A stretch of 64,000 nt of DNA from Azolla caroliniana. Lineage: Eukaryota; Plantae; Polypodiophyta. The position numbers were made by a program, and so were the translations under genes. Positions 1 to 64,000 of this stretch are shown here, in pieces; position 1 is the first letter of the stretch, and each line of letters begins with the position of its first letter. The notes under the pieces are model-generated. The model was given only the letters and a program-made list of their open reading frames with translations. It had not been told where the DNA came from and ran no database searches. Location: contig JBHGNT010000011.1 of NCBI GenBank assembly GCA_043228905.1, positions 5,580,001 to 5,644,000 of the forward strand. Direction: 5' to 3'.

Positions 1-207
1 AGAGAGAGAGGGTTGGGAAAGGGCGGGGAGAGTTAGGGTTTGGGGGCGCCGTCAGGCAACTGACTGACGGACGGACGGACTGACTGACGGCCTTCTTTCC
101 TCCGCCGTCCGATCCTTGCCTTGCGTGGCCTCATCTTCACCGTCCGATCTCTAAGTTCTAACCAAGAGGGGAGTAGGGAACAATGAATGAATGAAAATGA
201 GAGAGAT

Positions 208-210
<3 letters not shown>

Positions 211-252
<42 letters not shown>
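211..252. repeat. (AG)n microsatellite
   Basis: Uninterrupted AG run leading into the 88-bp array. Confidence 0.95.
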
Positions 253-256
<4 letters not shown>

Positions 257-766
257 AGAAGAAGAGTCTTGCCCAGATGGATGTAGCTCATTTGGTAAGG
301 TTGGCCAATGGAGACCAGGTGGTTATGGGTTTAACCAGAGAGAGAGAAGAAGAGTCTTGTCCAGGTGGATGTAGCCCAGTCAGTAAGGTTGGTCAATGGA
401 GACCAGGTGGTTATGGGTTTAACTAGAGAGAGAGAAGAAGAGTCTTGCCCAGATGGATGTAGCTTAGTCGGTAAGGTTGGCCAATGGAGACCAAGTGGTT
501 ATGGTTTTAACCAGAGAGAGAGAAGAAGAGTCTTGCCCAGATGGATGTAGCTTAGTCGGTAAGGTTGGCCAATGGAGACCAGTGGTTATGGTTTTAACCA
601 GAGAGAGAGAAGAAGAGTCTTGCCTAGATGGATGTAGCTTAGTTGGTAAGGTTGGCCAATGGAGACCATGTGGTTATGGTTTTAACCAGAGAGAGAGAAG
701 AAGAGTCTTGCCTAGATGGATGTAGCTTAGTGGGTAAGGTTGGCCAATGGAGACCAGGTGGTTATG
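249..766 (+). repeat. Tandem array of six ~88-bp units, each with a tRNA/SINE-like head plus a short (AG)n
   Basis: GAGTCTT anchor recurs at 264, 352, 440, 528, 615, 703; unit has A-box-like TAGCTCATTTGG and decayed B-box-like GGGTTTAACC. Confidence 0.9.
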
Positions 767-3479
767 CCATTAGTTTTTTATTTTGCAATGCTGAGATGCA
801 AATGACAATTCACGTAGGCCAAGCAAACCATCTCAATTCTCACAATTCCTACTTTGTTAACTACTTGTTTCTTCTATGACATTATGTTATGCATATTCGT
901 ATGTGTAGAGCCACACCCCCAAACATTTCACTAGAGTGGTTCCTTCTCTTTAAATTTCACAAAAAGATTGTCCTTTATATATCGAGATATCGTTAAGGTG
1001 TATAAGCTAGAGCCACATGCAAGCAGAAGCCTTTTATACTTTAATGTTGCTTGAATGTTGCGGTTTGATATTTATCAAGGACAACATGTTCATTACAATG
1101 TTGCCAACCCATATCATTGTAAACATTGTCACCCTTTTAGATATAAAATAGTTTCGCGCGCTTCGAAACCTATGCTTACAATAAAGCTGCATTTAAATTG
1201 TATGGCCAAGCTCATTTTCAACCAAAGGGGATTGACTAGCTCTATATGGTATGGCGATTGGGAAAAGGTACATTAAGGATCAACCATGGGGTAGTGATTG
1301 CAAGTTATTATTATTCAAGTTCAAGCTTTACCAATACTTTAAAGTAAACTACTTTTGAATTGTATAGACATTTTATTTGTCAATGTAATCTCTAGTTCTC
1401 ATCCTCGAAAAAGAGGGAGATCACTTTTGAAAGAGTATCCTTTTTTGAGATATGTTTTCGCATGGTTTTTTATATTGTAGCTCTCAAACACATGAAATTT
1501 TAACCTCATTAATTGACAATTCAAGGTGAAGGGGCTTTTCTACAGACGATTGGTTTGACCTCTCGTTGGTAGCGCACTTGCATATGATGCCAACTGCGGT
1601 TTTGTTGCCCCATTCATTCAATGGTCACAATATATTCAAATAGTTTGTACATGGTCCCTAGCTTTTCTCATGGGAAATCTGGTGTTTGGTTCTCGAGTAA
1701 ATTATTAGGTTTGTATAGTTCAGAGCACATAAGTTTTGGTCAAAGAGCTTGACTTGGAATCGTACTTGAATTACAAGTTGGTTAAGGATTGGAAGCTACT
1801 CGATGTGCTCAAACTAGGTCTACATTCATGATTCTTTATGGGCAAGTGATACATGCAAAAGGAACTTCTAGGACGTGTACTAATTTATTTCTTTCCCCCA
1901 ACTCTAGCTATTATAATTCCTCTCCCCAACTCTAAGTTCTAACAATACATCATGGCAATTGCTCTTTAGATGAACAACTTAGATAAATTATCGGCTCCCT
2001 CCTAGATAAAATCACTTCCATGCGAAACTTCAGTCTTTGTTCTTGACTTCAAAATCTAAGCTAAAACATCCACATCATTGTCACTTTTAGTAAGAGGAAA
2101 TTTTCGAGACACTTTGTTGGCGGTGTTGGTCAACTAAAAATGATGAGTATTTTAAGCCTTTCAATAGAATATCCACCCAAACCATATGATAACATATTTA
2201 TTTCCTTTGAATGTCCTTGGTATCTAATAACTATGATGCTTTTGGAATTATTGCTTACAAAACATCATATAAAGTTACTAGTTTCCGATTTATGCTAAAC
2301 TCAAAACAACCTTCTTTGGGGACACATTTGACCACAACATAATAGAGCCAAGAGGTAAATATTGTCGTTGAATCGGTTTCCATTTTATGTAGGAATATGT
2401 GAAACCTTCACTTAAATTATTTTCTTCGTGCCCATCCAATGAAGGGCATTCCCTAACTCATTTATTTTGAAGCCCTCCTAATCAGACAAAGTTAATACAT
2501 CCTCTCGTTCATACAAAGTTTGTAGAGCAAAGTTCTCTCTAACCTTCTTCTTTCTTTCTTTCTTTTTCCAAAATGAAGCTACTTTCCCATTAGTTAGGAA
2601 AGATTATTACATAGAGAGTCTACAAGGAGACTTATACACACATCGGGGAGTCTTCCTCCGATCAAGTAAAAGAAGATGAGCCTACTTACAATGCCTTGTG
2701 GCCTAACTTAAATGTAAGAAGCTACCTATTTTCTTGAAAGTTCACTTCAAGAACACTATCGTTTCTAGGGCAAAAGAAATATCGCACGCTAAACCACAAG
2801 GTGAATTGTTTGTCTTTAGCATTTACTATCTAAATGAATACATACACGATATACGATGTATGTATGCGTGCATGCATGCATAGTTTGTATATGGACACAT
2901 TTATTATGTGTTGCCAACATAGCTTGCACGTTCTACCAACAAATTAATTGCTAAGTTTTGGAGGATTACATATTTTTAATGGATTTCCAAATATGTCTAA
3001 AGGTAAGGCGGTAAACCACAAAATTTAAAGTTTGAATGTCAACCTAGAAAGTCCATTATCGAATGTACACATAATAAGTATGTAACAATGTCTCTTATCC
3101 ACAATCATGGATAATACAATTCTTTCCCCAAATCACAACTTCTAAATGTTCACTTTTCACAACCCTTTGGGTTGAAAACAATGCAAATTTCTTCCTTACT
3201 AGTACATATTCCTCAGCTCTATTGGTTTCTACATTTTTCAATTATTGTTAGCCTATCTTTCTACTCAACTTAATATTTATTCTCCTATGCCTTTCCATGT
3301 CCCTACCTTCATCATTAAGTCTACTATAGAAAACACTCTTAAAAACATTCAACTTCCCGCCATTAGAAGGTTGTAGATATTGACAATCACATTAGAAATG
3401 TTTGGTTACTAATGCTATTGGAAGTGTGTTGCAATGCCTAATAGGTCTTTCTCACAATCGAGTCACAATTATATTGTAT

Positions 3480-3655
3480 GTCTTCCATTAATTTGTGTAT
3501 ATTATAGTCAAGGGATATCCAAGAACAATGGAGAAGATAACAATATTACACTGAACCTCCCTTATAAATGTATATCTTCCATTAATTCGTGCATATTATA
3601 GTTAAGGGATATCCAAGAACAAGAGAGAATATATCACTATTAGACTCAACCTCCC
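3480..3655. repeat. Degenerate local duplication (two copies, ~95 bp spacing)
   Basis: TCTTCCATTAATT...TATTATAGT-AAGGGATATCCAAGAACAA occurs twice. Confidence 0.7.
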
Positions 3656-3877
3656 TGCTTAGTTTAATCGTGTATTGTAATACTAATAGCTTGCTATAAA
3701 AGCTTTTCTTTTAAACGCCTGCCATGAGCGTGCCAAAATTATTCAATAATGCAAAAGTGTTAAAAGTGCAAATATGCTAAAAGTTTACTAGTTCTGAAGT
3801 AATCCATGTGCAAGTGTCACCTAGAGATAGGGCATCCCTGATGTTAGGGATTTCACCTAGAGCAAGAGAGATTCCAT

Positions 3878-4420
3878 GGGGCGCCCTTCCTAGGGTAAGA
3901 ATAGGTGCATGCTAAAAGAGAAGGCAATGATGCAAAATTCCATAAAAAGACGAGAACTTATTGACTTGGGGATTTGGAGAGAAATGCCAAGGTTAGGTGC
4001 CCTTCCTAGGATAAGAATAGGTGCATGCTAAAAGAAAAGGCAAGGATACAAAATTCTCTAAAATGGCAAGAACTTATCGAGTAGGGGGATTTAGGAGAAG
4101 GCTTTAACGATGGATGAAATGAAATGAGACAATGATTCAAGAGGGTACGTTGGTGGGCTACGATTACACAAGTTGACGACCATTTGGGCAGCATTAGGCA
4201 CCCTTGCTAGGATCAGAATAGTTGCATGTTAAAAGAAAAAGTAAGGATACATGGTTAAAGATGAACTACTATTTTTATCTAATAAGGAACTCCAAAATGC
4301 TATAAATGGTGCAAGAAAGCTCATTGACAATATGGGATTGAAGAGGGAGACTCAAGCTATGACGATGAATGAAAGAAAATGGGACAACGATTCAAGAGGG
4401 TCTGTTGGTGGGCTATGACG
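3878..4420. repeat. Degenerate tandem repeat, about 3 copies
   Basis: CCCTT(C/G)CTAGG..AGAATAG.TGCATG.TAAAAGA near 3885, 4000 and 4200; GACAA.GATTCAAGAGGGT..GTTGGTGGGCTA twice. Confidence 0.7.
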
Positions 4421-7325
4421 ACAAAAGACAAGGTGGCCATCAATCAATACCTCGTTCACAAAACTCATAATCTTCTTCTTACATTCCCATTTAACAGGAT
4501 GATCACTATTTTCAAAAGCGATTTGTATTTTGAACTCTTGTTCTCTTAGATTAATGTGATTTGTTAAGGATGTTTCCCATTTTTTTGTATTAAAGTGTGA
4601 TTGAAGTAATTGTGTGGCTCATGATCAAACAAGATCCGCTACAGAATTTTTCACCTACAATTACCAACACAGAGGGGTAATCTACACGATAAATTGTCTT
4701 AGTTCCATGGGAGGCAAGCTTTCTATCTGCTCATTGAAGTGTTCAACATTTTATGTCTTGAACGAATTGCAGTGAAATTTCAAGATTGCAAAGTAGATTT
4801 CATGGTAAAAAGTTATGTTCGGAAGATTATCTTTTGCAAATGATGGGAGTTGAACCCACAACATCAACTTTTGAGAAACTTGACATCTCGCAAACTGGGC
4901 GGCATTCACATTTTAAGGGAGAAAGGAACAATGAGGTCAAATTGTTTGCATCCGACATAGAAGACTAGAACCCTCAAGGTTATTCCTTGAAGCCTTGACT
5001 ACACAAGCTTTCAATAATTATGTGTTCCCATTAATGTGAGCACTTGAGCTCAAACCACAAGCTTTGTTCTTCTACCACATGGGAACCCACACCACCAATC
5101 CATGATTAAGTGAAGGGTCAAGCACCCAACCCTTGGTTGGGCTTCAATCATCGACAACAGCCTTCTCCAAGAAGAATATTGGCTCACGTCTCTTACCTTT
5201 GTGGAGCACCTAACTCCCAAGACATGAGAACTCATACTAGATCTTTGAATGCATGAAGCTTGATTACTCGACTACCCTCCTCGAGGAGGGCAAGCATTCA
5301 ACATCTTAGGGTCAAACGATACGCTGATCTTAATCCTTGAGGGTGTTCGAGCTCATTCATTCCCCCTTTTGAGGGCCTCCTACGCAAGCCTTGAGCTTTA
5401 TCCTCCTCGATTTGAGGGTTGGGCCCCAAGTTTTACTTTCACATTATAAGAACATATATATGCACCCATATTTCCCAGTTAAACAAACATCCATACCCAG
5501 ATTTTACACATTTTATATTTACTTAGACATATATTACGGGCATGACCATATAATATCCCGTGGTGAGAATTTATCATAGTATTCTATACACGTGGATAAG
5601 TGTGAGGGTTAAATGAGAGTGTAAAGAAGGGGAAGATTACTTTTAATCCTCGGGATTGAGACAACCCATTAGGCCAAGTGTGAACTTGCTTGGGGGCCTT
5701 GGGTCTTGTTATGAATATGAGGCCTAACTATCCTCATTTCATCATCTCTTGACTATGTCGAGACTCTATTCTTGTGGTGGGTCAACTCTTGTAGCGAGCG
5801 CGCTAGCACCAGGTACGACTCGACGTCATGGTGGTGTTATGGGACGCCGATTGAGGCTCAAGTCTGTCTCGATCCCTTCGCTCGAGGGTGGTCGGGTAGA
5901 TTGCCACCCTTCTCTCTCTCTCTCTCTCCTTTCTTATTTCATATATATTATATCCTTATTATATGCTTACATTAGATCATAACTCTAACAACATACATAC
6001 ATATTTATGCACAAACACTTACTCACATGTACTCCCCCAACATAAAACAATTTACTTATACTTATTCATATTTACGTACACACATTCAATTACATCTTTC
6101 CCTTTGACATATTTATGACTTTCCCATGCACGCGAACATACTTTAAACAACTCATACCCATTTTCCCATTTCACTCATACCCACACACTATCACACCATT
6201 TTGACCATTTTCTCTCACTACCCCATTTTCAATAACTATAAACAGACTAATTTACAACCTTTGTATACATACACGTGACATACATATTCCCATAGTTAGC
6301 ACATTTACATGAAAATATAAACCCTTCGCTACATGTACAACAATACATACAAGTACATTGAAACAAGTATACACTAATTCACATAAACCTTTGTATACAT
6401 ACACATACATATACTCATAATTAGCAGTGAGCAACACATTTACATGACCCTTAGCTACATATACACCTATATGTACACCTACATTGAAACAATTACTTAT
6501 TTACTCATCTTGACAAACACACACTCATTTACATAGATATATTTATGAATTTACATACATGACTTTGGCACATATTTCCTCATTTAGGCACACACTTACA
6601 TACATCTACATAATTAGATAGGCATAGAAAAATACAAGCATCTTACACATTCTCATAAACCCATACACATACTTATTCACAACGGCATGTTTATGAATAT
6701 ACGTGTATTTATTTGTGTATTTTAGTAATGTTGGAAGAAGTGTACATGAACGGAACCCACACAAAAAATGCACAAAGTGCACGCCAATAAAAGGGCCTAC
6801 ATCCTATAAGAAGAAATAGCCCTCTTTACAACAATCATTCTCCATGACTTCTTGCTCGGCAATTCCATCACTCTTTGCTTCAAGGGCTTGTGCGATATTT
6901 CCACAATAGCATTGGTTCCAAATGTCGGATTGATGCACATGACTCAATACGCATCACACATGCAAACAAAACATAATGCAAGTGTGGAGTTGAGTGAAAT
7001 AATGCTTGGAAGAAGAGAGGACAGAAAACATAAATTTGTGGTGACTTACACACATGTTCACCTTCCAATGAGGGAAGGGCTACATTTATAATTATTGGAA
7101 ATTGGAAGCCTTTCCACTCACTCCGAGTAGCCAGCCTTTCTCATCAAAGGAAAGGCTATACCCACGGTCGTCCAAGGGTTTAGGGTTCCATGGAAAACCC
7201 TAAACCCTAAACGTTCGATCGTAGCTTTTAACTCTGCGCCGCCATCGCCATCGCCATCGCCATCGCCATCGCCTTCGCCTGCTGCTACCATCTCTCTGTC
7301 TATCTCTGTCTGTCTGTCTGTTCTC

Positions 7326-7356
<31 letters not shown>

Positions 7357-7609
7357 GACCTTCTCCCCTTCCTTCACCTTCCACACTTTCTCTTCCCCAC
7401 TTTGCTTTCCTTCCTTTCCTCCCTTTCTCTCAACTTAAAACTCATTCCCTTTATTTTCCTAAATACCCCTACCTACCAATGTTTTAAAATCTACATATAC
7501 TTTCTTACGGAACACACACTTACCTAATCCAAATAACACGTCCTTGAAAGAGTACAAAGCCCCCAAAGACAACAACACTTAGGAATCTCGTTCCAAGGCA
7601 CGAAGACCA

Positions 7610-8450
7610 TGGAGCCAAATTGACCAACGAGTGGGTATATACATAAACTAAAGAGGAATGAATTATTATAGGTTCTATGGCTAGGAATAAAGCAAGGCTT
7701 GTGGCACAATGATTCCTCAATCCAATGGAGTTGACTATGAAGAAACATTCAACCGTGTTGCAAAAATGACCACAATTAAGGGAATCATTAGAGTGGCCAC
7801 ATCTTTAAGAATGCTTTTTCCATTGCTAACCAATGTGAAGCAGTGTTTTTTTTTGGAAAAAAAAAAGAATGCTTTTTCTGAATGACGACGTGCTTGGACA
7901 TGACTCAACCATTATGGTTTGAAAACCCTCAACATTCAAATTTTGTTTGTAAACTTAGGGAAGCATTGCTTGGTTTAAAGCAAGATCCTAAGGCATGGAA
8001 TCAAAGGCTTGTGGAGTATTAGTGTAGGTGTGAATACAAACCAAGTGATGTAGATCCTTCTCTATACCTAAAGAGGGAAGGAGAACCAGTTGTCTGCATA
8101 TGCATATATGTGGACGACTTGATAATAACAAGAAGTGATAAAGTAGGTATCAAATGGATGAAGACCAAGTAAGGAATTGAATTCAAGATTTCCGATCTTG
8201 GAGTCAAAGCTATTTATGTAGAAGACATTGTATACCTGGCTCAAAGAAAATATTTATTAGATGTACTCTATAAATATGGTATGAGTGGATGTAAGCCATT
8301 CACACAACAACCTATGGATCCAAACACAAAGCTATGTGCAAATGAAGGGAAACCCCTTGAAGATATTCTATCAAGCATAATTGGAAACTGTAATTATGCT
8401 ACTATCACATGATGTGATTTGAGTTATGTTATAGGAGTTTTCTAGCACTT
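7610..8450 (+). pseudogene. Highly degenerate Ty1/copia reverse transcriptase fragment
   Basis: Manual translation gives KARLVAQ, GVDYEETF, AKMTTI and CIYVDDLIIT motifs with stops and frameshifts. Confidence 0.85.
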
Positions 8451-8775
8451 TTTCAAGTAGTAGTTTTTATTAATAGGATACATAATCAATCACTAGATAG
8501 GATATCCTATCAAGCTTTCGAGGCATCTCGATTACTCTATGAGTTTGGAGATACTAGCTCTTGGTATAGTACTATGGTAAGTTGGATTTTCCTAAATGGC
8601 CTAGACATTAATAACCTATGTCCTCTTAAGTACGACCACGAGACCAATAAAAATTTCATCTCTCATTAAGATCGTAACAAAGTGATATGCCAAGAAATAT
8701 GGCAAATTTATACTTGACATGAGTGAGTCAACCCATTAGAACCACTCGCATATAAAATGTTGTACTATAAGTAAT

Positions 8776-8985
8776 GATCGACAATGGTTCGGTTCGGTTC
8801 AAAAGTCTCAAACGCAAACCGGTTTAAACCAAACCTTTAAGAAAAAATTGAAACTTAAACTGAACTACGAAACCATTTAAACCGAAACCCTTAAAAGAAA
8901 ACAAGCTTAAATCAAACCGCTATGGAGATTTATAAACCGGTAAGCCGTTAAACTGCAGTTTCACGGTTCGGTTTTGGTTTTAGTG
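8776..8985. mobile_element. AAACCG/CGGTT-rich non-autonomous DNA-transposon-like remnant
   Basis: Dense GGTTC/AAACCG motifs; resembles the reverse complement of 28780-28985. No TSD found. Confidence 0.5.
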
Positions 8986-9378
8986 TAAAACACATTCTTG
9001 ATGATTTTTCAAAGATACACTTAAAATCATATTGTTAATATTTTTCACAAGATTTTCTTGTAAAAACTTCAATTACATGGGAGACAAGTTCGAAATTCAT
9101 ACCATTTTGAATTTTCACATTGGTATAGATGTTTAAATTAAAATAAGATGTATATTTCAAGGATTAAAAATAATCTTGTAATTTTACAATGTAAGCTTAT
9201 GGGGGTAGATTTCTTCACTGGAACAATTTTCATCTATTTTAGAAGCTCATAAAAAACATTCCCAAACCAAATCCAAAAATCGCATTGGTGTTTGTAAAAG
9301 AAAGCTAGATGTTGGTGACGAACCCTAGGGTGTAAGCTATCGGTTCCAAAATCTGGTGAATTTGTTGACTACCAACTA

Positions 9379-10290
9379 TGTAAATATAGCTGTGGAAGCT
9401 TGTAGACAAAGCCGGCTTCACCAGATAGCAATAGTAAACAAACACAGGTTTAATGGAGAGCTTGGAACATACAATGTACACGGGAAAGACAGAGAGAGCA
9501 GAACAACATAAACTCAATTTCAAAAAGACTTTGTACATACAATGTGCTCAGTGAGCACTTTTATACAAGTCCATAAAAGGACTGACAGAAGTACTAACAA
9601 GTACTTCAATGCTCATATGAGCGACTAACACTAACTCCAAGAAATATGCCTACGTACTAGGCTAGGATCGTAGGCCTCTAACGGCCTACTAGTTACAATC
9701 CATCGTTCTCTTGCTTTCGGATACCGATTCGACTCTGACTTAATCAGCCGATCTGGATCTGGTTGAGCTTGTCTACTCAACACTCCCCTTCAAGCTCAAC
9801 TTGAGGTCGGATCGTGGTGTCAGTGTTCACCGGTCCTTTTCCTCGGTTCCGCTTGGTGTCCTCTTGCCTTGCTTGCGCTCCTCGTCCCGTCCCCTCTGGT
9901 CCCACTTCCCATGACCCGTCCGGTTTCGTGCTCCTCGACCTTCTCGGTAGCTTGTCTACTCATAAGGGTTGATTCGGCTCCTCCGAATCGAACACCTCTT
10001 CCGAATCAGGTGCCTCCAATTCGTTCCAACTCTTGTCCGAATTGGTTGTCTCCAATTCGTCGTCAATCTTTAGGCCCTTTACGACATCAAACCATGTTTA
10101 GGTCTTGGCCTTCTTCTTCCGGTCAACTTTGTCCTTCTTCACTCTGCCAGCATCGCCACTTCTTCAGTTGACTCGGCTTTCTTTTTCTTATTGTCTCCCC
10201 ATGTTTTAGTTGTTTCCTTCTCTTAGGCTGATTGTCCGGTGCATTTGCCTATTTTCCTAGTTTTCGTTCCCATTTTGGTTTCCTCCTATG
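9379..10290 (-). mobile_element. Truncated copia: 3' LTR (9379-9782), PPT and 3' internal region; related to the 11950-17635 element
   Basis: Minus strand reads CCTCAAGTTGAGCTTGAAGGGGAG-TGTTGAGTAGACAAGCTCAAC, matching 17220-17263; LTR ends ...TTTACA. Confidence 0.88.
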
Positions 10291-10345
10291 AGGAATAGTA
10301 CTAAGACAGAGAGTGAATTAGTACTAAGAGGAAAAGAGGGTGTAG

Positions 10346-10349
<4 letters not shown>

Positions 10350-10388
<39 letters not shown>
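10350..10388. repeat. (AG)n tract abutting the LINE 3' end
   Basis: AG run directly adjacent to the LINE 3' UTR. Confidence 0.9.
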
Positions 10389-10392
<4 letters not shown>

Positions 10393-11949
10393 ATTATCGT
10401 CTTCGGAGGTCAAATATGACCTATGAGACAAAAAATGTTACATTTCACATGATACATGTGAAAGTGAGTAGTGACTCTCGATGTTCAAGAACTTTACCAA
10501 TGAATGTTGCAATCGCGAGTGCACATTGTGGTTGTAAGAGGAATTCATGCAAGGATTGGGCTTGGTCGAAAAGATGTGGAAAGCATGGTTGAATATGATC
10601 AAAGGCAGAGCATTGTATCAAAGTGTGATACTCAGACTTGCGAACTTGTTTAGGGCAAAGTGTGCATAGCCGACCACTCTTATCACTTGTGCCCCAACGC
10701 CCTATTTCACATCGCAATGCATGTGAGCTAAGTCACATGGAAGCAATGGTTCAAATGGCAGATAATGGTATGGGCTCTAACATGTATCGATGTGTATGAT
10801 TTCCCCGTTCCACAAAGAATATGGTTTTGTAGTTAGGTGCAACATGTGTAGTATAATGTGTGAAGCGTGAGCCTCCACATTTGTCCCATGTCATGATACA
10901 TTGGAGTTGCAAAAAGGCCTCATTTACAGAGGAATCTAATGATGCATCATGAAGCAAGTGTCTCGCATCCCATCTACCAAACCATTTTTCTATATCTTGC
11001 ATCCAATTGGAACACAAAATTTTGCTTTTATGCATCTTTTGAATCTTTTTGCTTGCTTCCCACACAATTCTAGGAAGTCGATGTGAGGGACTTTTTTGAA
11101 CCTTAAGCATGTATTGAACAACCCTTTCCATGGCCAAGATCTCAATGGGAAGCGATCCTGTCTTAAGGAGGAGGAGGGTGTAGGGCGTTTGTTTCTTAAC
11201 TTGTAGAAACTTTGTAAGAAAATGTTTTTGGACATTTTCAAACTCTTTCCAAATAGAGTTAGGGATGCTACCACCCCATACTTCCACCCCATAGAGAAGA
11301 ACCGGTGTCACCAAAGTGTCGAAAAGATATTTCTTGAGAACCCAACACTTAATATCTCCAAGATTGCATGTGTTCTCAAATGCATAGTATGCTCGCTTAC
11401 CCGCCTCTAAGCGGCGTGTAGCACATTCATTCCATCTATGATTTGAAGGAACTTCAAGGCCAAGATATTTGAAGCTTTCCACACATTCAAGTGGCTCATT
11501 TTTGTACATAATGCATGGTTTATCTCTTTTTTGGCTCTTCACAAGCATAATCTTTGTTTTAGAGCTATTGACACTTAATTTAGAATGCATGCAAATTTTT
11601 TCCAATGCCATCATAAGCTTTTGTGCATCTCCTAAAGTATTTGCAAAAAGCACTACATCATATGCATATAGAAAAGCATAATCACAACATTCCCAATGGC
11701 AACTTCTTCAACACATTCTTCCTTTGCAAACTTGGTAACCATTTCCAATTCATCAATGCATAGACCAAATAGTGTTGGTGAGAGTGGGCATCCTTGCTTA
11801 ACACCAATAGTGCTTTTGAAAAAATCTGAAAGTTTATCTCTCATGCGCACACAACATATAACCTTCTCATAAATTCAGGATATTGCAAACATATATTCAC
11901 TTGGCACCTCAAGTTCTTCCATTCGCCTCCAAAGATGCTCACGAGGTAC

Positions 11950-14900
11950 TGTTGAGAGACAAGCTCAACATCGGCCGGATCAGCTGAAGAAGCCGAGGAC
12001 CGGATCGGTTGGGACCGATCGGTTAGGCCGAGTGCGTAAACCGGGAGGTCGTTAGGAAAGATATTCCGTGAGGAATATATTTGGGAGTTAGTGTAGGAGC
12101 TCTTGATGAGCATTGAAGTACTGTTAGTACTTCGGTCAGTCCTTCTAGGACTTGTATAAAAGTGTTCACTGAGCACGTCTTATGTATAGACAGAGTATTA
12201 TTGTTGAATAGAGTTCTTGTGTTCTCTCTCACTCTCTCTGTCTCTCCCGCGTATACTGCGTAAGCTCAAGCTCTCCATTAAACCTGAGTGTTCTTCCTTC
12301 TGTTCGGTCTTCATACCTGCTTCCGCATGCTACTTTTTACATGGTATCAGAGCGTGAGGGTTGAGAACCTCTCTGCAGCCGACACAACTTGACGAAGAAG
12401 AACAAGAAGAACGATGGATAGAGGCATGGTGAACTCGCTTCCAACAGAGAAGCTCGACAGAACCAACTACGCGTCTTGGTCCTACAAGATGCACCAATAC
12501 CTGCTCGGGCACGGCTACTGGAGTTATGTCGAAGGAGCTAATGATGCGGCACCTGAATCGACACACAGAGCCTTCCCGTCGTGGGAGCAATTGGCGAGTA
12601 GGGTATTATACTGCTTCGCATCGTGTGTGGGCGAACAACTATTGAGCTATGTTCGGGATGCAAAGACGCCGAAGGGTGTGTGGGAAAATCTGAAGAAGAT
12701 TTTCGCCGCGAGCACCACAGCCAGGAAGCTTCAGTTCCGACAGGAGTTGAGCAACCTACGACAACGCGACTTGTCGGTGGCAGACTTCACCTCGAAGATC
12801 AAGGATATCTGCGACTCCCTCGCCTCCATAGAGGTGAACATCGAGGAGAGGGAGATGGTCCAGATCTGTCTCGGAGGTTTGGCGTCGAAGTTCGGAGCGT
12901 TCCGAATGGCTGTGTGTACCCGGGAGAATACATCGTCCTTTTTCGACTTACAGTCAATGCTCCTGGTAGAGGAGAACCACGCGGGTGCGTCTACAAGCAC
13001 GCACGCCGACAGTAGAATGTTGTACATGGAGGGAGATAGGCCCCGTGGACGTGGAGGACGAGGCGAGTCGGGGTGCAATGGAGGCGGCCGACGAGATCAA
13101 GGAAGAAGGCACCGAAGTGATGCCAACAGCAACTCCGGACCCTCCGGAAATAGGGGGAGTTGAAGCGATGAGAACCGGCAAGAGAAGGCCATCGCGGAGT
13201 GCTGGTACTATGGCAAGAAAGGCCACAGGGAAAGTGAGTGCTGGAAGAAGCGCGCCGATTCGGAGAGAACCGGTTCCGGAAACGGCTCTGGATATACCGA
13301 CAAGGGAAATCGGCAGCGATCGCACTACGCCGAAGACTCCGGGAGAGCCGGAGAAGGGTCTGTCTTCGTGACGAGACACGAAGTAAACTCAATGAAGCAG
13401 ACCACCCCGAGATCAGACGAGGTGTGGTACGTAGACTCCAACGCGTCAAACCATATGACGAGCCATAAAGAGTGGTTCTCGTACCTTGAAAAAAAGATAC
13501 AACCTGGAGTTGTCGCAACTGGAGACGACACTACGCATCCGATCGTGAATGTCGGAGAAGTTCCCCTTAGCCATGTCGGGCAGAAAGGAAAACTCATGAA
13601 CGTGTTGCACGTCCCGACAATCATGAAAAACTTGGACTTGGTCGGACAGATCGTCGACCAAGGGATGGAGGTTCGGTTTACACACCTCGGGTGCTTCATT
13701 GAGGAAGAAGGCCATGTGATTGCGCAAGGGTGCAGAGACGGGAGGATGTTCATCCTCGACTCCACTGACGGTGGCACCGCAATGTTCGCAAAGGGAAGAA
13801 AAACCGAGTCGGACATCGACTTGTGGCATAAGCGGATAGGCCACGTCAACTACCAGTGGCTTCAAGATCTGCAAACGAAATAGGTAGTATTCGGATTGCC
13901 CAAATTTAGTGGCCGAAAGGCACAAATTTGTGAAGCCTGCCAGCTCGGGAAGCAACACCGACTTCCTTTCCCAAACGAGCGAAACCGGAGCCGGAATAAG
14001 CTTGACCTTATACACTCCGATGTATGGGGGGCGGCACAAAACGTTAATCTTGGCGGGAGCCGATATTTCGTCTCCTTCATCGACGACCACACGCGACACA
14101 CGTGGATCTACCTCATTGAGAGGAAGAGCGAAGTCTTCGACTGTTTCCGGGACCTCAAAGGGTTCGTGGAAAAGGAAACGGGACGAAAGATGAAGTGCCT
14201 GCGGTCGGATGGTGGGAAAGAGTACTTTTCTGGTCAATTCAACGGTTATCTACAACAAATGGGAATTCGGCGTGAATTCAGTTGTAGATATACGCCAGAG
14301 CAGAACGACGTGGCCGAGAGAAAGAATCGGTCGATTGTGGAAGCGGCACGGGCAATGCTGGAGGAGAAGAGCTTGCCCAAGTTCTACTAGGCCGAGGCGG
14401 TAAGGACCGCGGTATACATCCAGAACCGGATCGGAGACAAAGTGTCGGCGCACCAGCTATATTTCAGAACGAAGCCGAACTTGCGACACTTGAGGGTGTT
14501 CGGTAGCATTGCGTATGTGCATATACCGAAGGAGAAAAGGAGGAAGCTGGACGCAAAGGCCGAGAAATGCATCTTGGTCGGTTTCTCGGACGAGCAGAAG
14601 GGTTATAAGTGCTATAACCCTCGCACCAAACAAGCGCGTGTCAGCCGTGACGTTGTGTTTGACGAGTCCGCATCCTGGTACCAGCCCCCGACTCCGAACC
14701 TCGACTCCAATCCGAGCTTTGACGATGAGGTCAGAGAGGCCGAGATGCCTCCGAATGAGCCCGAAATCGAGACCCGCGATTAGAGTCTGATTTCACTCCG
14801 GTTAGGTGGACCGATTGGACGACTGAGTCGGTACGACCAGTCCGATGAAGAGCCGGTGAGTAATGGAGACTCAGCCGTGCATTCCCCGTGCAGGAAGCCG

Positions 14901-17635
14901 AGGAGACGGCTTACGCGCAAAGAGAAAGGGAAGAAGAAGGTGTCGGATTTCGACACGGATAGGAACGAGTCAGACCGACGCGAGTCCGACTCCGAGGGAA
15001 CCGGTGACGGGTCTTTAAAGGTGAAGACCGCGTCGACCGAGAAGGCCTCGACATCGGCTAATGTGAGATTACGCCGATCTACCCGCCAGAAGAATCCTAT
15101 TTTACGGTTCGGATACAACAAGTACATGGCGCATCATTATGCGTACATGACCCGTGTAGCGGAAGTGCGTGAGCCGGAGAGCTACGTAGAAGCGGCTAAA
15201 AACGCGAATTGGCGTGCCGCGATGGAGGAAGAGATGCACGCATTGGCAGAGAATGAGACCTGGGACCTGGTTGACGCACCAACAGGGGTAAAACCGATCG
15301 GGTGTAGGTGGGTGTACAAGGTCAAGTACAACACTGATGGCTCCGTTAACCGGTACAAGGCTCGGCTAGTGGCAAAGGGCTACGCGCAGAAACACGACAT
15401 CGACTACGATGAGACGTTTGCGCCGGTCGCGAAAATGACGACCGTCCGTGTTTTGCTCGCAGTAGCTGCGGCGAAGGGGTGGCACTTACATCAGATGGAT
15501 GTAAAGAATGCATTCCTGCAAGGTGACCTTGAGGAACAGGTGTACATGGTACAACCCCCCGGATTTCACTCCAGAACGAACTCCTCGGTAGTATGCCGAC
15601 TGAAGAAGTCCCTTTACGGACTAAAGCAAGCCCCGCGTGCCTGGAACGTGAAGATCATGCAACAACTGCGTCGGATGGGCTTCGTCACGACAAAATCGGA
15701 CTCTTCCCTGTTCATCCGGAAAGGTCGACTCGGACCGATTAGTATTTTACTATATGTTGATGACTTGGTCATCACCAGCGCCGACCTAGGTGAAATCGAT
15801 CGCGTGAAGCTCCAGCTTGCGGCATCGTTCGACATGAAGGATCTGGGGGACCTTCATTACTTCCTCGGGATCGAAGTGATCCGTACCCCCGAAGGCATAT
15901 TGATTAGCCAACGTCATTACGTGCTGGGTATGCTCTTCAAACTCGGGATGGCCGACTGTAAGTCTGTCTCGACTCCTCTGGACAGAACCGTCAAGCTTCG
16001 TCCTGATATGGGAAAGGTATGCGACCCGACGAGGTTCCGATAAATTGTCGGAAGCCTCGTATACTTGACCATCACCCGACCCGACCTCAGTTATCCGGTC
16101 GGGGTGATCAGTCAGTTCATGGCGCGACCTACCGAGGAGCACCTTCAATGTGCGCAACGCATACTTCGGTATGTCAACGGCACTAAGGATCGGGGACTGC
16201 TATATCGGACCGGTGCAGCCGCTCAGTTAGTTGGCTACACCGATGCTGATTGGGCTGGCAATGCCGCCGATCACCGATCCACGTCTAGATACGCGTTCTC
16301 CCTCGGGAGTGCCGCGATCGCGTGGAGCAGTAAGAAGCAGCCGACAGTTGCACTGTCGAGCACCGAAGCTGAGTACCAAGGAGCGGTTGTCGCGACATGC
16401 GAAGCCATATGGTTGAAGCGGCTACTTAAGGACCTACAAGAGGAGGTGTCAGATCCGACGACGATCTACTACGACAACCTCAGCAGCATCCAGCTCGCGA
16501 AAAACCCCGTTTTCCACGCACGGACCAAGCACATTGAGGTGCACTACCATTTCGTCCGTGAGCGTGTCCTTTTCGGTGAAGTCGAACTTCAGTACGTGGC
16601 GACGGATCGGCAGATTGCCGACATCTTCACCAAGCCTCTTGGTCTGGACAAGTTGCGGCAATTCTCAGGTGCGCTCGGATTGCATCACCTCGACGTGCCA
16701 AACTTGAGGGGGAGAACAGTCCCGAACGACCAAGCAAGGCAGCAGGAAAGGAGCGGAGACCGCGACACCACCGAGTCAGTTGACTCGTTTGTCGAGTTCG
16801 ACTACTTCGGATCAGCTGAAGAAGCTGAGGGCGGACCTGCGGAAAAGTTCGGAAGAGGACAGAAGGGGAGCAGCCAAAGGAGAGAGCCGAAGCCAACCAC
16901 GCATGGGGAAGATGACGCCATCGAGGGCGAGAAGACCGAAGACGAGTTGGAGATAGCCAACTCGGACGAGGGCGAAGACCAATCGGAGGTAGCCGAGTCG
17001 GTTCGGATGTTTGATTCAGATACGCTGAATCAACCGAGGCCCAAGCGGAAGAAAAGGCAGCAGGAGAAGCGTCAACACCCCAACAGCAGAAGAGCTGATA
17101 AGGGCCACATGAGTAGACAAGCCGACCGGAAGGGTTGAAGCGCGCAGAGTCGAACAGGTCGAGGAGCGCGAGCGAGGCGAGAAGCCAGGAGGAACCGGTG
17201 TTGTGAAGATCCCGAAGAGCCTCAAGTTGAGCTTGAGGGGGAGCGTTGAGAGACAAGCTCAACATCGGCCGGATCGGCTGAAGAAGCTGAGGACCGGATC
17301 GGTTGGGACCGATCGGTTAGGTCGAGTGCGTAAACCGGGAGGTCGTTAGGAAAGATATTCCGTGAGGAATATATTTGGGAGTTAGTGTAGGAGCTCTTGA
17401 TGAGCATTGAAGTACTGTCAGTACTTCGGTCAGTCCTTCTAGGACTTGTATAAAAGTGTTCACTGAGCACGTCTTATGTATAGACAGAGTATTATTGTTG
17501 AATAGAGTTCTTGTGTTCTCTCTCACTCTCTCTGTCTCTCCCGCGTATACTGCGTAAGCTCAAACACTCCATTAAACCTGAGTGTTCTTCCTTCTGTTCG
17601 GTCTTCATACTTGCTTCCACACGCTACTTTTTACA
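11950..17635 (+). mobile_element. Full-length Ty1/copia LTR retrotransposon
   Basis: 392-bp LTRs 11950-12341 and 17244-17635 (about 10 mismatches by eye); TSD GGTAC at 11945-11949 and 17636-17640; iMet PBS TGGTATCAGAGC at 12342; PPT 17235-17243. Confidence 0.97.
12414..17138 (+). pseudogene. Copia gag-PR-INT-RT-RNaseH polyprotein in one frame with 5 in-frame stops
   Basis: ORFs at 12414, 13368, 13896, 14442, 14856 and 16065 share a frame; motifs WYVDS, HSDVWG, LRSDGGKEY, LYVDD, DADWAG, IADIFTK; stops at 13161, 13881, 14388, 14781, 16041. Confidence 0.95.
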
Positions 17636-20033
17636 GGTACCATATCAAAAGCTTTCTTGAAGTCTACAAAGCAACAATATAAACCTTTACCTCTAAGGCG
17701 ACTTTCCTCCATTAATACTCGAAGGGTGATAAGGTGATCAATGGTGCTATGGTGTTTCCGAAAGCCAGCTTGTCCATAAGCTCTCTTACCATTTTTTTCA
17801 ACCCATACACTTATATTTGATTCCATTATACATCCAAATAGTTTTGCCATTAATGAGCCAACCATGATGGTTCGATAATTGTTTACATTATTTATATCTC
17901 CACCTTTATGTAAAGGTTTGATCCAATTTGTAGTCCAATCGTACAACATACCATGTTGCAATGCATCATTAAACATATCTCTTATCCATATATGTGCTTC
18001 CTTTCCCATCCATTTGAGCATTTCAGCCTTTATACATTGAAGATCGCTTGCCTTTTGAGAGGCCAATTTCTTAAGCCCTATGCATATATCTTCAATGTGA
18101 AAGAGAACCATAACACATCATCTTTCCTGCAAGTACACATAATCAATATGTTGCCGAGTAGGCCTCTAGGACTCCAAGTACCTCAGGAATTATGGACTGG
18201 CAGGAAGCTAAATTAGACAAGCTTAGGATTTTCGGATGTGAGGCATACACCCTCATACTGAAAGATGACCATTGAAAATTAGAACCGAGGTTCGGGATAT
18301 GGACCAGACAACAAGTTCGGATACTGACTTTGGGACCTAGAGCATAGACAAATCGTTCGAAGTTCGGACGTAGTGTTCAATGAGTTGGCTATGCACAAGA
18401 CAACCGAAAAGGCCTATTGATGTCCAAAGGGTAACGTTTTCTAAAGTGCCAACCCCTCATGACGGCCCAACCCATAACACGAGGTCGGCTTCATGGGTAG
18501 CCGAATCCTCTAGCACCGACTCGGCACAACCGAACGATTCGGCTTTGGACCATCCGACATCGACACCGGATGCGACTAGTCCAATCATACCTCGACGATC
18601 CGAGAGACTAACGCAACCCCTGGAGAGGTACTCTCCTGGAGTCTTCTTCACGGATGCTAGTGAACCGACGTCATACGAAGAAGCATCGGCTTTAGCCGAT
18701 TCCGCCGCATGGCATCTGGCAATGGAGTTAGAAATGAACTCCATTTGGGCAAACAAGACTTGGGACTTGGTCGAATTACCGAAGAATCGACATGCTCTTC
18801 CATGCAAGTGGGTCTATAGACTAAAAGAGACATCCGATTCAGCCACCCCAAAATTCAAAGCCAGACTAGTAGCAAAGGGTTTTCGACAAGAATATGGCGT
18901 CGACTTTGACGAGATCTTTTCACCAATGGTGAAAATGATGACCCTCGCTTTATGCTCGGTGTAGTGGCACCGAGAACTTGGAGCTGATTTAGCTAGATGT
19001 AAAAACGAAAATCCTCCATGGTGACCTAGAGAACGAAATTTATATGGAGCAACCGAAAGGCTTTGTGGTATCCAGCCAGGAACATCTAGTCTGCCGACTC
19101 AAGAAGAGTCTATATGGCCTGAAACAAGCACCGAGATAGTGGTATAAGAAGTTTGATGACTTCATCCAATCAATCGGCTTCCGAAAGAGTGATGAGGACC
19201 ACTGTCTCTTCACCAAAACAACTCAAGATGGGTCACCCATCTTCCTCATCATATACATGGATGACATGCTACTCTCCGCCCGGTATGCCGGTGAGCTCGC
19301 CGAACTTTTTCAGCAACTGCAGTTGAAGTTTGCCATGAAGGACCTTGGTCTAGCACGACACATTCTCGGTATGAAAATAAACTGTTGAAATCAAAATCGA
19401 TGACAATTGTTTCTGTCTCAATCCAACTATATCGGCCATGTCCTAGAACGCATCAACATGCAGTTGACCCCGCTCCCCATTAATGTTCGGCTATCTTAGC
19501 GAGATTGCCCGACATCCAGTCCGGAGGGGGAAGATATGAAGTCTGTATCGTATGCACTAGCAATCGGCTCCTTGATGTACGCGATGGTCGCGACACGACC
19601 AAACATTGCTCATGCCGTCGGAGTCGTCAACAGATTCATTCACAACCTCGGCCAATCGCATTGGAACGTAGTAAGGCATATGTTCATATATCTAGTGGGC
19701 ACAAAAGACTATGGCATCTTATTTGTCCCAAATAACACTTTAGGCGTATTCAGATACACCGACTCAGACTTTGCCAATTGTGTGAACAGTCAAAAATCGA
19801 CAAGTAGATATTGTTTCAAATTCGGCAATGGAGCGATCTCGTGGAAATCGAAACTTCAAGAGTGCACTGCCACATCAACAATCGAGGCTGAATACGTAGC
19901 CGTGTCCGACGCGGTGAAAGAGGCCTTATGGCTCGGTCGGCTGGCATGCATGTTTCAACAAGCCAAATCCGGTTCATCACAACGCCTCTAAGCATATCGA
20001 CGTTCTATATCACTTCGTTCAAGACTGCGTCAT

Positions 20034-23000
20034 TGTTACCGTACGAGATGTACGGGTGATTGATAAGTGTGATAAGTGAGAGCGAAAGATGTAATGTGTT
20101 GATATGTATGTGTGATTTTATACGATTATGAGTGTGAATGTAAGTGTGAGTGTGGTAGATACAAAGAGGTGTGAGTGAGTGACTAGGTGTGAATGCCAAG
20201 GGGGCTTGCACCCTTGTGGATCTACCCCTTTGTACCTATTTAACCCCTTATGGGGAATGAATGAATACATGAATAACCATTTCTCTTTCTCTCAATCTCT
20301 CTCTTGTCATCTCTCTCTTCTATCTCCCCTTACGTTGAACCCCCTTGGGAGGGGGGTGGAGCCATTCTAGGCACCACCCCCCACCCCGCAATGCTTCTCA
20401 ATGCACATCATGCTATCACCCACAATGATTCTTATCGCCATCACCATTTCCATCTTCATCACTATCAATGTCATAATCAATCTCTCAATGCTTATCACCA
20501 ATCATCATAAATGTTAACCCTAAAACTGACAACACCTTATGGCGACCACTAAGGCGACCCCCTTTGGAGACGGAGTCAAACAATAATACGCGGAGATTCG
20601 AGGCATAGTGACGATGATATGTGAGAGACGAGCAAGAAATGATGATGACATGCACCAAATGGCAACGACGATGTGGGAGAAGCAATGAAGATGTGCAAAA
20701 AAAAAAGAAAAAAATGGAATCGATGATGTTGTGCAAAAGGCGACAACAATGTGCGAAAGAAGTCCAAAATGGAAGATTAACTGCCGCATAATTCTACAAC
20801 GAACTAATCTCTATATGCGTATGTTTTGTTTGGTCTGTTTTTGTGTAAATGTCCAAGAAATGGTGCCAAAGATGTACGAAAACAATGACAATGTTGAGAG
20901 GAAGTCACGGAATGAGGACGTTACGTGAGTGTGCGAGAATGGAAACGACAATGTGCAAATGTGCAGTTAACGACATAGTGCATGTGCCAGAAAGCGTGGT
21001 GTGAGAGACAACCAAAAAGACACAGACGAACAATGACCGGGCCGAATAGATGGTGACAGGCGACGGACAGAATAGCAAGGATGATCAAAAGGTTGCAGAG
21101 GCAGCCGAAAAGACACAACCGAACCGCAGCCAGAACGGCGATGGAGATGGACAGAACAAGCGGCGACAGTGCGGCAGTCGAAGAGAAACCAGACCTACGG
21201 CCGGATGAAGCAACGGCCAGAGCGGCAGCCGCTAGATCGATTTCCGGAATGCACAAAGACACATAACGGCCGAAGCGAGGTCAACGACCGAACGATGCAA
21301 TGGAAAAGACGGCTGACGACGACTAGACAACGGCCGCAGCCGGAGTTGCCGGAATGGCTGAATGGAGCGGCAGCCGAACAGTGGTGCCAGCCGTACAATA
21401 GCTAGACAACAGCAACGATCGGAGGCGGCGACGGCCGGTAGACATTGCCAAGCCGCGACACATAAAAAGGAGCGGCGACAGAGACGCGGCCAGACAGCAA
21501 TGAACGGTGCCTGGACAAGGCCAAGCGTCGAAGATGGAGAGAGGCCGGAATGGCCGGACAGTGGCTGGAATAGTCAGACAGTCGTCAGAGTGGCCGAACG
21601 GTGATGGCCAGACAACCAACAGTCGGAGCGGGGGCTGAACAGCTAATGACTAGAGACGGCCAGACATCAGCCGGACCGTCGACCAGACCGGGTGGACGGA
21701 CGAACGGGCCGTACGACTGAGATCGTCAGACCGATGGTCGGACAACTATGGGAGAGTAACCGGACAGGCGGCCGGACGGGCCAGACGGACACAGAGATGG
21801 GAGATGAAAATGGTTGGACATACGAGCGGATAGCGGATGCCAGGCAAGACAGCAACCGACGGCCGGAGTGAACGGTAGGTCAGATGAAGCGGTGATAGCA
21901 GGACAAAGGGCGGCGGTAGCCAAAAATCAGCGGTCGAACAACGACCAAGGAAAGCAACGGCCAGACGATGGTCTCAATGCACTGTGGCGGCCAGATAACA
22001 GCGGCGACATGAAACCCTAAATAGACAGCCGGAGTTGCCGAAACGATGGGCTGGATGGCAACGGAGCCGGAGACAGAGAGCGAGTGGCAAGAGTAACCGA
22101 CACGATCAGAATGGCCGGCCAGCGGCCGGAATGGCGAAACAACCACCACCACAGGTGGAGACCTGACAGGAGGCTGACGCGATACGTAAAAACAGAAAAG
22201 AAAGAGAAAAACAAGCGAAAGAAAAAGAGGAAGAGAAAGAGAGGAAACAAAAAAAAAAGAGAAAAATTAGGGTTTGCAGAGAGGCAAGAGTGTGAGAGGA
22301 GGAGACATAAGAAACGCCCTAACAAAATGAAACTAAAAAAAAAAAAAAGAGTGGGAGAAAAAGAGAAGGATAAAAAGCATCCAACAAATTTCGAAAAAAC
22401 CTAAGGGCATGTGCAAATTTTTTAAAAAACATGAGGGTACACACTAGAATTTTCCAAACCGAAAGACACCAACGGAATTTCAAAAACTCATGAACCTAAA
22501 AGAAATGGACGTGATACACACGCGACTCACAAGATATAAAGAAGAACACACATACATACAACATTTTTTTGATGACCCAAATGATGTTACCGAAGTTCGT
22601 GAACCGACAGAATGGGAATGTTCGTGTCGATGAAGATTCGCTGGCCGACGGAGATGTTCGAGTCAAGCGCTCCGATCGAGGGAGTCGATCGTTGATGTTA
22701 CCAAAGTTCGTAAGTCGACAGAACGAGAATGTTCGTGTCGCAGAAGAGTCGCTGACCAACGGAGATGTTCGAGTCAAGCGCTCCGATCGAGGGAGTCGAT
22801 CATTGAGAGGACCGATGGAAATTCCGATCAAAGAAAAATTATGATCAAGGCATGTGGGATCGACGTGCAAGGCACTCTCCCACGGGCGTGCCATATTGTG
22901 TTACCGTACGAGATGTACGGGTGATTGATAAGTGTGATAAGTGAGAGCGAAAGATGTAATGTGTTGATATGTATGTGTGATTTTATACGATTATGAGTGT

Positions 23001-23370
23001 GAATGTAAGTGTGAGTGTGGTAGATACAAAGAGGTGTGAGTGAGTGACTAGGTGTGAATGCCAAGGGGGCTTGCACCCTTGTGGATCTACCCCTTTGTAC
23101 CTATTTAACCCCTTATGGGGAATGAATGAATACATGAATAACCATTTCTCTTTCTCTCAATCTCTCTCTTGTCATCTCTCTCTTCTATCTCCCCTTACGT
23201 TGAACCCCCTTGGGAGGGGGGTGGAGCCATTCTAGGCACCACCCCCCACCCCGCAATGCTTCTCAATGCACATCATGCTATCACCCACAATGATTCTTAT
23301 CGCCATCACCATTTCCATCTTCATCACTATCAATGTCATAATCAATCTCTCAATGCTTATCACCAATCAT
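20034..23370. mobile_element. Non-autonomous LTR element (TRIM/LARD-like) with ~2.4 kb non-coding interior
   Basis: Left LTR TGTTACC..GACAACA 20034-20534; right copy 22899-23370 appears identical to the first 472 bp; PBS-like TGGCGACCAC at 20540; no retroelement protein motifs in the interior ORFs. Confidence 0.85.
22582..22803. repeat. 111-bp tandem duplication inside the non-coding LTR element
   Basis: TGATGTTACC.AAGTTCGT...GAGGGAGTCGATC at 22582 and 22693. Confidence 0.9.
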
Positions 23371-24028
23371 TCGCATTGGAACGTAGTAAGGCATATGTTC
23401 ATATATCTAGTGGGCACAAAAGACTATGGCATCTTATTTGTCCCAAATAACACTTTAGGCGTATTCAGATACACCGACTCAGACTTTGCCAATTGTGTGA
23501 ACAGTCAAAAATCGACAAGTAGATATTGTTTCAAATTCGGCAATGGAGCGATCTCGTGGAAATCGAAACTTCAAGAGTGCACTGCCACATCAACAATCGA
23601 GGCTGAATACGTAGCCGTGTCCGACGCGGTGAAAGAGGCCTTATGGCTCGGTCGGCTGGCATGCATGTTTCAACAAGCCAAATCCGGTTCATCACAACGC
23701 CTCTAAGCATATCGACGTTCTATATCACTTCGTTCAAGACTGCGTCATTTCAAGGAAAATTGGCCTCAAGAAGGTAGCTACAACCGATAATGTCGCAGAT
23801 GGGATGACCAAGTGTCTTTTTGCGGATCGATTCCGATCCCTTCGGCACCAGATGGGCATAGAGAAGAATTGTTGGCCTAGAGGTATTTCTGGAGTAGTAT
23901 GAACGGGGACGAGTCGGAGCATAATTATTAGTTAAGTAATTTTATAGGAACAGACATATCCGATTAGTGTGTTGATCTTAATGCTATTGTGTACCTGCCA
24001 TTCTGTGCTTTAATTATTAATCTTACGC

Positions 24029-25272
24029 TGTCGCGAAAATACGACGAGGACACGCGAACTTGAGGCAGGACCCCGGGGCCTTCGACCAGAGGATAATCAC
24101 ATTCGTGTGTTTATATTTTTAACAATTAACGGAAAGAAGAAATTTAAGAATTTTCATTAACAAGTAGAAAGAAAGATTACAATTGATCCCAAGACTGGGA
24201 TTACAAAAGTTTGCTAATGGAGATGGTTAGAGTAATAGATTAGAAGTGGAAAAATTTGGAATTATGAGTGATAGATCTTCCGTAGGGAAAATTAGGGTTA
24301 GGTTATATCAGTATTATGGCTTCCGTAGGGAAGATTAGGGTTTTTGAGTGTTATGGCTTCCGTAGGGAAGGATTAGTGAGAGTTATGGCTTCCCTAAGAT
24401 AAGGGAGCTGAGAAGGAAAAGAAAATTAATTGAGATAATATGGAGAGCCCCCTAGTATAGGAAAAAAAATGGAATATATATGGTGTTCCCTATTGATCAT
24501 ATGCATGTCTACTTTTTGTTGCATGGCCTCTACTTTTAGTTGCATAGCTTCTTCTTTTAGTTGCATGGCTTTTTCTTTTAGTTGCATGCGACCGTCCACA
24601 TGACCTTTACTTTTTGCATGCACTCCAACTTTAGTTGCTTGCGTCCACATGGCCTTTACTTTAGTTCTCTTCACTTTACTTTAGTTTGTCGCATGATCCA
24701 ATCTTCCATCCGTCCGCGTCCAACTTCGTCCGATAGCCGATTCCGCCCGATCGGCGAATCCCGCACGGTCGGTTCCATTTTGCTTGCCGGCCGGTTCCGA
24801 TTTTGATTGCCAACCGGTTCCAATTCCGATTTTGCTTGCCGACCGGTTTTGGTTCCGGTTTGCTTGATGGCCAATTCTGGTTTTGCTTGTCAGCCAGTTC
24901 CAATTCCAGTTTTGCTTACCGACCGGTTTCCGGTTTGCATACCGACCAATTTCCGGTTTTAGGGAATTTGGCCACCATCATCTATCAAGACAAAGTGGCC
25001 AAAGTGGTCTTAGCACAAATGAAAAATGAGGGAGCTCAAGGTGCTTATATAGCGAGGGCCTTAACTTTCATATCTATGTGGGATAGTTCTAATTTCCCTA
25101 TCTTCTCAAACTTTATTTTCACATAACTTAATATGTATTTGTCCATTTTGTATATAGTAAAATGCGTTTTGAAGCTCTTGAGTATATCCATCTTTCTATA
25201 GTAAGCTACTAATCTAATCTATAATAATTATTTCATTATTTTTTTACATAGTGTGTGAAGATTCACACGACA
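24029..25272 (-). mobile_element. Solo LTR (1244 bp) of the TGTCGTG...CGCGACA gypsy group, expanded by internal minisatellites
   Basis: Minus-strand termini TGTCGTG and TTCGCGACA; 4-bp TSD ACGC (24025-24028, 25273-25276); 3' end similar to 38275-38325 and 43410-43465. Confidence 0.8.
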
Positions 25273-26000
25273 ACGCATGTTATAATTAATCAGAGGCTTA
25301 TTGAGTAATTCGGAAGGTGTTCGTAAATAGTCAGATCAGAATCGGATAAACATTGGATAACATCCATATCCTAACCACCCCTTGGGAGAAGTGCTCTGGA
25401 ACGGACACCCTATGTTTGTGGCTAAGTCCAGCCTATGATAAACAAGAATCAATCTGATTAAGTCGGACATTTAGGACAATCGACATTGACAGTTTGAAGC
25501 TCGGCATTAGTTCTTCCGACCCTGGCTGACTCGGCCTTTTGTTCTTGGATTTTGCTGATAACTTTGTATAATTTGTAACTCTTATTTATTCTTTTTATAG
25601 ATTTTTGGTGTATACGTCCATTACGAGGGAGAGTCGAATACGGGTCTCTAATGGTCGTATTCACAATGTCCCTCTAGATAGTCTAGGTTTACGACATCTT
25701 TATAAATATGTCAAAGGGTAGTCGGGCTTTGTAATCTAGTTCAAAAAGGTTGTTGCTATTGTTAAAGAGTTGCCGCCTCCATTGTATTGTAACCATCTCT
25801 GAATAAAACGGTTACATTGTGTGCCTCTTTGTTTCTGTCTCTCCCTCTCCCTCCCTCTCTCCCTCTTTGTATCTTGCTTACACATGCTAACTTGGTGATC
25901 TTCATCTCATTGTGTTGTTGATGTTCCGCACTGACAACCTCAATTCCCAACAGATTTCTCCGGGGACTAGTGGTCGGCCGATCCGAGTCTACGAACAACC

Positions 26001-26896
26001 TGTTGGGAATATGAGACTGAATCAGGATGATTTAAACTTCAAACACAATTAACACTAGATGAAATCACAAGACAAAAATGAGAGTACACCAAAAGTTTTA
26101 ATGTGGAAAACCCAAAGTAGGGAAAAACCACGGGATCCGTAGGTTCCAAACAACTTCACTATAATTTTGAGTACAATGGAATACGACCTCACTAGAGTGT
26201 ATCTACCTCAAGGAAATGGCCTTGGTTTCAACCTTCACCCAATCGGGTGGATAGAATAACAAAGATTACAAGTTGAGTACGACCTCTCTAGGTTTTGACT
26301 AGAGGAAGGTACAAACCTCAAGGCAGTAGCCTTAGCTACACAATAGTGGGTACAAATGAGTACAAACTCTCTAGGTTTTGACTAGAAAAATGTCCTAGCC
26401 TCAAGGCAACAACCTTGGCTACAATCTTCACCCGATTGGGTGGATATAACAACAATAAGCACAAGAAATGTGCTAGCCTCAAGGCAACAACCTTGGCTAC
26501 AATCTTCACCCGATTGGGTGGATTCAACAATGATAAGCACAAGAAATGTGCTAGCCTTAAGGCAACAACCTTGACTACGATCTTCACCCGATTGGGTGGA
26601 TACAACAATGATAAGCACAAGAAATGTGCTAGCCTTAAGGCACAAGACTTGGCTACAATCCTCACCCGATTGGATGGATAAACCAACAAGCAAATAACCT
26701 TACAATTCTTCACCCAACTGGGTGGATAGAAAAACTAGCAAAATAGGAAACAAGAAAACAACACGATGTCGTGGCGTGGCTCGCCTAGCAGCGTAGCGTT
26801 GTGTAGACAATAAATATCGTGAAAGTGAGGAAGGAATCACTGGGATTATGGACGGAAGAGACGAAAGAGTAGAAATAAAGTAAATAGAGATCAACA
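26001..26896 (-). mobile_element. Probable copia LTR remnant
   Basis: TGTTG start; GTGGAAAACCC..GGGAAAAACCAC motif shared with LTRs at 42473-43163 and 50327-50895; right boundary uncertain, no TSD. Confidence 0.5.
26395..26730. repeat. 78-bp tandem repeat, about 4 units
   Basis: CTAGCC anchor at 26395, 26473, 26551, 26629; units carry CACCC-GATT-GGGTG inverted repeat. Confidence 0.92.
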
Positions 26897-27460
26897 AGAT
26901 ATGACAAGATAGGTATTGAATGATATTTGAAGGAATAAAAGAGATTTATAATTTTTTTGATGAAAGAGTTACAAAAGTGGTTGTAAGCGTTGTTGATCCT
27001 TCAAACTTGGTCTCACAAGATAATCGCTCTTCTCTTTCTTGATAGTAGGCCACAACAATCTTCACTTCAATATTTTGATGAAGATAAGGCTCGAACCGCC
27101 TCCCTCTTGTTGAGAGTTGACCACCACGATCGCCAAGCTAGAGCTCCACCTTTATGTTGAACTTCTTCCTTTCTTTCTCTATTTTATGGTATCTCTTATG
27201 TAATATATATTTGATTGATATCTCATACCTCTCCCTTTCATCTTCTCTTTCACCATTTAAATAGGTGCCCCCATGCATATGATGCATTGGAGGGTACAAG
27301 TCATGCATGTAGTGCATGAAATGCACGTGATGCATGATCGCCATTTGGCGTTCATGCATTACATGCGATGCATGATAGGCATCTCGCTCATTTGAGCTTT
27401 CATGTATGAAAAAAATATATGGCATAAGAATAAACATGAAAATATAGTTTTAAAAACAAA

Positions 27461-27522
27461 GGACCTAGCCTAATGGTAGGTGTGTTGACTTTGGTGTATG
27501 AGGTTGTGGGTTTGAGTCTCTC
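27461..27522 (+). other. Degenerate tRNA/SINE-like head
   Basis: TAGCCTAATGG A-box-like and GGTTTGAGTCTC B-box-like motifs at tRNA-like spacing; stems poor. Confidence 0.35.
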
Positions 27523-28461
27523 AAACATTATTGAATTTACAACATGTAACGTCGTTTTTATATCATGAAGCAAATCCTTTATTTTATATATATTATTAGT
27601 ATAGAGTAAATGGTAAGATTTGAAAGTCATAGGGTGGGGTTATTGGTTCAAGTCCTCTCTTGTTTGTGTAATATAATATATTTATCTATATATATATATA
27701 GTATTTTTCTTTACATATATATAATATTATCATATGTGTTGTTAATATTATCTTTATATATAAAACATTATCAAATGTTATTTTAGTTACGTATTTATCT
27801 GATTATAGACTTTTAATGTGAAGCTTTCGTACTTCATGACAACGAAATGAAGGAACTTGAATGCGAGTAGATAGGAGATGTGTTATACAGTCGTGGTTCT
27901 CTGTCAGCACGACCAATCCCTCACAGGTCTTTATCTTCACTTCGGTAGAACGCTCTTCCGCTTGTTCTCACTCTTTCGTTTTTTGTTTTTCTCCTTGTTT
28001 CTGTTTTTGCTCCGCGTTCTCTGAAAAAATCAGGTCTCGCTCTCTTTCCTCCTCTTCTCCTTATTGTCCAATGTTTATATACCTATGTTCACACTCACAC
28101 ACACAGAAGACACACACCAAAAAACCTACAAGGAAAAAGGCATATGTATATATAATTATCACTTTTCTCCTTTTTGGCCCCACGCCCGTTCGGGGCTCAG
28201 CCGACTCCCAATCAGTTGAGTAATGCTCAACCAACTCCCAGTTGGCCCTTCGGGTCTCAGCTGGCTCTTCACGTTGTGGGCTCCACTTGAGTGGATAGAC
28301 CCAACACAACCCCGTGTCATGCATGGTCGTGGCCCATTTCAAAGTCCTCTAAGGCTAGCCAATCCATCTTAGCTTTTAGTACCGACAGTCTACTATTGTT
28401 GCATGTAAACAATGGTGATGGGTATGGTTGAGTGGTTTTACTAGATCATCAAGGAAATTAA

Positions 28462-29134
28462 CAATTGGCAACAGTTTGGTTTGAACCGAACATAATCACG
28501 AAGGCTTAACGGTTTAAATGGTTGGGTTCATGTTCAAGTTTTTTTAACGGTTCGGTTCGGTTTGGGGGTTGAATGGTTTGGTTCAATTTAGTTAAAACGG
28601 TTTGATGCTTTAAGGTTACTTATTGATTTTTAAAAAAATATTGTTTCAAATAACCTTTTCATTTTTAAGCCTAATTCTCATATTTTACGAAAAATCTTTA
28701 CAACTTTGAAAAATTAAAATTTGAAATAATGAAAAATTTAAAGATTTAAAACTGAAAATTGAAAATTTTGAATTTTGACCGAACTTGAAAACCGAAACCG
28801 AACCACGAAACAACGGTTTTAATAGTTTAGTGGTTCAACGGCTTGGATTTTTTGTAATAGTTCGGTTTCATGGTTTGGTTCGGTTCAAGTTTCAAAATTT
28901 TTAAACAATTTGGTTTTAAACCGCTTTGGTTTTGACACTCTCGAACCAAACCAAACCAAACAGACCAAACCATTCCGGGCAATCCATAGAGAAAATGGAA
29001 CAAGCAACTTGAGATGATGGTGTTAGGGATGATTGAGAGCCATGCCTCCATATTCACACAGAACACATGAAGCACATTAAACCAGTTTGGTTCTGACACT
29101 CTCGAACCGAACCGAATAGAAACATTGCCGATTG
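28462..29134. mobile_element. AAACCG/CGGTT-rich non-autonomous DNA-transposon-like remnant(s)
   Basis: Arrays of GGTTC/AACCG; possible imperfect termini CAATTGGCAA / TTGCCGATTG; related to 8776-8985; no TSD. Confidence 0.5.
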
Positions 29135-29528
29135 TTGAGGGCAATATGTCCACGCAGAAGAACACGGAACAAGCAACTTCAGAAGGTAATCGTTCAGTTA
29201 TGGCAAGGGGTGAGTGCTGTGTCAAGCGGGCAGATGCATGATGAACGCTTTTCGGGGCCTTACGCAGAAGGAAAACACACAAATTGCGAAATATGCCTAC
29301 CATAAATGAATTGCTTTGTCATTGTAGAAGGGCAAAACGGACTCACAAAGCATGTACTTGAGCTTCGAATTAATGTCTCTAAAAGTTTGGGGTACGCCCG
29401 CGTGTTTTTCGACAAGAACACTAAAAAGAACCTAATCTGGCTTTATGCAAGATATAGCCAAGGCACGTTCAAGCAATTGAAGGAATATCATTTGCTCACA
29501 TAGTGTTTAGTTTAGGGATGATTGAGAG

Positions 29529-29597
29529 CATAGTACGTAAAATGCGAATGCGAATGCGAATGCACGTATGTTACGTATGGTTCATATGTACTATATC
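29529..29597. mobile_element. 69-bp internally deleted hAT-type MITE
   Basis: 8-bp TSD ATTGAGAG (29521-29528, 29598-29605); ends match the reverse complement of the 59793-60064 MITE. Confidence 0.8.
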
Positions 29598-29885
29598 ATT
29601 GAGAGCCATGCCTCCATATATTATATTCACACACACACACACACACAGAGAAGACACGTGAAGAAAGAAGCATATGAACGAACGAATGAACGAATGAATG
29701 AATGAATGAAGGCTTTCTTTCTGTGTCTTTGTAATGAACTTCTGTTCTGATTGATTGTGCAGAATCTTGAGAAGCAGAAGAAGAGGAAAGAAGAAGGAAG
29801 CAGCAGAAGACAGAAGGAAGAAAGAAGAAAGAAGAAGGAAGAAGAAGCAGCAGAAGAAGAAGAAAGAAGGAAGGAAGAAGAAGGA

Positions 29886-32309
29886 ATGGCGTTGGGCGTG
29901 GTTGTGGGCATGGTTCGTGCAGGCCTGCGCCGCAAGCACAAATCGAGCCTCAACATCCTCACCTCCAAAACAGGGCCTCGCAACTTCTATAAAGGGAAAA
30001 ACTGTCTCTCCACTGGTCGCCACACCAGCAAAGGTTTTTATTATCAAACAAACTCTCTCCTGTGTTTCTCTGCCTCGCTGTTTCCTTCTTCTTCTTCTTC
30101 CTATTGCTTTTATTATTATTATTCTTTCAAGGAAATGAAACGCCTTCATTTCAGTTCCCCTTATGTTTTCATAAAAAAAAAAAACGTTTACTCCTCATGA
30201 ATCCAAGGAATGCATTTTTTTTTTCTTTTTTTTTTTTACACCATTATTTTAGGTTTAGGATTTTGATTTTGATTTTGGATGGGTCATGTATTGTGGAATG
30301 CTGCTCCTAATTCCTCCAGTGAAGACAATTATTTGCTTACTTTTCCACCGTTTTAGGTTTCATGAAGTTAATGGCAGTGGCATTTCATAAAACCTAATCA
30401 TTTTCACCTTTTTCTGATGTGCACGTCCCCGAAGTTGAGAGGTTGCTTCGAAAAGGCTAGACCAGGTTTCCCTGTGAGTGTGGAGGAAGTACTATGATCT
30501 TCCTAGGTCACATGATCTTCATTGAGCTCAACTTTTATGTGAATTGTGCATAGTGTTCTTGACATATTGCACTTTGTGCGAAACTTGATTGTTAATGTAT
30601 CAACAGAAAATCTATCCAAAGAATTGGTCGATCATTGTTTATAGTGAAGCTACTAAACTTGTTGAGGTGAGTGGATGGATTGAATATGCGTTGATGGGTG
30701 TGGATAACTTAAGAAAGACAGATAGATTGCTTTTATTATTGTGCTCAGAGGTCAAATAAGAGAATGTTGTGGGGTACGATACTAGGATGCATGACCTCCT
30801 GAGAAGTTTCTTTGCAAGTGCGCATAAGCAGCAGACAAGGAAAATTCGTTGTTCCATATTCTTATTGCTTAGGGGTTCACTTCATGCCCAATAAAATCAT
30901 GTCATTTAGAATGACATGTTATAGGTTTCAGTATTTACATCTTTTACATGCAAGTCCTCTGATGGTTTAGTTAGCAGACATGATTATTTGCATCATTTTG
31001 TTGTGGCTTCACAAAATAGACTTCCTGAAAGACGTTTGTGTTAGATCTTTAGACGGCAATTCAGACTCTTATGGTTAACTTATGACTTTATGTTATATCA
31101 TGAAAATTAGAAGTGTAATATATTGAAGTCTGAATTGACTAGCTTCTATAAATTGTCCCATCCAGATGGGTCATCCGGTTGGAAACAATAATCCAGAATA
31201 ATAAATTGGAATTGCGAGTGCATTGGTAGTGAAAAAATGATCAATTGAATGTTTGATTACAGTGGTAAGGAGGTAAGAATTTTCCAGAATCGTTGGAATA
31301 CATAAATTAGGCACTTACTCTTTGTATTTGAGATAGGTGAATAGCCAGAAGTGAACTGTTGGTCAAATCTTTGAAAGTTCAGAGGGATAAATCTTTGAAG
31401 TCATTGGATCGAGAAGCGGAGATAGGTGAATAGCCAGAAGTGAACTATTGGTCAAATCTTTGAAAGTTCAGAGGGATAAATCTTTGAAATCATTGGATCA
31501 AGAAATGGAGATAGATGAATAGCCAAAAGTGAACTATTGGCCGAATGTTTACTTAGTGTTTCAAGAAAGTCGAGAGGGATAAATCTTTGAAATCATTGGT
31601 TCAAGAAACGGAGATAGATGAATGGCCAGAAATGAATTATTGCTCGTTAGAGTTTCGAGAAAGTCCAGAGGGATAAATCTTCGAAATCAATGGATCTAGA
31701 AATTCGGTATCTAACTAGAGTAAGTGAGAGGGAGTGACTGAAAAAACCCATAATATTGCACTTGGGATAACCACTCTCCTCTAAACACGCTTTTGCACAA
31801 AGTAAAACATGTGATTTCCATATACTTATCACATTAAGCCACAAACAAATCAATTTCTGCTATTAAAATTTATTTCTCTAGCATTAGTTCATTCCACTCT
31901 TAATTTCAAAATTCTCATGGAAGTCTTGTGAATTTATTTGTCAATGGTTTAAAAAAATTCAATATAGTATCTTTCCACTTTCACAAAATAGTGATATTAC
32001 AATGGCTTGGAACTTTTCTTTAATATCTGTGGTGGTGGTTTGGCTTTCAGGGAAGTATATCTTGATTGCAGAGAAACTTCCAAAATATGTTGTCCCTGAT
32101 CTAACTGGATTCCCGGTATGGATAGCCCATGGATAAAGGGTTTTTGTTTTGTATCAGTATTCCTTTTTATGTTTGAATAAAGAGTTTGTTGGGTATATAA
32201 TGTGATCATTGATATGCGGAAATTCTTTTCATGTTATATGTAGCTCAAGGCATATGTAGAGAGGAGCACTCCAAAGAATATTCTGACCACCAAAGAAGCG
32301 TCTTCATAG
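29886..32309 (+). CDS. mL41: Mitochondrial large-subunit ribosomal protein mL41 (MRPL41/YmL27 family), exons 29886-30033, 32051-32115, 32244-32309, 92 aa
   Basis: Spliced product MALGVVVGMVRAGLRRKHKSSLNILTSKTGPRNFYKGKNCLSTGRHTSKG-KYILIAEKLPKYVVPDLTGFP-LKAYVERSTPKNILTTKEASS*; GT-AG introns with consistent phases; YKGK..G.HT.KG and YVVPDL.GF.LK.YV family motifs. Confidence 0.93.
31330..31700. repeat. ~89-bp tandem repeat, 4 units, in mL41 intron 1
   Basis: GAGATAG.TGAAT.GCCA anchor at 31330, 31419, 31508, 31611. Confidence 0.88.
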
Positions 32310-33511
32310 GCATGTTATAAAAATGGTTTCTTTTTATAGAAATGGCACCATTGAATGGATTAGGGGTACTAAAAATTATCATTCCAACTAAATCATTGGA
32401 ATTTATGAGATCTAGACCCTTTTTAATTTTAGTTATTGATTAGTTTCCTTGCATGGGGGACCAAGAAGTTGTGAAAAGAATTGAAGTTTCACCTGACCTG
32501 ATTTATGTCGGTGTTTTTTTCTTTTTGGATTGAATTTGTATGCAATATTGCAAAGGATTCTTCTAGTTTTTCTTTTTATTGCCTATTAAATGTTATTACA
32601 TACATTTAATTGAAGGTGCAGAAACATTTGCACTTTTGTCACTTTAGATGCAGTTAAGGTGCCAAATTTGTTACATATTGGGTTTAGGGTTTTCATCATC
32701 AGCAGTGAATTGCTACTTTGAATTGCCTCAACCCATCCATGAATACTGCAGAATTATATGCTACATGAATAATCCTGTGTGATTGAATATGAAAAACACA
32801 TATTAGTGTAGAATTTATCTTTTTCAACAACACTAATTGTAAAGCAATTGTGAGAATTTCTAGTTGGATATCAATGAATGGATTAGGGGCAACATTACAA
32901 GAATTAGAGGTGTAAGAGTCCATAGTGGATTGTGTCTTGATCTTGAGGGGATTTATAGTGATGAGAAATGCTATATTTTGTAGTTTTTTTCCTGCTCTAA
33001 ATAATCCAGCAGATATGTGCTTTGAAGTTCTGCGCTAAATTATCAGGAGTATTTGCGATGAATGAATCAGGAGATCAGCAGATATGAATGAAGTGATATG
33101 TTTCCATTTCTTGGATGTATTATTTAATGGAGGTGACCTTACCTCGCAACCCCCAATGTGTGTCAGATTGTTTAGGAATAGCTCGTTTCTCCTAGTGCTT
33201 GTAATTGACTGCATTGTTTGGTTTTGCAAATGCTAAAACCATGCATAGATCTCACATAAATCATCCTACATAGAACAAACCCTCTCTTTTTATTACTAAA
33301 CTATAAGTAAAATATAAAGATTTCCTATTTTACCAGGGATACGAATTGATATTTCTGAAAATACCTAGGGTATAGATGAAGTTAGGCCATAGACTACATG
33401 CTTAACTGTCTTCTTTAATGTGTTGCATTTTTGCATAAAGTAATGTGGATCTTTGTAACTATGCTTTTTTTTTAGATTTATCTTCTAACTTTTGCAGTTG
33501 GAAGCATTCTG

Positions 33512-33676
33512 CATCAAAAAAGAAACTTCAAAGGAAATGCATCTCCATCTCTAGAGGTGCACGTTGATTTTGTTTCTTTTCCTTCTATCTATTCATCAAA
33601 AAAGAAACTTCAAAGGAAATGCACCTCCATCTCTAGAGGTGCACGTTGATTTTGTTTCTTTTCCTTCTATCTATTC
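33512..33676. repeat. 82-bp tandem duplication
   Basis: CATCAAAAAAGAAACTTCAAAGG...TCTATCTATTC twice. Confidence 0.9.
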
Positions 33677-34416
33677 CTTTGAATATCTTGTATGTTTCTC
33701 GCTTAAACAAAGTCAGAACCCAAATAGAAGCAAGGAGCATCCTTGCTTTTCTCTAAGGTTGTTGTTTATGTCAAGGCCTATATATTACATATGCACATTA
33801 TGGCCTTTCAACTATGTTCACACTCACCAAATGGCCAATGGTATTAAGGCAAGATACTAATAGAATTTAGAATTTTTTTTTTATCGTCCATAAAGAGGCT
33901 AGTTTTGACCTATGGGACCGTAGTATACATGTGTGCTTTCTTCCAAAAAAGAGGTATTCATACATTGGAGCACAAAGTCTCTATGCATTAACAAGGCACA
34001 CACATATGAGCTCAACCTTTTAGGCGGTGTCTTAACTATGGTACTTAAGTTATCAATCTCTCTTAATATTTAAGGGGGTTTGGTAGGGGACATGTTTCAA
34101 GATTTCTACACTTGAGTGATTGTGGTAAGGGGCGTTGGTAGGGAACATGATACAAGATTTTTGCAAATGAATGGTATAGTTTTGGATCCTTGATTGGGGT
34201 TAGTGTTCTAGTACTTGCCTTTGTTCATGAAGAGATAATATAATCCTAGTATTGTGCTTCCTCACAGCCATGTTTTTTTGGGTGCATAGGGATTAGCATT
34301 TGCTTGAGATCTATTTTTATGTAATATTACCTAGCATATTATAGTACGAATTTCTTGATACGTTTCTCATCATACCAATGCTTTTGAGATAAATTCCTAG
34401 GAATGTGTTATTTGGA

Positions 34417-34447
<31 letters not shown>

Positions 34448-34704
34448 CACATGCACGCACGTATATTCGTGACTCTAGGTAACTCCCAAATGCTTCATTG
34501 ATATTGTCCTAAGAGGCGTCTTCTTCATATCTTATAGACGAGCCCGAGTGTAATGAACTATCATCGATTTCAAACTCGCTCAAATTTCCAATCTTCCTCT
34601 TTTGTGGAATAGTTGTCAAATCTCTACTTATGTGTTGAACCATAATAAACTACAAATGTTGCATGATTTTCAATTTTTGCTTTGCACTTGAATATTCAAT
34701 GTTT

Positions 34705-35135
34705 TTGGAGGGTTAGATGCAAACAACCAAATTAGTTTGGTAGAGTTAGATCCATGTAGCTAGGTTAGAAAATTTGGCCGAGTTAGATGCAAGTATGGGT
34801 TCTTCACGCATTAAGGCGGTGAGATGGGTTCAAAACATCATGAAATAGTTTAGTCCATATCTAGTGCATGTGCTAGAGCATTGAGGGGACCTTTACTTGT
34901 GTTAAAAACTTGGGCAAGGTTAGAAATTTGGGTTAGGTTAGATGCAAGTAATTGAATTAAAAAATTCGGCCGGGTTAGAAAAATTGGGTTGGATTAAATA
35001 TAGGTAGTCAAGTTAGAAAAGTGGGTCGGGTTAGATGCAAGTACTCATGATAGAAATAATGTTCAGGTTAGAATATATGGACCGAGTTAGAAAAAATGGT
35101 TGGATAAGAAAATTGGTAGTCGGGATAGAAATAAC
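34705..35135. repeat. Degenerate short-motif array (GGTTAGATGCAAG / GTTAGAAAA), possibly transposon subterminal repeats
   Basis: Many GTTAGA cores in the same orientation. Confidence 0.6.
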
Positions 35136-35550
35136 AATGCATGAAATCACACGCTGTTACTAGATAATGATATGTTAGTGCAAATTTCCCACTATTGTCG
35201 AAGCGTTCCCTCCCCCATCCATTGCCAAGATTACCTCGCCTCACCTATTTAATATCTGGTAGAAAATAAACAAGAACATTGCGCACAAGCACACATGCTC
35301 GAAAACAATATGCATATTCACACACTAACATCCAAAAAGGGGTTATTATTCATGTGCACCCATCCAAGCGTTCCTACATATATCAAGTGGGACATTACTG
35401 GTGCACACATACACAAGTGAACATCACACACAACCCTTCATCAAAGTTGCCATCTTCCCCAAACCCCAACGTTCACATATGACACGTATTTTTGCGACAA
35501 CATTGTATATAAAGATGAAAACAAATTGGGAGCAATTGAATGATTTCATG

Positions 35551-38500
35551 TGTCACAGACAAGTATAATAGAGCAAAGCGAAGACAAGACTAGAAAACAA
35601 GAGAGAGGAAAAGAACAAGAACTTAACTTATAGAATCCGTAACTGGTGTTGTTCACCTTGATTAGAATCAAGGTGCACCTGAGTATTTATACAAGAAGGT
35701 AGGGCTATGTAAGCCAACTAGAAATAGAGTATGCATGAGGATGCATGCAATAGAGAATGCATGAGAATGTGTGCAAGCTAGAAATGAGGGTGCATGCAAG
35801 CTAGGAACTTCCAATGTTCAATCTGCACTACATGAAGTTGGATTTGGTATAAGGAGGTATTGTTCGAGGATTTGGTTGACTCTTTCGGTTTGGCCATCAG
35901 TTTGAGGGTGGTGCGCGGTTCACAAGTTCACAGAAGTCCCAAATGTCTGTAGAAGTCGGCGCCAGAAGTGGGAGATAAATTGAGGACCTTGATAAGAAGT
36001 GACATCCTCAAGGAAGCTGTGTAATCATACGACATTTTTCAGAAAAAGGTTAGCCATCTCCTCCCCCGAAATGGTTTTCGAACATGGGACAAAATGAGCC
36101 ATCTTCAAAAACCGATCGACGACCACTAGCACCGCGTCATGGTCAATGACCCAAAGAAAGTTCGGTGATAAAGTCCATGGAGAGAGATGCCCAAGGTCGA
36201 CTGGGAATTGGAAGTGGGTGTAGAAGGTCGTATGGACGATGGTGAGCTGCTTTGGAGTGAGCACAAACGTCACAAGTTTTGATAAATTCTTTGACCAATT
36301 TCCAAGGTTGGGGCCACCAAAACCCCCGAGACAACAATGCCAATGTTTTCGCGACCCCAAAGTGTCCGACAAGAAGATCATCGTGGCAAGTTTGCATTTC
36401 TCACTTTTGGCAAAGAGCCTATATTCTCAGAGTTTGGTGAGAACCAGCTAGACGTGGTGTGTGTGCTCCTCCCAGTTCGAAGAAAAAACTAGGATGTCGT
36501 CAAGGTAGACGACCACGAAATGATCGAGATACTCTATGAAAAATATCGTTCATCATGTGCTGGAAGACCGTCGGAGCGTTGGTAAGGCCGTATGGCCTCA
36601 CTTTGTACTCCAAATGTCCATAGTGCGTCCGAAAAGCCGTTTTCCACTCGTCCCCAAGGTTGATGCGCACCAAATTGTAGGCGCCCCGAACGTTGATTTT
36701 GGAGAAGATATGCCCAGCTCGGAGTCGATTACGCACCGTAATTTTGTTGAGACCCCGATAATCCACAGATAAGCGTAAGGAGTCGTTCTTCTTCTTAACA
36801 AATAAGATTGGTGCCCCGACCAGTGATTTGGATGGTTGAATGAAGCCCTTTGCAAGATTCTTAGCCATATATGTGCGGAGAGCCTCAAGTTCGAGTTAAG
36901 ATAACCCATAGATAGGATCGAATGGGGGGATGCTTGCCAGCTTTGAGTTCGATTGGGCAATCATAGGGGCGATGAGCCGGTAACCGATCGACATTCCGCT
37001 CTTCGAAGATGTCGAAAAAGTTGCTATATCGGACGGGTAAATTGTTGGCAGGAATGGTGATGTCCCCTAACACAACGGCAAGTGTAGCGACCAAACCGGA
37101 CTCGACCACAACGGAATCAAGAGAGTGTTGTGACCTAGCAGGAATTGGCCTTACTGGAAAAGTGATGGAGCGGTTACACCAATCCACTGTCGGATTGTGT
37201 ATCTCCAACCAAGATAGCCCCAACACAATCGGATTTCGGGGCGTTGCGATGAGGTAGAACGTGAGTTCCTCTTGATGCGCCCTGACTTGAAGTACCAATG
37301 GGATAGTGGCTTCGGTAACCGCCCTCGAAGAGAGAACTCGACCGTCGATCGCCTCAACAGATATGGGTTATGATGTGCAGACGGTAGGGATATTATATGT
37401 GCAGACAAACGATTTATCGATAAAGCAAGTAGATTATTCGGAGTCGAGCAAGGCATGAGAATGTATTGAAGTCGAACCAAAACAAAGACTTACTTGCAAA
37501 GAGAACCCTCCTAATGGCGGAACGAACTTGTACGAGCATGAAGAAGGTGAGTAACGGTGTCGTGAAGAATTTCGGCCAGAGGTGGAAACCGGGAAACATT
37601 GTCTACATCGGCGGGGTGCAGCGTGTGTACGCACCCATGTACATTTGGTGTGAATATCGAGGGCGCCTTTATGGCGCCGAAGAGTAGTCAAGTCGGGGCA
37701 GACGATCCCATGTAAGTCGGGATTTGTCCCACATTGTAATGCATCCCTTTCCTTGTTCTATAAAAGGAAGGGAACGCCCTTTGTGAAAGGGTTGCCCGTT
37801 TTGCATTAGAGGGTATACCGTTAGGTTTAGAGTTAGTTTCTTCTTCTTCTTCTTCTTCTCCTTCGTGTTTTGCTTAGGGTTTGCTTTGGTTCGGCCTCCT
37901 GTGCAAGACCCCACTCAGCGCGACGAGCTGAGAGCTCCCCGACGGCGGCTTGGCAGCTGACGACTACTGTAACCTGCCTTGGAACGGCTCGAAGCCGGGG
38001 ATGTATTCTTTGTTTTATATACATATATACGTTTGCGTCTGTCTGTGTATATTCGCGTCTCTGTTGGTGTCGGGTGCTTCCCCTTTCCTGCACTTCCTGT
38101 ACTTAAGGGTGTGAGTCGGGTTGGCCTGTGTGTGCGCGTGTGTGTGTGAGTGAGTGTGCGAGAGTCGGTGATAAGCTCTCTCTCTCTCTCTCTCTTCGGT
38201 TGCTTCCGGTGTACTTCTGGGATGCCCCGGAAACGGTGAAGCATGACTTCCTACGCTCCATCACTCCCTAGTCCAAGACCCCCGTGGTCCCGCCTTTCTC
38301 CACACACGCGTGTAACAACGCGACAACGGGAAGCGTCCAATGGCATGGTTCCTACTGCAACCGGACTTGGTCGTTTTCTTGTTGAGGAACCTTTGCAAGA
38401 TGTGCACGATGAAATTGGTGTCGCAAGCCCCGCACCGGGGAGTGGTGGATGACATGGTTGGGTTGCCACAATAGAGACAGAGTCCAATATCCCGACGATG

Positions 38501-39213
38501 TTGGCGTTGGGCTTCAATTAGTGGTTGGAACCGAGCGTGGTCGATCTCCATCGGGGTATGGAAATCGACTAGCTGACATCGCAGGCAATCTAACGGAACT
38601 TTGAGGTGTAGACCGAGGCTGGACGTGAGCCTTGTTTGAAAGAATAAAGCTTTGTGAGTGCCGTTTGTCGCTGGTTTGTCTCGCCAAATGTTGCATCGAG
38701 CTCCTCAATGAAAGTAGTGAAGTTTTCTAAGAGAGGGGATGAGGTTTCGATCAAGGATGCAAACCACGCTTGCGCTAGCCCGTAGAGAAGCGTGCTGACA
38801 AGTCCAAGCCAAGAAAAGTCGCTAGCATATTGTTGGGGTTGTAATCGGATGATAAGTCGAATTTGGTTGGTGAAGGTGTGAAGTTATGCCCTCGTGCCGT
38901 TGAATTTGTCTGGTAGGCTAATGGTTGGTTCGAGAACATATGGATGGGAAGAGGACATGGTCGGGCTAGGTGTCGGCGGTGGTTGTGACTTGGCAGGTGG
39001 TGGATTTCTTGAAGTGCTGTATTGCAACTCTCGTAATGATTCCCGAAGGATTTCATTCTCTAGCTGAAGTTGTTGCAAGGCTGCCATGACTTGGTTTAGG
39101 TTGTCGACGGAGCGGGACATGGTAGCAAGAAGAGGGTGAAGGTGAACAAACTGTCACAGACAAGTATAATAGAGCAGAGTGAAGACAAGGCTAGAAAATA
39201 GGAGAGAGGAAAA
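35551..39213 (-). mobile_element. Internally deleted Ty3/gypsy element (Tcn1/Tf1-like), copy 1
   Basis: LTR 35551-~35851 and partial LTR 39152-39213; gag (PDKFNGTR), RT ([18 protein letters not shown]) and INT (HFGVAKT, SMDFITEL) fragments; RNase H region missing relative to copy 2. Confidence 0.88.
37558..38325 (+). mobile_element. Solo LTR (768 bp) of the TGTCGTG...CGCGACA gypsy group
   Basis: Termini TGTCGTGAAG / AACGCGACA; 4-bp TSD ACGG; empty site present in the sister element near 57257-57271. Confidence 0.9.
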
Positions 39214-42124
39214 TGTTGAAGCGGCAAGCTCAACTGGATCCGGATCGGTGAGTCGGTGAGCAAGTGAGCCGGTGAGCTGGTTAGCCGGATCTAGTAGTAA
39301 CCGGAAGTCTAGTAGCAACGTAGACTACTAGATAGTTAATGTCTCGTAGTTAGTGTCAGGCTCTCGTGTGAGCATTGAAGTACACCGTACTTCTGTCAGT
39401 CCTCTTAGGACTTGTATAAATAGTGTTGTTGAGCACATTTTATGTACAGAGAACTATTATTGTTTTGTAATAGATTTTTGAGTTGATCTGCTCTCCCGCG
39501 TACACTCTGTGTGTTAATCTCTCTCTCTCTCTCTCTCTTTGTTGCTATCCGGCAAGGCCGGTTTGTCTAACGCTTTCGCACATAATCTTTTACATGGTAT
39601 TAGAGTGCGAGGGTTGAGAACCTCTGCAGCCGACATCAGCATCTGAAGACAAACCCTAAGACCCGGTAAGAACAGAAAGAGAAGTGATGGATAGAGGAAT
39701 GGCTAGCTCGCTCCTGATGGAGAAGCTCGACAGATCCAACTACGCATCTTGGTCATACAAGATGCACCAATACCTGCTTGGGCATGGTTACTGGAGCTAT
39801 GTCGACGGAGCTAACGACACGGCACCTGATGTGGCACACAAGGACTTCCCAGTGTGGGAACAAGCGGCAAGCAGAGTGATGTACTGCTTTGCGTCAAGTG
39901 TCGGAGACCAACTGCTGAGCCACGTCCGAGATGCCAAGACACCAAAAGAAGCTTGGGGAAACCTGAAGAAGGCCCGGAAGCTGCAACTCCGACAGGAGTT
40001 GAGCAATGTCTGACAGAAGGACATGTCGGTAGCTGATTACACGGCCTGAATAAAAGAGATCCGTGACTCACTTGCCCCTATCAACGTAACTGTAGAGGAA
40101 GATGAGATGGTGCAGATTTGTCTTGGGGGTCTAGTGTCTAAGTTCAGAGCGTTCCCAACGACGATATGTACAAGGGAGAATATGCCGTCATTTTTTGACT
40201 TATAGAGGAGAACCATGCCGATGCGTCAACAAGTGCACCCACCGACATCCAGATGTTGTACACGGAGGCGGATCGGCCCCATGGGCGTGGTGGACAAGGC
40301 GGGTCGGCTCGCAATGGTAGTGGCCGACAAGAGCAGGACCGAAGGCACAAGGAACGTGCCGACAACAGTTTCGGACCCTCCACAAGCAGGGGGAGTCAAG
40401 GCGGCGCCGGAGGCCGCAAGCAAAGGCATGTTCAAGCTCACCGGCTCCAATTACTCAGTGTGGAAGTCGAAGACGAGGGACTTGCTCGTGGTTAAAGATC
40501 TTTGGTTGTTGGTTTAGTTTGGGAACAAAAGACCGAACAAGATCGATGCCACGATATGGGAGGTGATGCACATGAAGACAATGGCATACATCCGGTGTTT
40601 CATTGACATGAGCCTGTACAATAACTTCAATGAGGAGAGTAAGGCTCATGAGCTATGGGAGAAGATCAACATTATGTTCCAGAACAAAAATGTTAGCATG
40701 TGAGTTATTCCGGAAGCTAGTGAGGCTCTGGTACCAAGATGGCTCTAGCATGGTGGTGCACATGAATGCCTTCAAGGGGCCGATTCACCAGGCAACATCA
40801 TTGGAAGTACCTCTCGTCGATGAGGTACTAGCATTGCTCCTGCTCGGTTCCCTCCCAGATAGCTGGGAGACATTAGTTGTCACTTTGGGTAACGCTGGGC
40901 CGGAAGGAAAACCGTTATCCCTAGCAAGAGTCAAGTCGAGCTTGCTAGTTGAGGAGGCGCGTCGGAAAGACAAGGATACGAGCTCCGAATCCAAAGTGCT
41001 CCTTACCGAATCGGAACGCGGAAGACAAAGGTACCGGAGTCCCCAGAACTGAGAAAAGTCGGGGACACGGTCAAAGTCTAGGGGGAGGCCTACTTGCTTT
41101 TATTTCCAACAAGCCGGGACACTTCCAGAAGAACTGTCGGCATTTCTGGAAAGACAAGGAAACCGACAGTACCAATTCGAAGCGGTCACCGGACCGGAAT
41201 GACAAAGACCGGAGAGGGCCGGACCGGAAGGGAACGATGACAATCGCAGCAAGTGAAGAGGAGTTGATGCTCATCACCGAGGAGAGTGAGTTGAACCTTG
41301 CCGGTGACGAGACAACGTGGGTTGTCGATTCCAGAGCGTCGTTCCACTTGACCCGGGACCATAAATGCTTCTCATCCTACACAGCCAGCGAGCACGGCTG
41401 TGTCCGGATGGGGAATGAGGGAACATGCCGAATTGTCGACATAGGAGACGTGTGGTTGACAACACCAACTGGATGCAAGTTGTTGGTGAAGGATGTCCGA
41501 CACGTTCCGGAGGTTCGAGTGAACCTGATATCAGCCGGTCGGCTAGATGATGAAGGGTACACAGGTAGCATTCGGAACAATGTCATGGAGTTCTGCAAAG
41601 GGAGGTTAATAGTGGCTCGAGCCCGGAAAGTCAACACCCTATACCTAATGAATGCTTGGTTATGCCCGGAAGATGTGAAGGTGGCATCTGACACTGCCGG
41701 TGAGTTGTGGCACAAGAGACTGTGTCACATGAGCGAGAAGGGGATGAAGAGGCTTGCCGATGACAACCTCATTCCGGTGAAGAACATGCATCTTGAGAGG
41801 TGCACCGACTACCTGACTGGTAAGCAAAACCGGACCTCCTTCCGATCAAGGCCATTGATGAGACATAATGCACCACTGGAGTTGGTGCATACCGATGTGT
41901 GTCAAGTGGACACGAAGTCACATGTCAGATCGCAGTACTTCGTGACGTTCATAGACGACCACAATCGGAAGCTGTGGGCCACACCGCTGAAGATGAAGGA
42001 TCGGGTGTTATCCGTCTTCAAGGAGCTCCACGTGAGAGTGGAAAGAGAAACCGGCTGGAAGCTGAAGGCGGTTCGAGCAGATAACGGAGGAGAATACCTG
42101 GGGCAGTTTGAGGAGTATTGCCGC
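39214..42124 (+). mobile_element. Copia 5' part: LTR 39214-39594, PBS TGGTATTAGAG, gag of the 11950 family, then gag-PR-INT of a second copia family
   Basis: MDRGMASSLLMEKLDRSNYASW at 39687; MFKLTGSNYSVWK at ~40428; WVVDSRAS, LWHKRLCH, VRADNGGEY; inserted into the gypsy LTR that starts at 39152. Confidence 0.88.
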
Positions 42125-42472
42125 TGTCGTGAAGAAAACCGTCCCTTAGCGCAATCGGTGTATAGCGCGCGAACCGGCTCTTCACGCGTGCGCACCCTCT
42201 AATGTATATAATAAAGGATTAGGTACAAAGGTATATCCTAGGTAGTTAGATTCGGTAGGTAGGAAGTTAATGAGGGAAGCGGCTCCCTTCTTGGAGCTAT
42301 AAAAGAGAGGGAGGCGCGGGGAGAAAGGGATTGCGCATTGAGAAGGACAAAGTGCTGTCGGACCGTAACCGAACGCTTCTCCTCTGTTCATTCTCCATCG
42401 TTCTTCTCTGCAGGTTTTCGGGAGGCTCGCGCTGCTTCGAGGAACGCCCGTGTGCTTCCGGCAGCACCTCCA

Positions 42473-43163
42473 TGTTGGGAGACAGGTCCCTCCGGATGGG
42501 AAGGGAAAAGAACAGTGCTGATGAACAAACTCCGAAACCGTATGAGGAGTACCCGGCTACGGAGAGCCGGATGATGCAGACCCGGTGAAGACCGGATGAG
42601 GAGTACCCGACTACGGAGAGCCGGATGATGCAGACCCGGTGAGGACCGGATGAGGAGTACCCGGCTACGGAGAGTCGGATGGCGCAAACCCGGTGAGGAA
42701 TGCTCTCCGGATGAAGAGACATATTCATAAATATGTTTGTAAAGAGCCCACCGTGGCTATATTTGTAAATAGCCGAAAAGTCATATTAGTATAAATATGA
42801 CTTAGGGCAAACTTTCAGTTGTTGTTGTCATTCTTGTTGGTGCAAGAATAGAGAGTGTGTGTAACTGTACAGAGAGAGAGAGAGAGAGAAAGAGGTCGTT
42901 TCCTCTGTTGTAACCGCCGCCTGTGGCGAAGATCTGTGAGCATGAGGTCGTTGCCTCAGTGAACTCACTATTGTACATCCTTACATAGTGACAGTTTGCA
43001 GCCTGTGGGCTGTCGTGGTTTTTCCCTAGTTTGGGGTTTTCCACGTAAACCTTCTGTGTATCTTCCTCTTCTTCTTGTCGTGTTTCATTTCCCGTTTTTT
43101 GTGTATCATTCTAAGCTCGGTTGTGGCCGAGCGTAGCGCATAAGGAGCGTTGAGTTCCCGTCA
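42473..43163 (+). mobile_element. Copia-type solo LTR (691 bp) nested in the gypsy LTR, with three 54-bp internal repeats
   Basis: TG..CA termini; 5-bp TSD CTCCA (42468-42472, 43164-43168); repeat anchors at 42544, 42598, 42652. Confidence 0.88.
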
Positions 43164-45640
43164 CTCCATCCTATCCCCTTTCGTGCGCAGACCAGCAGGC
43201 ATCAGCATCTGTTCGCCGGCCTGTTCGGTTGTAACCGCTCGTGTGCTCTGTTGTTTTGTGTCATTTGTTAATATACAAACATTCGTGTCTCTCTGCCTCT
43301 GTGTCCATTCGTGTTTTCTGCGTTGACGGGCCGTGTCCCTGTTTCTTTGCTCATATGTAACCGGTCGTCCCTCTCTTTCTCTTCCCCCTCCTATCACCTG
43401 CTCTTCGGTTCAAGACCCCGGTGGTCCCGCCTCGTTTCTCCACGCACGCGCGTAGTAACGCGACATATTTGGTGAACCCGACATATTTGGTGAACGCGAC
43501 ATATTTGGCGGCAGAGGAGCAGAAGATGAGGGGGTCGGATCTTGTAGAGGCCATGGCTTCGGCCGTGGACCGGATAGTGAGCGCGCGCGAGGGCACCGAC
43601 GTCCTTGACAGGGCTATTGAGGGGATCGTCGGTACGATCAGCCGGTTCAGTGGAAAGGATGCCACGAGTTATTTGGCGTCCTACCGGGCGGAGATGTTGA
43701 TGAGGGATATTCCGGAAGAGAGGCGTCTTGCCAGATTCCCTCGAGTGGCGATGCCGGGAATCCATGCGGACGTGCTCGAGGTTCGGGCGGAGAGCCGGAC
43801 CTGGGAGGAGTTCGAAGGACGGCTCCTGGAGAAATACGGGCTGGATGACGCGCTTCGACTTTTGAAGCGGGGCTTCATGGAGTGGGTGGAGTCCCTCGAC
43901 AAAGGAAGAAATGCGTCGGCACTCCTCCGGGAGTTTGAGGATCGCTTTGCGCGCCTTTCGGCGCTCGATCAGACCGTTCTGGACACAAGTCGTGTCCTAC
44001 TGTTTGTCAAATCGGTTGACGCACGGGATCGGGAGAAAGTGGGCTCCTTACTGGAAACCAAAGACGGGCTGACGACCGACTGGGCCGCGGTAAAAAGAGT
44101 CTGCGGCTGTTTTGACAAACGGTGGGAGTGGGCTGATACAGGGGCGACCGGGGCAGGTCCTGTCGCAGCAAGGAAGCTCGAACCGATACCGCAGGCGTGA
44201 CGGGAAGAGACCCGGGAGTGGCTCGAAACCGGTTCGGCTTCAACCGGCGTGGTTAGAGGCTCGTCCGGGGGGGCAACTTTGGAGGAGTTGACACAGGCGG
44301 TAAAGGATCTCCAGATCGCCCAGGCTCAGAGGGAAGGTGGCGAACAGGCTCGTGACCAACGGCCTCCGGCAGGAAATAGGTGCATGTGGTGCGACAAGGT
44401 CGGCCACATCCGGAAAGACTGCGGGGACTTTGCGGAGGCTTTGAGAAGCCGGGTAGTGTACCTGTGGGAAGGTCGGGTGCACGCCAACAATACCCGGAGG
44501 GCCCTGAACCGAAACGACGGGCGAAGAGGAATGAAAAGGCTGATGGAAGAGGCGGCGGCCCGGCACGCGGAGACCATCCACTACTCGGCGTCGGCCGGTA
44601 TTCGAGTCGGTGGTAGCGAGGCCCGGAAGGAGAGCGAAGCCGGGTTTTGGCCGACGGTGCTGGAAGGCCTCGCCGGTGCCCGACTAAAGAAAGACGAGGC
44701 GGACCGTGCGGAGAAGCGGGTCTAGGAGGTAACCGGGTGGAGTGACCCGGTTGAAGAAAAGACGGGTTTCGTCGAAGCAGCTTGCCAGAACTACGAGGCT
44801 CTGGTTGAAGACAAACGGGTAGGTAAAACCGGAGGGGCCGGACCCTCACAAAGATACGAAACCCGATTCAGGCCGAAACAGAACGAGGCCGGTGAGACCA
44901 GTGCCCGGGATAACCACAAGAAGGGCGGATACCGGTTGGGCACGGAGACGAAAGGACCACGGACTACGAAAGGTCCTGGAAGAACGAATCCTCGACAGCA
45001 AGGTGGAACTGTCGTTGCGGGAGGTGCTCGGAATCGCCAAGAAGGAGTTCCACGACTCCATCGTAGACTTGGTGAAGAGGAAGAGGCTGTCGACGGAGAC
45101 AGAACCGGAAAGGCCGGTGGAGGTGCGGACGACGCACATGGAGGACATGGCGCTGGAAGACGAGTGGGCGGAGATCCACTACTCGAGGCCACACTGGGCC
45201 CGAGCGACCACGGAAACCCCGGTGAAGATCGGAGATGTTCAGGAACCGGTGGTGGCGCTGGTGGACCACGGTTCGGAAATAAACCTGATGTCCATGGACT
45301 TCTACAAGAAGGGGAAATGGCCGATCAACACCAAGCACGGGTGGAAGATACGGGTGGCGACGCACGCCACCGAGGAACTACACGGGGCCTGCCCAAACGT
45401 GCGAGTTAAGATCGGCGACGTCGAGATAGATCAACACTTCTTTGTGCAGGAGACGTCCTCGCACCCAGTCATACTGGGAGAACCGTACATTACGGCAGCG
45501 AGGATGGAGACCAAGGTGTTGGACAACGGGTCGGCTTACGCGAGGGTCAAGAGTCAGGATGGGCGTCATTCGGTCCAGTTCCTGACGGTGCGACTGAACC
45601 ACGAGCGAAACCGCGAGACCCTCGGTGGTGAGAACCGAGA

Positions 45641-47742
45641 GGATTTTTAGAGAGGGTTGTTAAGGCGTGGGGCCGCGACACTCCGGACACTCCGGGAAAA
45701 CCCCACAAATGTACGATAGAGGCAAAACCGAAGAAACCTTGTACCATAAGTAGGAAGTTTTGTTTCTCCGACAACGGAGGGTGTACGATAGTCGGCGTCG
45801 TTGGCCGAGAAAAGACAAGGGCGGAAGAGCGACTTCGGGCGTGTGGAGTTCTCGGTCCCAGCGAGGAAATCAACAGAGCCGTGGAGGCGGTCTCCTTCGA
45901 CGATACCTTGGGAATACTGCGAGAGGTGGTCAGAGAAGGCCTTAAAGAGGACCGGACAATACCGGTTTGTTCAGAAGAGATGTACGAAGTCATCACGGAC
46001 TTCAGTCGGGGGCTCGAGTCGGATCGGACGGCCCGGGTTAACACGAAGTACAAGACTGTGGACCGGAAGGTAAGGCCAGTCGCGACACCCTTACCGGAGG
46101 GTAGCGAGTTGCGAATCAAGGGGGTCACGTCGGACCCCAGTTTACGAGATCCGGCCTGCATAGGACACACCTTCACCGATAGAACGCTACGGGAGCTAAA
46201 AATCGGTGGGGGCGGTTTCCTACTGCCGGCGAAAGAAGACTGGTTTCGGAGAATGCTCGGAAGGCACGGGAAAGCCTTCGCATTCTCACCGGAAGAGATC
46301 GGGTGCGTAGACCCGACAGTCATGAAGCCGATGGTGATATTCACGGTACCACATGTGCCATGGAATCTCAAACCAATTCCGGTACCGAGAGCTCACATCC
46401 CGGAGCTGATGGAGCTATTGAGACAGAAAGTCGATATGGGCATCCTCGAACCGTCGAGTGCCCCGTACTCGAACCGGTGGTTTACCGTACCGAAGAAGAA
46501 CGGGACATTGCGCTTCATTCAAGACCTGCAACCGGTCAACAGAGTGACCATTCGGAACGCAGGAATCGAACCAACGATAGACGAGTTCGCGGAGGCCTTC
46601 GCCGGAAGGTCGATCTACTCGGTCGGGGATCTGTACTCGGGGTACGATCAGTTCCAACTAGCCGTAGAGAGCAGAGACATTACGATGATGCAGACTCCTC
46701 TCAGCCTAGTGCGGATGTGTACCCTGCCACAAGGAGGGAACAACTCGGTGGCCCACATGGTGAATGCGATGAACAAGGTGCTGAGGGATTGTATCCCGGA
46801 TATCACCATGCCATTCTTGGACGACATCCCGATCAAGGGATGTCCGGTGGAGAAAAGGGACGAAACGATTGGACCGGACGGATGCCGGAAATTTGTGGCG
46901 ACACACATTGACGACTGCGAGAGGGTGCTGCAGAGGCTAGAGGACGCGAGGCTCACCTTCTCCGGGGAGAAATCGGCCTTCGGGCAATCGGAGATCATGG
47001 TCGTCGGACATCTATGCGGACCGTATGGTCGGAAACCGTCTCCGGCTAAGGTAGAAGCCATCTCCGCAATGAAGCCCGATTTTAACTCGGTCACGGAGGT
47101 ACGACGGTTCTTGGGAGCATGCGCTTTCTACCACATATGGATCCCGCATTACGCCCACATTGCCGAGCCGCTATACGGGTTGCTGAAAAAGGGGCAAATA
47201 TTCGAGTGGCGGGACGAGCATACGGAGTCGGTCCGAAAGATGAAGGAGGCTCTTGCTGCAGCTCCGACACTCCGGAAGGCTGTCTACGAGAAAGGTACTC
47301 CCATCTACATGACGGTAGATACGAGTCCGATCGGGATCGGATGGGTCGTCAACCAAGAAGATGAGGACGGCATTCGGTTCCCAATCCGGTTCGGCGCGAA
47401 GGTCCTCAGCGAGCGACAGCGAGGATACGCCCAGGTTAAACACGAACTCTGGGGTATCGTTTCGGCGGTGAAGGCCGATAAAGACTATCTGATTGGGACA
47501 GAAGTGATTATCGAGACGGACTGCCTACCGATTCTCGGCATGGTTTCCGGATGCGCAACCCCAGACCTGGCAATGCTCAGGTGGATAGCGTACATCAAGT
47601 CCCTGTGCCTGGAAATACGACACATTTCCGGGAAAGACAATGCCATGGCCGACATGCTTTCGAGGGCACGATTCGACGACGAGGGCGGCATGGTTTCGGA
47701 GGACGAGGAAGTCGGCGTGGACTTCTTCGAGGCGGCTTACGT
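45641..47742 (+). CDS. Gypsy RT-RNaseH ORF (frame open from the gag-PR stop region)
   Basis: The 663-aa ORF at 45881 has no upstream stop back to at least 45641; retroelement homology ends near 47742. Confidence 0.85.
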
Positions 47743-47744
47743 AT

Positions 47745-48588
47745 TGTTAAATGGTCAAAGGCTGAGTGCTTGCAACTCTTCATCCATGGCTTCCATCCAT
47801 CAGGGGTCACGAGCCACTTTTGTAAAGCTTTCGAGCTCTTGTTTGACCATTACCTTCATCATGAAGGCATAATGATGGGCCATATACTCGTTGTAGTCGA
47901 ACCAAGTGATTGGGTTCTTCTCTCGAGATGAGTGTCAGAGTTTTTCGTTTGTCAACGTGACCACCTTCTTTACTCCAAGTGTCCACATAATGGGTACACT
48001 AAACTCGTTGTCTAGTGAGCGAGCTGAAACATCCAAATCATTGTCGTCGGGGTGGTCGACTTCGTATTCGGTCATCTTACCTTTGCCTTTGTCCGATCTC
48101 AGACTTGACCGCGACGTGCTTTGGTCGCTTGAAGGCTCGTGTGGTTCACTTAGCTCAGTAGAGCTTGGATTGTCCTTTGGTAAAGGACTTTGCCGAATAT
48201 CGTCATCTGGGTTGACATCCAACTCTTCCTCAATCGGGCCGGATGGAGTTGAATCGGGTTCATACCATGATGCCGATTCGTCGAAAGCTACATCCCGACT
48301 CACCCGAACCACTTGGGTCGAAGGGTTGAAGCACTTGTATCCCTTTTTCTCGAACGAGTATCCTACGAGGATACATTTCTCCGAATTCATGTTGAGCTTC
48401 AGTTGTTTTTCGTTCGGGATGAGTACATCCGCAATGCTTTTGAACACTTTGAGGTGTGAAAGGATCGGCTTTCTTCCAACAAAGATCTCGTATGGAGTTG
48501 GCTCGTGCACTCCATTAGTGGTGCACCGATTCATGAGATAGATGGTTGTGGATGTCACTTCTCCAATAGAAATTCGGCATATGCTTCT
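47745..48588 (-). pseudogene. Copia integrase C-terminal/pre-RT fragment related to the 11950 family
   Basis: KCILVGYS..KGYKCFNP..VSRDVAFDESASWY; YNEYMAHHYA. Confidence 0.88.
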
Positions 48589-50326
48589 TGTAGAAAACAG
48601 AGGGATCTTAGACTAACCCTCACACAGCAAGATCACTTAGAAGACTTAAGGAAATATCAGTAGATTAGGGAAAACGAGCATTGATTACAAAGATGTAGAA
48701 TGGTTTATATAACCAGTTTCGACATTTAGGTAGAAACCCAACAATCACTTTATTAGGTTCACATTATTATAACTATATTCACACCTAACAACTACTTAAC
48801 TAGGTTCATACTATTCTAAGTATGTTCACACCCAACAATTACTTAACTAGGTTCACACTATTATAACAATGTTCAGACCAAAGCTTTCATAGGATACACA
48901 TTAAGTGTAACAAACCCCCCCTGAAGTGAATGGTGTGGACTTGAATGTGGTCACTATCCAGGCATTGGAAGAATGCCCAATTCCTTGCAAAAATATTCAA
49001 ACTTTTCTCTTGATAGAGCCTTGGTGAAAATGTCTGCAACATTTTCATGAGTTGGTATATAGATCAAGTTTATCTCTTTAGCATGGAACTGCTCCCTCAC
49101 ATAATGATAGTGCACCTCAATGTGTTTTGTTCGCGCATGGAAGACAGGATTTCTTGCAATAGCCAAAGCACTTTGACAATTTGTAAATATACAAGTAGGA
49201 GATGGTTGCTCAAGTGACAAATCAAACAATAATCCCCTGAGCCAAACACACTCTACTGTGGCGTTGAATGCTGCTCTATATTCAACTTCACAACTTGATG
49301 TTGCCACTGTTGGGTTCTTCTTGCTGAGCCAGGAAACACAAGAATTGTTGATCATGAGACAATTACCACTATGTGAGACACGAGTGTTGTAGCAGCCAGC
49401 CCAATCACTATCAGTGAAGGCTATTAAAGTAGATGAATTTCCTTCTCCATAGAAGAGGTTGAAATCCATAGTGCCTTTGAGCTAACAGAAAACTCTCTTG
49501 GCTGCTTGCCAATGCTTTGTTCCAAGGTTGTGCATAAACCTGCTTAATTGTGAAACCACATATTGTCTGTCAGGTTGCATGTTGCACAAAAATATCAAAC
49601 AACTTAAAGCTTGCTAGTATAAGAGTACATCAGTTGGTTCTCCTTTGTCTTGGTATGAGAATTTAAATCCGGCTTCTACAGGACTAGAGATTGGCTTGCA
49701 GTCTTCAGACCTAAATCGTTGTAGGAGGTTCTCGATGTACTTTCGTTGACTGAGAAAAATGCCCCCCCTCAATAGTAATAAATTGAATGTTGAGGTAGTA
49801 ATGGAGATGACCAAGATCTGTAAGTTCAAATGTCTTACTAAGATCAACTTTGAAATCTACAATTTCATGCTCATCAAGTCTTGTGATTAGCAAATCATCA
49901 ACATACAGCACAACAATTAGTAATTTTATTCCATCCTTTTAAACATAGAGAGTGCTTTTTGTTGGGTTCTTTACAAAACTAAGTTGAAGAAGATGGATAT
50001 GGATCTTTGCATTCCACGCTTGAGGTGCTTGCTTCAAGCCGTACAAAGCTTTAAGTAACCTGCAAACTTTAGTTTCTGCACCTTTAATGACAAAACCTGG
50101 AGGTTGAGCTACATAAACCTCTCCTTCTAAATCTCCATTTAAGAAGTCGGTTTTAATTCCTAATTGGTGAACCCTCTATCTCTTAATTGTTGTTGCAGAA
50201 ACTGTAGCTCTTATTGTAGTCATCTTTGAAGTGGGGGCGAAGTTTTCTTCATAGTCTATCCCCTCTTTTTGGGAACAACCTTTTGCCACAAGTCTTGCTT
50301 TAAAGCGATCAATGCTTCCATCCGCA
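48589..50326 (-). mobile_element. Copia 3' part: RT, RNase H, PPT and 3' LTR (48589-48912)
   Basis: [29 protein letters not shown]; C-tract at ~48915-48921 (minus-strand PPT). Confidence 0.88.
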
Positions 50327-50580
50327 TGATAGAAAAACAAAAACTCGACCACAACCGCGTTGAATGCGGAATAGGGAATACAAGCAGAAGTAGAGAAAAC
50401 AGAAATGAAAGTGCTCAAAATATATCGTGGAAAACCCCCAAATGGATATAAAACCACAGATGCCCACAGACACCAAACAAATCACTATGAGAGAAGTATA
50501 CAACGAATGAACTCAGAGGCACCGACCTAGTCTCGTACACTTTGCCGACAGGCGGTTACAATAGAGAAGCTCTAGCTACC

Positions 50581-50637
<57 letters not shown>

Positions 50638-52505
50638 GCTATGGATGCTCTGTCGTAGAGGCAACAACCTTGCACGTGCAATACACAATTTCACAAATAG
50701 CTTGCACAACTAGACAATCAAACAAGACAACTCACTACACTCACCATAAAAAAGACCGACATAAGGTTTGCCCTAGTTATCTTAGATAACTTTCGGGCTA
50801 CTTACATAATTGGCGTAAGTAGGCTCAACTCAAACCTATTTACATTTTCCTTTGTCCTGTATTCAGCCCATCCAAAAGGAACCTAGTTATCAACAAACTC
50901 CCCCTTCACTTTGGATGGGGCTTCACTAGTCTGACCCGACTCTGACATGCTTCTAGCTTTTTTGTCGACAACACCTTTGTTAGCATGTCGGATCCGTTTT
51001 CCGATATGTGGATCTTCATTAGAGTAAACTCATTACTTGTTCTCAGAGCCAATCATATCACCTTTGGATTTGTTTGGTCCTCGAGTGGTAGACTACATTC
51101 TTAGCAAGGTGGATGGCACTTTGGTTATCGCAATAGAGTCAGAATTCACCTTGTCGAATTCTCAGCTCTCCGACAAACTCCTTCATCCATATCATTTCCT
51201 TGCCAGCTTTGATAGCTTCCATGTACTCGGCTTCGGTGGTCGACAATGCCATGGCCTTCTGCAACCTTGACTACCAAGAGACAGCTCCCCCTGCACAAGT
51301 CATCACATACTCGGACGTGGACCGATTAGTATCTACATCAGCTGACATGTCCGAGTCAGTAAAGCCTTCTATCATGGGGTTACTTGAACCGAATCAAAGA
51401 CACATGCTCGAGGTGCCTTTCAGGTACCAAAGTATCCATTTTATTGTTGCCCACTGCTCTCTTCTGAGGTTGCTCATGTATCGGTTGACGACTCCGACAA
51501 CATATCCAATGTTCGGCCTAGTACATACCATTGCGTACATTAGGCTTCCGACTACTGAGGAATATGGGACCTTCATCATCTCAGCTTTCTCCGTCTTCGT
51601 CTTTGGAAACTGTGTCGATGATAGCTATTGTTTGTCGGGAGTGTCAAACCAACCAGTTTCGCACTTTCCATGTTGAATCTTTGGAGCACCTTTGGACCAC
51701 GTATTTTTCTTGTGACAGCCATAGCATCTTCTTTGCCCAATCCCGGACAATGTGTATCCCTAAGATTTTCTTTGCCCAACCCATGTCTTTCATTGAGAAC
51801 GATCTGCCTACTCAAGGCCTTCTTCAGCATTCAAATCTTCACATGGTCCCATCAGACAATCAACATGTTGTCCACATATAGCAAGAGAATCAGGCGACCT
51901 CCTCCATCAAACTTCTTCAAAAACATACAGTGGTCGGCCTGTGTTTTGTGGTACCCTTGATCGATCATGAAGGATTTAAACTTCCGGTACCATTGTCGAG
52001 GAGCCTTCTTCAATCCATAAAGGCTCTTCTTCAACCGACACATCAGATTCTCTTTTCCCATCTCGATGAATCGTTCTGGTTGCTGCATATAGATTTCTTC
52101 CTCTAAATCCCCATGCAAAATTGTCATCTCGACATCCATCTGTTCGACTTCTAGATCCATGCGGGCCGCTATGCTCAGCACCGTACAGATGGATGTCATC
52201 TTTACTACCAGGGCAAAGATCTCGTCAAAATCCACTCCTTTCTTAAATTGGAAGCCCTTCACCACAATGCAGACTTTGTACCTTGGTGGATTTCCGACGT
52301 CTCCGGGTTTCAACTTGTATACCCACTTGTTTCATCCTCTTTCCTTTCGGTAGCTTCGTCCATTCGTAGGTGTGGTTCTCATGTGAGTCCATCTCATCTT
52401 GGATGGCACTTAACCACTTGACGTTGTAGGTGTCCCTCTTTGCTTCCTCGAAGCTTTCCAGTTCATCCTTGTCGATTAGCAGCACATATTCCTTATCCGG
52501 AAAGC
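50327..52505 (-). mobile_element. Copia 3' part: degenerate RT/RNase H, PPT and 3' LTR (50327-50895)
   Basis: LHGDLEEEIYMQQP, LLYVDNML, GSLMYAMVCTRP; CTCCCCCTT next to the LTR. Confidence 0.85.
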
Positions 52506-54576
52506 TTTGGGGGGGCCTTCTTTCTCTCAGAGGGTATTATGTATATACAAGTCAAAAGTGTGCTACGAGTGCGTTCACACTCGTGCACTAATAAAAGGCA
52601 CAATGGCCCTTTATTCCCAACAACATCCCACCTAAAGGCAATGTGCCATGAGAGTAAAAAAAAAAAAAGTCAGCTAAGTCCAAGTATGTACAAAGCTGAA
52701 CTACATACATCTATCCAACTCCCATCATCTGTCAGCAATGAGCAAATCACTCAGTTGGAAGACCCTTCATGAGAAGATCTACAGGATTATTATTTGTATG
52801 TACTTTGACAAGCTCAATGTTCTTGCTGTCAAGTACATCTCTGATGAAGTGATACTTCACCTCTATGTGCTTCGTCTTTGCGTGAAAGACGGGATTCCGA
52901 GCTAGCATGATTGCACTCTGGTTGTCACAATGAAGAATAGATAACTCTGTAATGCCAAGATCTCTCACTAGATATGAAAGTCATAAAGCCTCTTTGCATG
53001 CCTCAGTGGCAACAACATACTCTACCTCTGCAGTAGACAATGCAACACACTTCTGTAGTCTGGAGATCCAAGAGACTGCTCCTCCCGTGAAAGTAAACAC
53101 ATACCCAGAAGTAGACTTCCTGCAGTCTGCATGACCAGCATAGTCCGCATCTGTAAAAGCAACGACAGATGTATTTTGCTTTCCAAACCAAATACACAAG
53201 TCCTTTGTGCCTTTGAGGTATCTCATAATACCTTTCACCACTTCCCAATGCTTTTGCCGAGATTTGCCATATACCTATTAACCACTCCCACTACAAAGGC
53301 AATATCAGGGCGTGTAGCAACCATCACATATATCAAACTGCCAACGGCTGAAGCATATGGAACCTTGACCATTTCAGCCTTCTCATCATCAGATGTAGGG
53401 TTGTCTTCTACACTGAGTTTCAAATATGGAGGTAATGGAACCCCAATTGTTTCCCCCCCCTCCATATTGAAACGCTGCAAAACCTTAGAGATATACTCCT
53501 GCTGAGATAGAAAGAGTACCCCCTTCAACCAGTTTCGGAGTATTCGCATGCCAAGGATGTGATTTGCATCACCAAGATCCTTCATATCAAAGCTGCCATG
53601 AAGGCTTTGCTTCAATGAATCCAAGGCATGAATATCCTTGCCAACAATCAACATATCATCAACATACAAAACCAAGATAATCAAGTTGTCATCTCCTACC
53701 TTCTTGGTGTACAAGCAGTGGTCTACTTGACTTCTACGAAACCCTTGAGACTGCATAAATGCATCAAATTTATGATACCATTCTCTTGGTGCTTGTTTCA
53801 ACCCATACAAACTCCTTTTGAGCTTACAAACCATCTTCTCTTTGCCTTTAGCCACAAAACCTTCAGGTTGCTGCATATATATGTCTTCATGCAGATCGCC
53901 ATGTAAAAAGGCGGTCTTCACATCCATCTGTATGAGCTCCATATCATCAGCAGTAACTAAGCCCAAAATGATTCTTAATGTAGTCATCTTGACTACAGGC
54001 AAGAAGATCTCATCAAAATCAACTCCATATTCCTGCTTGTATCTTTTTTCAACCAATCTTGCTTTGTACTTTGGCGAGGAATCAGAAATGACCTTAATTT
54101 TATAAACCCATTTGCATGGAAGTGTTTTCTGCCCTTTAGGCAACTGCACCAAATCCCAAGTGTCATTTTTCTCAAGAGATTCCATCTCTGACAACATGGC
54201 TTTATACCATTTCTTATTGTCCTGTCTGTCCATTGCTTCCTTGAAGCAAGTCAATTTGCCATAATCAGTTACCATGACATAATCAGCCACATTGTTTGCA
54301 TTAGGAACAAATATGTCAGGCTTTCTAGTAACTCTAGACGATCTCCTAACCCAATGCTCATTGTTTGGTAGCTGTTGAGCCTGCAAATCATCATTTTCAA
54401 CTTGTTGTCCAGGCATTTCAGCCTGCAAATCAACATTAACAGCTTGTTGTTCTAGCCGTTCCAGCACATTTGGTGGCTCATCATTATTGGCAAAGGCTGG
54501 TTTATCATTTCCACCCTCATTTTTTGCATTTGCAGGTAAGTTTACATCAAGTGTTTGTTGTTGTACAACAATGCTC
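52506..54576 (-). mobile_element. Copia RT/RNase H fragment with probable partial LTR (~52506-52718)
   Basis: 457-aa ORF with NDTWDLVQLP, MDVKTAFLHG, LYVDDML; RNase H ORFs 52981-53241 and 52747-52968. Confidence 0.85.
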
Positions 54577-54579
54577 ATC

Positions 54580-57500
54580 AGTTTGGTTGACTCTTTCGGT
54601 TTGGCCATCAGTTTCAGGGTGGTGCGTGGTTCACAAGTTCACAGAAGTCTCGAATGTCTATAGAAGTTGGCGCTAGAAGTGGGAGATAAATTGAAGACCT
54701 CGATCAGAAGTGACATCCTAAGGGAAGTCGTGTAATCGGATGACATTTTTCAAAAAAAGGTTAGTCGTCTCCTCCCCCAAAATGGTTTTCGAACATGGGA
54801 CAAAGTGAGCCATCTTTGAAAACCAATCGACGACCACTAGCACCGTGTCATGGTCACTAACCCAAGGAAGGTCGGTGATAAAGTCCATGGAGAGAGATGC
54901 CCAAGGTCAACTGGGAATTGGAAGTGGGTGTAGAAGGCCGTAGGGACAATGGTGAGCCACTTTGGAGCGAGCACAGATGTCACAAGTTTTGATAAATTCT
55001 TTGACCAATTTCCAAGGCTAGGGCCACCAAAACCCCCGAGACAGCAATGCTAGCATTTTCGCAACCCCAAAGTGTCCAAGAGGATCATCGTGGCAAGTTT
55101 GTAGTACTCGGATGCGACATGTGTCAACTGGTACAAAAGGAGGTGATTACGATAGAGTAGCCCATCCTGAGTTGTAAAGTGACTAAGATATGAGCTTTGC
55201 ATTTCCTGGGATGGGTTGTTGTGGCACGCCATGATATCGGTAGTGAAACGGTCCGACGTGGTTGCTTGGGCGATTTTGTTGAGCTAGGAATCATCATGCA
55301 ACATATAGGTTGCGAACATGTGGAGTTGATCGGGCCGCAATAAACAATGCAATTGCTAAGAATATGCATCGTCACCTAGGCGTAGTTCAAAGTCGGGTCG
55401 CCGAGAGAGAGCATCTGCTTTCCCATGTTGAACGCCGGATCGAAACAAGATTTCGAAGTCATAGTCGGCGAGAAAAGATGACCAGCGAGCCTGCCTCCGA
55501 TTCAACGTATGAGTGGTGGTGAAGTAGATGAGATTCTTGTGGTCGGTCAAAACCTGAATAGGATGTTGGGCCCCAGTCAAATAGAGTCACCATTCGCCGA
55601 AGGCCGAGATGATAGTTGCAAGCTCCTTGTTGTAGACTAGATAATTGATGGCACCGAGAGTAGAAGGCAACCGAATGCACGGTGCTATCGTCGTGAAGCT
55701 GAGACAAGACTGCACCTATGGCAAAGTCAGAGGCGTCGATTTCAATCTGGAAAGGGCGGGTGGGGTCAAGGTGGACTAACACGGGGGCGGAGAGAAAACC
55801 TACTTTGAGGGCATTAAAAGCATTGTGTGCCGCGGGGGTCCAAAAAGTGGAGTATCTTTCCGAGTAAGCTGGATGAGAGGTTGGACTAGGGATGACAACC
55901 CGTCTTCTATAAAAATTTGCAAAACCAAGAAACGAGTGTACCTCTTTCAGCCGAGTCAGGAGAGGCCAATCATTGATTGCTGCTACCTTGTGTTCATCCA
56001 TTGTGATCTTGGTAGGTGAGATCATGTAACCCAGGAATTCAGCAGAGGTCCAATCAAATTCACATTTCTCACTTTTGGCAAAGAGCCCATATTCCCGGTG
56101 TTTGGTGAGAACCAGACGGACGTGGTGTGTGTGCTCTTCCCATCTGGAAGAAAAAACTAGGATGTCGTCAAGGTAGATGACACCACGAAATGATCGAGAT
56201 ACTCTCGAAAAATATTGTTCATCATGTGCTGGAAGACGGTCGAAGCGTTGGTAAGGCTGAATGGCATCACTTTGTACTCAAAATGTCCATAACGTGTGCG
56301 AAAAACCGTTATCCACTCGTCCCGAGGCTTGATGCGCACCAAATTGTAGGTGCCCCGAAGGTCAATTTTGGAGAAGATATGCCCAGTTCGGAGTCGATCG
56401 AGGAGCGATGGAATTAAGGGCAGGGGATAACGATTACGTACCATAACTTTGTTGAGACCCCGATAATCCACACATAAGCATAAGGAGCCGTCCTTCTTTT
56501 TGACAAATAAGATTGGTGCCCCGTCCGGTGATTTGGAGGGTTGAATGAAGCCCTTCGCGAGATTCTGAGTCAACCAAATATGTGCGGAGAGCCTCAAGTT
56601 CGGGTTCAGATAACCCATAGATAGGACCGAATGGGGGATGCTCGCCAGCTTGGAGTTCGATTGGGCAATCGTAGGGGCGATGAGCCAGTAACCGATCGAC
56701 ATTCCGCTTTTCGAAGATGTCGAAAAAGTCGCTATATTGGACGGGTAAATTGTTGGCAGGAACGGTGACGTCCTCCAACACAACGGCAAGTGTAGCGACC
56801 AAACCGAACTCGACCACAACGGAATCAAGAGAGTGTTGTGACCTAGCAGGAATTGGCCTTATTGGAAAAGTGATGGAGCGGTTACACCAATCCACCGTCG
56901 GATTGTGTATCTCCAATCAAGATAGCCCCAACACAATCAGATGTCGGGGGGTTGCGATGAGGTAGAACATGAGTTCCTCCTGATGCGCCCCGACTTGAAG
57001 TACCAATGGGATGGTGGCTTCGGTAACCGCCCCCGAAGAGAGAACCGGACCGTCGATCACCTTAACAGATATGGGTTGTGATGTGCAGACGGCGGGGATA
57101 TTATATGCACGGACAAACGATTTATCAATAAAGTAAGTACATTCTTCGGAATCGAGCAAGGCATGAGAATGTGTTGAAGTCGAACGAAAACAAAGACTTA
57201 CTTGCAAAGAGAACCCTCCTAATGGTGGAATGGACTTGTACGAGCATGGAGAAGGTGCGTAACAGGAAGCGTCCAGCGGCATGGCTACTACCACAGCCGG
57301 ACTTGGTTGTTTTCTTGTTGTCGAGGAACCTCCGCAACACTTGCACGATGAAATTGGTGTCGCAGGCCCCACACCAGGGAGTGGCGGATGACATGGTCGG
57401 GGTTGCCACAATAGAGATAGAGTCCATTGTCCCGACGATGTTGGCGTTGGGCTTCAGTTAGTGGTTGGAACCGAGAGTGGTCGATCTCCATCGGGGTATG

Positions 57501-58630
57501 GAAATCGACCTCCATCGTGGTATATGTATAACTGGGTGATGGTAAGGTTGGCGTGGGAGACAAGTAGGGCCTTGCGATTAATGCGTTTCGGGAGGAAGTA
57601 TGAGACTCGTGAGTCCCCCGTTCTTCTTGACGAAGTTCGAAGAGACGATTGTCACACAGGACAGCTTGGGAGATTACTTGAGACAATGATGTGGGCTCCG
57701 GGAAGTTTAAGAGAAGAATCTTACCTCGTTTCGGAGACCGCGACGGAAATGGTCGCATAGGGCTTGGTCATACCAATTGACATCGTAGGCAATCTGACGG
57801 AACTCTGAGGCATAGACCAAGGTTGGACGTGAGCCTTGTTTGAAAGAATAAAGCTTTGTGAGTGTCCTTCATCGTCGGTCTATCTCGCCAAATGTCGCTT
57901 CGAGCTCCTCGATGAAAGCGGTGAAGTTTTCTAAGAGAGGGGATGAGGTCTCAATCAAGGGTGCAAATCACGCTTGCGCCAGCCCAGAGAGAAGCGTGCC
58001 GACAAGTCCAACCCAAGAAAAGTCGCTAGCATACCGTTGGGGCTGTAGTCGGATGATAAGCCAAATTTGGTTGATGAAGCCGCGAAGATACGCCCTCATG
58101 TCGTTGAATTTGTCAGTTAGGCTAATTGTTGGTTCAAGGACATATGGATGGGAAGAGGACGTGGTCGAGCTAGGTGTCGACGGTGGTTGTGACTCGACGG
58201 GTGGTGGATTTCTTGAAGTGCCGGATTTCAACTCTCGTAATGATTCCTGAAAGATTTCATTCTCTAGTTGAAGTTGTTGCAAGGCTGCCATGACTTGGTT
58301 TAGGTTGTCGACGGAACAGGACATGGTAGCAAGACGAGGGTGAAGGTGAACAAACTGTCACAGACAAGTATAATAAAGCAAAGCGAAGACAAGATTAGAA
58401 AACAAGAGAGAGGAAAAGAACTTGTGTTGTTCACCTTGATTAGAATCAAGGTGCACCTAAGTATTTACACAAGAAGGTAGGGCTATGTAAGCCAACTAGA
58501 AATAGAGTATGCATAAGGATGCATGCAATAGAGAATGTATGAGGATGTGCGCAAGCTAGAAATGTGGATGCATGCAAATCATGAACTTCCAATGTTCAAT
58601 CTAGACTACATGAAGTTGGGTTTTGTTACA
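54580..58630 (-). mobile_element. Ty3/gypsy element (Tcn1/Tf1-like), copy 2, 5' LTR 58356-58630, truncated in integrase
   Basis: gag, protease, RT ([17 protein letters not shown]), RNase H (DASDFAIG, TDHKNL, ADALSR) and INT fragments; near-identical to copy 1. Confidence 0.9.
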
Positions 58631-58635
58631 AGGAT

Positions 58636-58700
58636 GTATATGTAGCTCAATTGGTAGGGTTTCCTAGTAGAGACCATGAGGTCTTGGGTTCAATCCTTGC
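58636..58700 (+). other. tRNA-derived/SINE-like head
   Basis: A-box TAGCTCAATTGG (58643) and B-box GGTTCAATCC (58687); no complete cloverleaf. Confidence 0.55.
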
Positions 58701-59792
58701 CTTCCTTTGTGGCATATGTTTATGACATATTTTGGAACTCGGACGGGGGGTGAAAACCTGATATATATGAGTCTCTTTTTAAACGAACAACATGACCAAT
58801 ACATTTGTTGTGAGTTGTGCAGCCACATTGTATTGCCTTTCTAGAAAAAAACTCTCCTATCTAATGGGAAAGTAGAGACTTTTTTTGGGGGGAAAACAGT
58901 GGAGAATGGATATCATTTACTTATCGCATGCTCAACATAAAATGTAATTTGCAAGAAGTATAACTACTTGTTAGACAAGTATAATGATTAAAATCTCACA
59001 CTCAAATCTCCAAAAAAAAGCTTGAGCACATACATGCATTCATTATTTTCCAAAAGAGAGTTTTTAGTATAGAGTAGTGACATCTCCCTTCTCACAAAGG
59101 AGTCACATACAACAAGATTATATGTTTATTATGTTTCCACAAGTCAAAATGGGCTTCATCGTGATAAAAATGGGCCGCCTCTTGATAAAAAATCTAATCT
59201 AATGTATCTCTCTCTCTCCATATACATTCATCACACTCTGAGCAACTTCATCATATTTAACACCTATGGTGATTTTCCTAAAGTGGTACATAAACTCACA
59301 TTGACCAAAGGGCTCGCCAAAACCTTGAACCTAAGCAATCCTCTGGATCCCGACCAAATAGGACCAACTTGAGAACAATTCAAAGGTTTCCCCAAAAATA
59401 CCATAATAACACACAAAGTAAATTTTAAGATGAAAAGACCCTCATTGTCACCACGACAAAAAATAAAATTGAGAGAGGGAGAGAGACAATTTGATTAATC
59501 GTAGGGACATTATATTTTCTTATTGATTAAACTATGTTAACTAAATTATCTTTGGTTATGAGGGGTAGTAATGATAGTTTCAAAATTATTAGGCTTGTAG
59601 TTGTTGTATCACCCTTAATATAAGTGGTGATTTTGTGTTTTCCCTACATTCTACAAGTGTTGTTATTCTTCCTCATCCTCGTTCTTTCCAGTATTTTCTC
59701 CCTTCCCTTGGAAAAGGAATCGTCTTTATACGAGTCATTTGTAAGGATATTTAACAATTTAGAGTATAACTAGCAGCACATACATGCCATAT

Positions 59793-60064
59793 CATAGTAT
59801 GAACCATACGTACCATACTTTCATTCTCATTCGCAAATGATTGGACCATTCGCGTAAGAAAAACACCCTCAAAGAATGATAAATACCATACTTTTGGATT
59901 GTCTATTTATTATGAGGTAAATAGGCCTAAAAATGGAAAAAAAAAACAAAAAAAACATTAAAAAATGGGAAAAAACACAAGAATGTTTGAATAACATTCG
60001 CATTCGTTTTCCAACGTAGGAAAACGAATGTTATGCTAGACGAACACGAATTTTACGTACTATG
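59793..60064. mobile_element. hAT-type MITE (272 bp)
   Basis: TIR CATAGTA / TACTATG; 8-bp TSD TGCCATAT (59785-59792, 60065-60072). Confidence 0.88.
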
Positions 60065-61038
60065 TGCCATATACTAAATTGGAAAACTCGGATATTATGA
60101 TGAAGGATACCCTATAGGTTTCAAACAATAAATGCAATTTTCATAATGGCTTATTTAGTAAACGTTGAAATAGTGGATGTTGTCCTCAAATATTTTGGCC
60201 ATTAGTAAACTTGTGGTTAAAGTTTTTTAAAGATGATGGAGGTTGAGAATAGAGATGAATTACGTTTGTTTCTTGAGGTGTCATTTGTGGTGTGTGTAGA
60301 TCTTTCTTTAAAACTCAAATGTATTGTAGACATATTTGCAATTATAAGTAATGCCAACTACTAGAAACAAGAGATTGATCATTTTTCTAGTTGTTTGTGT
60401 AGTGCAATTATCAAACAGAGATAGAATAACACACTTTTTAACCATTAAATGGGCGAACGCTTAAAAGCAAACATTTAGAATGTTATTATATAAGTCTAAT
60501 AAAAGCATTAGACATTGTCATAAATGACATTTGTTGATGGGCTAATAATACCCCTCCTATTTTTCATAATATCAAAACTAGTCTTGATCATAGAAAGATG
60601 ATGAGATACTTTTATTATATATTATATATATACATACATACATACATATACATATATATATATATACCAAGGTTTTTGGTGTAATATAATTAGATCAGAT
60701 TAATTTATTATAGACCAAGCAATGTAATTTTCTCAATTACAATTAAAGTAATTGGATCAAATGAACCTAACCAAAGCAATCAAACTAATCAAGATTTGTG
60801 AAACCTATTTCAACAATCAATGACCGAACAGTGAAATGATCACATAATTATCCAACAAATTCAAATCAAACTAATGAATTGTGAGCAACCTTATTAGATT
60901 ATAGGCATCCTTTTCAATTAGATCATGAAGCAACATGATTAGATCCTTTGGGTAAGCTGCAAAGTAATGAATGAGGTCAATATTATTAGGTTTGTTTCGC
61001 TAGTGGTGAATCTTATTAAACTTCTCTAATTTAGTTCC

Positions 61039-61195
61039 ATCACACTGTAACGATATATTCTATAAAGGCAAATATAATTGTGGAATTTTAGTGGGATATA
61101 TGTTGAAGGTTCATCATACTCTAACGATATTTTCTATAAAAGCAAATATAATTGTGGAATTTTAGTGGGGTATGGACTAAAGGTTCATCATACTT
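61039..61195. repeat. ~74-bp tandem duplication
   Basis: TAACGATAT..TCTATAAA.GCAAATATAATTGTGGAATTTTAGTGGG twice. Confidence 0.85.
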
Positions 61196-62452
61196 GAAAC
61201 TATTGTGGCAGAAATGTTCACAAGAAAACACTTCCTCCCTTCATGGAATTTTCATGTGCATGTAAATGTAAATGTCTTGTAAAAACACTTGGCTTTATAT
61301 ATAGGCTACTAGATAGAGGGTTATAAAGTCATGTTGAGGTGCAACTTTGAGTGCCTAGATCAAGGAATCTCTCTCTCTATTATATATATAGAGAGCTACA
61401 TATATGTAATACATACATATTTGTGCGAGTATGCATCCACATTGATAAAAGGACAATAAATTACTTCCCTAGGTTGTAGATACCAAAGTATTCTTTTAAT
61501 AAGGCAGCTTTTTGGTAGGTACACGCTCAAGTTTTGGCTTGTGGAAATATGAAGAAATAATTCCATGGGTAAAAACATATGTAACATGAACCAAAAAGTG
61601 TTGCATGCATAACAACAATACCATAGGGACACCAATAGAAAAAAGGCTATTAGATACAATTGATTCATACATTGAATGTAGTTATAAGAAATGAGTGTTA
61701 CATTGAGCTCCATATGCAATTAACAACAATGTGTGTTGAAACCCATTGGCATGACTCATAATACTCAAGGATTGGTCGACACGTTTCCACAACGAGAGAG
61801 ATTTTGTATTTGTATTTATTACCTCAAAAATGCCAAGCATTGAAAAGAGATGGAATAAAGTAGCATGAACAAGTAAGTCACTTGAATCACATGTGCAAGA
61901 CTCACATTTGAGGATACGATTAAACAGTTCAAGAAAAGGGATAGACATTGCAGTTTCTTCCTAGCAACATGCAAGCTAGTATGAAAGAGCATGGAGTCAG
62001 TCACTACGACAACCAAACCCCACTCATGTTTACGGATGAGAGGAAGAGACTTAGATGGGTTTGGGTCGTGGGTTGGTCATAGGAATGATGGGGCAAAAGG
62101 AAGAAACGCAAGCAAACGCACAAGAAGAAGAGACAAGAAGAGAGGGGTCCCGCAAAGAGTGATTCTAATCAGGAAGTGAAAGCCAAACTGACTACAAATT
62201 GACAGACACTTGATGTGCCTAGTGATGGAAACTCGTGGGGGGGGGCCACCCCAACATACACACACATGTTTCTGGGAGCCCTCTTTGTCTCTCATTTTGT
62301 CTGTCTCTTTTCTTTCTTTCTATACGAAAAGTGTGACAGGACAAATGTGACCTTCTAGCTATGTGAATAGATGCTTCACAACCACCATTTTTGGAACCTT
62401 CCTTCCCCTTCCCCTTCTTGTGTGTGTGTGTGTTTCTTCTTGCTCCTCTAAA

Positions 62453-62667
62453 ATACATACACACATACATACATGGATGCTTGCATACATACATACATGG
62501 ATGTTTGCATGCATACATACATGGATGTTTGCATGCATACATACATACATTATTACATACATACACACATACTAACACATATACATGGATGCATGCTTAC
62601 ATACGTATATACATACATACATACATACATACATACATACATACATACATACATACATACATACATA
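62453..62667. repeat. (TACA)n microsatellite with 24-bp CATGGATG.TTGCAT units
   Basis: Direct reading. Confidence 0.92.
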
Positions 62668-63476
62668 ATGAGGCTCATTTCTTTGTGTTTTTGGTATTTG
62701 TCAGGAAGAGGCCCAGAGGGGCATATCCATATAATTAGGTAAAGCTTGGATAAACAAACCAAGAAATACTACTTCTCTGTTCTGTTTTTTTCCCATTCTT
62801 TTCCTTTCGGATCTGTTTTGTTTTTTCCTGATTCAGTCAATGGCGGTATGGATTTATCCTGCTACCGTGTGTGATTCCTGTGTTCCCGATTACCCGCGTT
62901 CTGTGAGTGAATAAATCCAATTCCTTTCCACATTTCCTGAAGTGGGTTTCATTTCCTTCTTTTTTTTTCTTGTTGATTTTTTTTTTTTGGCCGCGGTTCT
63001 TGTTCCATACCACTTCCCTTTCCTTTTGAGTGATTATTCCACACGATCTGAGGGGTGCGAGTTTTTGCTTCGTCTGTGATTTTCTGAAGTGGGTTTTGCA
63101 GTCGATCTTTTGATAGATCGAGGGTGGATTTTCTTCTTTGCTATGGTGCTGGTCAAAACCACTTGTTTGGAGTGATTCTTAACAGTCTGGTTTTCTGAAG
63201 TGGGTATGTAATTGATCTGAGAGATAAAAATGCTGGGTTTGATCAAAACCACTTTCCTGTAGTCATTAAATTCCACATGTATTAAGGTGGTTTTCTGAAC
63301 TTGATTCCGATCGAAAATCACTTGTTTTGAGTGGTTACTCCCACATAATCAGAGAGGTAGGCCTTTTCTTATTAGTGATTTTCTGATTTGGGTATTGATC
63401 TACTTTCTTCCAGTGATTATTCCCACATGATCTAGGTTTCTTTTTCTTCATTTGTGATTTCAGCAGAGAGAGAGAG

Positions 63477-64000
63477 ATGCCTAATCTAAAGTTAGTAGTG
63501 GAGGTTTGTCATGCCAAGAACCTGCTAGCTAAAGATGGAGATGGCACTTCAAGCCCATATGTGGTGATAGATTTTGATAACCAGAGGCTGAAGACAAAGA
63601 CTAAAGCTAAAGATCTGAACCCAGTATGGAACGAGAAACTCGAGTTCAACGTCAGTTCAAAGAATGTCCTAGAAGAAGAATCCATTGATCTAAGTGTGTA
63701 TACCACTAAGAATGGGCAGAATAAGTCTCTTGGGAAGCTCTCCATACCTTGCTCCCATGTGAAGAAGAAAGGCTCAGATGCCTCAGATATGATCATTTCC
63801 TACTCTCTTGAGAAGAAGAGCGTGTTCACATCCATGTTTGCTAAAGGGAAAGGAGAGATCTACTTGAAGCTATACCACTATGAGCCTGAAGCCCCCAAGA
63901 AAGAGGAGAAGAAGGAGGAGAAGAAGGAGGAGAAGAAAGATGAGAAGAAGGATGAGAAAGGAGGAGGAGGTGAAGCTAAGAAACAAGAGAATAAGCCCAT
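63477..64000 (+). CDS. MCTP (multiple C2 domain and transmembrane region; FTIP/QUIRKY-like) protein, N-terminal C2 domain; runs off the window
   Basis: MPNLKLVVEVCHAKNLLAKDGDGTSSPYVVIDFDNQRLKTKTKAKDLNPVWNEKLEFNV...YSLEKKSVF..KGEIYLKLY followed by a K/E-rich linker. Confidence 0.9.
   Translation, partial: MPNLKLVVEVCHAKNLLAKDGDGTSSPYVVIDFDNQRLKTKTKAKDLNPVWNEKLEFNVSSKNVLEEESIDLSVYTTKNGQNKSLGKLSIPCSHVKKKGSDASDMIISYSLEKKSVFTSMFAKGKGEIYLKLYHYEPEAPKKEEKKEEKKEEKKDEKKDEKGGGGEAKKQENKP

Follow-up and report, generated by a model that had tools for sequence, protein, structure and literature searches.

A sense copy of the tRNA-Arg(UCU) 3' half in the place of the polypurine tract: a candidate plus-strand primer site in an LTR retrotransposon family represented in Azolla caroliniana

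Plus-strand priming from a polypurine tract (PPT) is a general rule for LTR retrotransposons and retroviruses (PMC5371799, PMC7197481, PMC6317226). In Ty3 (PMC5371799) and in Arabidopsis elements (PMC7197481), the plus strand starts at a purine-rich PPT that resists RNase H. The element described here lies in a 64-kb stretch of Azolla caroliniana DNA, the whole of which was analysed and is called the window below. It resembles the canonical elements in having direct LTRs with TG..CA ends, a primer-binding site (PBS) just inside the 5' LTR and a putative plus-strand primer site before U3. However, where canonical elements have a PPT before U3, its family has a sense copy of a tRNA ending in CCA. 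The element is an LTR retrotransposon in its working, and yet it lacks the PPT expected of one; this conserved replacement of the PPT by a tRNA block is real and unexplained. In the searched literature, outside subscription papers and preprint supplements, we found no description of a tRNA-primed plus strand.

The bipartite PBS of Ty1 and Ty3 is similar in its extended pairing with the acceptor stem and the T arm and in its segments split by a loop, and in Ty3 one segment lies near the 3' end (PMC5371799). On the genomic RNA, however, these segments are the complement of the tRNA, and their role is to prime the minus strand (PMC5371799), whereas the block in the window is in tRNA sense, so that a tRNA could pair only with the cDNA or with antisense RNA. 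This orientation on the inferred RNA strand rules out a Ty1/Ty3-type bipartite PBS. Elements of the OTA superclade of plant non-chromovirus Ty3/gypsy (Athila, Tat and Ogre) have a PBS for a complete non-Met tRNA (Ala, Arg, Asp, Lys or Trp), as the window element may have, and share with it non-coding regions with tandem repeats (PMC6317226), and its 5-nt spacer between LTR and PBS falls within the 3-6 nt reported for Athila (10.64898/2026.03.20.713144). Brassicaceae Athila elements, in contrast to the window family, are described as having a conserved PPT at the junction of the internal region and the 3' LTR (10.64898/2026.03.20.713144). The likeness to OTA or Athila would rest on the spacer, the element being non-coding and offering no protein domain for placement by RT-RH-INT phylogeny or by the presence and position of an aRH. 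The terminal-repeat elements in miniature (TRIMs) Helenus, Ajax and Cassandra are likewise non-autonomous LTR elements with a sequence derived from a small RNA (PMC10886601). In these TRIMs, however, the tRNA or 5S part is found inside the LTR and has been proposed to be a Pol III promoter, and Helenus keeps both PBS and PPT (PMC10886601). Unlike in Helenus, the PPT has given way to an internal tRNA part both in the window family and in L006, a metagenome array described below. A Helenus element would have its tRNA part within the LTR and would keep a PPT; with neither feature, the window element is not one.

Anatomy, orientation and flank of the element

The element is a 3.3-kb, non-coding, non-autonomous and recently inserted LTR retrotransposon (Table 1). 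Both LTR boundaries, both inward-facing motifs and both spacers given in the initial annotation were reproduced on the sequence, and the LTR boundaries are confirmed by unrelated flanks in other copies (on the left in L003 and L008, on the right in L008, L021 and L023). The LTRs are direct, with TG...CA ends, and complete 3' ends are seen in other copies. Their reported identity holds for every nucleotide that the two share, but the right LTR is truncated. The longest ATG-initiated ORFs of the internal region encode 97 aa on the + strand and 132 aa on the - strand, the two internal ORFs tested had no match in Pfam, and by this combined check the element has no gag/pol coding capacity. That no purine tract abuts either LTR was borne out as well, as purine runs within the 20 nt preceding an LTR reach at most 3 nt on the + strand and 4 nt on the - strand. 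The left and right PBS-like 10-mers each occur once in the window, which is rich in copia and gypsy remnants. The nearest named relative of one copia RT of the window comes from a fern, at 68% identity, which loosely fits a seed-free land plant.

Table 1. Features of the element and of its flanks (positions in the window)
Feature	Position	Strand	Remarks
Target sequence, copy 1	19656..20033	+	part of an older copia element (RNase H region); 378/378 identical to 23371-23748
5' LTR	20034..20534	+	501 bp; TGTTACC...GACAACA
TATA-like TATTTAA	20237	+	within 5' LTR; AATGAA/AATAA and CT-rich tract downstream
Spacer CCTTA, LTR to PBS	20535..20539	+	5 nt
PBS TGGCGACCAC	20540..20549	+	putative minus-strand tRNA primer site
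Internal region, non-coding, A-rich	20535..22898	+	2364 bp
111-bp tandem repeat, two copies	22582..22806	+	89% matches; near the end of the internal region
tRNA-Arg(UCU) sense copy, nt 38-76 with CCA	22844..22893	+	occupies the polypurine tract position
Hairpin GTGC-AAG-GCAC	22865..22875	+	insert right after tRNA A58
Spacer TATTG, CCA to 3' LTR	22894..22898	+	5 nt
3' LTR, truncated	22899..23370	+	472/472 identical to 5' LTR; final 29 nt absent
Target sequence, copy 2	23371..23748	+	follows truncated 3' LTR; copia RNase H frame continues unbroken at 23749

The + strand is probably the genomic RNA. On this strand the internal region has an AT skew of +0.42, a lean towards A that is likewise found in the sense strands of three of the four coding LTR elements in the window (the fourth leans the opposite way), and TATA-like, AATAA and CT-rich tracts follow one another in the usual order. 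With the + strand as RNA, the block is a sense tRNA copy, and a tRNA would thus pair only with its cDNA copy.

No target-site duplication of 4-6 bp is found at the element; in its stead there is a 378-bp duplication, which has the geometry of a target-site duplication. None of the contigs contained another complete copy flanked on both sides. Together with the truncated 3' LTR, it looks like the outcome of a one-ended integration, in which one end is joined by integrase while the other is left to host repair; such events leave one end exact, the other truncated and hundreds of bp of the host duplicated (PMC5041404). The likeness to the retroviral events lies in the one exact end, the one truncated end and the length of the host duplication. 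Those events are known from HIV-1 and ASLV under drug or mutation (PMC5041404), whereas the Azolla case would be a natural plant insertion. One-ended integration accounts for the flank of the element at 20034-23370 only. The perfect identities of the LTRs and of the flank copies point to a very recent event. None of the read contigs listed bridges the 23370/23371 junction, and the duplicated flank could be an assembly artefact or, though one-ended integration is now preferred, a haplotype join.

The tRNA block and its conservation

The right motif had been read as the 3' end of tRNA-Arg(UCU) with a one-base bulge. Alignment confirms the bulge in TCCCACGGGCGTGCCA (22878-22893), and the motif is longer than first described: what had been noticed is the 3' portion of a block of 50 nt, in which the tRNA is copied from nt 38 to nt 76. 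Aligned with the tRNA-Arg(UCU) of locus L006 as reference, the block reaches a local score of 43, whereas 300 dinucleotide shuffles of the internal region average 19.6 (sd 2.3) with a maximum of 28; judged from the sequence, its tRNA origin is beyond chance. Rfam and ARAGORN made no tRNA call in the 64-kb window. Relative to the tRNA, the block carries the substitutions G45 to C and T54 to A, has lost one T at 47/48 and one C at 65/66, and contains a 13-nt insert right after A58 that includes the hairpin.

Metagenome contigs were scanned with the right motif, giving 26 matches at 25 loci (L001-L025), of which 25 matches belong to the window family and one (L006) to another. In the 25 family matches, which were selected by the 3' motif, comprise only 12 distinct 37-mers and are not independent, G45 to C is present throughout and T54 to A in 22, and all lack one base of the 18-nt core. 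Being fixed, this deletion would suit a site that is inherited through copying of the template and not renewed from the tRNA; the missing base is also a point against tRNA priming. Of the 35 positions that lie before the searched pattern, 32 show their commonest base in at least 24 of the 25 copies; farther upstream the family alignment has indels. The spacer from CCA to LTR measures 5 nt in 23 of the matches and 4 nt in 2. The tRNA block precedes 26 of 29 LTR starts and flank the other 3, in a motif-selected set that leans towards the motif. The reads give a view less biased than these motif-picked contigs: each of the four read sets covers the block region deeply, and in each the read contigs have the block in common from 22853 onwards, with a mixture of sequences upstream of it (loose ends, agreement 0.49-0.77). 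Other LTR families seem to carry the block as well, with a 2-nt spacer (L018) or a 4-nt spacer (loose ends behind 1896, three of four runs). Scans with the right motif gave two matches in viral contigs, both by chance, and in prokaryote genomes none and then one, which has no tRNA T arm preceding it.

The initial annotation had named conservation of both motifs and both spacers in other copies as a check of its proposal, and in the metagenome contigs both are conserved. Five contigs (L013, L014, L016, L017 and L022) hold the two sites on either side of one internal region, which is only ~70-85% identical to that of the window. The left PBS, which was not in the scan pattern, occurs eight times in the loci, each time on the strand of the block. 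On these comparisons, the two-site layout is a family trait. The loci L001-L025 include no coding partner. Tandem LTR units are seen in L001, L005 and L013 and may be assembly collapse; such units are common in plants (PMC11899658).

The nine copies that were aligned, all of them chosen by the left PBS, show no variation in it. Thirteen LTR 3' ends were found, eight of which lead through a 5-nt spacer into the left PBS, one into a broken PBS, one into a variant PBS and three into unrelated flank; the spacer is 5 nt at all eight ends with the left PBS and 6 nt in one variant, and the variant PBS of L017 fits a tRNA-Arg(UCU) end. The left site was labelled as matching the CCA end of tRNA-Arg(UCG), an assignment that we treat as an assumption. 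Among 38 viral tRNAs with an end complementary to the left-PBS 7-mer (59 pattern matches), 26 are Arg(UCU), 6 Asp, 3 Trp and 3 other, and Arg(UCG) does not occur. For HERV9, databases differ on this 10-mer, labelling it either R or W (PMC4724089), and the PBS strings are absent from five supplementary text files of PMC6317226. The region of the left PBS folds no better than its shuffles (z 0.80). A second invariant patch ~20 nt downstream of the left PBS could pair with the T loop, as in the split PBS of Ty1. The left 5-nt spacer alone is unremarkable, 3-6 nt being ordinary in Athila; it is the mirrored right spacer that is remarkable. The block ends in CCA 5 nt before U3, as a mirror of the PBS spacer, and we counted this for tRNA priming. 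The two sites are otherwise unlike, the right one being a 39-nt tRNA copy with a hairpin and the left one a 10-nt PBS.

Whole tRNAs are found in the same position outside the window family. L006 is a 2055-bp metagenome contig, whose source may differ from the species of the window, and in it LTR-like units 453-478 bp long are arrayed, with one reduced to 113 bp by a deletion; their termini are those of the window family, and the units are otherwise dissimilar. At each of four complete junctions, the LTR end is followed by 4 nt, a whole tRNA-Arg(UCU) with CCA, the 5 nt AATTG and the next LTR start. ARAGORN calls three of the four junction tRNAs, and the Rfam tRNA model scores 31.2 bits on a cut copy. 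In sense and position, the junctions match what would be expected of a plus-strand tRNA primer that was copied and not removed, which is suggestive and not decisive. L006 may instead derive from a parent that held the whole tRNA and lost internal sequence through a 3-nt microhomology with a PBS. In the reads, depth along L006 falls to 0 at 1775-1810, a deletion just upstream of the LTR-to-tRNA junction. An RT error at nt 26 of the L006 tRNA was considered and rejected, as the reads show no other letter there. Another whole-tRNA version, with 4 differences over 85 nt, is found in one contig of organism C. In favour of tRNA priming, a tRNA-Arg(UCU) with the matching acceptor end occurs in the reads without CCA (loose ends behind 1892, two of four runs); against it, another type of tRNA-Arg(UCU) gene, whose acceptor stem differs, is more prominent there (loose ends behind 1882, four of four runs). 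The initial annotation had also asked whether host tRNA 3' ends match, and the right site does fit a tRNA-Arg(UCU) found in related DNA and in reads. The trailers of host tRNA genes start with C-AA, some with CCAA, and the CCA may for this reason stem from the gene and not from the mature tRNA.

How the plus strand may be primed

To the observed anatomy, tRNA origin of the block and conservation in the family we add a reading that we hold with about as much belief as doubt, namely that the sense copy of the tRNA-Arg(UCU) 3' half in this PPT-less family lets a host tRNA prime the plus strand. With the + strand as genomic RNA, a tRNA at 20540 would prime the minus strand in the usual manner, with Gag and Pol supplied by an autonomous partner. 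Once the minus-strand DNA has passed U3 and the RNA is cleared, tRNA-Arg(UCU) would anneal to the cDNA copy of the block. Two stretches would pair, one of 16 bp at the 3' end of the tRNA, where nt 60-76 anneal with a single bulged base, and one of ~17 bp along nt 38-58, and the DNA hairpin would loop out at the A58 boundary. RT would then extend the 3' OH of the tRNA across the 5-nt spacer into U3. After removal of the tRNA by RNase H, both cDNA ends would keep 5 extra bases, to be trimmed by integrase.

When the tRNA and the cDNA block are co-folded (RNA parameters), the model gives this three-way junction: nt 38-58 and nt 60-76 are paired, the hairpin loops out, and the energy is -66.9 kcal/mol, compared with -27.9 and -18.8 kcal/mol when each partner folds alone; such a favourable energy is expected from the homology itself and adds little. 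The tRNA homology of the block begins at nt 38 and is interrupted right after nt 58, and tRNA-Arg(UCU) here presumably carries t6A37 and m1A58. In tRNA-Lys3, RT stops at modified A37 and A58, and the A58 modification was not essential in the assay of that study (PMC1785368). A broader version of the tRNA-priming reading, which we hold with slightly more doubt than belief, is that of dual tRNA priming in a plant LTR lineage without PPT, in which the landing site would be a three-way junction around A37/A58 and arrays of the L006 type would be fossil cDNA ends with the plus-strand tRNA primer.

The primer may also come from the element itself, its own tRNA-like RNA folding, resisting RNase H or being excised by host tRNA-processing enzymes, and priming the plus strand in cis as a structured substitute for the PPT. 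We consider this unlikely, although the block is located exactly where a PPT is excised and whole-tRNA versions are known in L006 and in organism C. The element-specific changes G45C and T54A drop pairs with the tRNA in trans and lengthen the hairpin in the element's own RNA; they would thereby favour a cis-folding role and keep the rivals of tRNA priming alive. That hairpin is predicted at -20.6 kcal/mol (z -1.92), a value that 8 of 200 shuffles equal, and the conserved block hairpin has no covariation support (covariation term 0.07). Against self-priming, tRNA identity is also kept in unpaired parts (nt 38-42 and the T loop), where a role in structure alone would not call for it, and the acceptor 5' strand and the D arm are missing, so that the window family has no full tRNA fold. 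Cis folding could equally be a helper of tRNA priming, with the element RNA snapping off the cDNA and freeing the tRNA site. It is rather improbable, too, that the captured tRNA piece does not prime at all and is kept as a signal for packaging, strand transfer or RT pausing, or as a decoy for small RNAs, while the plus strand starts from an atypical non-purine fragment that resists RNase H or from a purine run farther upstream. Priming details vary widely among known LTR elements (PMC5371799), the block hairpin is conserved, and 69 nt before the 3' LTR there is a run of 9 purines, AAAGAAAAA. This run is not conserved, however, and a primer 60 nt off would not set the sharp TG end of all copies; moreover, the block pairs poorly with the family PBS because the two sites match different tRNA ends, making 5'-3' circularisation unlikely.

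That the - strand or both transcripts are copied, with the right site as the true PBS and the left as the second-strand site, we regard as very unlikely. The initial annotation had allowed for replication from either transcript, and the equal 5-nt spacers at both ends still speak for it, as does a TATAAA on the - strand of the LTR at 20122; it is weakened by the asymmetry of the two sites and by that of the strands, the A-rich skew of the internal + strand, its agreement with three of four coding elements and the usual order of the tracts on + all pointing the other way. Least probable of all, and barely worth entertaining, is that two oppositely oriented elements were fused by chance or that the arrangement arose in the assembly. 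The locus is irregular, with its truncated right LTR and duplicated flank, and an artefact could explain the flank. It could not explain the motifs, however, as the LTRs are direct repeats, both junction regions are deeply covered in four of four read sets under two organism labels, and the same layout recurs in the five independent contigs, which hold both sites in the same order; a fusion of oppositely oriented elements, named in the initial annotation as what would undo its proposal, is thereby set aside.

If tRNA priming of the plus strand is true, an abundant and recently active lineage exists without a PPT, and the choice of a purine primer by RNase H would be replaceable. The primer specificity of RT and RNase H could then be tested in a new setting, and both strands would be open to control by the supply of tRNA and by 3' tRNA fragments. 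Annotation tools that demand a PPT would miss or mis-orient such families.

Insertion site and neighbouring features

A perfect 378-bp duplication (19656-20033 and 23371-23748) brackets the element in the window, and its right LTR is truncated. Together, these features likely reflect one-ended integration into an old copia element. Chromovirus copies lie at 35551-39213 and at 54582-58639, and the gypsy-type element listed in the table differs from them. Resembling MRP-L27 through a Pfam match below the curated cut-off, the exon would represent a host gene lying among repeats.

Other features of the window
Feature	Position	Evidence
Gypsy-type element	43361-47872	RT/RNase H; weak DUF4100 match
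Exon similar to mitochondrial ribosomal protein L27	29751-30200	Pfam MRP-L27, under curated cut-off

Related loci carrying tRNA sequence

In the metagenome-contig locus L018 (1318-1290, minus strand), the same tRNA tail is followed by a 2-nt spacer and then a different LTR start; L018 seems to represent another family bearing the tRNA-tail motif. Another such locus, L017, carries tRNA-Pro(UGG) genes and degenerate copies (5196-5269 and 6205-6276, minus strand) immediately after a family LTR without its terminal bases, and insertion of this LTR beside tRNA genes is possible. In the related contig L006 (1-2055), LTR-like units stand in tandem, and a complete, CCA-ending tRNA-Arg(UCU) makes up all of their internal part; the array is possibly a mini-element or a fossil cDNA junction. 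At L006:1819-1894, the read sets hold tRNA-Arg(UCU) copies of at least two acceptor-stem types, and these copies appear to be many, some in tandem.

Primer sites

The spacer, PBS and next bases of the window element form a near-palindrome (CCTTA...TAAGG, 20535-20554) that could fold over the PBS and is only partly conserved among other copies. After a subfamily LTR end, L017 has a different PBS (3388-3402). Because this variant fits a tRNA-Arg(UCU) end, one tRNA may serve both sites in some family members.
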